NCBI GenBank assembly: GCA_973895155.1
Contig: OZ316892.1
Location: 16,039,040 to 16,103,039, forward strand
DNA length: 64,000 bases
Reading direction: 5' to 3'
Source: Marsupella aquatica
Taxonomy: Eukaryota; Plantae; Marchantiophyta
In this document: piece after piece, positions 1 to 64,000 of the stretch
Layout: every line of letters starts with the position of its first letter
Numbering within the stretch: position 1 is the stretch's first letter
Position numbers and translations under genes: made by a program
Notes under the pieces: model-generated
Seen by the model: the letters and a program-made list of their open reading frames with translations, nothing else
Database searches by the model: none
Told to the model about the DNA's origin: nothing

Positions 1-1629
1 TTGAATCAAATTTTGAAGATCTGGATTCAATTGCTATTCATGCCACACTCCATTGATATCAAGGGAAAGACCACAATGAATCATAGCCTTCCTTGCATAT
101 GTTATACCAGTGTGCTTGTCTCGTTGTTGATTGACCTTCTGTACAGATGCTGCAGCAAGCTTTAAGAAAAATCGTTTGCCAAGATTCTTCACTGCTCCAG
201 AATTCTGCCCACTGCTTCGACCAGAATTTTGAAATCCATTTCCACTCATGATCGTCTTCAACTTGTGCTTCTCCCAGGCATCTGTCCACGCATCCTTGAT
301 CTTGGAGATCACAAATGAATCACAAGGTTGCGTCTTATCAGTGGAGCATGGAGGTAAGTTGCGTATGGTAGCATTCAATCTCTGCAACGTGGTGAAAGAC
401 GCTTCTGTATAGTCATGGCCCTTGAAATTGTCGACAAAAATCACTCTTGTTTGCCCACCTTGAAGATTGGTGACTTGGCAGCGTGGTTCATTCAACCATT
501 GATTCCAGACAGCTCTCGTCATGAAACCATTCTTTGCAGATCTGTAAGCAACACCAGGAATTGTATCCTCCACATTCCTAATAGGATAAGAGCAACGATC
601 ATTCTGGAAAACAATCATAGGAACCTCTATGATAGATCGAGACCCTCCAGTGAGACGTACGATCATGGTCATGCCTTGCCCACCAGAAAATACATCTGCA
701 TACTTGACATTGTCATCACCATGAAATCCCAGTGTCTTGCCATTGTCAATGTTGACAACGAAATGAGTTTCGTCAACATTTTCAACAAGGTCTTCATTCA
801 GGGTCCCTGCTTCAAACTCTCTCTTGCGTTGTCCCAAATGGAAAGCGATCTCTTTATCTATGTGCTCTTGCTTCTCTGCACTCACCATCAGTTTCCCTGT
901 TTGTGCCCTTCCAACAATGTTGCACTTCCCCATAAATCTCTGAATCCAATGAAGTGTAATCTTTTCTGAGATAGGAATTCCTCCTGACAGAAATGTTGAA
1001 GAGAATTGCGGATGAGTTGATTCGTCAAGCACTTGCTTTGCCAACTGCTGCAAAAGCTTCAGTGAAAATTTCACTCCTGCCTTTCGTAATCGATTGAACT
1101 CGTCCACCGTAGACTGGTACAACCACGTAACCCAATCCTCTGTCTTCTTGCCTCGACCTTCTCTTGCCTTCCGCAACATCTTTCGAATGATTCCATCTTG
1201 ACGAACATTGATGGATATGTCTGTCTCTTTGTTGATTTGCAACCAAATTGCTTGATTCTTCCACCAATCTGCAGCCTTCTTGAGATTTGCATTCTCACTA
1301 CCTCGAAATAACGCTGTGAACTCCTTAACAGTCCTTGAACACAGTCCAGCTTGGCCATTCGCCTCTCTATCTTGCCTCATCCACAAAACTACCTTCTTAC
1401 GATCTTGCATGGTCACGACGCACTAAGGTGCTCTCTTACGCTTTGTCTGGACAGCTTCTGTACGTGCAACTGATCGATCTAGAGAAAGAGCTTCAGGTAA
1501 TGAGTTTTCTGGAACATCTTCGACAAGCTCTGCAGGTTGTGATGAAACTCCAGTCCTCCCTATGTTCCTCACTCTAAGTCGAGATCGAGCAAATGCAGAT
1601 ATTAGAGGCGATGCAGAATGGAAATCCAT
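1..1629 (-). pseudogene. pogo-like DDD transposase (CENP-B-type HTH + DDE_1) with in-frame stops
   Basis: ORFs 1423-1629 and 34-1416 share a frame, separated by TAG at 1423-1425. Catalytic motifs ENVDETHF, IFVDNFKGH and TQPCDSF, with 36 residues between the 2nd and 3rd D. The frame continues past the TAG at 34-36 (QLNPDLQNLIQ). Confidence 0.85.
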
Positions 1630-1961
1630 TGTGGAGAATGCTGCGATGCAAAAACTTGAGAAAACACACCGAAATTTGGCGAGAATGTTATGAGATTGGT
1701 AAACAAGTTTTGCGAAGTGTTTAGGTCACGGATAGGGCCGGCCAAGGGTTGGGATGGTAGAGGGGAGTGTAGGGCAGAAGATTGGTAGAAATTTAGGCAA
1801 AGTTGTGGTTGGGAGTGTCTTAGGTTTGCTCCACCAGTGTCACCTATAGTTTGGTCCTAAGTTTGACCCTGGTTTTGTAAAAGTCATCCATCAGTTTGCA
1901 AAGAAGCATTCCTTTATACTCTCACATGAAAACAAAAACTGTTGTCTTAAAAAGTGTACTG
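1..1961 (-). mobile_element. pogo/Tc1-mariner DNA transposon, 5' part (3' end outside window)
   Basis: Contains a DDE_1-type transposase. On the minus strand the candidate terminus TA|CAGTACACTTTTTAAGACAAC (TA at 1962-1963) fits the pogo TA-CAGT end. The partner TIR is not in the window. Confidence 0.65.
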
Positions 1962-2689
1962 TAGTGATATTTTTTATTAATGTATAGGAGATTAATAAGG
2001 AATTTAGCTTTTATATTTTTTGGAGCTTTGTCCTCACACCCTTAATAGTGTGTGTGAGACTATTTATGCAAGGAGACTAAATAAGTTATGATACTAATTA
2101 CGGTAAACAGTGTAGCTCTTTTACATTGTAACCCTGCCCTTTACAGATGTAAATGAGTCCACCACGTTTCTCTACGCAGCTGAATTACCCCTTTGTATGC
2201 ACAAAGAACATTCCTCCCTTTAAGTCTCCCTTTAAGTGCTACTTATGGCATTTAACATTAGCCATCTTGGCCTATAGCTCAAAAGTCACTCATAAGAAAA
2301 AACTATTATGAACATACTCCTGGCTTTCCTAGCCCTAGGGCTTCTTAAAACAATTCTTAGAATTGATATATAACTAAATTTGGCTTTTCTATAATTGTTC
2401 AAAGTCTGCAATCCGTCATAATTCATAACTACTTTATAGAATTCGGACCACTCCCAAAAAGTATCCATAAGTCCAAAACTAGGTTTAGTAATTCTAAGAG
2501 ATAGTGTTAGGTATACGGCCTCAAGTCACACTTTGTGAGTGCCTCTTGCTCCTCCCTAACCTCTCTATTCCTTTCAGAGTTGTGCAATGCAAGTGAATGA
2601 CATCCCCGAATGTTCTTGCTATTGTGCATGCTTGCTTGGTTACTAGTTTAGGGCAACTCTGACACTTAGAATTTTTGGCAAATTTTTAA

Positions 2690-4295
2690 AAACTCTCGGG
2701 AACACAGTTTGCGAAGGTGTTGCGATGCGCATTTGTTTGCAAACCCCTTGCAAAGTCTATCATGGACTTTTTCCATTTCAATTTTCCGATGCCTTTGCGA
2801 ACAAATGCGCATCGCAAACTCCATCGCAATGCCTTCGCAAAAAATGTGGTTCGCAAGTTGCCATGCTTATAGGTTTGCAAATTTGAATTTTAAATTTTTT
2901 TGGGGTCGTGTTTAGTAGTTGAGGATTTAGGCGTCACTTGTGGCTATAGGGTATGCTTAAGGGCAAATTTAACCAATTTTAATTGGTTTTATGCATGGCA
3001 GTATCGGAGGTACAAAAGGAAGATATCAAAAAAGCATATTGAGGTGGCGATAGAGCATGGACAAAAGTACCTCTTTGCGATGGTAGATGCCGAGTTGGCT
3101 ACTGTAAGTGTCTAAGTGTGAACCATATGATTAGCATGCGAACATTGTGAGTGACCCTTTATGTCTTGCGGAAACTAATGACATGTAATGGATGCAGGAT
3201 TCGGATGAGCCTGAGGGGTCGGGTGCTGATGTGAGCAGTAGTGATGACAATGAGGGGACTACTCCTAGTACTAGTGGTGCTCGGGGGGGGGGAGTAGTCG
3301 TGAGGTAGGTTCTTCCCACCGTGGTAGTGGTGGTAGTCGTGTGTCATCAGCACACGTTGATGACCAGGGGGAGGAAGAGGACCCTGAGGATGAGGAGGAG
3401 GAGCAGGAGCACGCTCGCCGACGGCCATCACGCACCCGTCACCAACAGGATCCCCGAAAGGATAAGGGCAAGAAGCCAGCCAAGAAGCCAACCAAGAGGA
3501 GCCGCAAGAGCCCATTCTAGTTATTTTGTAGAGATACATGCATGAGAGTGACTTGTCATGCCGGAGCTTAGGGTAGGAAGAGGCAGCATAGGTTTAGAAG
3601 TGCGGACCTAGCATCAGATATTCCCCCCTCTTGTCCATGTATAGGGTTCTTTGAAGCCCTATCATTTTGTTCATGCTTTTCCATTTTATAAAACAACAAT
3701 TTTGCCTTCCACATTGGGTCCCAAGGAAAACCCCTCGCAAATAATGTATTGAATCCTCTATGATCATATTTTGCGAACCCTTTAAGAACTCATTCCCATT
3801 GCACAATATAAACCCCAAGGCGTCGCACTTTTTGAGTCAATAAACTTCAGATCCAAATATGTCGGGTTTTTGTGATACTTCTAGGATCGCACTTTCCTAA
3901 TCAAAACCGTTCACAAACTTCTGAAATCACCGGTATTGCTCTTTGTCATACAATCCCCATCAAAACAATTGAACCAGTATCTTTCACAAATATGATGCGA
4001 TGGTAAATCCTTCTCAAATATCGACGCCCGCGTGGGACGTGTGCGTGTATGTTTGCGAACCTTATGCGACGTATAATGGATCGCACAAGTATTGAATCTT
4101 GCGAACCTCTCAGCTTCGCAGTTTGCCATGGTGTTGTGATGCCATTGCGATGGTCCACGTGCAAAGTTATTAGGTTCGCAAAGTGCAAAGGTGGTGCGAT
4201 GCGCGTATGTTCGCAATGGCCAGAATTATGAAAATCAGGGGCTTGTTAGTTGCGATGAGATTGTCTTTGCAAAACCGGCCGATAGTGTTGTAGTG
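2690..4295. mobile_element. Right end of a CACTA (En/Spm) element with subterminal repeats
   Basis: Terminus ...GATAGTGTTGTAGTG ends at 4295 (reverse complement CACTACAACACTATC). Dense TTGCGA/TCGCAA repeats at about 2700-2880 and 3730-4270. Left end not found in the window. Confidence 0.7.
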
Positions 4296-5156
4296 GCTTC
4301 AATTTCAGCCACCCGCTCACTAGAAGAATCCGAGGTGAACTGAGACCACAATATGTGACTCATTTTGGCTCATGTGACTTCATTGTGACTCAACGTGACT
4401 TGACCCACGCTGTGACCCTTGGAGTTGCAAAAGTTGAGACCAAAAAATGGTAGTCACTATTGATACTGGGCTTTGCAACTTGCTTGATACCCATTTGTGA
4501 CTGATCTGTGACTTTATTGTGGAGTCTAGCCTTGTTTCGACGTGACTGCAATATGACTTCAGCGAGTCACATCGTAAGTCACATGCATGACTTACCCGCA
4601 TTCAACAATGACTAGTGTGTGACCATTTAGTGTCACAGGAGAGACCAATGGAGACCCTGGCCCGCGTCACACAACAGAACCATTTGGGACTCTATATACT
4701 CATGTTTATAACTAATAAGGTTCACATACAAGTTATAACCATGACTAATGAACACAGAGGGACAGTTCTTAAGGAGAGAGAGCACTCGACATTACAATAC
4801 ATAGAAACCTGATGTTCTAACTTTAGAAATATAACACATTCAATACAAGAAATGAACATAGCATGAATGACATCCACATGAAACAAAGCATCATATAAGC
4901 AGATCCTACATAAAACATTCATAAGAATTAAACACAATCACAATCTTGCTAAAAAATGAAGATCATTTGAATTCCAATGGAATAGTTTACAATGTGATCA
5001 ATGTAATTCAGACAAAACAGGAACTCATAATTGATGACTGAAAGCACATGCATGATACTATGAATCTCCAAGAGGACATGATTCTTGTACTGCTTCTTGA
5101 CATCTAAAATCTACATAACATGACTCACACTACAAACAAATAATGACATGACATTG

Positions 5157-8100
5157 TTATGGATCCTCTATGAACTTGCTTGGCCATAATACCAAAGAAC
5201 CTGCAGCATCTCCAAGTGTCTTTTGAGGAGGATCATCATTTGTGTTTGGAATGGGAAGGACAGCTTTAGGTTTCACTAGTAATGTGACTAACACTACTGA
5301 ATAACCTGGGGGAATCCTCTTGCCATGGAACGTTGTGGAACCAACCTGCACTCTGGCAAATCCTACTCGTGTTCCACTCTCATCAACAGCTAACAAGCCA
5401 CTTTGTCCCTCAGCATTAGGTGCTTTCCCCACTTCCACCTTAGATCTTTCTGCCAGCACTGTTCTTGGAGGTTTGTATGAAACCTTTGACGTGGCTCTGC
5501 TCCCACCAGCATACTTGCTTCGTGTGCGCATGCTTCCTCTCTTCACAGTAGTGAAGCTAGGCTCAGTAGGTTCCTCTGTTAGGACTGTCACAGCAGCAAG
5601 TTCACCACCTGGGAGTGTCATACCAATTAACTCTTTGGTTGGATTTATCTCAACAAGAGGCACACCTGTCATTGAGAATGATACATTCTGCAAATCATTT
5701 ATCTCTGCAATGGAGTCAAGATCTACATAGCATGAATCTGGCTCAATGGTATCATTGTCATGCTTGCTGATATTCTCATTTGCCCCAACATTGATATCAT
5801 CCACTCCCTTGCCAATGTCATCCTCATCCAAACATGGTTGACTGCCCTCTGTCAAACAAGTTGCTTGTACAGACTGCAACTTTGTTGCCTCTAAATTATA
5901 GCGAGTATTTGCCAGGTTCTCATACTTCTTCTCTGTAGCACCTGTCTTATTCTCTATGGACACATCAACCACAATATATGTTACTGAAAATAACACATTC
6001 AACAAACAATGTCAATTCAAACTATATATTTAATAATCATATCCCACACAGTTGTAAAGGCCTTACCTTCAAGCCTACATGTCGTTGGCATGCCAGAAGA
6101 GTGCATCGACTTTGCCACCTCAAGTGGTGATGGTGGAACTCCTGCAGAATTGGAATCAATTTTATCTCTCATCGACACAACAGCTTCCATTAATGTCTTG
6201 AAGTTCACATGGAACAAGTCAGTAAATGAATTCAAACGTTCATTGATCTCTGGAAGACATGTTTCGACAACCTTCAAACGACCACTTATCTCTGTAAGTG
6301 AAGATCCACCTCCCTACATGACACAGGGGTATAGGTTCAATCACTCCATATGAAATGTTGGGCAATATATGCACAATCAATGTTATATACAGTGTACACC
6401 TGAAATTCAACGCAGGTCATTCAATTACCAATCAGAACTCATATAACTTACATGCTTGGAGGATTCAGATGCACCCTCTTGAGCCCGGGTGTTCACAATT
6501 TCAGCCCTCAACTCTTCTTTTGAAGGGCTTTGCCCCAATTGGGCTTTCTGCACATGCATGGCAAACACAAGTTATCGATCAATATTCAGGGAACGTACAC
6601 TAAAAAACAAAGTTTACATGTATGGGTTTACACTAAAAAACAGTACATAGTGTAGCATAAATTACATAGCTAGGCCATTCATTCTTACCAAACGTTTAGC
6701 TGTCGGTGCAGTGTCGGTCCTTCCTGTCAGATTAGGGTTCTGAACACTCAACCTGGCCTCGGTCATCTGTGAACTCTTCTTTTTTGAAGCATCTGTTACA
6801 AAATAAGCTACTAACCTTGCCCACACTTTATCATCACAACTGGCTGGTGGAGGCATATCTGGCTTCTCCCCACCTTCCTTCCAAGCCTTATGCATTCTCC
6901 ACCTCTCTTGCTTGATGATTTTCCCTGCTGTACTCTCTAGGCAACCTATGTCCACGCCATCATCACTGCCCACATAATTCCATTTGGCAGCAACATTTTC
7001 ACATACAGTCTTCCAATCTTTTGGATGCTGTTTTTTAAAATTAATAACACTCACATCTAACCAACGCAATACTTCAGCTTTCAAATCAGCATGCCATCGG
7101 TTCTTGCGAGGACACTCAGCATCCACCCATTGTCTCTCATTCAACTTTACGTTCCCTTTCTTTGTCACCTCCCCTCGTGCACTGATCTCGGTAGTACTGG
7201 GCGTTGTATTGGCCACCCCTTCATTCACCCTACCTGGGGTTCTGAAGCCACCTGGGAAAATACAATGCCATTCATGCTTGAGAACTACATATAGCAGAAT
7301 GGATGACGGCAACATTCAATGCTTCACTTCAAGAAAAATTCTTCAAACATACATACCTGTAGCTCTGCCTGTAGATGCCTGTGCAGGGACTGCACTCTGA
7401 AATTGTTGCGACCCTGGACCACCTGTCCAGCCTAGTACAGGGGCCGGATGATGTCACTTTCTAGGTATGTGTGTGCAAACATATGTACTGAAAACTAAGT
7501 ACAAACTGTAAGAAAACAACTGAACATTCACCAACATACCTGTCCCCCTTCCGTGCTGCATCTGCATAGGGGCATTAGTGAATACTTGAGTCGATGGTTC
7601 GACTGTCCAACCTGCACACATACATTTTCTATCATTATACATGTGCAGAGTCCCCCCCACGTGAATGGACTCCAGATATAATGAGTTCTTCCATTGCTGA
7701 CAAGATCAGACATTACCTGCCCCTCTTCCAGCATTTGTAGGTACTGAATTTTGATATCCCTGCCAATTACCTTCACCACCTTCCCAACCTTGTTCATTCC
7801 ACGACCCACCACCATCCTCCCAACCTGGTTCAACCCATGTCTGTCCTTGTGGACATTGGAACTGATCATTACTAGCATTTGCCCAATCAGGTTGGGCAGA
7901 ATCTGCATGCAATGGCAGGTGGACAAAATTTCATGTTGTCTGAATCCAATACATCCCAAACAATGTCAAAAATTGATATGCAGTCTGAAATTCAGGAGTG
8001 CCATGCCTTCACAAAGAACTGGCATATAGATATATACTCACATCCCCATGGTTGAGGTGGACGTCCATACCCACGAGATTGTGGGTTTGGACCTGCTCTG

Positions 8101-8862
8101 CCTCTACCACGGGCATAACCTAGAGCTTGCCCCCTGCCATAGTATTGGGCACCAGCCTGGGATCTACCACTACTACCACCTCGCCAACCTTGATCAGAGG
8201 TCAGCCCCCCCTGCTGGTATGGTGCATGCACAGGCTTCGAAGGCAAAACAGAACTGGCAGGACGCTGCATCACATCACCAACTACAATGTCAGGAACTAA
8301 ACAAGGTACATATGTGTAGTACTGAACATATGAAACCTCTAAACAAGAGTTTTTAACTCAAAACCTTGTTGGGAAAACTACTTACCTGTTTCTTTTGGGG
8401 CTGCTCTGCAATGTATTCATCTTCATAACCCCCATCCTCATCCATTTCCTCTGGAAAATACTCATCATCTGCATCTTCTTGTCTAGTGTCTGCACCCACC
8501 TGTGCAGCATCAATGTCATCTCCACATTCTGCCATTGTAGGTACGACCTTCTTGCTCAACCTGTCACTCTGACGCACAGGCCCAGAGATAGTGCTGGTCA
8601 CCCTTCTTGCGTACTCCTTTTGTTTCTTTGAAAATACTGTGGCTCTGCGACATTCCAATATGAGAATACAGTCACAATTTCAGTGCCACATTGAACTATT
8701 CATGTCACACAAACTCAGCGGAGGGGTGTAGTTGAGAATCGTTCCCTTACAATTCAGCCACATCCTTTTCCAGATCCAGTTCTGCGATTTTGGCTTTCAC
8801 GTATGCTCGTTGTTCCATAGCTTTCCTTTCATACTCACACATCTCTGTGTCACTCTGTTCCA
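5157..8862 (-). CDS. CACTA TnpA-like multi-exon gene (Transposase_24-like region and Tnp1/En-Spm-type C-terminal domain)
   Basis: Exon-sized ORFs 8747-8862, 8353-8658, 7992-8273, 6662-7315, 6017-6277 and 5157-6005 with GT/AG borders. Motifs PPPASCDDKVWARLVAYFVTDASKKKSSQMTEAR and FHGKRIPPGYSVV...LPIP...TLGDAAGSLVLWP. Exon structure is approximate. Confidence 0.7.
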
Positions 8863-9019
8863 TCCTACTGGACCACAAAAACATGTCATCTATGATCACC
8901 CCGTATAACACAATGCAACCACAATCACCAGGCATCCATCCATACATCTGTGTTGCTTCAGAATTACTTTATTACACATCCTTCCCCTCACTAATGTCCA
9001 TGCAAACAATTCACATTAC

Positions 9020-12000
9020 TCATGGCACAGGCACACTGTTGGCATCTGCATCTTTGAATTCGCCTCCTTCAGCAAATGCATCTACCCTTGTCACAGGAAT
9101 GAAGTCCCCGCTATCATGAACTACGGGCACTTGGTCTGAACGCCGACGATCAAAGGCACTATGAGAGTGTAAATGAAACTCAAGGTTTGATCCTTCCATC
9201 CGACGTTGCCTGGCCTGTTTATGACACACTACACGCCAACCTGGGGAGTCTTCCACATCCAGGAAGAAAGCTTGCTCCACCTGACTAGGAAACACAAATG
9301 GCTCAGACCATTCGGGCAATTTCCCTCTGAAATTGGCCAGCAAGAAACTGTCGTTGTCTCTCTTCATGGTAGCCCTGTTACCAAGCCAATCCTACCGCAC
9401 CCATGAACCTTTCATAAGAATCATAGGACTGGACACCGCCCCATAGTCCAGAGCCCATATGTCAACTAATTCTCCCACATATCCCATCTCCATCCAGGCC
9501 CTGTCGTGATTGTGGCTCTGTTGCTCAAATACAGTGATGAGCCCGCAGTCATTCGTCACCCTGTAGGCACTGTCACCATCCTTCACTCGAAAGTGATTCC
9601 CATATGCTCTCATCCGTTTGTAAGTCTTCACTTTCAGGCTAGGGGCATTAGACAGTAGGTAAACATCTGCATCCATGTCTGGGTGGGTCTCATGATGCTC
9701 TCTAATTGCCACTCTGATCCACTCCATGAAACCTGGAAAAGTTGTTCCTGCAGTGGGATGGGCCGCCTTCAATGACTCATACTCCCTGAACGAACAATCA
9801 CACAGCATTAGCTTGGGTAAACATGAACAGGCTGAAGGAGAAAACCACACGAACACAACATTTAAGCTCATGAACTGGATTATAGCACATGTATGCACTC
9901 ACTGTATCCAGGGTTCCATCACCACAGTGTTGTGCAATACAAAGTCATGTGCCAAGTCTCTCATAGATATGGTCAGGTTCTTTGTGGTTGCAGCCCCTTC
10001 CAGTACTTCACCTATCACCCCTTCCTCCTCATCAGAATTCCACACCCTGGTCTTCACATGCTCATATTGTGCTATGTATTCGGTCAGAAATCCTAGAGTC
10101 TCATCCTTGATGTAACCTTTAGCCATGCTTGCTTCAGGTTTGTAATATGTTCTCACGTGACCTTTGAGTAGCTTCATGTACCGTTCCAAAGGGTACAACC
10201 AACGAGCACTCACAGGTCCAAATTGGTGTAGCTCTTCCACAACATGGACAAGTAGGTGGGTCATGACATCAAAAAATGTGGGAGGAAAATAAATCTCCAG
10301 GTCACACAGCACCTGAGCGACATATTCTGTCAGTTATGGGAAGTGTGTTTCATCCCAAACCTTCACACAAATACGACGAAACACATCACTGAGTCGCATG
10401 ATCACAGTACGAACAGGCTTCTGCAACAGGCCCCTCAGGCATAAAGGCAACACCTGTTGCATCAACATATGGTAGTCATGGCTTTTCATACTACCAAGCT
10501 TTCTAGTCATGATATGCTTCTTGAAAGCACTGCCATAGTTTGAAGGAACCTTCAAAGAACTCAACCTCTGCACAAATAGTTTCCACTCTGTGTCTGTCAG
10601 AACATAGGGCGCTTGGTACTTCAAGAGCACATCAGCTCTGTGGGCATGTGGCCTCAACCAAAGATGGGGTTTCATTCCCCTCTGTTCAAGATCCAATCTC
10701 ACTGAACCAGTGTCTTTCTCTCCACACAAGAATCTGAGTAGACTCTCACAAATATTCTTTTCAATGTGCATAACATCAATGTTATGTTTGCTTGGCTCAA
10801 ACTCCTGCATCGTTGCAATGCAAAAGCGTTAGGAAATGCCTCAAGTTTAGTCTCTCTCTTCGAAATGAATGCACATGCTCTGAACCAAAACATGTATCCC
10901 AATTAGCATCAACTCCAAGAGGCTTACCCTCCAGTACTTGAGCTCCAAGTCCAATATGCTCAGTCTTTTTACACCATATCGCTTTATTGGATCACTCACT
11001 CCATCTTCCCTGCCCCCTCGTTTGATATAGTCATCCCTCAGTGCTCCCCACTGCCTGATCTCCTCTTTGGTCACTCGTGCCGGGGGTCCACGTTGCTCAA
11101 TCTCATTGCCAAAGTGTGCAATCAGTGCCTGTCTTTCTCTGTAAGGGTGATCTGCCTTCAGAAAACGACGATGGCCCATGTATATCACTTTCTGCAGGGC
11201 TCTGGAGTACTCACTTGTGACATTGCGCCCACAGATAGTACAAGCACAATATCCTTTTGTTGTTTGGCCTGATATCATCCCATGGGCTGGGTAGTCAGCT
11301 ATAGTCAGAATGACAATGGCTCTAAGGATGAATGGGTTTAACCTCCCAAGCCTCTGTAGGACATCATATGTGAGAACTCCTTCCTCCCAAAGCTTTCTCA
11401 ATTCCTCCACTAGGGGAGCCAGAAACACATCTATGTTGGCAGATACAGCACTGTCTGGCCCTAGTATCAGTAGGACCATCAGAACAAAAAATCGCTTTGT
11501 AGTCATCCAAGGAGGAAGGTTATAATTCAAAATAGTTACAGGCCAGCATGAAAATTTGTTGTTCTTGTCTCCAAATGGGTTTACCCCATCCAATGACAGC
11601 CCAAGTCTGACATTCCTCGGCTCAGCAGCAAATTCAGGATACATCTCATCTATGAGTTTCCATTGCCTTGAATCTGCAGCATGTCGTTGTAGCCCATCAT
11701 CACTTTTCTTGTCAGTTGCCCAAGTCATCATCTTCGAGATGGCACGGCTTCTGAACATCCGCTGAAGTCTGGGAATGAGTGGAAAATGACGAAGTACCTT
11801 GGCGGGAACCATAGACTTTCCTGAGTTCCGATACCTGTGCTTCCCACACTTAGGGCATGTCAACGATTCTTTATACTCCTTTCTGAAAAGAACATGCCCA
11901 TCAGGACAGGCATGGATCGAATCATAGTTCAATCCAAGATTAGATATGCATCTTTTTGCCTCGTACATGTTCTTGGGCAAAATATTACCATCTGGTAGCA

Positions 12001-12775
12001 CAGTTGTTCGCAAGAATGCCAACAACTCAGAAACCAAAATGTTGGGGACATTGTGGTTGCCGCAAATGTTCAGGAACATGATGACAAATCCCAGTTTAGA
12101 ACATTTGCTACCGGGGTACAAAGACTTCCTGCCTTCCTGTATTTGCAGGGGAGAGCCAAACATCCCATCATGCCCAGGGGTTTCCTGCCCTATCTCAAAC
12201 TCATCAAGAGGCTCTTCGACAGGGGGCACACTTGCATCTGCAACCGTATCCTCTTTGTTGTCCAGCCCATCATGAAATGCATCCAAGTCTTGGAAGATGT
12301 CTCTCACCATCTCTTCCACATGAATTCCTTCGTCACGTGGTGCTGCCTGAGCACCATCCCGTTGGAGAGCTGACAACCCACAGAGACCAGCTACAACATT
12401 TTCAAATGCACCAGGCAGAACCTCACTTGCCCGTCTTGCAGCATTGGCAGCATCAAATTCTAACCTCCACTCCTCGTCGGAAGAATCTTCCTCTACAGGA
12501 TCATTCCAAACTCGATGTCGTGGATCTCTTCCATGAACGGCGATATGCCGCCAAACCTCATTCAGACCCCTGGTACGGGATCCTTGGCAGATTGCACAAG
12601 GACATCTCATCCTACTGGCTCCTGAAAGTCTGGTTCGTAACCTTTCACGCTGCCAAAGCTTATTATCATGGCGTGATATCCTTGTGGGATGATGCAAAGG
12701 CAGTGCCTGTGCCCTGGGCTGGGTTTGGGGAGGGTGGTGACCAGGGTGCATTGTAACAGGCTGGAAGCTCTGCAA
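9020..12775 (-). pseudogene. CACTA TnpD transposase (Transposase_21, DUF4218, DUF4216) with two introns and two in-frame stops
   Basis: Motifs SIHACPDGHVLF, CPKCGKHRY, RNVRLGLSLDGVNPF, IADYPAHG, IDVMHIEKN, KSHDYH, GPVSARWLYPLERYM and EPFVFPSQVEQAFF. In-frame TAA at 10334-10336 and TAG at 9392-9394. Confidence 0.93.
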
Positions 12776-13283
12776 TCATGGACAGCAGTGAATAGGGATG
12801 CCTAATAGTGGTATTTGTGTTCCATATATCCCTGACTGTATGTGCCAAAAGAGTTAACATAACGTGTAATAAATTCTCACAAACCCTAAACCACCCCAAA
12901 AGAAAAAAACAGGTTTGCGAGTAGTGTACCTATTGTCAAGTGAATGACACAAAATTCCTCAATGTTTGAGGGTGTCACCACCTCCACAACTGTCCTCAAA
13001 TGTACCGCCTCTGCATGTACACCCATGACCATATCAGAGTCCAATCATGTATAGTCATAGGCATAGGTGTGAGAGCGGTATCAGATATCTCACCGCCGAG
13101 ATTTGAGCCCACCCAGTACGTTTACAGTGACACCCCCAGGCAGCAGGAAACAACAATCCGCCAACAGTAAAATAAGCCCAACTGCCACCAACCATAACAA
13201 GGTACATTAGTTCAAAGATCACATTTATTTCAATGATCTGATTTATACAAAAAAACTTGTGTCCAAACTGATGCTACTACTCC

Positions 13284-14156
13284 TCACTCTGATTCAGAAT
13301 CGCTAATGACCCATTCCTCACTTGTTGTCTCATAGTCCTCTCTGTAAGGATCCTGACCCTTCCGTGGCCAGGCCTCAAAAAGATTATAGTCCATTGGGTT
13401 TTGACACTTCCCAGCTGCTACTGATTCCACAAGCCAAGCATATGAAACCACAAACACATTATGGGACATGACATAAAAGCGAATGTCTCCCTTCCCAAAC
13501 TTGCGGCAGGCTTTGGGATATGACTTAGTAATGACATGAGTGGTGTCCTCTGTTATATTCTCCTCAACTGTCCCACCTAGGTCAAGCACCGTGGACTTGT
13601 ACACTTTGCACTTAACCTCTCCAATTCCCGCCTCCACAAATACCATGCTCAGCCCTTTCAGAATGGGGGTTGGTTGCTTCGTCTCCTCAGCCAACATACT
13701 CTTTAGCCTTCTAGAGCTCTGTCCTTTGTTGAGTACAGGTCCATATTGGACATCAGCAAGCCGTGCCTTTGCTTCCCAGACTTCTTGTTCAGCCCAAGCT
13801 GATGCAGTAGCTTCTTCATCCTCCCACAGCTCATATTGCTCAGTATCCTGTACAATCTGATGTGCCATGGAATCTGTGATCCAAGAGGCCTCAACTACTT
13901 TTAGGCCTTGCTTAGTAATTGCAGAATTCATGTAGGACCATGACCACTTCTTTATCACTGATAGCCATGTCCCTGCAACAACATGTGTAGTCTCTGGAGT
14001 GATGTCCTGAACTACAGTGCCATGGAGCTCAGAGAATCGTTTCTGTACAATTGGCCAATGCACTTTGGTCAACCCATGCTGGCCATGGACCAAAATGGCT
14101 CTGACCCCTGTAAACACTGCTGGGTGGTCACACTTTCTACGTTTCCCAGGCTCCAT
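13284..14156 (-). CDS. Tandem BRCT-domain protein (DNA polymerase lambda-like BRCT), CACTA cargo
   Basis: Two internal repeats: VFTGVRAILV...LHGTVVQDITPETTHVVA...VVEASWITDSM...YEL and ILKGLSMVFV...LGGTVEENITEDTTHVIT...VVSYAWLVESV...YNL. Both carry the BRCT GG/THV/W..S signatures. Uninterrupted ORF. Confidence 0.85.
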   Translation of the reverse strand: MEPGKRRKCDHPAVFTGVRAILVHGQHGLTKVHWPIVQKRFSELHGTVVQDITPETTHVVAGTWLSVIKKWSWSYMNSAITKQGLKVVEASWITDSMAHQIVQDTEQYELWEDEEATASAWAEQEVWEAKARLADVQYGPVLNKGQSSRRLKSMLAEETKQPTPILKGLSMVFVEAGIGEVKCKVYKSTVLDLGGTVEENITEDTTHVITKSYPKACRKFGKGDIRFYVMSHNVFVVSYAWLVESVAAGKCQNPMDYNLFEAWPRKGQDPYREDYETTSEEWVISDSESE

Positions 14157-14748
14157 GTACACACACCCTACGTGATGACAGTGAATTTTGGAAGAATGGG
14201 TTCACCTGACAATACAAGGACAACAAAATTCCTGCTTTTTGAGTTGATCTGGCCCACTGGTGCTCAGGTCCGATTTTGATAGGTACAAGGGATATGTGAA
14301 CAATATGTACTAGGCACCTGCACGGATGCAGGACATTGTTTGAATATATACTACAAAATCCATATCGAAGGTGAAATGAAGTGCAACCAACTTGTCATGG
14401 CACATACATATTTTGTTGTAAAGGAGGATACGTTCAATGACAAACTTATAGGGCAATTTGATTAATCGCATGCCTAATAATTTATATGCTTACAACTTAG
14501 AAGTCCTGTTTTAATTTAGCAGTTTGATGAAAGTGTTTATGAAAATGACCACTCAGCCTAAATACTTCCAAGAAGGCTTGTAAGGATAAGTTTTTATAGG
14601 CATGTACCCAGCCACTGACGCCAGAGCACAAGATAAGTGCTGCCTATATAAACTCGCCTACCCAACTCCTTTTCAAAATTGGAATCTCTGCAATCTCAAA
14701 AAATAGTACATCCACATCAGGTGCACTGTGCATGTACAATGTTCAGCT

Positions 14749-15429
14749 TCACAGCCAAGATATGTGATCTCTCACAGGAGTGCGCGAGGTAGGATCAATG
14801 GCATGGCGATGACAATAAAATATCCATCGATCAACACCATGTGCAGAGTGATCATAGATTTCTCTATCACAAGCATAACCCTCTGCTTGACGATCTTTCA
14901 GGCAATGATAGTGCCACATGGTGGGACACCTAGCACAGTGGACTATGTCAGTCCAGTACTCATGATCATGCTCACCACATGCCTTGCACCTATGAAGTGG
15001 GCAAGCTGTGGCATGAGCAGGCAAACACTCAAAATAGAAAAATCTCACACAAAAATGGTCTGGACATTTCCTAACATTTGTTGCAGCATCAACAGAGCCC
15101 TCATAGGACCCCAACTTCCCACATTGTGCACACTTAGCCTGCTTCTCCAAACAATCAGTGCACATCCAGTCTCCCTGGTGTGTTGACGGGAGGCCCACCC
15201 TTGGACAGTTGTTTTCTGCAGCAAGGTCAGACTCCGGGTTGAGGTGGAAATGCCTCATGCAAGGGCCCTCACAAATGACCAGGCCCCCACCATCATCACA
15301 AATGGCACAACAATGAGCTGCCTTCTGGAAAATCTGACTTGCAGAGAAGTTAGTAGCATCTGCCCCAAGTACACCTGTGTTTCTCACCTCTGTCACACGC
15401 TTTTTGGCTTGAATTTTAGGTCGTGCCAT
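14749..15429 (-). CDS. Stand-alone EDM2/NSD-type composite PHD finger protein, CACTA cargo
   Basis: CAICDDGGGLVICEGPCMRHFH...WMCTDCLEKQAKCAQCGKLGS...CPLHRCKAC...CARCPTMWHYHCL...FYCHRHAID...TPVRDH follows the EDM2 PHD region as recalled, including the terminal TPVRDH motif. Intronless, 226 aa. Confidence 0.85.
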   Translation of the reverse strand: MARPKIQAKKRVTEVRNTGVLGADATNFSASQIFQKAAHCCAICDDGGGLVICEGPCMRHFHLNPESDLAAENNCPRVGLPSTHQGDWMCTDCLEKQAKCAQCGKLGSYEGSVDAATNVRKCPDHFCVRFFYFECLPAHATACPLHRCKACGEHDHEYWTDIVHCARCPTMWHYHCLKDRQAEGYACDREIYDHSAHGVDRWIFYCHRHAIDPTSRTPVRDHISWL

Positions 15430-15440
15430 GCCTGCGCATG

Positions 15441-15584
15441 AGATAGACTCTACAGTTTAGCAGACTGCACAGAAAGTAATATATATTTAGCATTTAAGGT
15501 ACAAAGGCATTTAGATAGACTCTACAATTTAGCAGACTGCACAGAAAGTAAAATATATTTAGCATTTAAGGTACAAAGGCATTT
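15441..15584. repeat. Tandem duplication, 2 x 72 bp, just upstream of the PHD ORF start
   Basis: AGATAGACTCTACA(G/A)TTTAGCAGACTGCACAGAAAGTAA...GGTACAAAGGCATTT occurs twice. Confidence 0.9.
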
Positions 15585-17659
15585 GCTACTGCAATGAATT
15601 GGAATGGCCACACAAGGATGCAGAGCAGACATACTTTTGGTATGTTGAGCCCACACACAAACCTGATCCCCTAATACAATTGCTCCACCAACACCTCAAT
15701 TTTAATTGTGGCTATGATTCACCAAAGGAGATCTGCAACAACATTTCATGCATTTGAATCACATACAATAGTCGTGACATGTAAAACGCGCATTCTTCGA
15801 AGAGGATTGGTATGAAGCAGTGTCATAAGGGTTGAAATTTATACATCCTAAATAGGCTATGATAGTGGCTGAGACAAATAAGTGATGCATAAATCACATT
15901 TTACAGGTTATCACATGGCCCATTAATTCATTGAACGTTGCAATGTTCACCAGGTTAAAGCAGTCATGAAAGCAGTCTTTCAATAGAGACTTTTATGCGA
16001 GTTTGCTAGCCTCTTAAATTAGGATATTTTGCCTAGTGCAGGCATAATAGGATATAAGTTATGTACTGTTGACCCTAAACCCTGGACCCAAAATTGCTCA
16101 TACATCAAAATTTTAAGTAAATATCCTCTGTGTTGAAGTCAAAGTGTTAAGCTATAGGTCAATGGTATCTGGTCTGTGCATGCGGTGTGACAAGTGGTCC
16201 TCTAGAGCATGTGATCCAAACATGTGTAGACACCAAAGTCACCGGTGGTGGGGTCTGGGAGGGCAGGACAAGTGACATCACCAGGCACACTGCAGGATGG
16301 CGAGTGATTCCAGATGATACATTGTGCTCTGTGCAAAAATCAGCATCCAAGAGAACGGTCATCCAATTTTGGGCCAGAAGCCCTACAGGCAGGACAATCA
16401 TATTGGCAACTGTGTACACACCCTTGGCACCTAATTTGTGACGGGTCATGTACAAGAGACACAAATACCAAGGATGTCGGGAATCGTACTGAAGCAGGTA
16501 GAGGCCGGCTGTAGTTGTTCCTGGAAACAACAGGGTACTCAAAGTACCATGCAGACTAGGCTGGAAGGATCCCAAGTCTGACATACTCAAGGCGCAACAT
16601 GTCTGCCTTGCGTGCAAGTCGCACATGTTCAGCGTTGCGGGTCCTCACCATAAGTGTTGCTTTCGTTGTGATGTCCTCTGTTCACATCCTTTGATGAGCA
16701 AGGTGAGCAGGAGGTCGACTTGCCTCGCCAATAGCAACCACCTAAACTAATCAGTTCTCACTCATTGTCTTGGTTCCAACTACAGGTCATAGTATACACA
16801 TAGCATGAAACGTGCATAGTACATATTTGATTCTGAGTTTATGAGTTTCCTAAGACAAAGAGCTTGGTGATAAACCCATATTCTCGACGGACATGTATAT
16901 CAATCGTATTAAAATCCTGTTTTTTCATCCAGAAAGACCGAAAGTCTCACCTTGCAGGTTGCAGCAGAGAGAAAATTCACTGGTTGTCGTGTTGTGCAAG
17001 TGAACCTCCACTGATGCCCCCGGTGTAGCCCCTCAGATGCAGGTGACACTTACCAACTCCCAAGTTGCCTGGTCTAACAGAAAATGCTTATATCTTCAGA
17101 ACTTTATAGAGCAAGTACATGATCACATACTTCTGGATCTATTCATATTTGGAACTCTTGCCAACTACAACTCCCATTATGCACAAGCTCACATCAACAG
17201 AGAAAGATACAGAATGCATACTTACTAGGCTCTAAGCACCTTCACTACCTTGTTGAACCCAGTCCTGAAGTCTTTTCAGCGTGTTTGTTGTGTTGTCTCC
17301 TTTGGCACCCAACACCTTAGTCCTTGATGTAACAGAATGCAATTTTACAAGTTAGATGCTTTGGAACCTTCTATGGTCTTAGCTGAATTGATGTCATCGT
17401 AAGTGGTGAAAGACAAGGAAGACGAAAGCTGGTTGAAGAGCTGTAGACAACACACTAGCATGAAGTGCTTCAACCAATCCACTGCCAAACGGAACTCTTA
17501 CACAGTCACATTCTTTCAGTAAACAGAAACTCAGTCAAACTTCATAATCAAAGTACAGACTCTGAAGGACCAAAGGAGGATGTTGTGAGTTTCTCTGTTG
17601 TTTAATGTGTTACCCTTCTAGTTTCGAAGTTAGCAAATGCTGAATAATGTGTCTACCAG

Positions 17660-18001
17660 ATCTTCGAAAAGAAGCCCACCACAATTAAGAACTTCGGTAT
17701 CTGGGTGAGGTATCAGAGTCGTACAGGTTATCCCAACATGTACAAGAAATATCGTGATACCACATTGAACATCGCTGTAGAGCAGATGTATGATGAGATG
17801 GCTTCTTGTCGTAGAGTTTGGTTCCCTTGCATCCAGATCATCAAGACTACGACAGTCCCTGTCTCTCTGTGCAAGCGAGAAAGTACCAAGCAGTTCCATG
17901 ATTCAAAGATCAAGTTCCCCTTGACGTACCGCAAGATTCAACCTCCATCGCGAAAGCTAAAGACGACTTACAAGGCCACCAAGCCCAACACATTTGTTTG
18001 A
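17660..18001 (+). pseudogene. RPL18A: Captured last exon of 60S ribosomal protein L18a (eL20)
   Basis: CAG acceptor at 17657-17659, then [36 protein letters not shown]...[12 protein letters not shown]...[15 protein letters not shown]. No upstream exons seen; several conserved residues appear altered. Confidence 0.9.
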
Positions 18002-19715
18002 GTAGTGCGGGTGCAGGTTCCCAATTTTGAAACAATTTGGCTCATTTTATGTCCCGAGGGACTCCAGGAGTTTATGTATTGAGTTTCTAGGTCAGGATGC
18101 TTAATATAAGGAAATTCAATTTTCACTTCGTTCCCAGCTTCTACTAATTGAATATACACGAGATGGAAGCAAGAAGATAAGCCACAATCTAGCATCTTAG
18201 CCAAACACATTCGTCCCGACAAAGCAAAACTACAATCACACAGTGCGAGTTGTGTCTGCACCGGCACCCCCAGTGAGACTGATCAGCATTTGGACTGCAT
18301 CATTGTCTAGAGCTAGCAGTGGAAGGTGCAGTGGAGATAGCATGGGGACAGGGAAGGAAATGCAGGTTCCTTAAGCATAAATTTCCAAAAATGGAACAAC
18401 AGGAAATGAAGAATAGGCACTGAAGTGGTCAACTAGACAAACGTTGTAACAAGGCAGCAAGCATTGGATTAAGAAGAAGCAAGGTTTCATCAGCAGAAGC
18501 AAGGTTTCATCAACAATGGCATTGTGAGACAAACCACTCCTTACAAATTTCTACAGACATCCTCCCCACTTGCAGCTTCTCGGCCAGGCTGGATTTCTTG
18601 TAAGAGAGGTTTCTTGTAAGAAAGATTTCATGTTTGGTGAGGAAAGATAAAAAAGCAACTGATCAATGCCTTCTTGTCATCTAGAAGAGCTGGATGCAGC
18701 CCTGTCTCACATTTAATGTTAAACTGAATGAAAGACATTATGCGCATGCACAAAAGAAAGACATGAATATAATTAAGGTAGGTTTTAAGGAGCGGAGTCA
18801 GCAGTCAGACTTAGAAAGTTCAAATTGAAGCGCCATTAGTTTGGCGTGGTCAAGAGTAAATAAATGTTGGTCAGGGATACTCACCTCTTTTGAATGTATT
18901 ACTGACTCAGCTAAGCCCAGCTAGACAGAAGTCACTCAGACCCACAAAAAAGTGAAGATCCACCTCCAAGCCGGAGCTCTATCACTTCAGTAGAGCAGCT
19001 TCTGGACGGAACCAACTCTAATCAGCCCCACAGAACACAAATGTTAAGGTTCCAAGTCAGAGCTCACTTCAGCCGAGGTGGACATCGCAGCTAGACCATT
19101 CAGTATAGGCAGTATGGAGCCTGAGACTACGCTCATTGTTCAGAATTGAGGTGATGAAAGTGAGTTGGCATCAGTGGATACAATGAGAGGGGAAAAAATT
19201 CTGACCAAATCGCACCTCTATAATCAGAGAGGTTCTATTTCCAGGGAACTCATTCATTGACCAGAGTAATATGGCCCACATTTAATTAGACTATGATAGA
19301 CTCTTCCTCTGCAGACTCAAACTCGAGGAACCCCCACGGATGCCAGCATATACACGAGCTAGAAGCAAGAAGACAAGTCGCAATCTAGCATCTTGGCCAA
19401 ACACATTCTTCCTGGCGATAGTAACTGCAAGCAAGGGGGAGACAGGGAGAACAAGGAGAATAGGGAGGCAACTCACAATGGAGCTAGGTAGCTCATGATC
19501 AAGCAACTTGCAATTGCAGCAACAGTAGTCTTAGTAGCAAGCGATTGAGCTCCAGGAAATGACAAAGCCGCAGCTGAGTCCTCAACTGACAAAATGTTCG
19601 CCACTCGACCCTCCTTCCAACTGCAACCGCCAGATAGTAGGAATAAGATAGAGAGGTTGCAGCCTTCTCAGTGATCCAATAGCACCTCTCTTACCACCTC
19701 CGCTCTTAGCACATC

Positions 19716-19912
19716 CGCTCGCACCCTCCGCTCGCACCTCCGCTCTCAGCACCTCCTTTGGCACCTGAGCCGCTCTCAGCACCTCCGCTCGCACCTCCGC
19801 TTGCACCACCTCCTTTGGCACCTGAGCCGCTCTCAGCACCTCCGCTCGCACCTCCGCTCGCACCACCTCCTTTGGCACCTGAGCCGCTCTCAGCACCTCT
19901 GCTCGCACCGCC
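19716..19912. repeat. GC-rich ~60-bp tandem repeat (about 3 copies) in the CACTA 5' region
   Basis: Unit GCACCTCCGCTCGCACCTCCGCTCGCACCACCTCCTTTGGCACCTGAGCCGCTCTCA. Confidence 0.9.
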
Positions 19913-22684
19913 GCCCAAACTGAAGCTACGTAGCAATCCTCAGCAGTGTGTGACAGAAGCACTCCACTCCAGCTCCACTCCGCTCGAGCTCCACTCCAGC
20001 TGCTCTCCGCTCGTAGCTCCTCGGCCAGACCGGCGGCCAGAGCAGCTCCCAAATTGCAGCTCCTGCCCGCCCACAGCTCCTCCCAGTCCTAGAGCTCGTC
20101 GTCCACTGCAGCTCACCTCTCCACTCCGCAAGCCGGTCGCCCTCTCAGCTTGAATGCTCTAGAGCTTTGAAGGTAAACCTTCAAGCTCCAAGCGCAAAAC
20201 TCCCCTACGCGAAGGAACTGCCCCGATCGCGAAGCACACTCCCCACTTTGTGAGACCACGCACAATGTGACGACCTTCAGGCACGACGAATGTCCCCGTA
20301 ATGGACAAGTGAGTTTTTCTGAAACAAAACCCTCCGAGTTCCCACGCACATTGAACTGAACTTTGCACTTTGCTGGCGTGTTTAAACCCTAAACAAAACC
20401 CGCGCACCCTAAACTCGTGTCCAAAGGCACACTCACGCACAAAGCATACCTTAACACTTAGTGACACTTAGTGAACTAAACCCAATGAGCCTCGACCACT
20501 TTGCGTTGACATGAGCCGTTGATACACATGTTAGTACCCTAAAGCAAATTGGACACGACACTTTGTGAGCAAAGATTAAATGAACGCAACTGTAACCTCT
20601 TAGAACGCAACTGTAAATTAACCCTTACACATGCCACTTAGGGAGGGTGGACAAAGAATGGGGGCCAGACACTACTTTAGCCCTGAATTGAAAATGATAT
20701 CACCCCAATATTCTTGTCAAAGTTGCCCATGAACTCTAAGGAATCCATTGAGCAGCATAAGACTTACTATTATAGAGGCAAGTACTCCCATGCACGTTTA
20801 ATTAGGCTAGCTAGGATAACTAGCTACAATGCTCTTGACATGAAGACATTTAACTAGTTTTGCAACCCTAAACCCCCATTCCTTCTATGTGCACCTAGTG
20901 CTCCCGACTCCGCAAGTTGCAAGTCAAGGGTTGTAAATGGAACATTCCGTGATGTCTAGAGTGCATGTAATCCTTCTTGCACTCTATTTCAGAATGCCGT
21001 AATGGAGAGTAGCTTATTCAACTTACATATGACTGCCCTACTAGTGTTACAATTGCTACTTTATCAGAAGTTGTAGGAATGACTTTCACAAATATCCCCC
21101 AAAAATCAGTTGATAAAATGTAACAACAATGACTCCCCTAAACTTGGAGTCATGTATTTTTGAAAGTCTCCCTAAAGTCACAAAGCATAGGGTCTCAAAA
21201 GGGGACGTTTTCTTCTAGTGGCTCCACCTCAGTAGCACGTTGCTGATCGATGACAATCCCCGAGGGAGATGCTCTTCTGGCGAGCAAGCTCATCAACCCT
21301 TGACTCTATTTCTCTATGGTCTCCAATGTCATCTTGAAATCTCTCCATTGGGGGTCCGGTATTCCGCCCCTCCAATTTGTTCATCTTAAGATGATCCCGT
21401 GTCCTTTGAGAATCCCATCTCGAGAATCCGTCCCTCTCAACACCTGAAGGTTTAAGTCCATACCAACTTTGCGCATTACCTGTACCTTCAGTCGTGCCTT
21501 CTCTTTGCAAATGGGAATGTCCAAAGTTGGATTTAGCTCTGACATCTTGACTTGGTGCACCATGCACTAAAGCAGCTCCCTAGCCAAGTGTATCAGCAAC
21601 ATGTCCCTACAAGCGCAAACCACCTCCGGGTCGATCACTGGAATAAGACCAGTGGTTTGCTCCACCCTCCGCATCCGTCCGTTCATTACCTGAATACGCA
21701 TGCCCCGGGCCCATGCCACGGCCCTCCATGCGGCCGGAGTTCCGATAGCGTGACATTCGTTTGCTCACCCTCCCAAGTTGAAGCCAAGCCTAGTAACCCA
21801 ACCCAAAAGCAAGCAAAATGGCTGTCTCGCTTGGCAGTCCCACAATTTTGCTTTACCCAAGACTTATTCAAGCGCATAAGAGATAAAAAAGGTGAGAGCT
21901 CACCCAATCCAGAGCACTTCCAGGTTGATCGCTCCATGCACCCCAAATTCTCCTCCGTAAGAAGTTGTTTTCTCTCCTTCTAATCACCGCTTACACCACG
22001 GGCTATAATCAAGTTCTTCTCCTAATGCACTTTCTACTCCAGATTTAACTTCCTTATGAAAACCAAGAATCCCGTGCAAAGTTTACCAAGGAAACAAGGG
22101 TCGTTCTTCTTCCTCGTCCCTCTTTCCCTGCGTTCCCAACCCTAACATGTTCCAGGTTTTCTTCCTTCTCCGAGCCACACTGAATTTGCTTTCACTTCTT
22201 ACCACAATAGTAACACTCCCTCAATGAGGAGTAATTATCTTAGCATCCTATAACCTTTAATCTATCCTACCTCCTCCCGCCCTCCAAATCCAAGTACAGC
22301 CAGCACACACTTTCAGCTCCGCCAATTCATTGTATCAGCTTAGCAGTCAAATTGTCACAAAACTTAATTCCTCCATATTTAACCTTCCATTGATAATCCA
22401 AACTAAGAGATTATCTTAACCAGATTGATTTCCTCTATCTTTTGAGCGTTCTCTTTTGTACGAGCACACACCAAGACCAATGGCAAAACCATCGGTTACC
22501 GCCTTGCTGAAAATTGATTTCACTTCATCCCACACACATTCCTTGGATGAACATGGGGGTCCACGGAGTAATTGAAGCTACAAAAAAACATTAAAGGTGA
22601 CTAAGTTCAAAATGACATTCAAAGATAGGAAGCCTACTTTGGATATTCATATATGTTGTGATGCTCTATGAAAACTAGGGATAC

Positions 22685-23292
22685 TAGGCTCATTGGAAAG
22701 CACATTTAAAGGTGCCCCCCTTATGATACCAGGATTGGCAATTGTCACCCAATGGAGGGATCAAAGATCACCGAGTGCAAAAAACCCTATAAGCAACTAA
22801 CTTTGCAAGTTTTATTTGCATTGTTGCATGCAAGGGAAAATTGGTGATGTTGGACTCAATGAAAAGCACATCTCATGGCACTTCCAATGCTACCAAAATA
22901 GACAATTGTATTTCAGTAGTAAAGGAGAAGTCAAAAGTCAAACGTCATAAATTACAAAAAGTCTACAAACATTCAACAAAAGGCAACTGAGTTTGATGCT
23001 CAACAGAAATTGGCAATGTTGAGCTTGTTGGGAAGCACATCTCAAGGCGCTTCAAATAGTACCAGGATTGACAATTATCCAACCTTAATCAGGGAGAGGT
23101 CAAAGGTTGATCCTGCTGATGGTAGAAAATAACATTCAAAAGAAGGTATCCAGGGAAAGCAATGGTTGATCCAAATTGTGGAAAATCTACAAGTTTTCAA
23201 GAAAAGACAAATGATTGTGTGTGCAATGATGCTCAACAAAATTTGAAGATCTTGGGCTCATTGGAAAGCACATCGCAAGACTCTTCTAATGG
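22685..23292. repeat. Degenerate ~170-bp tandem repeat with (CATTG)GAAAGCACAT core
   Basis: Cores near 22691, 22860, 23030 and 23259. The first three are followed by an ACCAGGATTG(G/A)CAATT-like sequence. Confidence 0.6.
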
Positions 23293-24030
23293 GAGTGTTC
23301 ATAAAATGAGAGATAACGGGTATGATAGCCACGACAGAAAACAGAAAACAGAAAACCTGTTACCAGGGGTTTATTTTCTGTTAACAGGGAAATTGTACCT
23401 GTTACCAATAAGCTTGTCCCTGTTACCAGTTTTGCCTGAACCATAACGTGCATATCCACCACTCTAAGGTGCATATCCACCACTCTAATGGCATAATTTT
23501 TCGGGGGGCAATAAAGTTTAAAACAAACAATTATTTTGTGCCATCCGATGGATGAAGTGTACTATCAATCCTCCATTGACACAACAATTTATTGTAGAAG
23601 ATAAAAAACATGGTATTAGGAGTGTGCCTAAAGAAACATTCATGCAAATCAATCTATTTTCATCGGCAAATAGTGACCCTTAGAGTGGGACCCACCATAG
23701 CACATGTCAATCGTGGAGTCCAAATGAACCCAATCTAAAGGAGTTGATTAAATGGACCTTGTAACGTCACAAACAAATGACAAATCACATCCTCGAGGCT
23801 TTGAAGACAGTAGACAATTTAATCAACTTACACATTTTAAATAAAACAAGAGGTCATTCTTCCACAATGCACGTACATAATGAAGCAATGAATATCCGGT
23901 TTCCTAGAACCAGCGCCTGGCGCTAACCAACAAAGTCTCAATAAAACAACTAAAATATCTGTTGGAAAAAGACAAAATAGGGAATAACCGTTATATTGAA
24001 CGACGACCTATTGGGCAGTTTCGATCTCTC

Positions 24031-27000
24031 TCATAAGCCATTCAAGTTCTGCCTCTCCAGCACAAGCCTGACTTCGCCTAAAGTCAAAATAGATTGGCTG
24101 CAAAGAGTCGACTCCTCAATCTCAAGTTTGAAAACATTTATGTACACCCAGTATAGATGTTTGCAAGGCATGTACGACTTGCCACGCGAATGTCGGAGGA
24201 AGAAGTCTTCACAAGAGCAAGCGGGGAAGATACAGATTTGGACGAAGTATGTGCTTGGTGATCGATGGTTCTCATGGGTTCGAATTCGAAATTGCTTTCC
24301 AAAAGCATTTCCGGTCTGAACATTCCATTCCCCATCCAAACTCATCACTTCTTGTCGTGCAGACTCCATTCGCTTCGTGTGACCCACAGTGAGATTAGAC
24401 TGAGGCCTTGAGTTCCTCCCATTTCGACTACCAAGTCGGAGATTCGGCTCCAAAAACCTTATTGTTTCTGGGAACATGTTAACATTTATCCTGAGGTCAA
24501 AAGCAGATGGCGCAGATTGACTCAATCCTGTTGTTCACGCTAATACAAGTCCTTGCTCTTCCAGGAATGTAATTTCAGAAGGAGACAGGCTTGTACCCTT
24601 CAGAACAGGCAAAATGTCAGGAAAAGGAGGAAGCTTCTGAACACCACGACGCGGATGACTCTTGTAACACGCTTGGTTCGGGAAAAACCAAATCATTTCG
24701 GAGATGGGTTCGCCCCTGAAGAGACGATGGCCCTTCATGACAATTCTGACAACACCTTCAGACGAATGGAAGCCAACCTTCTTGATACGATTTCGACACT
24801 CATCGCGATCCAAACTCCCATTCAGTGTACCATTGCATTGCGGACCTGCTCCATACTTCGATGTCCGTCGCAACTGCCACTGCCCCGGAGGGACATCCTT
24901 CTCTAGCACAATCGTGCGTGGAAGTTGATTCTGAAGTGTTGCTGGGGCACTGAGCGGAGGTTTTGAGGATCTTGTTGTTCGGGTTGTTTGAGGAGTATAG
25001 TCCAGTGAATCAGTATCACTCTCTGATGTGACCATACCTGAGAGATTCACCACCTTTGTGACAGGATGATCAGAACTTGAGGGAATAGAAGAAAAGTCAA
25101 TTCTGTTCAGGTTCTTCCTTTTCAAACCACGAGTATTTGGTGTGGTTATTAGAACGGTGTCATGCCGATGGGAATCTTGTGGAGAGACAGTCCCAGTTGC
25201 ATGTCCCTTCCTCTTCATTGACTTTGTCATTATATCTCCATTCAGGGGAGTACTTCTTTCCAAATCGAATTCTGCTGCGTTAGATAGAAGCATATTAGTC
25301 GCTTCTTCAAACAATCTTGGCAAACCTGCTTGATCGGCGGAACGGAACGCCAATTCCCATATAGTTGGCCCCTTCCCCCGGTTCAAGCCTTTACGGTATG
25401 CACTGTATCCGGCAACTTGAGACAGAGCACGGTTTTGGTCAACTTCGCAAGCTTCATAAAGACCGACCTTTTTCTTTGTAGCCGAGGCTTTCATGGACGC
25501 ATGCCTTGATTTTGACCCTGTACAGTTGGGGATCAAGGCACCTTCCTCAGCGCTTTTGCTCTGCCATACGAAAATGTCAACCATAAGTAGTATTATATTA
25601 CCAGCGCCCGGCACTGGCAACATAAATATGTAGAACAGGCCTGAAATACAATTTCAATGTTTAATACTGAATTCTAACTACATATTGGCTTCAATTTCTT
25701 GTACTACTTGTTTTGACGTGTATGGAGAAAATAACCAGCGCCTGGCGCTAATATGAAGTTGATGAACATTACAGTCTAGATAGATGGATGCCTTACCACT
25801 CGAATAAAATTGCCCCATTGGCGCCAGCGAACAACCCACCAAGATATCCAGCTTTGCAGCATCTTCAGCTTTCCGGGGACACAGTTTCCTGATTGCCACC
25901 ACACAACAATCTCTCGGGACACCCGGTATGCTGCCACAAATGATGGAGCATTTCTCAATTTCTCCCAAAGTCTCCGATGCTCCGATTGACATTCTTCCAG
26001 TACTCCTTCCTTGGAATGACGATGAAAAGATTGATAAAAGTGAAATGCATCAGAGCGCTCCCTCTCCGGGTCCGGGTGTCCACCAAAAAAAACATTTCGC
26101 ACTGCATTCCATCCAGCTTGTGCATTGTTGGCCATAAATCCTTGGATGACAACCTCCTGAAGTTCATTTTCTTTGCAAACCTCAATCATCACTCTCCATG
26201 CCTTTTCGAAGGACTCAGTGTCTTCACCTTTCAACTCGCATGTGAAAATTGTACACAGTGCACGGAAATTGTGGTTGTAGACGTGTGCGCTGAAAGTAAA
26301 CCAATCCGTGGTGACACGCTGCATCACATCAAAACTTACCCAGGCTTCTTCGAGTCTTCCACCCGGTTGCATCTGCCTCAAAAGATCCACACCGGAACCG
26401 TGACCTTTCACGGTCATTTTAAAGATGTGAGGCCTATCGTTCTGACATCCCTGACCTGGAAGCAAATACCTCTGGAGAAACAACACATGAATCCTCCTCT
26501 GCATTTGCGAGAGAAAATCTAATTCACCCCGACCTTTTTGGTCTATCCTAACGCTCCGACAAAGAGATGCAAACTTCTGCGGAGTGGAAAGGATCATCAG
26601 AGACTTCCATATTTCAGTTTCTTCGATATCGACCATGTCGTCAACATGTTCGCAGAGAGATTTCACTAAGGACCCTGTAGCAGAATTCAAGATCCCTGCC
26701 GGTTTTGACAGAGGATTGGCTTCATGTTTTTTTTTAATTAGATCCTCAGCTATCTTCTCCGCACTCCTACAGAAGGTTTTTCTACCTGGATGGTTGTGCT
26801 CACCTATATGAATTGCCAGGCGGGATATATGACTGCATGTTTCCGCATCAAGTAATACTTGGGGGTACATGTAAAACAAACGGGCAGGGCAGTACTTCAC
26901 ACAAAAAGGAATCTGTTCGCAGTAATGACAAACAACACCTCCCTCTTCGATGAAAGATCCCACAGCATACTGACCACTGAGCTTTGGAGTACCCTGCCAT

Positions 27001-27781
27001 GCCTTAGCATTTGCCTTCTTCTTCCTTTGGAAATAGTCGCAGGACTTGTTCCTGCATTCAATGAATCCTGTACAAGTAACCTTCCCAAACTGCCAAAGGT
27101 TTTTAGGATGAACAGTTGCAGTTGTTGGAAATATGCGTGTCCAAATGTAACAATCTTTGGCACGATCCATGTCCCTAAGCCTAGAGCCTTTAGAGAGCAT
27201 CTTATCAATGGGCGGCAACTCAACACGACGTTACCATTGTACTTAGTTGGCAGACAGGACACTTGTTCATGCCTGAAATGACCCACTGATATGAACCGTG
27301 ACAACTCACTATGACCAGTTGATTTGAGTAACGTATCCATCGCACTGCGCCGGTACACGACCTCCAACTGCTTAGAGCTTCCTGGAGTCTCAGCTTTCAC
27401 GACAACAGGGAGTGGGCTTTTCTTCTTCGACGGTGGACTTAGAGTACGATCTCCATCCTCACTTGAAGAAATCTCAACCACATCACATGGAACCGGCGGG
27501 AAACTGGACAGTCCTGCATGCTATCTTAAACAAACCGAGTACGAGATCCCTACGTAGAGATGCCAAAACCGTTCACCATCATCGACATTGAACGTTGCAG
27601 CATCCTCGATATCATCAATGGATTCGAGCTCTCGAACAATGGCCTCAATGTCATTCATCTTCAAATCAAATCTCCCGCAGAGATACCTCTCCCGGACCTA
27701 CTTGTACGTATCTTCCATGGGGACGGGGATAGTCACAATATCTTCAGAACCGAATCGAGAAAGAACGATAGACCGAGACAT
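24031..27781 (-). pseudogene. MULE transposase: GCM/WRKY-like Zn domain + MULE DDE + SWIM finger
   Basis: Zn domain CTGFIECRNKSC...CHYC...CPAR...HIGEHNHP. Catalytic core WVSFDVM, GFMANNAQA, DAFHF and GSKSRHA. SWIM finger CSC...MPCKH. One frameshift near 27220, an intron at about 25563-25796, in-frame TGA at 24535-24537 and a TAG in the predicted first exon. Confidence 0.85.
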
Positions 27782-28743
27782 GGTGAACAAAAACAAAAAC
27801 CGAGGGCTATAGCGTTTGAAAGAAGAAAAGTTCATGGTATTGTTCAGCTTATATCTGTCGAACCTGGGAATTTGACGTTAACCGATCCGTTTGTATACGA
27901 CATAAAACATTGACGATGGAGGATCCGTTGGCACCATAAATGATTTTTGTCGTTTTTTCCTCGAGAAGTCCGGATGTCAGACACGAACATATTGCTAAAA
28001 AGATCACCAACCTTACTTAAACAGACCATAAGATATGACAAGGTATTGTCAAATTTTAGTAGCGCCTGGCGCTAACTAAAATACGCCACCAAAAATGTGT
28101 CTGAAATCTCGACATTCCAAACTAGCGCCCGACGCTAGTATAGAATAAATTCCCTTAAAATGAACATTATGACCACATACCAGGTGGTAATTGGGAATAA
28201 ATGGTGCCTTCAAAGGATGGTTTTGATTGATTATGGATGATAAATGAACATTTATACTAGCGCCGGGCGCTAGTATTACATTTGAGAAATATTTCTCCGT
28301 AAATGATGTACTGAAGGATACTTTAATAAAATATGGGGGTGGAAAGGCCGAAATTTATGTCAGCTCCTTCAAAAAAGACCTCTAAATTTCTTCCAGTTTA
28401 TACTAGCGCCGGGCGCTATTATAAGCATACTCTAAATTGTTCACCTTGATGGTCATCATTAATGCTAGCGCCCGGCGCTAGTATTGATATGATGTTAGGA
28501 AATGTCTTTAACGGTAACATTCAACGGTAACTTATGACTTCCGTGTGTGTTACGCATCTTCTACCGTTTGATTTTGGTAATTAAACCTTCCGTATACAGA
28601 CGTTGGAAACCGCCAAACATCAGAGCTAATGGCTTTCCTCTAGGTTATGTCATCCTCCCGCTAGAATATATTACACGTTCAGAGATGATTATAGTTCCAT
28701 AATTTCATTGTACGATAGTTCGTACGCTTCTAGAAGGAAGACG

Positions 28744-31700
28744 ATGGAGGTATTCCCCTCTTCTTCTAGAGGGTATAGTGTGGTTCCTGACCAGGAGCGA
28801 GCTTATTCTGAATCTTCGCAGTCTTCGTTTACTGGTTCAGTCTATACACGTCATGTAACTCGTTCCTCAAAGTTGTTGCCGCTCACTTCTGTCAGCGGTG
28901 TTTTGGGTCCAAATCCTTTGCGAAGAAAGATGGACAACGTAGACATAATTGCGATCCAGGATGTTGCGGATTGCGCGCTTGCTGAGACTGATCTCATTTC
29001 GAAGCATGTCATGTCTTTTGGAAAGGATTCTCGTGGATTTGACAAGGAGCCGCCTCGAATCCCTCTGTGTCGATTGGTTCACATGGAGGTGGTTCGTACT
29101 CTGCAGAAAGACAGCTCTTCCATCGAGAAGCTGAAAGACTCTTTTCGTAGTATGGGTTACAACTCTTCGATAGGGATGCGTTTCTATGTGCAGCCAACGG
29201 ATGAGAACGGAATTGTTCTGACCTGTACCCAGGACATTCGTGATTCATGGGATCCAATATGGCAATTGGAGAACAAGAAGTTTGAGGCTGAATGCGAGGC
29301 TGACCCGGATTTTCTCGTCTTGAAGGATAAGATGTTCTCTGTATTTGATGGAAATCACAGGCTGTACTCCTGGACGCTTGTAACAGAGGAGAACCCGGAC
29401 AATCCAAAATATCATCCTCGTGTGCTCTGTACAATATTTAAAGGAGACAAGGGATCTCTCATTGAAATTGAGGCAGCTATGCACACCATGAATCAGTAAG
29501 TTCTCATGATTTCCAGTTCTTTCTTTAAATCTTGCGAGTGCTGTATTTACTAGCGCTCGGCGCTGCTTATACATGAATTGTTTTTCATGGACTCTTACTC
29601 TCAACGTTTGTTCGTGTAGGCTTGGCCAAGCAGTTGTAGAGCCTTCCTGGATCCTGGATGCAGACAGAATCAAACGAATTCTGGCGCATGACCTTGAGTA
29701 TTACAGTAAACTGATTGACCCGGGTAATTTCAAGAAGTTTGAAAGCATTCGGCTGAAAACTCGGAAGGGGTCATGGTATACGAAGAAGATGCCACAAGAA
29801 GCACTTGTTTACATTCTTTGTGAGAATAAGATAAAGTCGTACTCGCATCAATTCAAACTCGACATGGAGGCAGCGGAGGCTCAAGGGAGTCCATGGTCGG
29901 CGGACGAGATTTCAAAACGGCATGCGGCCATGATGAAAGACGCAACCAAAGATTGGGCAGTGAAGTCTTCAAAAATTACGCCCTTATTAAGTCCTGAATT
30001 TGAAGATTTCCTCAGTACATGTGCAGAAATGTATGCTGTCACAGAGAGAAACAAGAGAGAGAAGAAGCCTGACACCGTTGTATGTACGATGGACCGCGCA
30101 CGATTGTTCACCGCTGTTTCTGCTCTAGACCCAAAGTTACGAAGCACTTTACTTGTGGCACATTGCAATCCTGAGCTGCGGAGACAGTTTTTTCACCCAG
30201 CAAGTGTTAACGATGATCCAGTCAAACAGTGGTGCCACACTTGGATCACTTGGAATAGTGTGGAGGGAATTGCTGCTGGCATGTTACATTCATGTCTACG
30301 TGAAGTTGAGCAAACCATGCCCGCGAATAGATTGGAAGAGTGGAATTGTAGTTCATTTGATGATCTAGTTTAGTTTGTTACAAATGAATTCAAGAGATTT
30401 GGTGATTCCGTGAAGAATAAGTTCTTTCACACTATGTGGCCTTCAAAGTACCCTGACAAAGAAGATTACACCCAGAGAAACCAGAAGCGAGCGAAGAGGT
30501 TTGTGTATAGGTTCTACATGCACATGGAGGTAACCAAACCTGATTACTTCTGGGCATATCCTGCAGCTTTTATGAAGTGGATTTCAATAAGTGAAGATGA
30601 TGCCTTGGCTGATTTGTACTCTATGTACCCCACGGAGGGCATATTTCCTCCGAGACCAATGACAGAATGGGAGAGAACTCACTGCCCCTAGTATCTAGAT
30701 ACAGATAGATGGGATTCTCCTTTTGATCAAAGGGAAAAAGATGCCTTCCATAAGCTTTCAAAGTCTCAGATACCAGCAAAACTTGTGTCCGACATGAAGC
30801 AGGGTCTACTTGACGATGTAGACAAGTCTGCCACAAACTTGCAAACTATCTGTGAAACAACTATTGTGCATGTGGACCGGAGTCGCAAACCTCGTGCGAA
30901 AGCCAAAGCGGAGCTAGCAGCACCGAGCGAGTCTACTAAATCTGGAAAGAAGAGTAAGTATTGCTATCCATGATTTTGCCAGCGCCATGCGCTGGCAAAA
31001 GAATTCCGTTGAGGGTATTCTCTTTCTTGGTTATTAGGCTTCGGTTGCGACTTAAGTGAATTGCATTTGGTTAGCGCCAGGCGCTAGCTTCTTTCAATAC
31101 TTTAAAAGTACTTATTCTAACTACGACCTGGTTATATTTTAGGAGGGAGGAAGTCTAATACGGTGGGAACGAGAGATACTAAAAAGGATGCTACACCTGA
31201 AGTTTCCGAGGCAAACACGGGAGCTCGATCGGACCCCATTACTCCAGTCGACAAAGGGAAGGTTATAGTTCCTATCGACGCCACGAGTACCAGGAAGAAA
31301 TGAAAGAGAGCTGTCGAAGGTGGACAATCTTTAAGGGAGAGTGTTATAGCTTCTGGTTTCCAACGTGAAGTTGGAAACTTCAAAACAACTGTGTCTCGCC
31401 ATTGCATGGTTGAGACAAGCCTTTCTGAATTTTTTGACTCGACGTTCAACAAGGAGGAGAAGCCCGAGTGGGTTAGTGATGTGGAGAAATGGGGAAAAGA
31501 CCTCGTTAAATTGGGATTTAAAGAGAAGGGAGTTGTTCGGGGGGGAAAAGTAAGATCGTTTGGAGTGGATGCCGGCTTCATTTACCTACCGACCGGGTTC
31601 AAACCATCTATCATTGATAAGAAGGTTCCTAAATGGAACATTCCAGATCACTCAATGGCGAGATCTTTTTTCAAATCCATGGATCCATTTTTATCAGATG

Positions 31701-32419
31701 ATGGGTTCCTTGTAATTCTACACAATGGGGAGTACGATCCCATGTCGCAAGTCATTGCTGCCTGTCAGGAGTCAAGGAAATTTTAGTGTATATGCTCGCA
31801 TAATGTTGTGATGTCTGACCCGATGTATGCGGCAAAGACAGACCGAGAGATGTTTACCCTCAGGCTCGACATATTTGGCCGAATTAATGGGAAATGTAAA
31901 ATTTCCAAAGACCCCAAATTTCGGCCGCTGTCCATCAGTGAGGACCCTTCGGTTACCAATTTGATCGGACTCTCTTCGCTCAAATCAGATCCATTCCCGC
32001 AAATGGAGTTTGCTGGAAATGCTCGTCTGTCTGTGGGTTTTATGCAATCTGTTATAGAGCTTGTCACACGGCCTCGTGATATTTTTATGGATTGGACTGC
32101 TGGGGCTGGAGGCTCTTACATTGCTGGCGACTTCTCTGGACGATTTGTACTCGGGATAGAACACCGGAAAGAATTTATTGAAACCGCTTCAAAGGTTTTC
32201 ATGGATTTGTTGTCTCCCAAAGAGATTGCAGTGTTACCTCCACCTGTTCCTACTGCCGACAGAAAAAAGAGAGATAAGCTTCGGTCGGTTCTCAATTTTG
32301 ATTCTGATGATGAATCGAGTGAAGGTGAAGAGGAACAAGGTACAAGAAACTTTGAGGAGGAAAAGGGAGAGCATCGTGCAGCTGCAGATGAAACCGATAG
32401 TGATGACTCTTCCGAGTAA
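28744..32419 (+). pseudogene. Three-exon gene for a ParB/Srx-like domain + beta-class N4C/N6A DNA methyltransferase-fold fusion (~1120 codons, 4 nonsense codons)
   Basis: Exons 28744-29495, 29620-30953 and 31143-32419 join in frame through GT-AG introns (3363 nt). ParB-like motif FSVFDGNHRLYSW. MTase motifs VDAGFIYLPTG, FLSDDGFLVILH and VIELVTRPRDIFMDWTAGAGGSYIAGDFSGRFVLGIEHRKEF. Stops at 30371, 30689, 31301 and 31784. Confidence 0.8.
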
Positions 32420-33429
32420 TGTTCATAAACTCGTAAGCTTCTTTCTCCATTCCCGTCAATTCATAACATTTCTTTTGTTGTTTTGGGGAAAGGTGCCTTA
32501 CAAAATGGACTTTGTTATATCAAGTCAGAGTGGAATGCAAGGAGACGATTCAAACTGCGGAGGAAGATCGCAAGACACAACGTAGAAACACCGGAAAAAC
32601 CGTTTGTTCTTCCCTCCTATGCAGAGAAAGCCGCAAGGAAAGCAGAAAGTGCAAGGACACTTTGCTGGGAAAACAAAGGTCTTCGGTTACGAAGGGGTGT
32701 TGACCGAAAGTTCATTAAACATCCTTATGTTGATGACTTCTCCCGCAGCCAGTACGTAGATGATGAGGTTGTGTCCACGGACAGATCCCAGAGTACAGAT
32801 TCTGGTTCCGAGTCAGAATCTTCGGAACCTTGAGAAGTAGTGGGTAGTTGAGGCTAAATCTTTTAGCAGCGCCCGGTGCTTGTAACAAGTGTATTATTTC
32901 CCTCTGCTGAGGGTCCTTTGAAATTGTTGATTTCTCTCTACTTGTTGATTACTTTTGACTTCTGTTCTTTACAAGCGCCTGGCGCTCGCCAAATGGAATC
33001 TCTAAATGGCCGTTTAGTCAGTCGTCGGATTGTGTTCTTTAGTCAGTCGTCGGAAAACCGTTGGGGACCATAGTTTAGGGACCGGGCGGAAGGGACGACT
33101 ATAGTTTCCATTTAGGTTTGTTCGGGACGACGAGAGTTGGGGACGTCGATAGTTGAGGACGACGATAGTTTTGGGAAGACGATAGAACGGGACGTTAGAG
33201 CAGGGCGAGAGAACGGGTCGATACCGGTTACCAAGGCGAAGATAGTTTTGGGAGGCAATAGAACGGGACGATGATAGTTTGATGGTCGTTTCGGAATGGT
33301 AGTGTACGCGGACCTTTATCTGGCGTCTTAGTCTTCGCGGACCTTTCTTTGACCTTTGTCGGCTATAGCACTCGCGGATGACGTTCTTACGGGAGGAGAG
33401 GTTACATATTAGATCGGGATCTTTGGAAC

Positions 33430-33891
33430 ATGGCGAGTCAGTATGAGCCAATGGATTGGGAGGCAGCTTTTCGTCCTTCTCGTGTGCGTCCAGAAGAGAG
33501 CCATTTCAGCTCTTTTGAATCGCGGATGGAGACTGAAGAAACTGAAACTTCCACTTTTCAGAACCGTCATGCTCTCCCGTATGATGAGGCTATTAGTCCT
33601 GGAGAGAAGAACATCCCTTGGATTGTCGATTCCCCTACGCCTCCGTTCTCTAGTCGGTTTTCGTCTCACTCGGGAGTTCTTGTTGATGGGGTACTCCCAA
33701 TCGATCGAAGAGTACAAGAAATGTTCGGGCGAGTTGATTTTAAGGACAGTAATATTCCTAATGAACATTTTACGAGGGCTGTTCATCGAGGACCTTCAGA
33801 GGGATACGTTCGTTTGCGTGGTCTCGGCTTCAAGAAAGATCGGCGGAGAGAAGCAGCAGGAGTGGATGATGATTGCAACTCAGAAAGCTAG
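33430..33891 (+). CDS. Hypothetical 153-aa MULE accessory ORF
   Basis: ATG-initiated, open, protein-like composition, and lies between palindrome copies. No recognisable domain. Confidence 0.35.
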   Translation: MASQYEPMDWEAAFRPSRVRPEESHFSSFESRMETEETETSTFQNRHALPYDEAISPGEKNIPWIVDSPTPPFSSRFSSHSGVLVDGVLPIDRRVQEMFGRVDFKDSNIPNEHFTRAVHRGPSEGYVRLRGLGFKKDRRREAAGVDDDCNSES

Positions 33892-34668
33892 ATGGAAATT
33901 TCGTTTTGCTGATCGCTTTAAGCTAGCGCCGGGCACTGCTAAAGTTTTCCGGATTTTGTGGCATTGAAGTCGACCTCAGCTCTGGTGTTAGGGTTTTCCC
34001 GGTTGTCTACTATTTAGGTTTTGGCTAGCGCCGGGCGCTATTGAAACGACAACGGATTTTGTGGGAGGGAATGGATCTTGACTATGTTGTCTGGGTTTGG
34101 ACGCATCTTGTCTCCAAGAAACGACTAGTTTTCTAGTTAGTTTTTGGCTAGCGCCGAGCGCTGTTCATGTATTAGTCGAAAACCTCCGACGGTGTCGACC
34201 GTGACTTCATGGATGGGATTTTTAGGCCAGATTGTTGATGTTGATAACTGCATTTTGTATCACTTAAGCCGAGCGCGTTTTCTATTTTGCCATAATATAT
34301 GCGAATGTTTTTTCCGGCCTTTCTTTTCTACTTGTATTTGTCTTGGATTTTGTGTATCTCAATTGGCAGCCGTCTTTTATGTTTCAAAAAATTGTTCCCG
34401 TGTTGTTCTTTTATTTATCACGAGGGTTTGGTGGTTTTGTTTTCTATTCTTGTACTTTCAAATGGAGATTTTGAGACCTTTTTTTAAGATCACTGTTCAC
34501 GACCATCCAAACACTGTTCACTGGTAACAGCTCCTTTTAACTGGTACCAGAATCTGTTTCTTGTTACTATTATCTGTTTGCTGTCGTTTGTAAATTCCCC
34601 CAGCATACCTAAGGAGATTAACAAGCGAACGAGAAAGTACGTCAATAACAAGCTCAAAATCATCAGAT

Positions 34669-35160
34669 TTGGAGGAGTCGCAATTGCCTCAACAAATGAA
34701 TAGTCCACCACGACCATCGGGGTCTGGTTTGGCAGGTCCTGCCCCGAGCCCGGTTGCACCTCCGCCAGTGCCCCCATCGGCTGTAGCTCATGCGGCCCCA
34801 GCTCCTCCGCAAGTATCACAACGATCAAGGTTCCATTACCGACCATTCAAAGGACGTCACGGGGACAATCCGGATGAATGGTTGGATGAATTTGAGGCCA
34901 CCACCAAAGCTAATGGGGAAGATGCCATTAAAATGATAGTTCTTCCAGGAGTAATGCGGGGAGAAGCCCACCCATGGTACAACTTGCTACAACCCGGAAT
35001 CACCTGGCCACAATTCCAGGCAGCATTGTTCCAAGAGTTTTGTGTGGTCGGAGCAGAGTCGCACTCCATGTTAAAAATTGGCCATCTTTGCATGGGGAAG
35101 AAGGAGGTCCTGCAAAAGTTCATTCAGAAGTTCTAGAAGCTCGCGGCCAAGATTTTTGCA
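34669..35160 (+). mobile_element. Ty3/gypsy gag (capsid) fragment
   Basis: PFKGRHGDNPDEWLDEFE...MRGEAHPWYN...TWPQFQAALFQEF...LQKFIQKF* matches retrotransposon gag. Confidence 0.8.
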
Positions 35161-35735
35161 CGGGTTTCCCATGGATATGCAATTTTGGGTTGCCCACGGA
35201 TATGCAATTCTGGGTCATGAATCCGCTCATATACGAACACTCTTCCTGGTGGGTTTCTGCTAGCGCTTGGCGCTACTAATATCTGTTCTTAGAACTTACG
35301 TTAAACTAACGGAAATATTTTGTTGTCAACGGTCATCCGCCACCATTTATCTCATATTTATCCATTGTATCAACGGTAAATTAATTCTATTTTGGAGGTC
35401 CACGTCATGTTTTCTTTGTTCAAGATGACTTACTTGCAGAGAAATAAGAATGTCAAACTTGAAACAATCTTGTCATTTCCTATTCTGTCACGTTGTTTGG
35501 GGTAATTAGGGTAAAATGTGTGGTTTTGGGTGACATGATTAGCGTTCTTGTGACTAATAGAGAAGGTCATCAATGCGTTAGTGAAGATTATCTTTGCAGA
35601 AGGTTTGATGTCAGGAGGAAAGACATTAAAATTTTAGCGACACCTGACGAAGGGTAAGCTCATTTTTATTACATTCTGGGAACTGCACGTAGGTGTCCAG
35701 TACATGCTTTCCCTCAAAGGAAAAGGGGTGGTCAG

Positions 35736-36615
35736 GTGAAGTTAGAGACGGGAGATGCACCAAGGGAATTCATTGACCTGACGTCTAATGGCGAGGACTT
35801 ATTCCCTGGATCTCAATCGTCGATCAATGTTAGGAAGATCACGAGCGAAGAATGTCATTTCCAGTATATCAGTGTAGCAAATCAACAGAGGACGTTCTTC
35901 TTGCGTCAAACAATGGATGTGACAAGCTTCTAAAACCTCCTTCTCTTCCTGTCGTTTACAGAAGAAGCGCATTAGACGCCCTTTTGAAATCACCTGGTCA
36001 AAGTGAGCTATCTTGCTTTGTGCGATCAGAGACTTTCAAGCACAAGCAAGTAGAATTACTTCCAAGAACTTACAACGACAATGTTATATTTGAGCTTCCA
36101 CCTGTCGATTGTGTTGGTTCAAAGGGGAAGCGTCTCCTTAACATGGACCGGTCAAGGGATTGCTATCTGTGGACTTGAATTCTTCCTACTTCAACCAATG
36201 TCTTGCTGAAGAAGATGTGGGAGTTTGGCAAAGTCAGTTGTAGCAGATCACTTGAATGTCGAAACAAAGCTTGCAAGTTTTATATCAAAACCAATGGTAG
36301 GAATTGTACGTCATGGGAAGGGACCCCCAAGTTAGGAGGCCAACATTGTCCAGGAAAGTTGATTGATGCAAGAGGGATTGTTTGTCATTATGGTCTTCAA
36401 CTCCCGTTATGTTTGGACTCCTGTTCCGCAAAAATGTTCTACATGTACCCATAAGTCCTGCTGGATTTGGTGACAATGCAGCATATATCACTCCTTGCCA
36501 TCCATATGGGTGTCCATAACCATCCTTGTCAAAAGGTCTGGTCTAGAAGTTTAGAGATAATAGCTGTCGAAGAGATTTGAAAAGAGCACTTCAAGAATCC
36601 TTCTTCCTCACCCTT
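35736..36615 (+). pseudogene. Second, decayed and truncated copy of the GCM-like MULE transposase N-terminus
   Basis: VVYRRSALDALLKSPGQSELS, NDNVIFELPPVD, MDRSRDCYLWT, WEFGKVSC, ECRNKAC and MFYMYP...LAIHMGVHNHP align with 26780-27360 (-). Several stops. Confidence 0.85.
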
Positions 36616-38430
36616 TGTTTGTTGTAAGAAGGACATCACGCCCTCTATCTTGATTGGGTCTACTTGATACAAAAGTTGCACTCCTGGGAGTCCGAACATT
36701 TTGCACAGCTTCGGGTTGGAGAAAGTATGAGTTTTCCCCTTGTATGTAATGAACAAAGCATCAAGTGACATTGTCACCTTAGTAATTTGTGAGCAAATTT
36801 CACCTGCCCAAGCGGTTGATAGATAGCAATCTATTTGCACCATGCCATCAACTCTAGCCCTATCAAGAATTATTCAACTCTCCTCGATGCGCTGCACCTC
36901 CATGATGGAGTTGCGGATCTTCTTGTTTGAAGATGGAGCTCCCTTCTTGTTCCTAGCCGGGGGGAACCTCCGCTCTCCGTGTTCTTGTTGCCTCCATTTT
37001 GCCTAATGAATTCTAGTAGTGTAAGTGGGGAGTGAGCAAATTGTTGCGTTGCGTTTCGGCGAGTGCTTTAGTTGGAAGCAAGGGACAATAAGTGCGCAAA
37101 TGCCTCGTGGGGAAAAATCCAGCCCACCTCTCTGCCTTATGCTTGAAGGATTTCTCTCTTTGGTCTTTGAGTGTCCGGAAGGGCGGGATGGCCCTTTGTT
37201 GTGCAAGCGCGAGAGCATCTTAGTCAAGCGCCCACTTAATGATATCCTTAGATACGGTGATTACTCTGGGGGCTACTTACGAGTGTCCTCTACTCATTAC
37301 TAAGTAAAGCCACAATACTTGATATGGTTGTTATGCAGTTTTCCTTAAGTTCAGATCAGTGGCGGTACCTTAAGACCCATTATGGTTGTCCCAACTATTT
37401 TTAGAACAATAATCGTGCTTTACTATAAACGACAAAAAGATTGGGATCTGCACAAGTATATGTGAGGGGAGCGATACCCTTGGGGGCGGGCCAGGGGCAA
37501 ACCCAAGTTTGTGTGAAGCGTGACGTTCGCGCTACTAAGAAAAAATGCCAAATAAAAATGATAATAAATTCTCAACGTTGTTTGGGTGATTGTAATTTGT
37601 GAAAAGAGCATGTTGGCTCGTATAAAGTTAATCATGCATTGCACTAAGTACTAAATCAAGATTAAAATAATAATTATATTCAATAGAGTAGTGAGTATCA
37701 TGAACGGTTTTGGCAATACTAATATGTTATTAAAGTTTTTTTCTTCAAATTTGCATATCAATGTCTCTACAATTGAACTTTGTACGATAAGCTATTTGAA
37801 TATCCTCAAGAGAAAACAAAACAAATAGATCATTTGAGGCTCTATTCCAATCCATGATAATTTTAATAAATAATGAAAATAATACATTTCCATTCCTCTC
37901 GGTATGACACAACTATATAGACTAAGGGTTCATTAGATCCTATAACAATGACGATAAACCCAAAACCAAAGTGATATATTAGGTGTTATTGTATAGAAGG
38001 TTTGTCTAGAAGATGAACTCTAATAAAAAATGGATTACAAAAGGGAAGATTAGGAATGACACTTTTTGCTTTTGTTTTCTATTAGATTCATAATAACTCA
38101 CATGTTTTATCTCTTGGGCTGTTTTATCTCGAGAAATGACTCACATGTTTTTTTGCTATTCAAGCCAAATGATGTCTCATCTTATATTTCCAAAGAAACC
38201 TTCATCCTAAAGGTCCCATCTTTAATTCTATGACTTATTTTTTTGTTAACCGAGCCAAAAGATACCCTATTATATGAACATAAGGCTAAAGAATGAAGGA
38301 AAATATGGAGAAAATATGAGCATTTTGATGAGAGAATAATCAAGATGTGAATGAGGAAAGAGTGTCTTTTGCAATTTATTTATAGTGAATCCAATAGCGC
38401 ATGGATCACGCCCAAATACTTGGATCAAAG

Positions 38431-38774
38431 GGGTATAACCACCGTGACAGCAAATAGCAAACAACAAACAGTAAATAGTTACTCGTAACAGCAAACGGGT
38501 GGTAAAACTTTTGGAATTTTTTGGGGAATTTTTTGGGGAATTGTTTTTGGGGAAAAAATATTAAATTTTTTTTGTGAGTCGATATTTTTTGGCTAGCGCC
38601 CGGAGCTAGTAATAGTATCGCCTTACACTAGCAAAAAATTGTCATGTTTTAAATTATTTTGAAAATTGTGACTTTTAATGACACATTTTTAGATTGTCTA
38701 GTTTGCTCGTAACAGGAAATTTTTGCTCGTAACAGTAAATCTGTTTGCTATTTGCTGTCACGGTGAAAACCCTC
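38431..38774. mobile_element. 344-bp non-autonomous MULE (MITE) related to the 23318-34600 element
   Basis: TIR core CACCGTGACAGCAAATAGCAAACA at both ends. Perfect 9-bp TSD GGATCAAAG at 38422-38430 and 38775-38783. One TAGCGCCCGGAGCTA palindrome at 38594. Confidence 0.92.
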
Positions 38775-40326
38775 GGATCAAAGCCAAGAAATACACGTTA
38801 AATATAAAAATGTGTGCTAGTATCATTGCAAGCAAAACAATTAATGCATACAAGTAAAACAACAAATGCATGCACCAAGTGGTTAGTATGCATATACAAA
38901 AAATAACTAACGCATACAATGCGTGGCTTGGAACCTTTTTGCCTTGCAAGTATGCACAAAATAACTAATACATGCACCGCGCCTTGCATGCAAATAAAAT
39001 TACTAATAGCAAAATTGTTTAGTTATCCTTTAACAAAATATTAATCCAATCTCATATTACATAGTAATAATGATTCTATCTTGATAATCAAATTATCACA
39101 ACACTGTTAGAAGAATTCTTGGATGTGTTGGAAAGCTCTTGAATAAGACATGTATCCTCCTGAACTCAGTTGGGTGCTCGGTTGGGTGTGCAGGTGCCTT
39201 TGGTTCTTGAGGTTTGTCGGGGCTAACTTGTGTGCTCGCCAAATCCAACACTCAAACCGCGTTCAGTTTCACACTGAGCTTGCATTGGGGAAGCAATGTA
39301 GAGTAGGCATGGGTGTTGAGATCCAAGTGCAAATGGCCCCTAGACTCTCACATGAGTGGGAGCCTCGGAGATATTTGCTAGAGTCGAGGCCAAACTGGTC
39401 TCGACATTTGAGAAAGCTTCGGAACAAGCAAGCTACTTGGGCCTTGAGCATATCCTGAAGGCATGGTGGTCAACCAGTGATGGATAGAAAGTGGGGAAGC
39501 TCGGCAATACCTAGTAGATGGGCTATTCTAGACAAATGGTGGGTGTCAGCCTTGGCTTCAACTTCTGGCAAGGTCACGCGGGCCCGAAAAGTTCTATTTG
39601 CTAACCTTACTAACAATTGTGGAGCTTGAGACAAGACAATGGTCTTGGAGATCCTAGATCATGATGGATTACTTACCGATGTGTTTGGTTGTTTGTGCAA
39701 ATAGTGAGGACCGTTGAGCGATAGTCGTATTAGGGAGCAAGTGTGACTTCGTATGGGAGTTGCCATTGGGGATGATAGGGCACCGAGTAGTTTCATGTAC
39801 TAGGCGTTTGGGCACCAAAGGTACTTAGACAAGAGTCATGTGATTGGTGATGGCGCTATGTGGCAACATCCATCACTCTCCCCAACTTCAATTCTCAGTT
39901 GCTATAGCTTGTCGCCTTCCGGCTAGAGGGATCTCCTATTGTTCCTCTTCTTCTCGGCTCTTCTTCTCTTCTACTTGGAGGAAGCGTTTAACCGCCGTCC
40001 ATGCAAGGTCCTAGTTGATCCTAGCGTCATGTTGTCTTTGCTGATTAAAATTCCATATGTTCTTGAGTTTGTCCTCCAGGATGGGTGAATCCATGAGGCT
40101 CACACAATAATTAGTATGCGTGATACCAATTTTGGGTGATACTACTTACATGCATAGAATACTTAATGTAAAGAGTGTATATGTAGCTCTTTATATACAT
40201 TGCACGGTTCAGTTTCACTAGGAATTGACTTGGACTCCAGTTTTTATGGTCTGTACACTGTTCACCTGGAAAATGAGCAGTAGCCAGGATGGAATGGGGC
40301 CATTTTATATGGGCAGGTGAGACTTA

Positions 40327-40557
40327 CACTGTCCACCGTAAATAGTGTGAGTATGTAATTAGTATGACACCAAAATTAGAGTGACTCACACCAAATAGTG
40401 TGAACAACTATTAGACCAAAAGTGTGACTTCTTGTGAACTCTAATAAGTGAACAACTATTTAGACCAAAAGTGTGACTTCTTGTGTTCTAATAAGTGTGA
40501 CCCCTGAAATAATGTGACTCACACTATTTTATGTGACCTAAAATTTAAGGGGCTGTG
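40327..40557. mobile_element. Small CAC(T/A)G-terminated MITE-like element flanked by TA
   Basis: TA|CACTGTCCACCGTAAAT ... ATTTAAGGGGCTGTG|TA. Internal GTGTGA/TCACAC repeats and a ~48-bp tandem duplication at about 40400-40498. Confidence 0.5.
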
Positions 40558-40982
40558 TAGCCTGACTGCCCAACCGTAGATAGGGCACACATTTGCCTTC
40601 CCATGTGTTGATTCATAGTGAAAATTATTGTGGGGAGTAACTCTATGTAGGCTTCATTTTAAATCTTAATGCCCTTCAAGATTTTTCTTGTTCTAGTTTT
40701 TAGTGCATTCTTGGAGAAGAATAGAGATATCCGTAAAGTCCAGAAAAAGGTAGTCGAGTTAAAGTTAACCGCGATATTCTTGGGTCAGTTAACTTAACCC
40801 TCATCGGTGGTTAACGATGCCCGATGAAGAGAACACGATACAGGGTGAGAAGTTTCCCAGGCCCATTTTCAATGGAAACAAACTTTTTGCCCCCTATGTG
40901 ACATTTGAATCGATGTCCAAGGAGTTCGGGGAAGAGCCCACGTCGAGGGCAGGGATTTCGTCGAGGGCAGGGAATTAAAGCT

Positions 40983-42940
40983 ATGGCGGCCGAAGGCAAG
41001 CAATTGAGATCTAGGTCAGTTCCTCCCACCATGGATCCCGTCGATGAGCAGAATGGAGTGAAGAGGGGAGAATCGTCAATACGCAGGGCAGCTCGATTGC
41101 TGAGAGCGGTTGTTCTCGCGGAGCAACAGTCAAATGGCAGAGCTGCAAGCCTGGATGAAGGGCCATCAAGCATTGGAGATTGTGAGGTTGAAGCTCAGCA
41201 GGAGGCGCTGCCTTCAGAGCCGGCTGTAGGGGAAGCAGCTGTTATGACAATACCGAAACCAAAATTCTCTTGTGAGTCTAAAGTGCTCCCTGCATGCTCT
41301 CTATTTCTTTGATCTTGTAGTCATCGCAAAAAAATCTGTAAGTTTCAGCCTGAAATGCTCCCTACGTGCTTTCTCTTCCTTTGATCTTGTAGTCATCTTG
41401 TAATTACTAGGACAAGATTTGATCGTTCTTTGATCTTGTAGTCATCAACTGCCTTATGCATAAATCTTTCTTTGGCTGTTTGGTGCAATCTCTCATTCTA
41501 CGTTTCTCTCCTGCCAATGCACAATGGGAACGTGCAGTAGTCCACTCTTGAAAATCTCCATCAATTTCAGTACTTCAATTCAAAAATCCTTTGTTGCCTA
41601 CCAGCTGCTGATGTATCTCATCTGAAATTCTGGATTAAAGAAAATCCATGGAATTCAAACTCTCTTCCCCATGACTCAATTTGAATCCTCTCTTGCCTAC
41701 TTGTTGCCTTAATTTGTACTTATCTAAGTTGAAATTTGATTGAAATATTTGTTGCAGTTTCAAATTACTTGGACAGAATTAACGACAACCGCATTAGGAC
41801 AGGGATACCTGATCTCCCACCTGTCATTGAATTACGCCAGATTAGTGGGAGCTCCACTACCCAAGGATCTGCAGGCTCAGCTGGTACAGTTGAAGGTAGT
41901 ACTGAGAAAAACAATTCCAATCCATCTTGGATGACCCTGGAGAAGGAAGCAGAGGTGAGAGCAGAGGCAGCCCAAGAGGAATCTCACAATTTTGAGGTCA
42001 CCAACATGGAGCACAATGCAGGGAAGGGCTTCTGCAACTAGTGCAAAGGACAAGCAGTGTCGACAAAAGAATGTTGTGAAGGGGAAAGAGACCGCGGATA
42101 TAGACAAGGTGGGGCGACAGGTTGTTGAAGGGGACCATGTTGTGAAACTTGTAACAGACTACTGGAAGTACTTCAACATTTTTAGCAAGGGCCGGAAGAA
42201 GCAGATATCACAACTGATCCCAAACAAGGTTTGGATCCAAGTTTATGCTGATTTTGAGAAGGAGTTCCCAGGTTCCCCATTCATGCAAGACAGCTTGAAG
42301 GACCACTTGAGGAAAAGCTTGACTGAGATGAAGTCTGGCGTTAATAATCCTGAGAATGGTCTTGGACCTACACCCCAAGATGAAGAGCTAATGGTGAAGC
42401 TCATGGAAACACCATCCTGGAAGGCTCGAAATGTACTTAAAGTGAGGGAGAGTGCATCTAATGGACAAATTCATCCCATGGACTTTACCATTCCCCTTCA
42501 ATCTATGTCTGGGGCTCAACAATCACCAGCAGCAGCAACAGTAGCAGCAACAGCAGCAGCAAATGAGGTAGATGGATCGGCTGCCCTTTCTGGAGTTGCA
42601 GCAGGCCCCCCTCGGCCCAAATCACCTCCTAGGCAGGTTGAGAGGCCTCCATCCAAATCCCAGAATTTGAAGCGAGCAGGGGATGACATTTCATCCATGT
42701 TATCAGAGTTTCGAACAATCACTGAGCGATCCAATATTGATAGTGAAAGCAAGAAACAATGCTCAGTTATGAGGACTGCCATGTTGAGCACAAAGTAGTT
42801 GGAGTCCGAGGCTAGACGAGTAGGGCAGGAGAAGCAAAACCAACTAGTTGAAATAGCATTGCTAAAGGAGCAGAGGAGCATTGGATTGATCAGTGAAGAT
42901 GAATTCCGAGAGAAGTGTAAAGTGGTTTTTGGTTTGTAGA
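40983..42940 (+). pseudogene. Harbinger second ORF (Myb/SANT-like DNA-binding protein), spliced, with in-frame stops
   Basis: VVKLVTDYWKYF...KVWIQVYADFEKEFP...SLKDHLRKSL resembles Myb/SANT-like trihelix domains. Coiled C-terminus interrupted by TAG at 42796-42798. Confidence 0.6.
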
Positions 42941-43414
42941 ACTATCAAAGTACTTGCAGGGGATCCTTGTAGACGGAGAGTTTTGTTTAGTTAGCCGCGG
43001 GTTAGCAGCTACAAGTGATCTAAAAGTAGTTTACAATGCCAACATTTTTGTAATTGTTGCATTCAAACTTAATCTACAATAATCTGTTGATAGAGAGCAT
43101 GTCGAGAATGGTACAATCCAAATGTGCATTGATAGTAGTGATTCCACAATTTGTCTTGCTCACAACTAAGATTGGACTCAAGCACAAACTGAAGCAAATT
43201 GGACTGAAGTAGATGTGGATGCACGTACATGACTCTGAAGTAATAACAAAGCATTTGACTTGCTTTTGTTGCAATAAGTAGTACTCAAGAACTGAGTTCA
43301 TACATAATAGCTACTGTCCATATACCCTTCCTACTCGAACTATCCAAAATTTATCAAAATTTGGCTGTAGTTGCAACTATGTGTATACATGTGAACAAGA
43401 ATCTATGTTGTCTT

Positions 43415-44624
43415 ATCAAATTGCAAATCCCTGTGGGTCTCCTGCCCAGTCTCATCTCTCGGGTCTCCTTTCCTGTGGACCTTCAATGCTTGCCCTCATA
43501 TTTTGTCGTTGTCGGTGGAGAAAATTAGTCATCAAAGCAGCAGCTTGGAAGGTAATCACAAACTTGGACCTGACTAGGTCGAATCGTTTCTGGAGACGTC
43601 TCCACTTCATCTTCAGGCCACCAATGCCCCATTCAACACGAACTCGATACCCAGACAACATCTTATTGAATTGCCTCACAGCACAATTGTTGTCCAAGTG
43701 CATGGCATTAATCTCTGTTTTTGAAAAACCTCTCATGATGTATCTTTCTAGGCTGGTGTACCCCTGGCACCAAGGATGTATTCAAAATACCTCTCAGAAT
43801 TAGCAAACAGGTTCCTCCAATTCCTTTCAACCCAAGAATTCTTAAGAATTGTCACATCATGGTAGCTGCCTGGATAGCCAGGATCGACAAAAATGAAAAG
43901 TCCATGGTGATCTACAATTACAGAACTATTCATGCAGTACATCTTCTTCCTTCCTTGATACCACTTGTTGTGGTACTGATCCTCATAAGGTCTACGAATT
44001 CTGCAAAGGGTACCATCAACAATTCCAATACATCCTGGCAATTGTGGATGATGCTGATCTAACTATCTCCTTTCCTCTGGGGTTGGCCAACGAATTTCAT
44101 TTGCAATAGCATCATTCAAGCATGATGCTACGAATATAGCATCATCACACACAGCAGATCTAGCCCAATTCCAGAACATAGAGTCAAAATGAATAATATT
44201 GTCGTGCTTCATATATAAGATGAAATTCAGCAGCCTCTGCTCGGGAGTCAACTTACAAGGGCGACCTGAAACAATATCTTTGGTTCCAGTTGATCTAGCA
44301 TTGGTCTCAATGACATGACATACCTTTGCACAGAGCTCTACAAATTCATGTACCATAAATTAGTTAAGTCCTTAAACCGATCTGGAGTTGCCTGTAATCT
44401 GCTCAACACATCGTGAACTCCCACAACTGGATTGATAGAAATTTGATTTCTCGTGATAGTTCAATTGGTTGAAAGCAATGCAGCATTTGAAGATACGAAG
44501 ACATGGACAGTACCAGAAGTACCATGAGTTGCTCAATGCTTGAAGCATCTGCTTCTTCATCATCACTGCTGCTATCATCATTGCTATCATATCCCTCCGG
44601 TGGGAGAACTTGAAATGGCTCCAT
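43415..44624 (-). pseudogene. Harbinger transposase (DDE_Tnp_4) with stops and frameshifts
   Basis: LTPEQRLLNFILYMKH, CIGIVDGT, KWYQGRKKMYCMN, GYPGSYHDVTIL and RVRVEWGIGGLKMKWRRL are spread over four ORF pieces. Confidence 0.92.
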
Positions 44625-45617
44625 CGTTGCACAATCTAAAGATTGACTGGTTAGCGGTGCAAATCCCTAAAATTTCCTAGCTTCTGAATGCTTATGACCA
44701 AAGGATGCTGAAGCGGAATCAATTCATCTCCTCTCTTCGTAGTTGTCTTGCTCACCTCGGATCATGCCCATCGATTGTGTAGCGCAACTGAATTCGGCAG
44801 CATAGGGAGCTCAAGGAAGCCAATCATGCATCGATGCTTCCCCTCCCACGGACCCTGCCCCCACCCCGCCTCGCACCAGCCTTGTATCGATCGGAGACAC
44901 AGTCCAGCCCCGACGTTTCTAGTCACAGCCTGGTAGAACCCGACGCTGATGCAAACCCCCTGTGTTTGGCCTCTTAACCATGGTCGAGATGCGTCGCGTC
45001 AAGCTTGACATATCAGTGTTTCCAGGTAAACTCATGGGCTTTTCCAAAGCAATACCACTTTATGAATATCTAATTCTCATCCCCGGTTAGTGTTAACTCT
45101 TGTTGAAAAGATAGGGGACTTTACGGATATCTCTAATGTATAGTCAAATCTGGATGTGTTCGCTATGAAGTTTCTCCTTACTTTTACCGAAAATAGCTGA
45201 AATAATAATTTCTTAGGCCTTTAAGGTGTGGGTCTCAATTGGACTGCAGTCTTGCTGTCGATAGTCGAGGGCGAGAGAGAAGCAGCACCAACTCGTATCA
45301 TTTTAATTGGTGCGCAAAAGGAATTCATGTGAGAGACTTCTAGGCGGGGATTATCAGACACGGCATAAGCAAAACGTATGAGGAGATACTGCCAGGAGAG
45401 GACGATGGTGATGAACTGAATCAATTTCGCAGAGGAGGGTTGGATTGCCATGAGAAAACCTCTCGCTCGGAGCTGAAGGAGGATGGGTGTTTTGCTGTTC
45501 GTGCAAGCAACGCAACGCAGGTGGTAATGTGCAGAATCTGCAGAAAAGCAGGCTATAGTTTCGAAACAGCCGCAATCTGCAGATTTTTGCGAACGAGGAG
45601 GAGCTGAGCAGGGCAAA

Positions 45618-48600
45618 ATGCTCGACGAATGGGCAGAGTCCGCTGCCAAAGTCAATCCCTCCCGGTCTGCCGCTATCAATAATTTCCCTCACGATAACAA
45701 GGAGGTACTGTAGGATGTCATGTGATCACCGTATTGCTTACTGACTTTCGCCTCAATTGATTGGGCTTAGTAGGGCAATGCATTTGATCGTTGTGATTTG
45801 TAAGTTGTCGAGCCCAATGTAATGCACTTCTTGCAGACCTTCGAAAATACTGGAGTAAATCTTCCAAGAAATTTGGACAGCCCTATTTTCGCCATCGATC
45901 TTCTGGAGCGACACGCAACCAAGGGTCATGGCCTTGTCACATCTATGTCAGCTGGCAACAATGTCATTTTAGTGGGATCGAACCGAGGTTGGCTCGTTCG
46001 GCATGATTTTGGCGGTGGAGACAGCCTAGGTCCGCATCTCTTTCCTCCAGTCTGAATGATGTCATAAGCATTTTTGGATCCAGCGTACGGAATCTCCATG
46101 GGTGGTGAATAGCTTGCGATCTGCAGTAATGTGCATTAGCAATACCTAAGTGGATTTTCTGATTGACGGGTTAAACCCTCTGGCTGTCTGGTACGTGTCC
46201 TGACGATTTCTCCTGCATACTTCTCGGTGACCGACCTGCAGAACTTGACTTGAATGCCAGCAGGGGTGTGGAACATACGATACACAGAGCATTGATCGAT
46301 CCTGGTGGAAGGCACTCATTGGCGTCAGTTTGCAGTACCGCTGGTGCCGAGAATTATTACATACATGCCAAGTGGAAGAAGCCCCGGCCTTTGAATAAAT
46401 TGAAGGGTCTCGTTATCAATGCAGTTGCATGGAACAGGCTGCTGATTAGTGATGGTGAGATCCTTGACCTGTTGGGTCCAAATATGTCGGAACTCGTGGT
46501 TGAAAATAGTTTCATTGCCTCTGAGACATGGAATATCCTTGTTTTCTTGCAGCGACAACTGCGCCTGTTATAGTTGGTACGACAACTGGACAACTGTTTG
46601 AATTGTTGGTGGAAGAGAAGGACAAGAGAGAAAAACATGTCAATAAGCTGTTCGAGCTCACTGAAAGACTGGAGCCATTTGTTGGTGTGCAGGTAAAATC
46701 GAATTACTCAAACATTTGTAGCTTAGCTGGTACCTCAAATGTTTGCTTTCTTTCAAAAGTTGCTTCAATTTTTGCGATAATATAGACGACGTGTTGTATT
46801 GGTGAATACTTCCTTCATTGTAACCTCTCCAACTTAGGGTGATTTGTAGATGTGGAATTCTTCTAATTTAGATATCTTATTTTCTAGGTTCTCTCACCTG
46901 AAGATGGAAAGTGACGTTGTCCGTGCAGATGGAAACGGTGGGGTCAGGTACCTCTGTACGGCATCTGGTTATGGCAGCTACTCCTTCCCGGCTGTATGTT
47001 TTTGTGGGAAATGGTTCTCTGGAGGTAATAGTCTCTCCCATCGCAAGAAGTTTGAATAGTTAAACAATCTCACGACAAACATGAGTAGGAAAATTGTCAC
47101 GTCTTCAATTCGCCAATCCCTCTGGTCAGATTCTTTTGCGAACCCTTAGTCGTCAAAATTTAATTTTCCGTCGTGGATATGTTGCAGTTAGTCTTCCAGG
47201 AATACTCAGACCAAGTCGCACGCTTTACCGAGCTTCCTGGCGATGTGCCCAGCAGGTACGAGGAAGCTGCTCCTTGGTTGCCAATTGTTCGCGGACAAGA
47301 ATGGATGTCTTTTTGAAAGGATTTGTAGTATCACAACTAGGTCAAGAAGCCCACTTTTTGCTGGTCAGTTGTTGGAATGATCTGAACTATGAGCTTCTTG
47401 GATAACGTTGTCCTTGACTTCTTACAGTGAACTCCATTTTTTTGGCAAGCAGCGCCGAATGGAACGATTTGCCTGGCTTTCTGGGCCTGGAATCTATCAT
47501 GGTCATGTTAACATGGGATCATCGAACAGGTAACCCTCAAGCCTTATGAAAAGCAGAAACGTTGCCTTATACGAACCTTGAGCTCTCGTGTGTGTACCAC
47601 TCACATGACTTACCGGTCACTCAGAACTTGCCAATGCGATGGGTAAACTGGTACTGACGACGTCAACTTTCAAAGTGCAGGTAGCCTACTCAAGTGAAAG
47701 TCCTATCAGCTTAGAATTGGGTCTATCTTATAATTTATTTGTTCCTTATATCAATATGGCTGTTGCCCTGGAATGCTATTGAAAACAGTGAGGACAACCA
47801 CTTGGATCAGAAATCGTTGTTAAAGTATTCCAAGATTTCAGGGGAGAACATGGTTGCAAAGCCATGCTCGCTTGCACTTTCGGAATTTCACTTTCTGGTT
47901 CTCTATGAACATTCCCTTAAGGTAATCGTCCTGTTTGTAGACCTGTGTAAAGCTGTCGTGAACTGTTTACAAAAGCAGAATATGTAGGATTTCATAATCA
48001 TTGGCACAGTTAGGATTTAAATCTTAGTGTGGTTTGCACATTGCAGTTTACTGTCAAAGTTTTGTTATTAGAAACCATAAGAGTTATTTGGTCTAAGGTT
48101 CTTGATGTCCCTCCCAGGTGGTGAATATTGCCAGTCAACAAGTCGTGGAAGATAAACGCCTTGATTTGACTCTCACCACAACTCCCATGCTTGGGCTTTG
48201 CACTGATATTGCTGCTGGCGTTTATTATGCTTACAACGAGAACTCTATATTTGAGGTGAGAGTCTTCAATTAGTATTGTACGGATAGTGAATAGTAGTTC
48301 ATTAGAACCTCGATCCCATGTTCTGATTCTGACGTTGACTGATGTCTGTTTTTGCTCTAAAAGGTATCAAAGTGTGTCAGTGTCAGGTAAGTCTGCACTG
48401 TCGACCAAACTAGGTGATAATTATATTTGGGATATGTCCATTGTGCAATTCATATTTTGTGCTATGTGAACTATTCTCCTTCAAAAAAGTGGTTCTTGGT
48501 TCATGGAATTTCCTTTGCCGATGAGATAATACTCTTGACTCGGCTACTTATGTTCGAGGCTTTAATTCGTAGAAGATACTAGCCAGAATGAGATTGACGC

Positions 48601-51600
48601 ATTTTCCGTGCTTTCTTTCATTACAGATAGCAGTCAATGATGAGGGTCGTGATATGTGGCTGGTGTACTTAAATATGAGAGAGTACGGTTCAGCTCTTGA
48701 ACACTGCAGAGATACCTTCCAGAGAGATCACGTTTATGCGACACAGGTAGAAGATTGCGTCACGAATGTGGACACTGCCTTTCTTCCAGTTTCTGCTTTT
48801 AGCTTTTGTCTTGATCATTGCAGTGGCAGATTAAAGGAATTGCGACAATGTTGTGGGCGTAAGAAGGGAAGTACTTCGAATGACTCTCAAGGATTGCCAA
48901 GAATCAATATCAAAGACGATATCCACATTTCTTCTATGTCTGAAAGTGATCATTTGGATAAATAGGTCCAGCCACAAGAGCTTACTGGTTATGAGGTATC
49001 AATGAGGTTGTGGAAATATGTAGGCAGAGGCTGCGTTCAAGTCTGGTGAATATGACATAGCTGCATCGTTCTTTGCCAAGGTAAGGAGTATTGTCACACG
49101 CAAACAGACCCTAGTTTGCTCAAAGTTCATTTCCCGCAGTGTCAGTGCCCCAAGGTTGGTTATTTTGGCGTCGATTTAAATTATTCAGATCTTTTATGGC
49201 CACTAGCATAACTATGAACTGTACTGAATAGACGTACTATTTATAAAGTTCTCAAGATTACCAAGAAAGAGTTTGAAATTCTTCACACATTGAAAGGCTT
49301 GTGATAGACATTAGCAGCAATGTTTAAAAGACATACGATTTCCCCCAGATAACCTTTTACTCTAATTGGTATATTGCGCTGTTCTTTGTGCAAATATGTA
49401 TATTCGAAGCTAGACATGATTGCGTGTGGCTTATCCTAATTACCAGAAACTTACTGATACATGCAGGCAAATTCTGTTGCAACGTTTGAAGAAGTTGCTT
49501 TGAAATTTGTCTTAGCGGGAGAGCAGGTGATCCGAATTTAGTTAAAGCTATCCTTTTTTTTTGCTTAGTCAAGTTTGCTTAGTCAAGTTTGCTTAGTCAA
49601 GTTTGCTGCCTCGAACGTGCTGCGTGATGCTTAAATGGCCCTCAAATGGTATCAGTAAGACTCGTTGTGTACAGGACGCACTACGAGCCTACCTGTTGAG
49701 AAAACTGGATTATTTTGGTCAGGAGGACCGGGCCCAAGTTACCATGATTGCAACATGGGCCACCGAGCTTTACTTGGACAAGGTATAGCGTGAAAATTGG
49801 TATTGGTGGTAACAAATTGTTTATCCATCCTGTCAACCAGGGAGAAGACGACTCTTAATTTTGAAATTGGACCCCTCATAGCTTACAACAAGCTTCTTCG
49901 CACTTATAAGAAGACCCTTTCATTTGAGCTTCAAGTATAGTGTTTGCTTGCAAAGTAGTTGAGTTTTAAATGTGTACAGAGCAGAGATTTCAAAGTAGCC
50001 ATTATGTTTCCAACATTTTTTAATTTCATTTTAAGATCTTGTAGATCAACCGACTTCTTATGGGTGAAAGCAAGCAAATGCTGCCAGGAGCCGAGAGTGA
50101 AGACAGCCCAAGTGCTGAGTACCAAGCTACCCTGAAGGAATTTCTAGCCTTTCTGAGTGACTGGAAAAACGTTCTAGATGAAGCTACCACAGTGAAATTG
50201 CTTGGAAGGTTTACAACTTCCTCCAGATTAAATAGCATGAACTGTTTCTAAGTTCTTACCATCCACCGTAATTGAATAGGGAATGTAGGTTGTTGGGCAT
50301 CTTACTGGTGGTAGTCGATGATATATATTTCATCATACGCAGAATTGAATAGTGTTGTCGTTTGTTAGAATATTACTGTTGGGCTTTTGGTTAAATTGAA
50401 CCCCCACAATGCTTTATTCCGCATTCACTTAACTCCACTTGTCCATTACCATTCTGAGCAGCTATGGGAGAGTGGATGAGTTGGTGTACTTTGCCCGTCT
50501 CAAGGAACAGTACGAGATTCTGCTGCACCATTTCATTCAGGTGCAGGAACATTTTTTTTTAAAGATTTCTACATTCGATCGCAACGTTTCAGGCAAAAGT
50601 GTCGTTGTGACAGGACTGCTCTAAATTTATGCTGGCATCCACAAGTGTCAATATTTGTTGGCGTATGGAAATAGTAAATTCCACAATTTGTAGTCATTTT
50701 TGTTCTTTCGCAACAAGTTCAGCTGCGTTGTGACTCCGCGATGTACAGCGCAAAAACGTCAGCAGGTATTTGGGTGTTTTCGATACATTAGAAAATGTAT
50801 GTTGGCATCGCTGTGATGTGTCTGGTATGGAACTTACGTGTGTATCTGGCAAAATATCAATCGACTGAATAGATGTTGCCTTGGTAGATGGCTGCTCATT
50901 TCCTATTCTGTGAGACTTTCTGAGATGTTCAATGTGGGTGATTTGATTCTTTGCAGCAAGGAGATGCTAAAAGAGCATTAGCTGTGCTCCGAAAACCAAA
51001 TATTTCTCCTGAGCTGCAGGTTTGGCCCAAATGGTAGCATTCCGTCTGCATTGTCCGTTTCTGAAAGTCAGCAATTTTCTCTCTGAAACTTACAAATACC
51101 GAGATTGGTGGAAATTCCTTTGTCATGAATTATATCTTTATATCTACAGTGGAGATTCTTGCTGGAGTGCAGCGCGAAAGAGTGAGCAGCTGAAGGGGTT
51201 TTGTATTAGCAAGTTTAGGATTTATATCAATGCCGGTCTGTCAGAACTTGCCGAATTGTTGTTAAGCTCCTCTCCATTCTTTCTGCTGCAGTACAAGCAT
51301 GGTCCAGCTTTGATCATGGTGGACCCACATGCAACTGTCGAGTCTTGGATGGCAGCAAATCTGAAGCCACGGCGGCTGGTTCCTGCTTTGATGCGTTATG
51401 CCAATAGACATCCTCCAAAGTGAGTAAGCACAAGACGTTAGAGTGGAGCGCAAACGAAAATGTTAGCTGAAAATGAATGAGTAGGTTTGATGAACTATGT
51501 AATTCAGCTAGCCAGTTGTTTAGATGTTGAGAAGATCGTCCATTGAGTGTGAACAATGACTAAGATTGGTGGGTATATCTGTAATTCGCACGGGGAATCT

Positions 51601-54600
51601 TAACTCATTGTCCTTCATATACTCTCTGCAATAGGGATGAAGCAAATGCTGCAATTCGTTATCTTGAGTTCTGTGTACAACGCCAACAAAATGAGGATTC
51701 TGCTATCCACAACTTACTGCTATCCCTTTATGCAAAGCAGGTGGGTTGGTGTTTAGGATTGTGCTGTAATTGTCTGAGCAACTATAAGACCAGTGACTAA
51801 CTCCAGCTTTAGTATAGAACAAAGGTGGCGTCTGGTGAGGTGGTATGGTTTGTTAGGAAGTTTTTAATTCATCATTTGATGAGCATTGGGATTGGGAATA
51901 ATTTACGAAACACACATTTTCTAATGACCTCAATATGTCATTAGTCCCCGTCATGGTTGACTCAGACTTCGCCAAGCAGTAATGGTTGCTTAATCCAGAG
52001 TGAAGGTTTGAGTTTAGGTTTTTGGAATGATACAGTGGTTTTGAAACATCAGTGGTACCCTGCTCGATGTATTTAAACACAATGCTTTAGTTTTTCAGAT
52101 TTTAGGAGTTCCTGGATTGCGAGATATTTCGCAAGGTGTTTTCTCTCATGGTTCGTTTCTGTGTGACTGGTCAGGAAGATGAGAGTGCTTTGTTGCTGTT
52201 CCTGGATACGAAGTATGGGAAAGGAAGACCTGGACGGCCTGACATATTCTATGATCCGAAGTATGCACTTCGACTTTGTTTAGAGGAGAAGCGTATGCGA
52301 GCTTGTGTGTACATCTATGGTTTAATGGGGATGCATGAAGAGGCAGTTTCTCTTGCCTTACAGGTGTGCAAACATGTTTGGGTTTGTTAGGAGCAACAAG
52401 GGCACAGAATAAACAGCTCTAGAAATTTGACTCAAGCTAGGGCTTTGATCCTTTTATATACTCTCTAGCAGGTGCTGGTTCTCCAGTTTACTAACGCAGC
52501 ATTCGAGTGTAAAAGTTGTTGCTCCTATGACAGAACATTTTGTGCTTGTGGTTTGGAAAACTAACGGTGCGAATTCCTAAGGTTAGGTAGAGTCCACTCG
52601 TGTACTCTATCTTCCCTGGAATAAACGGGAGCTGGAGAATGCATCCCAAATAGAAGATGATTGCATGCCTCCAGTGCACCTTAATTATCAATCTTGAACC
52701 TCGTTGGCAGCCCCATATACCTTCAGGGTCATAATCGTGGTCCCAATTGTAACCTGACTCTCTACCAAGTATTTTTTCTGCTGATATTCAGTTAGTGAGG
52801 TTCCTGCCATAAGAAGTGCGTTCCAACTCTGTGGCACACAACTTCTCAGACAGTACCCTTCCGAAATCTCATTCAACCACTAGAAGTTCTATTTCTTTAT
52901 TTGCTAACCTTCCCAGATGCCAATCTATTGTCAGTCTTGGAAATTTCCCAACAGGGTGCAATCTCCTTTGCTTTTTGTTAAATGCTGAGAAGCAGCTTGT
53001 CTGGTGATGCAAATGTATGACCAAGTTTCTTGGGGCACTGGCTTTTAAAATCTGGTGGTATTAATTTATGAATTAGACTCCTACAAAACAAGATAGACGA
53101 AACTGAAGCTATTGTCAATTACACAACCTTCTTTACACTATCCAAATCTTTTGGGTTATCAGTCCTGCTAACAGTATATTGTCTGTATGATTGCCTCAGA
53201 TAGATCCAGAGTTGGCAAAAAAAGAAGCCAATAAGGTGGATGATGACGAAGGGCTGAGAAAGAAGCTGTGGCTGATGGTTGCAAAGCATGTTATTCAGCA
53301 AGATAAAGGTGTCAAGGCGGAAAATATACGGATGGCTGTTGCTTTCTTGAAAGAAACAAATGGCTTGCTGAAGATTGAAGACATTCTTCCTTTCTTTCCT
53401 GATTTCTCGCTGATTGATGATTTCAAGGTATATCTGATACTCATTTGGTATATTGTATTGTTACCTACTTATATGGACATTCTGGCTTCCTTTATGTATT
53501 TCATTGACCAGTTTTTAAATTTGTAATTTTCTGTAAAACTCATGGCACTTGAAGTCACAATAATCTTCTAAGCACGAAAGATCTATCACGTGAGATAAGC
53601 TCAAGCACGAAAGCTAAAACTTACCTTGTCAAATGCTTGTTTTTTACTAGGAAGCTATCTGTACTTCCTTGGAAGATTATACTAAACAAATTGAGGAACT
53701 GAAGCGCGAGATGAACGATGCAACACTTGGAGCTGACAATATCCGCCAGGATATAAATTCACTCACGCAGCGTTATGCAATCGTCAATCAAAATGAGGAT
53801 TGTGGAGTAAGTTTCAAGATTTTAATCAGATGTAAAATAGTGTTTGTTTTCTTTCCAATTAACGTCCATTAGCAAGTGCACTTCGATTCAGCAAATACCA
53901 TCACTAATGGTGCACATCGTAGATACCTTAAGTCTTTGTTCTAGCTAAAACATGAGTTTCATGGAAATTTCTTGTTAAATATGTTTCTTCTCAATTTCTT
54001 ATCATTTGCAGATTTGTGGGAAGCGAATATTATTGACAAGTGGGAAATGGGGTGCAAGGCCAGTCGCTCAGAACTATACTTCGGGAATGGCACCGTTCTA
54101 TGTCTTTCCCTGTGAACATTCATTTCATGCGCAGTGTCTAACAGACTATGTAATGAAGCATAGCGACAAGTTCGAGGTAGATCTCGTTACTGGGCCCCCT
54201 CGTATGTGCTTTCCTCAGCCCTGATCATCTACATTGAACCTGCTTCTAAGCAATGGCTTTACGAAATCGTTTACTGTCTGAGCAGTCAGACAGATCCATT
54301 ACAAAGGAGAGTTTCGTCATGGACTTGCAATCCCCCAAAGTCTACCACTACAACTTTGAAGAATAATGTGGTTTTGTGACGTTTTCTGGATTTCCTTCAG
54401 AGAGAGCGTATCGCAGAATTATGCAACAGGTTGGCAGCAATGTCAACAGAGGCTTCGTCACAAACATCTAGGAAGATGATGAATGGAAAATACGACGGTC
54501 AAATATCTGCGGATGGTCAGATTCAGCCGGCGGATCAGGTATGATTTCTTACGGCGTAGTGTATCTTGAAGTTTAGCCTTCTAACCATGGAAAACACTCT

Positions 54601-54906
54601 GGGGACACCTCGGGCAAGGATCTCTGAAGCGATTAAACGATGTCTCGTAGCATCTAGACAACACAGCCCCACCACCAATTCAGTTTCTTTTCAATGTTTT
54701 GGTAAGTCTTGCTTGTGTTTACTCATACACGTCTTGTCCAGGTGCGTGCACAACTGGATGATGCAGTTGGTGGTGAATGTCCGTTTTGCGGAGAGCTAAT
54801 GGTAAGGAAAATCTCCCAGCTTTTCATATCAGCAGAGGAGTCTGATCTTATCGCGTCATGGGCAATTCACTCTGGAACTCTGGCCAAGGAGAGCGGTTTT
54901 ACGTGA
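45618..54906 (+). CDS. VPS18: Vacuolar protein sorting-associated protein 18 (HOPS/CORVET core), about 24 exons
   Basis: Exon peptides IFAIDLLERHATKGHG, YYIHAKWKKPRPLNKLKG, DEGRDMWLVYL, QVTMIATWATELYLDK, SYGRVDELVYFA, FYDPKYALRLCL, LRKKLWLMVAKHVI, LLKIEDILPFFPDF, RING region FYVFPCEHSFHAQCL and ECPFCGELM. GT-AG introns; stop at 54904-54906. Confidence 0.96.
49563..49607. repeat. Intronic tandem repeat, 3 x 14 bp
   Basis: GCTTAGTCAAGTTT x3. Confidence 0.9.
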
Positions 54907-56499
54907 TCACAAATTCAAAGTCGATGCTTCAATTTCAACTACTTGACTTTATAATGGATATCAGCGGGAACTGAAAGCAGTCCCTTTTGTGCTACTAATA
55001 TCAGAATATTAGTAGGGGTGTTGTGTTAGGTTTTTTGCCACCTAAGGTCGTTCTGCTAAACAATGCTGCCTGTCAAAGAACAAGGGCAGTATTTAGATTT
55101 TCGATCCTCGGCAGAACTCGGGTTCTCGTTCCAGTAGTCTATACTTATATCCGAGACTGGAACTGTGACATTGAAACAAGAAAGGAGATGAAATATCTTC
55201 TCTCAAGTGATCTTACTTATTGTGAGTTCTAAGGTTTCAGAGATTCGGCAAGAAATAGTATAGTAGGAGTCACTCTCAATGTAGAGTCTGCCAAGTTATT
55301 TTTTGGAACTGGCAAGTAAGATGGTGCATGAGGGCAACCTTGTCCGCTCGTCCAATATACATGGGAGGAATACCGGGTAACAATTTAAACAGATTCCTCG
55401 ATGTTACGTGTGATTGGCCATTGTCATGTGATCCAATCCAGTGAGTTTTCTGCTATGTTTGTTTCTTTGGTGAAAAAAAGGGGAGGTTAGACGCCAGCCT
55501 AACCCAGGAGGGCCTGGTGGCTCCTCGGTCAAACCCGTCCTCGTGGTGATTTCTCTACCATTCAGATAATGAATGACCTTATTTGGTGGATTACTGATTC
55601 TACTGGATAATAATAATCCGGTAAGAATGGCATGAATGGCATTTCCAGTTTAACTGTGGGGTACCTAAGGAGGGACTATCATAGGTGTAATAGAAGTACT
55701 TCGCATGTGAACCCTAATCCCTATCCCCAATTTCCCCTCCCTCTTAGCCAGAATCGTGGAGTACAAAGAGCATTAGGATGAAACTACACCGTCAATTTAG
55801 GTCTGATCTTTAGAGTACCATTCACATGCAACATGGCCCTAATATTAGACAATTTGGTGGGGTTTTCCTATCCTAATGCTCTAGCTTTGAGGGTTTGCGG
55901 CGTAGAAGATTTTGACACTCTTCAAACATAATATCCTTAGTGTAGGTTAGGGTTTCCTTCCACAATTGGACCCACTTTCATGCCCTGGGGCAGAAAAAGA
56001 AAACCAATGAAAGTCAAATGGATATAATATGGTGGCTTAAACTGGAACTCGTTGGCGCTAGGATTAGTACTAGTGCCTAATCCTAGCACCTTTGGTTTGA
56101 GATTTTGTTTTTGGACGACACATTCTTGGATCTGTGCTATTAATTATGTAGAGATACTATACTAGATACTATACTGTCATATTAAATATTAAGTGTAAAC
56201 ACTCACATTGTAGATTTGTTTAGTTTCTCTCCATAATTAAATTTTTTCCAAAATTCCTGGCTCCATGTGCAGTCACATAACATGATTTGTCACACACTAG
56301 AATCTAGTCATGCAAGAAGAACCAAATTTGAGTATTTGTGTTTGAGACAAGATAAAGAAAACCGGTTAGACCTTGTAATTGTAAAGACAATGGAAAACAG
56401 TAAGATTGCAAGTAGACAAAGAAAAGGGTAAAATAGAGTTAAAAGAAAATAATATTTGAATGAATCATGAATGATTAGCTCAATATCTGTGCGTTGCAC

Positions 56500-56830
56500 A
56501 AAAGATGTCATGTCAGTCAAGATGTCGTTGAGAAAAAGAATGTCGTGTCGGCCAAGATATTGTCAAGAAAAAAAATGTCATGTCGACCAAGAAGCATTGC
56601 AACAAAGGATGTCATGTCTGCCAAGAAGTCATTAGAAAACAGATGTCGTGTCGACCAAGACATTGTTGAGAAAAAAAATGTTGTGTTGTCAAAGATGTCG
56701 AGTCGGCCAAGAGGTCGTTGAGAAAAAAAATGTTATGTCTGCCAAGAAGTCATTAAGAAAACAGATGTTGTGTCGTCCAAGATGTCGTGTCAGCCAAGAG
56801 GTCGTTGAGAAAAAGATGTCGTGTCATTGA
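56500..56830. repeat. Degenerate tandem array of AAGATGTCGTGTCGGCCAAGA / GTCGTTGAGAAAAA units
   Basis: Alternating ~18-20-bp units seen directly. The array stops at the LTR boundary. Confidence 0.8.
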
Positions 56831-56835
56831 AGACC

Positions 56836-58575
56836 TGCCACCCCCGGATAAACTTTGGTCCCGATATTTTGGCCCCAAACTCGGGCGCCTTTGAGTGGTA
56901 AACCTAGTGGCAAGAGGTAATAGCAAGGTCTAGGGCTGGGCCGACACTTGGAACCATAGAAATGAGCTTACTTATGGCCAGGGGTGGCGTAGTATTATAA
57001 GACCTGTTGGACAAAATTGAGGCGCCTGGACCTGAAACCCGTGTTTAGGTTGCCTGGACCTGATCCAAACCCGGGGGTAGTCGCTTCCATCACCGGTTAA
57101 TGTTCCGGCAATGGAGAGGCCGCAGACTGGAGTTCAAACGCGGAGTCCGGGCAATTGAGGGAAACTTTGATTTTTTTGGTTGGGGCGCGGAGGGAGTCAT
57201 CGCCCCTGTTGTCGGGACCAGTTGGGTCGCGGAGATGGTCAGCTGTCCAGGGAAAAGTCGGTCGACCTTGTTCGCGGGGAGGTCAATGGCGGTTGTCGAC
57301 CAACGGCCAGCTGTTGACTCAGGCTCATTTCGGGGCAAGATGGCGAGGTCGGCACTAAGGCGGTCTGGCAAGGAGGTCTGGCCGCAGTCCACTCAGGCTC
57401 GTCGCGAGGGTGAGTCAAGGGCGAGTTGAGGGCTTTTAGCGCGGCGACAGGAACTCAGTGCGTGGCAAGACACGGCATCGCAGCGGCAAAAGTGGAGGGT
57501 CACGTTTTTTCCCTTTATATAGCTTTCACTTTTTACTGTTCCTATTTTTTCTCCCATTATATTTGAATAACAACCATGGCTTTTTTGGGAGCAACCTTGT
57601 ATTATAGGAGTTATTATTTTATTTATACTCAAGTTTAATATCCAATTCTTTAAATCTCAATTTTAATAATTCATTTATTATTATTATTTTTTATCCTGGT
57701 CAGGTTTGGGTAGGTTAAAGGTAGTTTGGGCAGAGGTATGGAGATTATCAGGGGTATGGATGGATCCAACAATTCCAGAAAATAAATTTTTATTGAAGGG
57801 CTGGGATTGGTTACCTTTTTTGAGGTTGTAAATGGACTATTTCTAGAGTATGTGATATTATAGTGACTTCTCCCATCCCATTTTTCAGACTTTTAATTAT
57901 TTGTTTCCCATGATTACACTATTGTAAAGTGACACACAATCTCCCTCCCGGCCCTCCCTTTACACCCCCCCCCCCCCTTGAATATGCAAGCCGTAGCCGG
58001 CTGCTTCTTTGCCCCCCATCAGCCCGTCGGTCCTCCCTCGCCCTCCCGCCGGTCACCACCCCTTTGCGACCCTTCACGCAGCCAACACTTGCTTCCGGCA
58101 GCCATTTCATGGCTGCTCCTCTTGGCAGCCTGCGTGCAACCCTGCCCTGTACGCGCCCATCCAAATGACCCCCCTTTTCTTAACGTCTGATTTAATAAAG
58201 GGGCTTTAAACCCCCTTTAGCCCCTATTTTTTATTCCTTTTCCCCGGTTTCTGATTGGTAGCCGCATCTCGGGACCTGCCGCCCTCCACTTTCACCGCTT
58301 GGATAGGGGGAATGCCCTCTGTGAGCCCTGCTGCTCTATGCGGGAATATTCCCCAAAAAACAGAGAGTGTTTTTGGCCGTCCGTCAAAGATTTTGTTCGC
58401 CAAACGTTAACTTTTGTTGCTTGTCTTTGGCAAGTTGCTAGTCATCAGAGTAGGCAACGTTGTGGTGCGTCCCATGGCTCCCTAAACCCAAGAAACCCCC
58501 CTGCACAAGCCGATTCCCGCAGGTTTTGCTCTTGGCAAGGCCGGTTTCGTGGCTTAGCGGCATTGGACGTTGCTA
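56836..58575 (-). mobile_element. Probable 3' LTR (~1.7 kb) of a gypsy-type retrotransposon
   Basis: On the minus strand a purine tract AGTAGAGAGT (58576-58585) precedes TAGCAACGTCC, and the segment ends GGGGGTGGCA at 56836. TATA box CTATATAAAGGG at 57511-57522. The partner LTR is not in the window. Confidence 0.55.
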
Positions 58576-59354
58576 ACTCTCTACTAACATTTTACACACA
58601 TATACTGGACAGATCCTTCATCGGGTCATGAGATACATAGTCGGCCTATTCTATGCCTTCCCTTGTCTTCCTCTTGTGGTTTTCCTTTAGGTATGTTTGG
58701 ATTCCGCCGCCGGAATGATCCCCAACTGGCTTGGGTAAGTTGCTAAGACCTCTCTCAGCTTGACACATCCAACTCTTACTACCTTGCTTACTCCCTTCTC
58801 TTGGTTGATGTGGGCAATCTTCAAACAAGTTAATGCGACACACAAATAGCAAAATGACTCCTTCTGACTGAGTTATACCATGCACTTGCCATACAAACAA
58901 TATTTCTCATACACAAGATCTGCGAACTAAGCCGTGAGGCCAACTCTATTCATCTCTTAGGCATGAGGAAACATGAATATACACAAGGGTCACAATATAG
59001 CTAACCGAGAGCTTCTTTTACTACTTGATCCCAGCCCTACTGGTGCACTAAAAACTTGCTAAGGAAGAAGGCCCTAAACTCCCCGCTGCCTAGGTACTTA
59101 TCCTGGCAGTGGATCCGCCTAATTCCTTGCAGCGTAAGCCTAATCTATCCTATCTGTAATCTACCTATGTACAGCAAGGCAGGAGCACAAGTGTTGCTCT
59201 TACCAGTGGATCCGCAATCCCACTAATCTAAGTGTCAGGGCCGCCTCTTGGTCCTGACCCTAAGTCTAAACTTGGAGATCTGAGCCCGCCCTGCCCACTC
59301 ACGCCTCCTCCCTCCACGTCCGCCCTCCTTAAAAGGAGCGGCCCTCCACCACCG

Positions 59355-62300
59355 TCATGGTAGCGGTGGCTGGTCCTCAATGGACGCCCCCAACGCTTCC
59401 TCCATAGCCACTGCCGTAGGTCCATCTTTTGAAAGATTACCTGCCCTAGACCCAGTCAACTCACTCGCAGCCTGACCGGGTCCACCCTCAGCTTTGGCCT
59501 CAGCATCGGCCACGGTCTCCAATACGGCTACGGCCTCCCCGGCATGCTCAAGTGGTGGATCCGGTACTCCGGCTTCATCACTGAGTATCCTGGCCTTGGC
59601 TTTGCCATCCCCGCCTTCTAGGGCAGTTGGATCCTCTGTCGTGACCCTGCCTTCGGTTGGTGCCGGGTTCTCCTCCGTGGTCACGACTGCTTGAGAAGTA
59701 GTGTTACTCCCTGACCCAGAAGGTTTTCGCTTCTTCTTCTTCCCTGGTTTGGCAACTGGTCCCTTCCCCTTGCCACTTACCTCCGGCACTAGTGCGAGTG
59801 TTGCGGCTTGTCCTTCGGCCAGTACTACTCCTGGAAACTTGGTTGCCCCAATTGGAGTTGGAACTGATGAAGCCAAGCACTTAAATACTGCGGCTTGTTT
59901 CTTTAGTCGCTCTGTTTGGTTGTCGGCCCGTCGTTGTAAGTTCTCCATCTTCCTCGTGCTTTCTTCCAACTCCTCTTGTGTTTCATCCAACTCCTCCTGT
60001 GTTTCATCCAAGTCCTTCCACACCTCCTCCAGCTCCTTTTGGGCTTCCTCCAACTCCTTCTAGGCTTCCTCCAATTCCTTCTTTAAGGTAGCTCTCTCCT
60101 CCTGGGTTGCTCTTAGCTCCTTGTTGAGCTCCATTACGACCTCAAACTCCATTTTATTCATCTTGGCATAAGTCTGATCGAGCTGGTCGTCTTTCTCACG
60201 TAGGTCGGCCTTGAAGCTGGCCGTTAGGGATGCAAGCTCCTGCTGCAGCACAATAATCCCTTGATAGGATTTCCCTAACTTGGCCTCCTTCTGCTCAAGG
60301 GCTCCGCGGATATCCTCGAGCTCCCCCTTCAACGCCCTCTCCCTCCTTTGGGTCTCCGCCATGGCCCGATTGTTGGTTGCTATGTGGGCCTCCTCTGCGT
60401 CCCTTAGTTCTTGCTTCCACTTCTCCCTTTCCTTGACCGCATCGGCCAACTCCCCTTGGGTCCGAGTCAGTTTATCCTTGATAATCTGATTATCAGACTA
60501 AGCGGTATCCAGTTGCCCCTGCATGATGTTTAGCTCATGCCGCTTAATCCGCAGCTCATCTTGGGCTTTCTTGGCCGCCTTCAGGTCCTCTGCCTTTGCT
60601 TCCTTCTCCCTAAGCCGTCGGATGACCTCGTCCTTCTTCCTTCTCTCCAAAGCCACCGCTTCTTCCAATCGGCATTTCTCCAATATCCCCCTCCGGAAAA
60701 AGGGTCCTTGCTCCAACTCCTCCCCAAAGATGCTGAGTGCAAGTTCCCCACACATCTCCCCATACTCCATGGCTCTTTCTTTAGCATAGGTGGAGTGAGT
60801 AGAAGTCATTGGCATCAACCATTGCGGCCTTTGTTCCCAAGCCGCCTTCCGTATTTCTTCTATCATGGCTGGAGGGCTGCCTCGTCTTTCTGCAAGCCGT
60901 CGGATGTCCTCTGGCCATTCTCCCCCAAGTAAATCCTTTTCCCTAGCCAGGGTTGCCTCCTCTTCTTCCCTAAGTTGCTCCAGAAAGTCCTGTGCCATCT
61001 GTTTTATTCCGTCAAAGCTCGGGGGAGCGACATCTGGCGGGGGAGACTCGGGGCTGTTCTGCTGGGTGGGGTCCCCTCGAACTACTCTTGGAAGCGTGGG
61101 GATGAAATGGCCACAGGTCCTTATTCCTGGGACATGATGGTCCGACCCGTAGCCGGGGTCATCATTGTCGTAGTCCTCCACCACCTCCTCCCCAACTTGG
61201 ACTACCGACTCCCCTCGCTGCTCTCCTGGTCTTGTTGTGAACACGGCCTCCTGCCGATCATAGCTTATAGGTCCTAGTTCCTCCTCCGGCTTCCAGGCTG
61301 TCTTCTCTCTCTGTTTCCCGTGAACAGGAGCCTTAGGCTGCCTTCCCTCGGCTTTGGGACTCGAGGCTCCTACATACATTCAAACCCCCGGCTTGTGTTC
61401 CAGCCTCCTTCTTTCCTTGGCTCCGGTAAAGGGGTTTTCCTTCATGAGTCGGCTTAGGCCGACCTTTGAAGCAGTGTCTAGTACCTATGCCGTTGGCGTT
61501 GCCGTTATCGTCCTCTTTTCCTTCTCCAGCAATTTTAGCAGATTCTGCATGCCTGGTTGCTGCATCGGCAAGTCTTCCGTCCTCGGCCTAAACACCTACT
61601 CGATTGTCGGACTGTCGGGCTGGTTGGGCTTCTCTGGTGCCGGCCTCTATTCTTGAACCTCCTCTGGTGTCCTTGCCTGTTGGGGAAGTACCGGGGCAAA
61701 GATCTGACTTTGGGCATACCGGCACAACAACGGCATGTGATAGCCAAGTCGGGACACGCTTCCCTTGCCGATCACCTGCTATTCCTCCTTCAAGATCTTC
61801 TTCAGTTGGGTGAGGAGGTACCCATTGTAGTCCCGGCTTGGGTCTGGTCTCTCCGCCAGGTAGACCTGCGCCTTGCAGAACTTTGGCCTCGGCAAGTTGC
61901 AATGCATGGTTACCCGCAAGAAATCGATTATCTCTCCTATGTGCGGGTTGGTGCAGGTGTTCCGAAAGAAGCCATTCTTCGTTGATGGCCCTAGGAACGA
62001 CCGGACTCCTTGTCTGGCAAGGTCTTCCTGGTATCTACTTTGGTCTTATTGCCCATCTGCAAGCCAAACACTACGGCAATCACCCGGGTAGTGAGATAGA
62101 AATCCTTCCCATACACCCTTGTGGAATTGGTCTCGGGCTCCCAAGATCCCACAAATTCTAATAAGTCTGAATCTGGCACCTCTGGCTTCAGCCATGGTAA
62201 TTTCACGAAGGCTTCCAAGCCGGATCATGCATCCTTTCGAGTTTCCATAGCCGTAAAGCATGCATCCTCTTCACGTGCAAAGTGTAATTGCACTTCCTCG

Positions 62301-62917
62301 AGGAGGGTCGCCGCCCAGCCTTTCCAGGTGTCATCCTTTGTTGGAACGACATTGATGGGGTCGACCTCCTCTTCTTTGGCTTCTTCCGGCCTCCTGCTCC
62401 CTTGCTCGATTGGCTTCCTTGGTGCCGCCGACCTTGTTCTCTTTGCAGGGGTGGTCTCTTTGTTGTTGTTCCCTTTCCTCTTCATAGCTGTTGCCATGGA
62501 TGTTTCTCCAAGGATGGTTGCCTTCGTCCACCCCTTCGTGCTACCCTTCAACTCCCAATGTATGTCGTTGCAGCGGTTGATGGCTTCCCGGATGCCAACT
62601 ATTCTGTTCTTGCAAAATAGAAGGTCGTCTAGCTCATCACCAGTAGGTGTCCATGGGAATTCAACCGTGATGAGTTCTCCTCCTAAGAAGGCAGACTTCT
62701 GTAGCTCCCATAGTCGAGCGAGCTCCTGCCGTTCTCGAGCTGCTCTTTCTGATTCTTCATCCTCGTAGGTCCCAATGTACTCAGTTGCCCTTTCTAGCAG
62801 GCATCCCCAAAAATGAGCAACTTGATTGACGTTGCTCATACCCTTCTTTGAATTGATAGTCGGTATCTGCTCCGGCCCCGAGTGCTTGCCTAAGCAGCTG
62901 ACAATAGTTGGCTTCAC
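59355..62917 (-). pseudogene. Decayed retrotransposon accessory ORF (Athila/Tat-type extra ORF with long coiled coil)
   Basis: ORF pieces 62225-62917, 61991-62218, 60498-61379, 60060-60449 and 59355-60053 are broken by stops. LLEFVGSW...VYGKDFYLTTRVIAVVFGL is followed by heptad repeats (QEELDETQEELEE). Lies just upstream of the putative PPT and LTR. Confidence 0.55.
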
Positions 62918-63632
62918 GTAGTCGTCTGCTTAGTTCGTGCTTGCAAATGAGCCACCATTCCTTGCAATCGGTCCTTACCCCCCTTCTGCCTGGTCTTCCT
63001 TCCCATTAGTTACCCATAGCCGCCGGTACTTAGCGCGCCCTAACCCTAATCGTGTTCCCTCCCCCGACATCCTTACTTTCGGCCTCGGCTTGGGTTCCAT
63101 AGTTATCCTTAATTGTTTATATTTTCCTTGTTTTTGTTACTATACTAATGTGTTTCCAAGGTACACTCTTGAATTTTATCATTTAAACTGGCCTAATGAT
63201 TCCTGGCTAGGCATCACAAACGTGGTGCATCAATCAAATTTCATTTTCGATGTTGGGTACTAGTTTTCATTGTGGTTATTCCCCGAGGTAGTCAAAACGG
63301 GGGAGAATTCCGAGTTTTACCCACCCCGACCGAAAGTGAATAAGTTTTACGTCAGAGTTTGGTTTGATTATGGTTTTCAGCGTTGGAGAGCTAGGCTTGT
63401 GGGCTATGCGGCGGTGATAAGTTTTGAGTTTTTGGAGAAGTTGAGAAAAATGTTATTTTGTCTTGCATTTCTCACATGAGTGATTCGGAGGAGATTTTTG
63501 AAGACGTGGAGCTTGAAACACGAGGATCACCACAACGGTTTGAGGTGGAGAGGGAGGAGCAGGAGGAAGCGCATGTGACATCGGTACAATCACCAATGCC
63601 AGCGAGTAGAGGGGGTTGTGAAGGAAAAAGAG

Positions 63633-64000
63633 ATGGCATCCAGGTTCGAAGGTGTCAAGTTTGAGATGGAAAAGTATGATGAGCATACGGACTACTTGCT
63701 TTGGGAGAAGTAAGTGAAAAGAGTTCTTTGTACTATGAGCTTAGATCATCTTCTCTCTACGCGAGAGATGTACGATGATGAAGAGGAGATTCCACTAAAG
63801 AGGTGGAGGCAAGAACAAGTGATTGCAATGAATGCAATGATGCTTTATTTGAAGCCGCATATCATCAAGAAGTTGGATGACTACGCGGATTATGCATCTC
63901 TATTCAAAGCCCTAAGGGAGAAATACTATTGGGAGGATGCATCAGACCGATTGTACAAAAAGTCTCTCTTGATGAGCCTTAGGCTCAAAGAAGGGAACAA
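63633..64000 (+). mobile_element. Ty1/copia gag N-terminus (decayed, runs off window)
   Basis: MASRFEGVKFEMEKYDEHTDYLLWEK*VKRVL...AMNAMMLYLKPHII...SLFKALREKY...RLYKKSLLMSLRLKEG fits DUF4219/UBN2-type gag. Degenerate PBS-like TGGTTTTCAGCG near 63370. Confidence 0.8.

Follow-up and report, generated by a model that had tools for sequence, protein, structure and literature searches.

A ParB-methyltransferase-fold gene and a palindrome array in a liverwort Mutator element: a candidate family-specific anti-silencing clamp

Why should a plant transposon of the Mutator type (MULE) carry, beside its transposase, a gene for a ParB-like protein and many copies of one palindrome? The earlier note on this locus had described one MULE holding a transposase, a divergently transcribed ParB-like gene and 16 palindromes outside the exons, and we found all of these in a single element (Table 1; positions are those of the window, i.e. 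the whole 64,000-nucleotide stretch that was analysed). The terminal inverted repeats of the element are short, imperfect and unlike each other, and coincide with depth boundaries. The termini have a repeated motif of their own, separate from the palindrome, which would suit the transposase. A single-copy contig of the flank stops at 23347, multi-copy contigs cover 23341-24150 and 33903-34597, and in run X1 the single-contig depth was 332-429 within the ParB-like gene and reached 366 at the element's right end, compared with ~20 in the unique flanks; the number of near-identical copies in public contigs was estimated at 15-20. The ParB-like gene travels with the element: its estimated copy number equals that of the element ends, and a position outside the element was rejected because the multi-copy contigs and the depth match those ends. 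No target-site duplication was found around this copy, which differs from its family mostly by C-to-T or G-to-A changes that occurred in this copy. Within the element, the 153-codon ORF had no homolog among the relative proteins and loci compared, and a scan of the element's ORFs gave neither a ParA-like ORF nor a SET domain match.

Table 1. Features of the element and of related sequences in the window
Feature	Position	Strand	Remarks
Mutator-type element	23318-34600		transposase, divergent spliced ParB-like gene and palindrome array
Left terminal inverted repeat	23318..23430	+	subterminal CTGTTAC/ACAGAAA repeats, likely transposase sites
Palindrome 1	23912..23924		downstream of transposase
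MULE transposase gene	24031..27781	-	zinc-finger N-terminus, DDE region, SWIM; predicted intron 25561-25796
Palindromes 2-3	25603..25749		transposase intron (25603, 25737)
Palindromes 4-8	28061..28479		between the divergent starts (28061, 28124, 28259, 28405, 28467)
ParB-like gene, exon 1	28744..29495	+	ParB/Srx-fold nucleotide-binding domain behind a disordered N-terminus; DGNHR at 29347
Palindrome 9	29552..29564		intron 1 of ParB-like gene
ParB-like gene, exon 2	29620..30953	+	helical region; first part aligns loosely with ParB helix-turn-helix domain
Palindromes 10-11	30981..31085		intron 2 of ParB-like gene (30981, 31073)
ParB-like gene, exon 3	31143..32419	+	linker and beta-class amino-methyltransferase fold
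Possible exon 4 or small downstream ORF	32493..32833	+	splice predicted
Palindromes 12-16	32868..34162		flank the 153-codon ORF (32868, 32974, 33925, 34027, 34150)
ORF, 153 codons	33430..33891	+	no known family
Right terminal inverted repeat	34500..34600	-	imperfect
Decayed related transposase fragment	35262..36613	+	same palindrome (35262) upstream; 52% amino-acid identity
Miniature element	38430..38772		343 bp; termini related to those of the large element

The transposase was assigned to the MULEs by the Atlas, in which PF10551 clusters came out on top (0.94) and 10 of the 10 best named matches shared the family or clan; it gave no match to Pfam models at E 0.1, and nothing was found among solved structures. 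It contains a C-x-C...C-x-H motif at 24219-24159 and HIGEHNHP at 26810, which we take to be SWIM-like and zinc-finger motifs, respectively. The gene is broken in this copy by a frameshift near 27221-27230 and by stops, and of its catalytic positions there is a D at 26330, with the predicted second and third reading N and K; two relatives (L063 and L026) retain the second D and the E.

The ParB-like gene has 3-4 predicted exons, the products of which all match one protein of Riccia sorocarpa (P0155), and it has homologs in Riccia and Adiantum. The protein is about 1100-1200 aa long, and the order of its domains is conserved. The product of the possible fourth exon resembles the C-termini of Riccia members (E 0.002 against P0020 and 7.6e-5 against P0172). 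This copy contains four premature stops (at 30371 and 30689 in exon 2, and at 31301 and 31784 in exon 3), three of which are missing from most copies of the element, and dN/dS was 0.07-0.11 among three relatives (L004, L005 and L012). In the predicted structure of P0155 the ParB/Srx domain had a pLDDT mostly >90, and the best structural matches of the model were ParB/Noc chains (7bm8, Z 9.0, 178/180 residues, rmsd 7.4), with the N-domain alone superposing on 6t1f at rmsd 2.7 over 91 residues. The alignments reach into the DNA-binding domain (model 15-379) with values that are middling for helical models (rmsd 6.5-7.4, Z 8.2-9.0). Sulfiredoxin scored lower (Z 6.0), and the predicted fold of the N-domain is therefore nearer to true ParB/Noc than to sulfiredoxin; a plain sulfiredoxin-like enzyme was rejected on this Z score and on a Box II without cysteine.

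Among 43 members, the residues characteristic of ParB were largely kept (Box I R in 39, Box II G in 41, Box II R in 38 and Box III N in 41). Box II reads G-N-H-R in 38-42 of the 43, M or L precedes the conserved Box III N, and the canonical GERRxRA and EN motifs are absent, i.e. Box II is without the catalytic glutamate and one arginine of GERR. None of the 43 matched TIGR00180, and the sole NCBIfam model matched by more than one member, weakly and in 4/43, was DGQHR. When the N-domain was searched against solved structures by sequence and by profile, no ParB came up, and no relatives of it turned up in viral contigs (0/32 pattern matches), prokaryotic genomes (0/43) or annotated phages. The nearest Atlas clusters were those of DUF3723 (PF12520), at 0.95, with 177-178 of 256 features and family shares of 47%, 31% and 92%; there was no Pfam match to DUF3723, and we treat kinship with that family as a lead only. 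The earlier note had described the protein as a ParB/Srx domain joined to an amino-methyltransferase fold, and both folds were indeed predicted, although Box II is GNHR rather than GERR and methyltransferase motif IV is degenerate.

The methyltransferase region keeps the beta-class permuted order, in which motif IV precedes motif I (DWTAGAGG, at 32090 in exon 3), and also keeps the SAM-binding motifs I and II. The consensus of the catalytic motif IV in the beta class is (D/N/S)PP(Y/F/W). Here the position reads YLPT (31583), as it does in most copies of the element family and in P0158, so its loss as a decay of this copy alone was rejected. Riccia members have D[LM][PS][STR]-type sequences, with no aromatic residue in any row that covers the motif, and metagenome members read DIPE, DVPR, NVPG and NIPR. 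Since the catalytic motif is degenerate here and in most relatives, the domain is likely to be a pseudo-enzyme. The region matched the DpnA-like M1.HpyAVI at E 7.8e-6, its best Foldseek matches were CcrM and M1.HpyAVI, matches to PHROG DNA methyltransferases were weak (best E 4e-9, for P0160), and a dedicated search found no long homologs of it. The Foldseek matches, together with the kept order and motifs, would fit an active writer that places 4mC or 6mA at the palindromes or near them, as a self mark or a block to 5mC; one member, P0093 of the fern Adiantum, reads DVPF at motif IV, the palindromes are CpG-rich, and Marchantia is reported to have a 4mC writer (10.1101/2021.02.12.428880). The motif IV sequences of the element family and of the Riccia and metagenome members make such a writer very unlikely. 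The suggestion of the earlier note that the protein "marks" its family is unlikely too, given YLPT at motif IV in the element family and D[LM]P[ST] at that position in Riccia. Phage ParB-N6N4-methyltransferase fusions, as described (10.1101/2025.10.10.680097), have the same domain order and are a likely source of the gene, although the catalytic motif is degenerate here and the searches gave no sequence relative of the ParB-like domain among prokaryotes or viruses.

The palindrome AGCGCCNGGCGCT (AGCGCC-N-GGCGCT) occurs 16 times in the element with up to one mismatch (9 exact, 7 with one mismatch), always outside the predicted exons. Two more copies lie at 35262 and 38595, and the rest of the 64 kb has none, even at 2 mismatches. 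We observed 17 palindromes in 23318-35700, whereas 200 simulated first-order Markov sequences of that stretch gave 0.015 on average and never more than 1; chance was rejected as their origin on this ground. The length of 15 bp given in the earlier note was a fair description that fell short, as the extended consensus is ~19 bp, RCYAGCGCC-N-GGCGCTRGY, with A/T flanks.

We put it at about an even chance that the ParB-methyltransferase-fold protein binds the element's own palindromes and acts as a family-specific anti-silencing clamp, combining a logic like that of VANC with parts like those of VirB. A dimer of the ParB-like protein would read the two-fold palindrome, the clamp would then close and slide in an NTP-dependent manner, as ParB and VirB do, and the methyltransferase fold would bind DNA or SAM without acting as a writer. 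Both divergent promoters, at which 5 palindromes cluster, would be de-silenced as a result. The same five palindromes between the two starts could instead be operators of a repressor resembling KorB, a member of the ParB family that regulates plasmid genes at long range (10.1101/2025.10.10.680097), with the protein limiting the copy number of its own element. However, host silencing already represses such elements, the differences of this copy from its family are mostly C-to-T or G-to-A, and the transposon-encoded motif binders known from the sources available are activators, so that we regard repression as most improbable.

ParB clamps are able to condense and bridge DNA. The palindrome-bound protein could accordingly be a transposition cofactor of the TnpA or MURB kind, which loads inside the element and helps to pair or expose its short, imperfect and mutually unlike ends. 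The miniature element, which has a 10-bp target-site duplication (9/10 match), fits this reading, since it retains only its termini and one palindrome, centred at 38601, exactly at the element's midpoint. In the large element, however, the palindromes are concentrated in introns and at the divergent promoter, the ends lie 594 and 438 bp from the nearest of them, and the number and placement of the arrays differ among relatives; we consider a cofactor role unlikely.

The relatives bear on whether gene and palindrome go together, a co-occurrence that the earlier note had proposed to check. The palindrome AGCGCC-N-GGCGCT itself was present in 0 of 80 related loci, but within the ParB-like domain several clades have palindrome arrays of their own, varying in number and placement. 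Arrays of other palindromes lay beside the ParB-like gene in 8/35 near segments against 1/34 control segments (Fisher p 0.028); two of the eight (L020 and L073) are plain tandem arrays, and the remaining 27/35 had <5 copies in an unbiased scan. On the tree of the ParB domain the motif types required 6 changes, the least possible (shuffled mean 12.3, 0 of 200), in a test where motifs were picked after the data had been seen, 20/50 groups were labelled and kin share motifs by descent. A single CpG-decayed core was considered for clades C, D and F; it fitted C and F (10 copies in L029, 5 in L046, 6 in L070 and 6 in L016) but D only weakly (0-2 copies). The clade-specific arrays beside the gene agree with what a VANC-like model predicts.

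The same divergent transposase was present in 8/18 groups with enough upstream DNA, and because transposase and array descend together the tree cannot tell the transposase from the ParB-like protein as the binder. The palindromes might thus be sites for the transposase or for a host factor, with the ParB-methyltransferase gene a long-kept passenger that does another job. The AtMu1 transposase is reported to activate its own copies sequence-specifically (10.64898/2026.08.24.746577), and the decayed transposase fragment of Table 1 has a palindrome upstream while no ParB-like gene remains beside it. Nevertheless, the termini repeat a different motif, two-fold sites whose spacing varies by clade fit a ParB-type dimer, and three clade C loci (L029, L046 and L075) have arrays with no transposase match in the upstream DNA covered. 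In red algae, too, the arrays adjoin the ParB gene (10.1101/2025.02.11.637652). A passenger gene therefore seems quite unlikely.

The reading as an anti-silencing clamp has partial precedents. VANC motifs have accumulated in non-coding DNA, and binding and demethylation have been demonstrated for VANC (PMC5735166). As in VANDAL elements, an accessory gene of a Mutator element is accompanied by intronic and intergenic motifs that are subfamily-specific, in VANDALs often via tandem repeat formation; VANC motifs are described as 8-9 bp in the same orientation, whereas the palindromes here are 13-24 bp (PMC5735166). Pfam scans found no domain common to VANC and the ParB-like protein. VirB is described as a ParB-type anti-silencer (PMC10770331). 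With ParB, Noc, KorB and VirB the protein shares a predicted N-domain fold, GxxR, Box I and III residues, a subsequent helical region loosely resembling the DNA-binding domain, and palindromes present in cis in many copies; it differs in that GERR is replaced by GNHR, in its insertions, in an additional helical region and a methylase fold, and in its eukaryotic introns, and no ParA gene was seen. The NTP specificity of ParB-type domains is reported not to be predictable from sequence or models (10.1101/2025.10.10.680097).

To call this a new system, as the earlier note did, overstates the case, since the pairing of a ParB-like gene with repeat arrays in transposons has already been proposed for red algae, with the same logic for PAG3 (10.1101/2025.02.11.637652). 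According to that source, Plavaka elements of Bostrychia carry the ParB gene PAG3 beside inverted-repeat arrays, and PAG2/PAG3 homologs occur in Plavaka and Mutator elements of Chondrus crispus. Shared features are a DNA transposon, a ParB-like accessory gene by inverted-repeat arrays, a PF01555 methylase domain and the hypothesis of self-binding. Compared by description only, the red-algal cassette joins ParB to a putative 2OG oxygenase, has a methylase-SET fusion as a separate gene and shows tandem arrays, whereas the land-plant element encodes ParB and the degenerate methylase in a single protein and has its sites dispersed in introns. Neither the ParB-methyltransferase fusion of land plants nor the clade-specific palindromes were found in print. 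DUF3723 genes of the fungal Starships are likewise conserved accessory genes of a eukaryotic transposon, as described (10.1101/2021.12.13.472469). It is conceivable, if unlikely, that one ParB-derived, NTP-gated sliding clamp serves land-plant Mutators, red-algal Plavaka/Mutator elements and fungal Starships (DUF3723), loading at family-specific palindromes, spreading along chromatin and lifting silencing, with a dead methyltransferase that here shields or reads the CpG-rich sites.

The transposon anti-silencing systems shown in the available sources are few (VANC, TnpA and one transposase, known from Arabidopsis and maize; PMC5735166; 10.64898/2026.08.24.746577), and a ParB-type clamp would offer a direct mechanism by which short motifs de-silence kilobases. 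Since several clades offer natural protein-site pairs, specificity could be examined by swapping them, with named full-length homologs available in Riccia, and a land-plant system would bear on the red-algal PAG3 hypothesis in plants and hint at a function for DUF3723 in Starships. If one such clamp does serve all three lineages, a ParB-type loading-and-sliding clamp would act on eukaryotic nuclear DNA, and DUF3723 would gain a function.

A scan of the window found 18 copies of the palindrome core AGCGCCNGGCGCT with at most one mismatch, and no copy at exactly two mismatches anywhere in the 64 kb. Seventeen palindromes lie in 23318-35700, against a simulated mean of 0.015 and a maximum of 1 (Markov, n = 200), and none of the 16 in the main element, the Mutator-type transposon, falls in a predicted exon; the earlier note's count of 16 copies outside the exons is borne out by the scan. 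When the copies are pooled and the motif is extended, the consensus reaches ~19 bp. The note's anatomy, i.e. a transposase gene, a gene for a ParB-methyltransferase-fold protein (here the second gene) and the palindromes, was also correct, and the feature is real.

Features of the main element and of related sequences (window positions)
Feature	Position	Strand	Remarks
Imperfect terminal repeats	start 23318, end ~34600		both carry a repeated motif of their own
AGCGCCNGGCGCT copies	16 in 23318-34600; one at 35262; one at 38595		mismatch scan of the window
Second gene, predicted exons	28744-29495, 29620-30953, 31143-32419	+	~1120 aa
Second gene, possible extra exon	32493-32833	+	perhaps an exon
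Orphan ORF	33430-33891		153 codons; inside the main element
Decayed, related transposase fragment	35262-36613		52% amino-acid identity; AGCGCCNGGCGCT palindrome upstream
Miniature element	38430-38772		termini related to those of the main element; 10-bp target-site duplication

Copy number was estimated from the depths of single contigs in four public sequencing runs, one of which may derive from the organism of the window, not from summed depth. In one run a contig of depth 21.5 stops 30 bases within the left end of the element, and single internal contigs have depths of 272-429; in another the flank has a depth of ~30 vs 463-604 for internal contigs. We estimate that there are ~15-20 near-identical copies of the main element. 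By the same single-contig measure the second gene matches the element ends in frequency, and this equal depth places it inside the true element, as the earlier note had it. Contigs from three runs connect 23933 with 25804 and so bypass the transposase gene's 3' half; this junction is that of a multi-copy subfamily with an internal deletion. No target-site duplication was found at the ends of the main-element copy. An open frame at 34594-35136, which we take to resemble a retrotransposon gag and which has no Pfam match, abuts the right end and sits within a multi-copy repeat, which may explain the absent duplication.

The window is rich in repeats and contains spliced genes. We assume that a CACTA-like element occupies ~5000-15500 (CpG observed/expected 0.31), with transposase-like ORFs at 9899-12775 and further ORFs whose products seem to have tandem BRCT (13284-14201) and PHD-finger (14749-15456) domains; a 462-codon minus-strand ORF at 34-1422 is presumably of the pogo/DDE_1 transposase type, and exons at ~48500-51400 presumably belong to a host Vps18-type gene. 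A degenerate repeat (22659-23290, period ~166-233 bp) lies within the single-copy left flank, and short GGGACG-rich repeats (33060-33350) lie ahead of the orphan ORF.

The minus-strand gene has the Atlas protein-domain features of a MULE transposase and carries a SWIM-like finger. Its window copy is damaged by a frameshift and stops, and two predicted catalytic positions are N and K vs D and E in two related metagenome loci (L063, L026). The second gene has four premature stops in the window, three of which are missing from most family copies; the stop at 30371 has no entry among the majority differences at a 70% threshold. Exon 1 has 238 relatives (E 0.001), and the 20 whose organism was checked comprise 11 from Riccia sorocarpa, four from Adiantum and five with no organism named. 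The named ones point to a seed-free land plant as the probable host. The Riccia homolog P0155, which is R1sor_027256, aligns to exons 1-3 in a single chain, with E 2e-28 for exon 2 and E 3e-16 for exon 3.

Residues 152-1172 of P0155 were modelled with AlphaFold on a 72-sequence alignment (mean pLDDT 62.9, N-domain mostly >90), and the model served for structural ranking by Foldseek followed by re-alignment of the 1000 top chains. Re-alignment put ParB and Noc on top (Z 9.0-8.2, 178-199 residues, rmsd 6.5-7.4), with alignments spanning both the N-domain and the DNA-binding domain; the N-domain aligned by itself gave an rmsd of 2.7, and sulfiredoxin scored Z 6.0. Of 43 sequences, 38-41 conserve the arginine of Box I, the glycine and arginine of Box II and the asparagine of Box III, but Box II reads GNHR. 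The nearest Atlas neighbour of the ParB-like domain is fungal DUF3723, followed by ParB_N. In the sole measurable trio, a dN/dS of 0.07-0.11 indicates purifying selection on the ParB exon, the remaining pairs being saturated.

In the Foldseek ranking of the same model, beta-class methyltransferases came first, none of them past E 0.001 (CcrM 1e-3). Motifs I and II are retained in the second-gene product. At the motif IV position the main-element family and a relative of 64% identity have YLPT, a single fern protein has DVPF, and metagenome loci have DIPE, DVPR, NVPG or NIPR; all Riccia rows spanning this position lack the aromatic residue. This degeneracy in the family and its relatives makes the fold likely to be a pseudo-enzyme, and we regard it as very unlikely that the protein is an active writer of 4mC or 6mA.

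A metagenome scan for related loci gave 210 pattern matches, of which 114 were confirmed and the best 80 retained, forming 50 groups. Among those of the best 80 with at least 5 kb of upstream DNA, a related opposite-strand transposase lies upstream in 10 of 28 loci (8 of 18 groups); one of these 18 groups has a same-strand transposase fragment, and in nine no upstream transposase was detected. The window palindrome is absent from the best 80 of the 114 loci with two mismatches allowed. An unbiased scan found at least five copies of some palindrome in 8/35 near-gene segments vs 1/34 controls (28 far flanks and 6 window stretches; p 0.028), with simple tandem arrays accounting for two of the eight. 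Four targeted palindromes, all with null means below 1, were located in introns or upstream of the ParB exon: GGTGCC-N6-GGCACC (17 copies in L005, 3 in L007), CAACTTT-N8-AAAGTTG (L029 13, L070 9, L046 5, L075 3), GCTTCT-N12-AGAAGC (3-5 in L041, L043, L051 and L056) and ACCCRA-N8-TYGGGT (3-8 across six groups). The seven motif types required six changes, which is the minimum, on a tree built from 20 labelled domains (shuffled mean 12.3; 0/200); only two of its groups are starred clades, and it excludes 30 groups that bear no label, L076, whose segment was too short, and the weak E-like counts of L047 (4), L056 (3), L080 (2) and L006 (2). Because the targeted motifs were selected once the data had been inspected, and related loci have non-coding DNA in common (65-82% identity between clade members), these sequence comparisons show only that the arrays turn over concertedly by clade, and do not imply co-evolution with a particular protein. 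Near the ParB-like gene there are also ATGGCTAAA-like 15-bp tandem arrays in three groups (L029:15600-16100, L073:5370-6720, L066:5660-6670), which may be subterminal repeats, and CCACCAATAGCC-like 50-bp tandem arrays (L020:4860-6260, L046:20-710).

We give about an even chance to the second-gene product being a family-specific anti-silencing clamp, a reading in which we infer every functional step. A ParB-type dimer would read the palindromes, as two-fold sites suit one; the placing and turnover of the palindromes resemble those of the targets of VANC, the anti-silencing protein of Arabidopsis VANDAL elements (PMC5735166); and VirB (PMC10770331) is a precedent for silencing lifted by a ParB clamp. 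That the palindromes are instead sites for the transposase or a host factor seems to us quite unlikely, and autorepression by the second-gene product is the least probable of the roles weighed. A transposition cofactor is also unlikely, though it would fit the miniature element, which depth suggests is present in many copies and whose sole palindrome is centred precisely at its midpoint, 38601. Other related literature covers transposases acting as regulators (10.64898/2026.08.24.746577), ParB-type dioxygenase activators in phages (PMC13229309), Starships (10.1101/2021.12.13.472469), eukaryotic adenine methylases (PMC4738411) and 4mC in Marchantia (10.1101/2021.02.12.428880) and rotifers (PMC8885841).

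The earlier note had called this a new system; on the available part of the text, the concept was preceded by work on PAG3, an accessory gene of red-algal Plavaka elements, in which the same hypothesis was already proposed (10.1101/2025.02.11.637652). Compared by description, Bostrychia PAG3 is the closest published account of such a cassette: a ParB-like gene adjoins tandem inverted repeats, the methylase-SET is encoded by a separate gene, and homologs are reported from Chondrus Mutator elements (10.1101/2025.02.11.637652). In the accessible portions of these texts, ParB has no mention in a MULE survey (PMC6446971) or in the two 4mC papers, and neither 'plant' nor 'transpos' occurs in a ParB-fold survey (10.1101/2025.10.10.680097). 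A literature search outside subscription journals and Repbase reports found nothing linking DUF3723 with ParB, and, with supplements also outside its scope, no land-plant Mutator element with a ParB-methyltransferase fusion. With a land-plant fusion, a likely dead methyltransferase, palindromes specific to clades and the DUF3723 lead, a hitherto hypothetical mechanism becomes directly testable.

What the first reader, a model, noticed from the sequence alone, without database searches (positions are those of the whole stretch)
23911..34163. TAGCGCCNGGCGCTA palindrome is excluded from exons but present in introns and intergenic gaps
Seen: 16 copies. Two are in the transposase intron (25602, 25736), one in intron 1 (29551) and two in intron 2 (30980, 31072) of the ParB-MTase gene, five in the divergent promoter, and the rest in flanking non-coding DNA. 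I found none in the exons of either gene. Some arms extend further (ATACTAGCGCCGGGCGCTAGTAT at 28254; TTTTGCCAGCGCCATGCGCTGGCAAAA at 30974), while spacers between copies are unrelated. Inference: dispersed CG-rich sites retained in a deamination-prone element suggest selection as binding sites for a dimeric protein.
Basis: seen in the sequence. Interest (0 to 1): 0.8.

Follow-up and report, generated by a model that had tools for sequence, protein, structure and literature searches.

The report
Plant transposon with ParB-like landing sites
An 11-kb jumping gene, likely from a liverwort-type plant, carries 16 copies of one mirror-image DNA word only in its introns and spacers, and encodes a protein predicted to fold like bacterial ParB that likely grips these words to mark the element as its own, a design already proposed for algal transposons.

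Summary
Observation confirmed. The window holds 18 copies at up to 3 mismatches (0.67 expected). Sixteen lie in one 11.25-kb multi-copy Mutator-like transposon, and none of them is in an exon. The site is longer than reported: RCYAGCGCC-N-GGCGCTRGY. The element's second gene encodes a predicted ParB/Srx fold fused to an N4/N6-methyltransferase-like domain that lacks the catalytic motif. Related elements keep the same introns but carry different palindromes in them, and a 326-bp miniature element keeps one copy at its centre. The ends carry a different repeat, the likelier transposase site. Best reading (0.6): landing sites for the ParB-fold accessory protein, probably for self-marking or anti-silencing. 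The element is less CpG-depleted than neighbouring DNA transposons (0.64 vs 0.22). Against: near-identical copies conserve the motif no better than its flanks (2 of 11 variable places). A motif-like word is very abundant in another organism. No binding, methylation or expression data exist here, and this copy is dead. The gene design is published for Ectocarpus and red algae. This scan's word search listed 46 ParB/palindrome/transposon notes in at least 13 genomes. Verdict: a land-plant variant of a known, untested kind.

The parts
23333..34585 (.). Mutator-like DNA transposon, about 11.25 kb, decayed copy of a multi-copy family; ends placed at the GACAG...CTGTC words, exact termini uncertain by a few bases
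   Evidence: (contig depth about 560-630 inside vs about 30 outside in X2); no target-site duplication found
23333..23429 (+). left end: GACAG(AAAACAG) repeats and four CTGTTACCAG-type subterminal words; likely transposase sites (inferred)
34521..34585 (-). right end: two CTG(G/T)TA(A/C)CAG words and terminal GACAGCAAACAG on the minus strand
25797..27792 (-). transposase exon 1 (Cys/His-rich N-terminal part, D..D..CxxH-like core); frameshift near 27221 and stops in this copy
25561..25796 (-). transposase intron, with motif copies 25602 and 25736
24031..25560 (-). transposase exon 2 (third catalytic region, SWIM-like CxC..CKH at the end); one stop at 24535
27793..28743 (.). divergent intergenic gap with five motif copies: 28060, 28123, 28258, 28404, 28466
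28744..29495 (+). accessory gene exon 1: ParB/Srx-fold domain with DGNHR motif
29496..29619 (+). accessory gene intron 1, with motif copy 29551; position shared by L001-L004
29620..30953 (+). accessory gene exon 2: region of unknown fold, candidate DNA-reading part (untested); two stops in this copy
30954..31142 (+). accessory gene intron 2, with motif copies 30980 and 31072
31143..32419 (+). accessory gene exon 3: N4/N6-methyltransferase-like domain, motif I kept, motif IV reads YLPT; two stops in this copy
23911..23925 (.). motif copy 106 bp after the transposase stop
32429..32833 (+). ORF A (134 aa stop to stop, no Pfam match; separate gene or further exon), followed by motif copies 32867 and 32973
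33430..33891 (+). ORF B (no Pfam match), followed by motif copies 33924, 34026, 34149
35261..35275 (.). motif copy outside the element, upstream of a second, decayed transposase relative at about 35650-36650 (+), 68% DNA identity over 202 nt
38440..38765 (.). 326-bp miniature element with 24-nt perfect inverted ends related to the large element's ends (26 of 34 bases), one motif copy (38594-38608) at its centre

Best explanation
The palindrome RCYAGCGCC-N-GGCGCTRGY is likely the recognition site of the transposon's own accessory protein, whose N-terminal domain is predicted to have the ParB fold; a dimer would load at the 16 sites in introns and spacers and likely keep the element open and less methylated, so that it and its gene-less miniature copies can keep moving. 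Shown by sequence and calls: the site, its placement, the two head-to-head genes, the different repeat at the ends, different palindromes in the same intron of relatives, and weak CpG depletion. Predicted: the ParB/Srx fold and the Mutator-type transposase fold. Inferred and untested: binding, which domain reads the DNA (probably the unmodelled exon-2 region), clamp-like spreading, and the effect on methylation. The methyltransferase-like domain probably does not methylate DNA in this subfamily, because motif IV reads YLPT.
For: 18 sites vs 0.67 expected, all in or next to this family. Symmetry includes the C-N-G centre and a purine at -2 in 36 of 36 half-sites, as expected of a double-stranded dimer site. 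No lone YAGCGCC half-site occurs in the element outside full sites. ParB/Srx fold: model pLDDT 84; Foldseek ranks ParB-CDP, ParB, Srx, Noc and KorB first, though E 0.1-0.3; the first 12 of 19 VIA rows are ParB/Srx-type proteins by my recall of those families, best KorB Z 6.8, rmsd 3.0, 94 aligned. Site turnover in relatives: L002 (38% identity) has two copies of ATCTCGGC-N7-GCCGAGAT-like words in the same intron 1 (12-nt repeat, 0 of 200 shuffles); L003 has one related copy (11-nt word shared with L002, 1 of 300 shuffles); L001 has an 11-of-14 match to a no-spacer form upstream. Transposase homolog P0033 reads LLLAPALAI twice in the read-through of the same intron, which implies a 14-bp form of the word (peptide only). 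Contigs of diverged copies keep the motif beside unrelated intron letters (joints 23933-25804 and 28480-29618; loose ends at motif edges). The motif is absent from the last 420-580 bp of both ends, where a different CTGTTACCAG-type word is repeated; the Arabidopsis Mutator transposase AtMu1c binds its TIRs (10.64898/2026.08.24.746577, passages). The miniature element keeps one copy at its centre (38601 vs 38602.5). CpG across codon borders: 80 of 124.8 expected (0.64) in six exon segments vs 36 of 162.5 (0.22) in 11 ORFs of neighbouring DNA transposons, p 5e-8. Precedents: PMC12477816 and 10.1101/2025.02.11.637652.
Against: No binding, methylome or expression data. Among near-identical copies 2 of 11 variable places fall in the five cores (1.8 expected), both C>T at the CCG cytosine, and at 28409 most X3 depth carries T. 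One of four related loci (L004) has no palindrome in its intron 1, and L001's intron is cut after 60 bases. In organism C motif-only contigs reach summed depth about 30,000 against 0-10 in the bins beside, so a similar word may be common there outside this family. Fold scores are middling and no sequence method reaches ParB. No HTH was shown. Three unidentified ORFs at 59-63 kb, left out of the neighbour pool, are about as little CpG-depleted (0.46-0.81), so weak depletion is not unique to this element. The gradient of CpG towards the motifs is weak (0.86 within 500 bp vs 0.70 beyond, p 0.049) and confounded with coding. The joints have sides of only 22 bases.
Confidence: 0.6

Rival explanations
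1. The transposase itself, through its Cys/His-rich N-terminal domain, binds the palindrome as an internal enhancer of transposition or of its own transcription.
For: The miniature element needs only the transposase in trans and keeps one copy. The second transposase relative at 35.6 kb has a copy upstream and no ParB gene was found beside it. AtMu1c transposase activates its own copies and also binds outside its family (passages).
Against: The ends carry a separate repeated word and no palindrome. The sites cluster around and inside the accessory gene: 10 of 16 between 28060 and 32987. The word differs between accessory-gene subfamilies in that gene's own intron.
Confidence: 0.17
2. A host transcription or chromatin factor binds the word, and the element accumulated host sites to be expressed or protected.
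For: Five copies lie in the divergent promoter gap. A motif-like 31-mer is very abundant in organism C without this family's flanks.
Against: No copy occurs in about 49 kb of the window outside 23.9-38.6 kb, which includes a host gene. Relatives use different words in the same intron, which a fixed host factor would not favour.
Confidence: 0.1
3. The word is the target of an active element-encoded methyltransferase that writes 4mC or 6mA as a self mark.
For: The domain scores weakly as N6_N4_Mtase (E 0.0023, 18.4 bits vs cutoff 26.7) and keeps a GxG-type motif I; the best phage tblastn rows are annotated DNA methylases (E 0.02-0.3). A liverwort has active 4mC enzymes (10.1101/2021.02.12.428880, passages).
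Against: Motif IV reads YLPT in 2 of 2 sequences, not TSPPY or DPPY. A 19-bp site is far longer than usual methyltransferase targets (recalled).
Confidence: 0.08
4. The copies are RNA or single-strand DNA hairpins (splicing, termination) or neutral remains of local duplication.
For: All three introns and the DNA after three stop codons hold copies; one pair has related flanks.
Against: The C-N-G centre is kept (C in 32 of 36 half-sites) although it cannot pair across a one-base loop; the -2 purine is invariant even where arms do not pair; copies lie in the intergenic gap and in a gene-less element; no Rfam match in 22000-40000; distal flanks are near random.
Confidence: 0.05

Closest known systems
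Sola1-1_Ec32 accessory gene of Ectocarpus (PMC12477816; passages and reference lines read; figures and supplements not seen)
   Same: A ParB-like domain fused to an N4/N6 DNA methyltransferase domain, on the strand opposite the transposase, about 1100 aa (here about 1120 aa); proposed to bind and modify its own element.
   Different: Sola transposase in a brown alga vs Mutator-type transposase here. No binding motif is named in the passages read. Here the catalytic motif is missing and a dispersed palindrome is defined. Direct homology between the two proteins was not tested.
Plavaka accessory genes PAG2/PAG3 of red algae (bioRxiv 10.1101/2025.02.11.637652; section 8 and passages read; supplements not seen)
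   Same: ParB-like accessory protein next to inverted repeats, proposed to bind its own element; a PF01555 methylase gene in the same cassette; cassette also found on Mutator and Zisupton elements.
   Different: There ParB is fused to a 2OG oxygenase, the methylase is a separate gene with SET, and the inverted repeats form tandem arrays beside PAG3. Here ParB and methylase-like domains are one gene and the sites are single, dispersed and intronic.
VANC/VANDAL anti-silencing system of Arabidopsis (PMC5735166 and PMC10398659; passages read)
   Same: Mutator-like element with degenerate ends; accessory protein; short motif in introns, intergenic and terminal non-coding DNA, not exons; motif differs between families.
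   Different: VANC motifs are 8-9 nt, non-palindromic and spread by tandem repeats; here a 15-19-bp palindrome with unrelated spacers. The accessory protein is of another fold. Demethylation is shown for VANC, not here.
Bacterial ParB/parS, Noc/NBS and KorB/O_B (structures 6sdk, 7ng0, 8qa8; mechanism recalled)
   Same: ParB/Srx fold with a G-x-H-R type motif; multiple palindromic sites of similar length spread over the element.
   Different: No ParA partner seen; HTH and CTP use not shown; eukaryotic, spliced gene; extra methyltransferase-like domain.

Membership tests
Mutator-like elements (MULE) | DDE transposase of the Mutator/IS256 type | tested here: met
   Foldseek best four rows are ISCth4 transposase, E 1.8e-4 to 5.4e-4, TM low (ISCth4 as IS256/Mutator relative is recalled). 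D, D, CxxH-like and ESKH-like motifs in homologs. No Pfam match. This copy has substitutions in two of the motifs.
Mutator-like elements (MULE) | terminal inverted repeats (may be degenerate) | tested here: met
   GACAG(A/C)AAA(C/T)AG at both ends, 19 of 34 bases alike; 24-nt perfect repeat in the miniature element.
Mutator-like elements (MULE) | 8-11 bp target-site duplication | tested here: inconclusive
   None found around the candidate ends of the large element; exact termini unknown and only one insertion available. TSD lengths from PMC6446971 Table 1 passage.
Mutator-like elements (MULE) | WRKY-GCM1 N-terminal and SWIM C-terminal zinc fingers | tested here: inconclusive
   Cys/His patterns are visible, but Pfam, PDB sequence search and fold searches list no GCM or SWIM match; the N-terminal part was barely tested by the fold search.
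ParB + N4/N6-methyltransferase transposon accessory proteins (Sola1-1_Ec32 type) | ParB-like domain | tested here: met
   Predicted fold matches ParB/Srx proteins, middling scores; invariant DGNH in 14 of 14 rows.
ParB + N4/N6-methyltransferase transposon accessory proteins (Sola1-1_Ec32 type) | N4/N6 methyltransferase domain in the same protein | tested here: met
   PF01555 E 0.0023, below cutoff; phage methylase rows; Atlas look-alikes are N6 methylases at 0.85-0.86, lead only. Fusion rests on the intron-2 model.
ParB + N4/N6-methyltransferase transposon accessory proteins (Sola1-1_Ec32 type) | transcribed opposite to the transposase within the element | tested here: met
   Head-to-head genes 951 bp apart; orientation shown, transcription not.
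active N4/N6 DNA methyltransferases | catalytic motif IV (D/N/S)PP(Y/F/W) | tested here: not met
   YLPT at that place in the window and in P0176; TSPPY for MpDN4MT1.
VANC/VANDAL anti-silencing system | motif concentrated in non-coding DNA of the element | tested here: met
   16 of 16 non-coding.
VANC/VANDAL anti-silencing system | motifs multiplied as tandem repeats | tested here: not met
   Spacings 62-2324 bp, distal flanks near random, one related pair.
VANC/VANDAL anti-silencing system | sequence-specific loss of methylation caused by the accessory protein | not testable with these tools
   No methylome; only indirect CpG counts.
ParB/parS site-and-clamp systems | HTH domain that reads the palindrome | not tested
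   Exon 2 had too few homologs to fold; no Pfam match.
ParB/parS site-and-clamp systems | CTP-dependent loading and sliding | not testable with these tools
   Needs biochemistry.

The most novel reading that the evidence does not exclude
A land-plant transposon uses a bacterial-type, nucleotide-gated ParB clamp, loaded at parS-like palindromes hidden in its introns, to spread along the whole element and shield it from CG methylation; each family evolves its own palindrome, giving a second, independent plant anti-silencing system beside VANC, with a dead methyltransferase domain as a methylation reader.
Probability: 0.25. Interest if true: 0.8.

Novelty: new variant of a known kind. Interest (0 to 1): 0.5.

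Why it matters
[quoted passage not shown] This element gives a precise candidate site, three family-specific versions of it in homologous introns, and a miniature element with one site. That makes the idea testable by protein-site swaps in a plant group with laboratory models. If true, it is a sequence-specific anti-silencing or self-recognition tool of bacterial origin in land plants.

Tried and rejected
No whole genome is held, so the genome-wide motif scan could not be run. Homolog search for longer transposases: 0 of 3184 candidates; the HMMER search found 339 at E<=0.001. Related loci: metagenome scan 4 of 14 pattern matches confirmed, all under 2 kb; viral scans 0 of 28 and 0 of 10; genome scans 0 of 3 and 0 of 53, so the DNA behind P0033 was not obtained. 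A 19-bp motif scan of viral contigs gave one locus, a phage contig with a single palindromic match, taken as chance. No RNA holder listed. PDB sequence searches with the ParB and transposase alignments gave nothing relevant. ParB exon vs phages: no match. GCM fold not listed by Foldseek or VIA-align. The alternative acceptor at 25641 for the transposase intron was rejected because it gives an in-frame stop. Rfam: 0 matches. A paper search for the two half-site words listed only unrelated papers among the first 20 of 198. Searches for a description of this element in liverworts or mosses listed none; subscription papers and Repbase are not covered. Sequence look-ups in earlier scan notes found no look-alike. 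The methyltransferase domain and exon 2 were not folded.


Full report
Observation. The window has 6 exact matches to TAGCGCCNGGCGCTA, 11 at one mismatch, 15 at two and 18 at three; 100 shuffles give 0.67 on average and never more than 3. All 18 lie between 23911 and 38608. With the gene models below, 0 of the 16 sites inside the element touch the 61% of it that is coding (P about 3e-7). Part of this is trivial, since the TAG...CTA form makes a stop in two of three frames. The informative facts are the count and the recurrence in unrelated flanks (distal identity 0.34 vs 0.30 for random non-coding pairs). The site is longer than reported: T-rich, then R-C-Y-AGCGCC-N-GGCGCT-R-G-Y, with the outer purine in 36 of 36 half-sites.

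The element. Contigs of public DNA runs show a high-depth block from about 23340 to 34560 (about 560-630 vs about 30 beside it in X2; depth is only a rough guide, about 20 near-identical copies). Its ends read GACAG(A/C)AAA(C/T)AG inward at 23333 and 34585 and carry repeated CTGTTACCAG-type words; no target-site duplication was found. The minus-strand gene is a transposase: 339 homologs at E<=0.001, best structural matches ISCth4, Mutator-type motifs in the homologs. Of 20 transposase homologs looked up, five carry an organism name, all liverworts (Calypogeia fissa, Riccia sorocarpa; 31-39% identity); one of 13 ParB-exon homologs is from Riccia (46%). The host is therefore likely a non-flowering land plant; this is inferred and not pinned down. 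The GCM label could not be confirmed. This copy is dead: a frameshift and stops in the transposase, four stops in the second gene; at one of these stops other copies read C.

The second gene. It lies head-to-head with the transposase and has three exons. Exon 1 folds (pLDDT 84) like ParB, KorB, Noc and sulfiredoxin; scores are middling but the hit lists are uniform. By language-model features its nearest clusters are fungal DUF3723 proteins (0.95-0.96) and one with a small ParB_N share. Exon 3 resembles N4/N6 DNA methyltransferases weakly, keeps motif I, but has YLPT in place of the catalytic motif in both sequences available. Exon 2 has no known match.

Is the word conserved? At short range, no: in 461 bases of the promoter gap, 2 of 11 variable places fall in the five cores (1.8 expected), both C>T at the CCG cytosine; none falls on the CpG bases. 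At long range, yes: contigs of diverged copies match at the motif and run unlike beside it (joints, loose ends; sides are short and only the best-supported rows are shown). In organism C only the motif and its near flanks are covered, at very high summed depth, which shows the word outlasting its flanks but also leaves open that it is common there outside this family. Among four related loci, all with intron 1 at the same place, L002 has two copies of another palindrome (ATCTCGGC-N7-GCCGAGAT type) in that intron, L003 one related copy, L001 a partial no-spacer form upstream with its intron cut off, and L004 none. A transposase homolog at 55% identity shows LLLAPALAI twice in the read-through of the same intron, where this family's word reads LAPGA; that implies a one-base-shorter version, known from the peptide only. 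A 326-bp miniature element with related ends has one copy at its centre.

Methylation history. CpG across codon borders is 0.64 of expectation in the element and 0.22 in 11 ORFs of neighbouring DNA transposons (p 5e-8). The labels pogo-like and CACTA-like for those neighbours are recalled; only the Harbinger-type domain is from Pfam. Left out of that pool were ORFs A and B, the second transposase relative (all 0.64-1.26) and three unidentified ORFs at 59-63 kb (0.46-0.81), which are not more depleted than the element. Non-coding DNA of the element without the motifs has CpG o/e 1.0. This fits a family that has spent less time methylated, but does not prove it. The window's copy itself is decaying: of 26 differences I tabulated are C>T in this copy, 7 are C>T in the others and 7 are transversions.

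Mechanism. A long, two-fold symmetric site that recurs in non-coding DNA, changes between families and is distinct from the terminal repeat is best explained as the site of an element-encoded dimer other than the transposase. The only candidate with a matching fold is the ParB-like protein. I put this at 0.6, with the transposase (0.17), a host factor (0.10), an active methylase target (0.08) and hairpin or neutral origins (0.05) as rivals. Loading, spreading and protection from methylation are inferred from ParB and VANC precedent and are untested.

Comparison with what is known. A ParB plus N4/N6-methyltransferase gene opposite the transposase is described for Ectocarpus Sola1-1_Ec32 (PMC12477816, passages), which cites similar proteins in green and red algae; its reference 50 (Iyer et al. 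2011) I did not read. Red-algal Plavaka elements have a ParB-like PAG3 beside tandem inverted repeats (10.1101/2025.02.11.637652, section 8); its supplements were not seen and may list repeat units or further hosts. VANC binds family-specific motifs in introns and spacers of VANDAL elements (PMC5735166, PMC10398659, passages). Also read as passages: PMC4738411, 10.1101/2021.02.12.428880, 10.64898/2026.08.24.746577, PMC6446971. DUF3723 papers were seen as a search listing only, mostly on Starship elements. Four paper searches listed no description of such an element in land plants. Earlier notes of this scan match the words ParB, palindrome and transposon in 46 findings from at least 13 genomes; I saw 11 of them as short texts, with hAT, Sola, Plavaka-like and other transposases. 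They are unchecked; they raised my odds for ParB over the transposase somewhat but are not counted as evidence.

Verdict. A real, strongly non-random feature. It works like a VANC-type or parS-type self-recognition site; it is not a VANDAL, and its gene belongs by architecture to the ParB-methyltransferase accessory class of algal transposons. New here: a Mutator-type host element in a likely land plant, a defined dispersed site, site turnover in homologous introns, and retention in a miniature element. Interest 0.5.

Noticed in passing
window 38440-38765: 326-bp miniature inverted-repeat element of the same end type, multi-copy by contig depth, with one motif exactly at its centre.
   Followed up: yes
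window 35240-36900: Second, more decayed transposase of the same family on the + strand (43% to P0157), with a motif copy upstream at 35261.
   Followed up: partly
window 28924-29493: The ParB-like domain's nearest language-model look-alikes are fungal DUF3723 proteins, a family named mostly in Starship papers; DUF3723 may be a ParB-fold relative.
   Followed up: partly
window 28456-28487, run X5: In organism C a 31-34-base word around the motif has summed contig depth about 30,000 with almost no cover beside it, and one contig joins two motif-like words 11 letters apart; possibly a satellite or a large miniature-element family.
   Followed up: no
L002 876-1002 and L003 740-766: A different palindrome family (TCGG-N9-CCGA core, shared GGGTCGCCGAG) in intron 1 of related ParB-like genes.
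   Followed up: yes
window 32417-32491: GT and AG signals after the methyltransferase-like exon suggest a further intron that might join ORF A (32429-32833); frame not resolved, no motif in it.
   Followed up: no
window 33090-33290: Cluster of short direct repeats (GGGACGA-type, four copies of 25 nt) upstream of ORF B inside the element.
   Followed up: no
window 34594-35240: Gag-like retroelement fragment (label recalled from the ORF text) directly right of the element, high copy by depth.
   Followed up: no
window 5100-15600: Strongly CpG-depleted CACTA-like element (label recalled) with BRCT-like (13284-14201) and PHD-like (14749-15456) ORFs and a 72-bp duplication at 15441.
   Followed up: no
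window 40722-45135: Harbinger-type element: DDE_Tnp_4 ORFs, a Myb-like ORF at 41959-42798 (recalled) and a 20-nt perfect inverted repeat at both ends.
   Followed up: no
window 34-1422: 462-aa pogo/DDE-1-like ORF on the minus strand (label recalled).
   Followed up: no
window 45200-51450: Exons of a host gene resembling Vps18 (recalled from the ORF text).
   Followed up: no
window 56466-56833: Degenerate 17/35-bp tandem repeat array.
   Followed up: no
window 22659-23290: Four degenerate copies of a 64-100-nt unit at about 166-233-bp spacing just left of the element.
   Followed up: no

Follow-up and report, generated by a model that had tools for sequence, protein, structure and literature searches.

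What does a gene that joins a ParB-like domain to a DNA methylase fold do inside a plant transposon? The window analysed here, a stretch of 64,000 nucleotides from the liverwort Marsupella aquatica, raises this question with a spliced gene on its forward strand. An initial annotation had described this gene as a fusion of a ParB/Srx-like domain with a beta-class N4C/N6A methyltransferase fold. Its gene model, in which five open reading frame pieces are joined through two GT-AG introns into a frame of 1121 codons with four stops and no frameshift, was reproduced exactly, and the motifs that it had listed (VFDGNHRL, VDAGFIYLPTG and DIFMDWTAGAGG...GRFVLGIE) were all found, in that order. The parts of the gene are as follows.

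28744 to 29495, forward strand: exon 1, ParB/Srx-like domain with a DGNHR motif, called from the structure model (pLDDT 79), fold searches and the invariant DGNH
29496 to 29619, forward strand: intron 1, GT-AG, with one palindrome at 29551
29620 to 30953, forward strand: exon 2, middle region with no Pfam match, stops at 30371-30373 and 30689-30691, homologue in metagenome locus L003
30954 to 31142, forward strand: predicted intron 2, GT-AG, with palindromes at 30980 and 31072
31143 to 32419, forward strand: exon 3, beta-class amino-methyltransferase fold with a degenerate motif IV (YLPTG), a kept motif I and an acidic tail
32429 to 32833, forward strand: candidate fourth exon, weakly similar to Ceratodon and Riccia homologues at their C-terminal ends (LPSYAE)

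The three exons join to 3363 nt, that is, 1121 codons including the final stop, without a frameshift. The internal stops of the joined frame are codons 502, 608, 749 and 910, the last two being those of exon 3 at 31301-31303 and 31784-31786. Both introns have GTAAGT...TAG borders. The position and phase of intron 1 are identical in all four metagenome relatives that reach that point (L001 to L004; 38-49% identity in the best segment), and in L003 an exon-2 homologue lies downstream of it (E 1e-17). In a diverged copy of the element, intron 1 is swapped for dissimilar sequence of like length (joint 29503-29615). Intron 2 is predicted, its basis being the splice signals and the open frame. Exon 2 showed no significant similarity to the N-termini of the Riccia and Ceratodon methylase-fold homologues (in the best cases, the score was reached by 17 and 18 of 300 shuffles), so that the fusion across intron 2 gains no independent support from these homologues. 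Judging from the sequence, the gene may extend beyond 32419 into the candidate fourth exon, whose similarity to the Ceratodon and Riccia C-termini had E values of 0.011-0.018 in a small local set and for which in-frame joins to the gene are possible.

The gene had been placed inside a plant DNA transposon. Contig depth and end alignment now delimit this transposon as an 11.3-kb multi-copy element, listed here with its other genes and its neighbours.

23318 to 34600, no strand assigned: Mutator-like DNA transposon of about 11.3 kb, a decayed copy of a multi-copy family, defined by contig depth and end alignment
24031 to 27811, reverse strand: Mutator-like DDE transposase gene, head-to-head with the ParB gene, with an intron at 25562-25796, a frameshift near 27221 and a SWIM-like C-terminus
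33382 to 33891, forward strand: 169-codon open reading frame inside the element, a possible third gene with no family match
35200 to 36700, forward strand: remnant of a related second element, with a palindrome at 35261 and a decayed transposase N-terminus (tblastn E 3e-44)
38431 to 38774, no strand assigned: 344-bp miniature element with related terminal repeats and a palindrome at 38594

On the left, a single-copy contig stops at 23347, and we take the element to start at 23318 if the contigs were built from 31-mers; on the right, high-depth contigs reach 34597. GGG starts both ends, and the terminal inverted repeat is imperfect, short and degenerate. No target-site duplication was found at the ends of this copy, whose flanks differ. 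The miniature element is flanked by an exact 9-bp target duplication (38422 and 38775). In run X1, depth was 18-23 in the single-copy flanks and 256-429 in the element interior; the corresponding values in run X2 were 28-33 and 479-604. Depth is not copy number, and these values suggest roughly 15-20 close copies. Rfam had no match over 23000-39500.

The transposase assignment, tentative as to the superfamily, comes from tblastn and from the motifs D, D, H and W, conserved in 13 rows, a pattern that we take to be that of MULE-type transposases. Searches against Pfam and PDB gave no significant match (SWIM, E 3.7). There were 18 homologues, the one with a name being from Calypogeia fissa. The N-terminal region of the transposase is rich in Cys and His.

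Do the four stops mean that the whole family has decayed? Other copies were assessed from contigs of four public runs aligned to the gene. Among the 40 of 48 differences listed, which do not include the stop at 30371, the other three stops were missing from most or all contigs of other copies, with a sense codon in 85-100% of the contig depth in all four runs. We took 36 exonic differences from the read tables and classed them by eye, leaving out five intron rows. Between copies, 15 synonymous and 4 non-synonymous differences segregate; the window copy has 6 synonymous and 8 non-synonymous ones of its own, along with 3 stops. The excess of synonymous over non-synonymous segregating changes indicates that the frame is under purifying selection. 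The family is alive, even though the window copy is dead.

The evidence for the ParB half comes from structure. The model of exon 1 reached a pLDDT of 79 with 9 sequences, against 42-58 for the other four models. In Foldseek searches of the PDB, the best 10 matches were all ParB, Noc, KorB or Srx (best E 0.048, prob 0.99). VIA-align gave Z scores of 6.2 for PadC (rmsd 3.6, 97 residues aligned), 5.9 for Srx and 5.8 for KorB, unrelated rows staying at or below 2.1, and most of the named top matches among viral structure models were ParB-like. The DGNH of the GxxR phosphate-binding motif was invariant in 14 of 14 rows, and the Arg was present in 13. By sequence, the best profile was DGQHR (E 0.06-0.1, not significant); Pfam ParBc did not match exon 1, and PDB sequence searches did not detect ParB. 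Every score is weak, and the call is carried by the agreement between libraries and the invariant DGNH; these consistent hits point to a ParB/Srx-like N-terminus, as initially annotated. Proteins of this fold include DNA clamps (ParB itself) and non-clamps, for example Srx and SerK (available text of PMC12704722). The 440-aa middle region encoded by exon 2 had no family match, and no DNA-recognition domain was identified in it. Pfam matches to TRAPP and NRN1 were dismissed as chance.

The methylase half was modelled with a mean pLDDT of 95. Its best Foldseek match was CcrM (6pbd; E 2e-13, TM 0.62), followed by M1.HpyAVI, PvuII, RsrI and bdelloid N4CMT. Motif IV (at 76) precedes motif I (at 244, of 298), which is the beta-class order. 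The Pfam score for PF01555, 18.4 bits, was below the 26.7-bit cut-off; a 92-row profile recovered the same beta-class enzymes by sequence. The beta-class N4C/N6A fold thus stands. Searching 1.84 billion proteins yielded 91 matches; the alignment leaves out P0078, a conventional N6_N4 methylase that matched along 60 residues.

The initial annotation had implied that the protein functions like the active 4mC enzymes known from Marchantia and from bdelloids, and this was not supported. Their (T)SPPY is replaced by YLPTG, and the catalytic [DNS]PP[YFW] is absent from the family: none of the 47 rows (of 92) that cover motif IV has an aromatic fourth residue. The first position is D or S in 11 of these rows, eight different residues occurring there; it is Y in the window copy, and the usual form of the motif in the family is x-L-P-T-G. 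The rows from Riccia and Ceratodon mostly retain the first Asp. Since the loss is family-wide, it is not a decay of the window copy. Motif I, assessed in 40 rows, has kept its Asp in 39, its glycines in 34 and 36, and the acidic residue after the next strand in 37. With the catalytic motif gone and the SAM-pocket residues kept, the protein is therefore probably a pseudo-methylase, as read from the alignment. Inactive amino-methylase domains are known in METTL14 and in DIRS1 elements (available text of PMC4738411).

Where does the gene come from? The named relatives of the methylase part, 8 of the 10 looked up, are from Calypogeia, Riccia sorocarpa and Ceratodon purpureus, in line with the bryophyte homologues anticipated; on their own they already point to a bryophyte as the likely host. 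No long relatives of this part were found by word-index search. An Atlas search with the Ceratodon homologue gave leads that were all below 0.9, N6_N4_Mtase clusters among them. The fold makes a prokaryotic origin, as first proposed, plausible, but the searches turned up no close relative among prokaryotes or phages. Phage matches were weak (best E 0.003 among the matches listed). For the ParB part, there was no relative in viral contigs, no phage tblastn match to exon 1, and a single weak ParB-like match in prokaryotic genomes (L008), which was driven by the seed motif. No relatives of the transposase were found in viral contigs either, and the 7 metagenome loci (1.2-6.7 kb) held no transposase or methylase match. 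The tree, built with 35 of the 92 rows and no outgroup, for this reason gives neither the donor nor the order of events.

A repeated palindrome, TAGCGCC-N-GGCGCTA, offered a clue to the role of the gene. With at most two mismatches it had 15 matches, against 0.04 expected. With at most three it had 18: 16 in the element and one each in the related remnant and the miniature element. Apart from those in the two introns of the ParB gene, the palindromes of the element lie as follows, without strand.

23911 to 23925: one palindrome 3' of the transposase gene (motif match)
25602 to 25750: two palindromes in the transposase intron, starting at 25602 and 25736
28060 to 28480: five palindromes in the shared promoter region, starting at 28060, 28123, 28258, 28404 and 28466
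32867 to 34163: five palindromes in the right-hand non-coding DNA, starting at 32867, 32973, 33924, 34026 and 34149

None of the 16 falls in an ORF-defined exon, although exons make up 66% of the element, and each of the three defined introns has one or two (five in total). The palindrome is conserved in its arms and free at its central base, as expected of the site of a dimeric protein. In the diverged copy, a half-site survives in an intron 1 that is otherwise unalignable (loose ends at 29618).

Intron 1 of L002 carries an inverted repeat unlike the window palindrome, ATCTCGGC-N7-GCCGAGAT, together with a second, imperfect copy. A variant of this repeat stands in L003 at the same distance from the donor (about 45 nt), and the repeat is the longest block common to the introns of these two loci, which are about 40% identical in ParB. 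The intron of L004 has no such inverted repeat, and the L001 sequence stops 65 nt into the intron. This second palindrome was chosen post hoc in two of the four loci with intron sequence, and a repeat with 8-bp arms appeared in 2.9% of simulations. The pattern, at two loci and with a motif picked post hoc, points to sites that are specific to the subfamily.

The observed/expected ratio of CpG reached 0.84 for the element; it was 0.25-0.35 for the CACTA pieces nearby, and the pogo-like and LTR-like pieces had 0.58-0.59. The high value of the element may come from its age or recent arrival. The C-to-T changes of the window copy itself lay in CG/CHG context in 12 of 18 cases, against 35% expected (p 0.007). 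This enrichment argues that the window copy was probably methylated although it bears the sites.

We propose, at about even odds of being right, that the passenger gene encodes a self-recognition and anti-silencing factor comparable to VANC, probably a non-catalytic DNA binder and not a methylase. Its spliced product would be one protein that binds the symmetric palindrome as a dimer. The ParB-like domain would be a clamp or a nucleotide switch, loading at the palindromes and perhaps spreading along the 11 kb. The methylase fold, whose SAM-pocket residues are kept, would grip or flip bases, and would block host CG/CHG methylation or recruit activators. Protein and site would co-evolve in such a way that each subfamily protects itself alone, and the dead window copy would depend on intact copies.

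This reading is favoured by the restriction of the palindromes to non-coding DNA, as with the sites of VANC21 in Arabidopsis, a protein that binds motifs within VANDAL elements, in their introns and in their intergenic and terminal DNA, and causes hypomethylation to spread (available text of PMC5735166). The different inverted repeat in the same intron of the other ParB subfamily (L002 and L003), the retention of CpG in the element, and the loss of motif IV with motif I kept also speak for it, as do algal precedents for which the same self-binding role has been proposed. It is disfavoured by the C-to-T changes of the window copy, which point to methylation despite the sites, by the weak ParB scores for a fold that is also found in non-clamps, and by exon 2, which, having no family match, gives no DNA-recognition domain. 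In a more specific form, bryophyte Mutator-like elements would run a system in the style of parS/ParB, in which a nucleotide-gated clamp joined to a dead methylase slides from family-specific palindromes in the introns and the promoter and shields the element from cytosine methylation; we hold this form to be tentative and rather doubtful.

We considered the possibility that the protein is a transposition helper, which would bind the palindromes so as to organise, bridge or tether the element while it is being excised and inserted, and would leave methylation unaffected. Palindromes do lie near both ends (23911; 33924-34149) and in the gene-less miniature element (38594), the terminal repeats are short and degenerate, and ParB proteins are DNA clamps (available text of PMC12704722). 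Yet the densest cluster is in the central promoter, all three defined introns hold sites distant from the ends, and CpG is kept throughout the element, which makes this role unlikely in our judgement. Another possibility, in the direction of the initial annotation, is that the protein is an active, if unusual, methyltransferase that puts 4mC or 6mA on the element encoding it; the CCNGG or GCGC within the palindrome might be its target. The full beta-class fold at pLDDT 95, the conserved SAM-pocket residues and the first Asp mostly kept in the Riccia and Ceratodon rows would fit such an enzyme, and the Ectocarpus protein described below is predicted to make 4mC or 6mA (available text of PMC12477816). 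Against this stand the missing aromatic residue in all 47 rows, the eight residues found at the first position, and the loss of bdelloid N4CMT activity when SPPY is changed to APPA (available text of PMC8885841). We therefore regard activity as quite improbable.

The palindromes might also be sites for the transposase or for a host factor, the passenger doing something else or being two separate genes. The Cys/His-rich N-terminal region of the transposase could bind DNA, intron 2 is predicted and gains no support from the homologues compared, and the annotated bryophyte homologues that were examined lack a ParB part. However, a different ParB subfamily comes with a different palindrome, the frame continues across intron 2, and the product is close in size and layout to the 1104-aa fusion of Ectocarpus. 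We give this explanation little credence.

How far is such a system already known? The sources cited here were available in part, and the comparisons are limited to that text. In the brown alga Ectocarpus, Sola1-1_Ec32 carries a ParB-plus-methylase gene of 1104 aa opposite its transposase, and its authors suggest that such accessory proteins form a new, self-modifying class (PMC12477816). The likeness to the window element lies in the size, with a ParB plus N4C/N6A methylase gene of about 1100 aa, and in the layout. In contrast to the likely bryophyte, Mutator-like host, the Ectocarpus host is a Sola-1 element with a 4-bp duplication and 282-bp terminal repeats, and the available text of PMC12477816 reports neither loss of the motif nor internal sites. 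In red-algal Plavaka elements, PAG2 combines PF01555 with SET and PAG3 combines ParB with a 2OG oxygenase; both also occur in Chondrus Mutators (bioRxiv 10.1101/2025.02.11.637652). Here too, ParB and N6_N4 methylase domains are transposon cargo, and inverted repeats are proposed as ParB sites. The domains of Plavaka are, however, in separate genes with other partners, and its repeats form tandem arrays beside PAG3, whereas in the window element the domains are fused and single sites are dispersed through the introns and the promoter.

VANC/VANDAL elements share with the window element an element-encoded factor, a short non-coding motif and a motif that varies by family (PMC5735166), this last likeness resting on two loci on the bryophyte side. 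The VANC motifs differ in being 8-9 nt long, non-palindromic and spread by tandem repeats, and demethylation has been shown for VANC (PMC5735166); the window protein has ParB and methylase folds, and anti-silencing is proposed for it by analogy. Phage ParB-N6_N4 fusions are common (PMC12704722) and have the same two folds in the same order (PMC12704722; PMC4738411). The window gene differs from them by its 440-aa middle region, its introns and its degenerate motif IV. MpDN4MT1a/b and bdelloid N4CMT resemble it as prokaryotic-type beta-class folds in eukaryotes (8s9m matched with E 1e-9). Unlike the window gene, which travels as transposon cargo and lacks the motif, these are host enzymes that are active and retain (T)SPPY (10.1101/2021.02.12.428880; PMC8885841). 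A text search of the bdelloid N4CMT paper (PMC8885841) found no ParB in the available text, and that of a DAM-retrotransposon preprint (10.64898/2026.05.21.726589) mentions neither ParB nor Mutator. A link to Starship DUF3723 was considered and dropped, ParB being unmentioned in the papers listed. Our literature search, whose coverage left out most subscription journals, found no report of a ParB-plus-methylase transposon gene in a land plant.

ParB-plus-methylase accessory genes in algal transposons are thus already known, as far as the available texts go, and a self-modifying role has been proposed there; the available texts define no binding site for them. The window element adds a likely land-plant, Mutator-like host, a catalytic motif lost throughout the family, and a candidate site that is defined, dispersed and possibly specific to the subfamily. 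The expected mechanism also moves from the addition of a methyl mark to non-catalytic shielding. The element offers a precise candidate site, and a second subfamily with a different site is a built-in control of specificity; together with the relatives in Ceratodon and Riccia, these make the open question of ParB-methylase cargo directly testable. If ParB spreading takes place, it would account for the protection of many kilobases by a small number of short sites, and could give a site-directed anti-silencing tool for plants. If the parS/ParB-style form of the proposal is true, these bryophyte elements would hold a second, independently built anti-silencing system of the VANC type, and with it a sliding ParB clamp operating in a eukaryote.

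The reading frame of the ParB-methylase gene, the passenger of the multi-copy Mutator-like element, may not end with its last assigned exon, and the element itself may hold a further gene:

32429-32833, + strand, ORF with an LPSYAE...YVDDE pattern
33382-33891, + strand, 169-codon ORF inside the element, CpG at expectation

The LPSYAE...YVDDE pattern recurs at the C-termini of Riccia and Ceratodon homologues, and the first ORF is probably a fourth exon of the gene; if so, the protein would be longer than 1120 aa. For the 169-codon ORF no family match was found, and it is possibly a third gene of the element. Many of the homologues of the methylase part (P0004-P0094) break at query position 170-171, which suggests that they carry an intron there that is absent from the copy in the window.

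A ParB-like domain with DGNHR is also found in a 486-aa protein of a gammaproteobacterial MAG locus (L008, 7362-14297). This protein adjoins ORFs whose motifs suggest a C5 methylase as well as a Vsr nuclease, and the locus looks like a defence cluster.

The surroundings of the element in the window comprise:

34-1422, - strand, DDE_1 (pogo-type) transposase ORF (E 3.5e-12)
5157-15456, - strand, CACTA/EnSpm element region with Transposase_21 (E 5e-70), DUF4218 and Transposase_24
13284-14201, twin-BRCT ORF beside the CACTA/EnSpm element
14749-15456, NSD-like PHD-finger ORF beside the same element
19681-19914 and 56466-56833, tandemly repeated DNA, periods roughly 15 and 35 nt
34594-35136, + strand, proline-rich ORF abutting the element's right end
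35200-36700, + strand, what is left of another Mutator-like element, decayed, related to the first and carrying its palindrome
59355-62929, - strand, row of long coiled-coil-rich ORFs

The proline-rich ORF, presumably gag-like, had no Pfam match and is also repetitive in the public read sets; the coiled-coil-rich ORFs look like an LTR-retrotransposon region. The twin-BRCT and PHD-finger ORFs are possibly chromatin-reader cargo of a plant CACTA element. In the neighbouring transposons (34-15456), CG and CCG are strongly depleted (CCG 0.11-0.28) and CWG is not (1.3-1.5). This depletion of CG and CCG with CWG kept is a footprint of the host's way of methylating.
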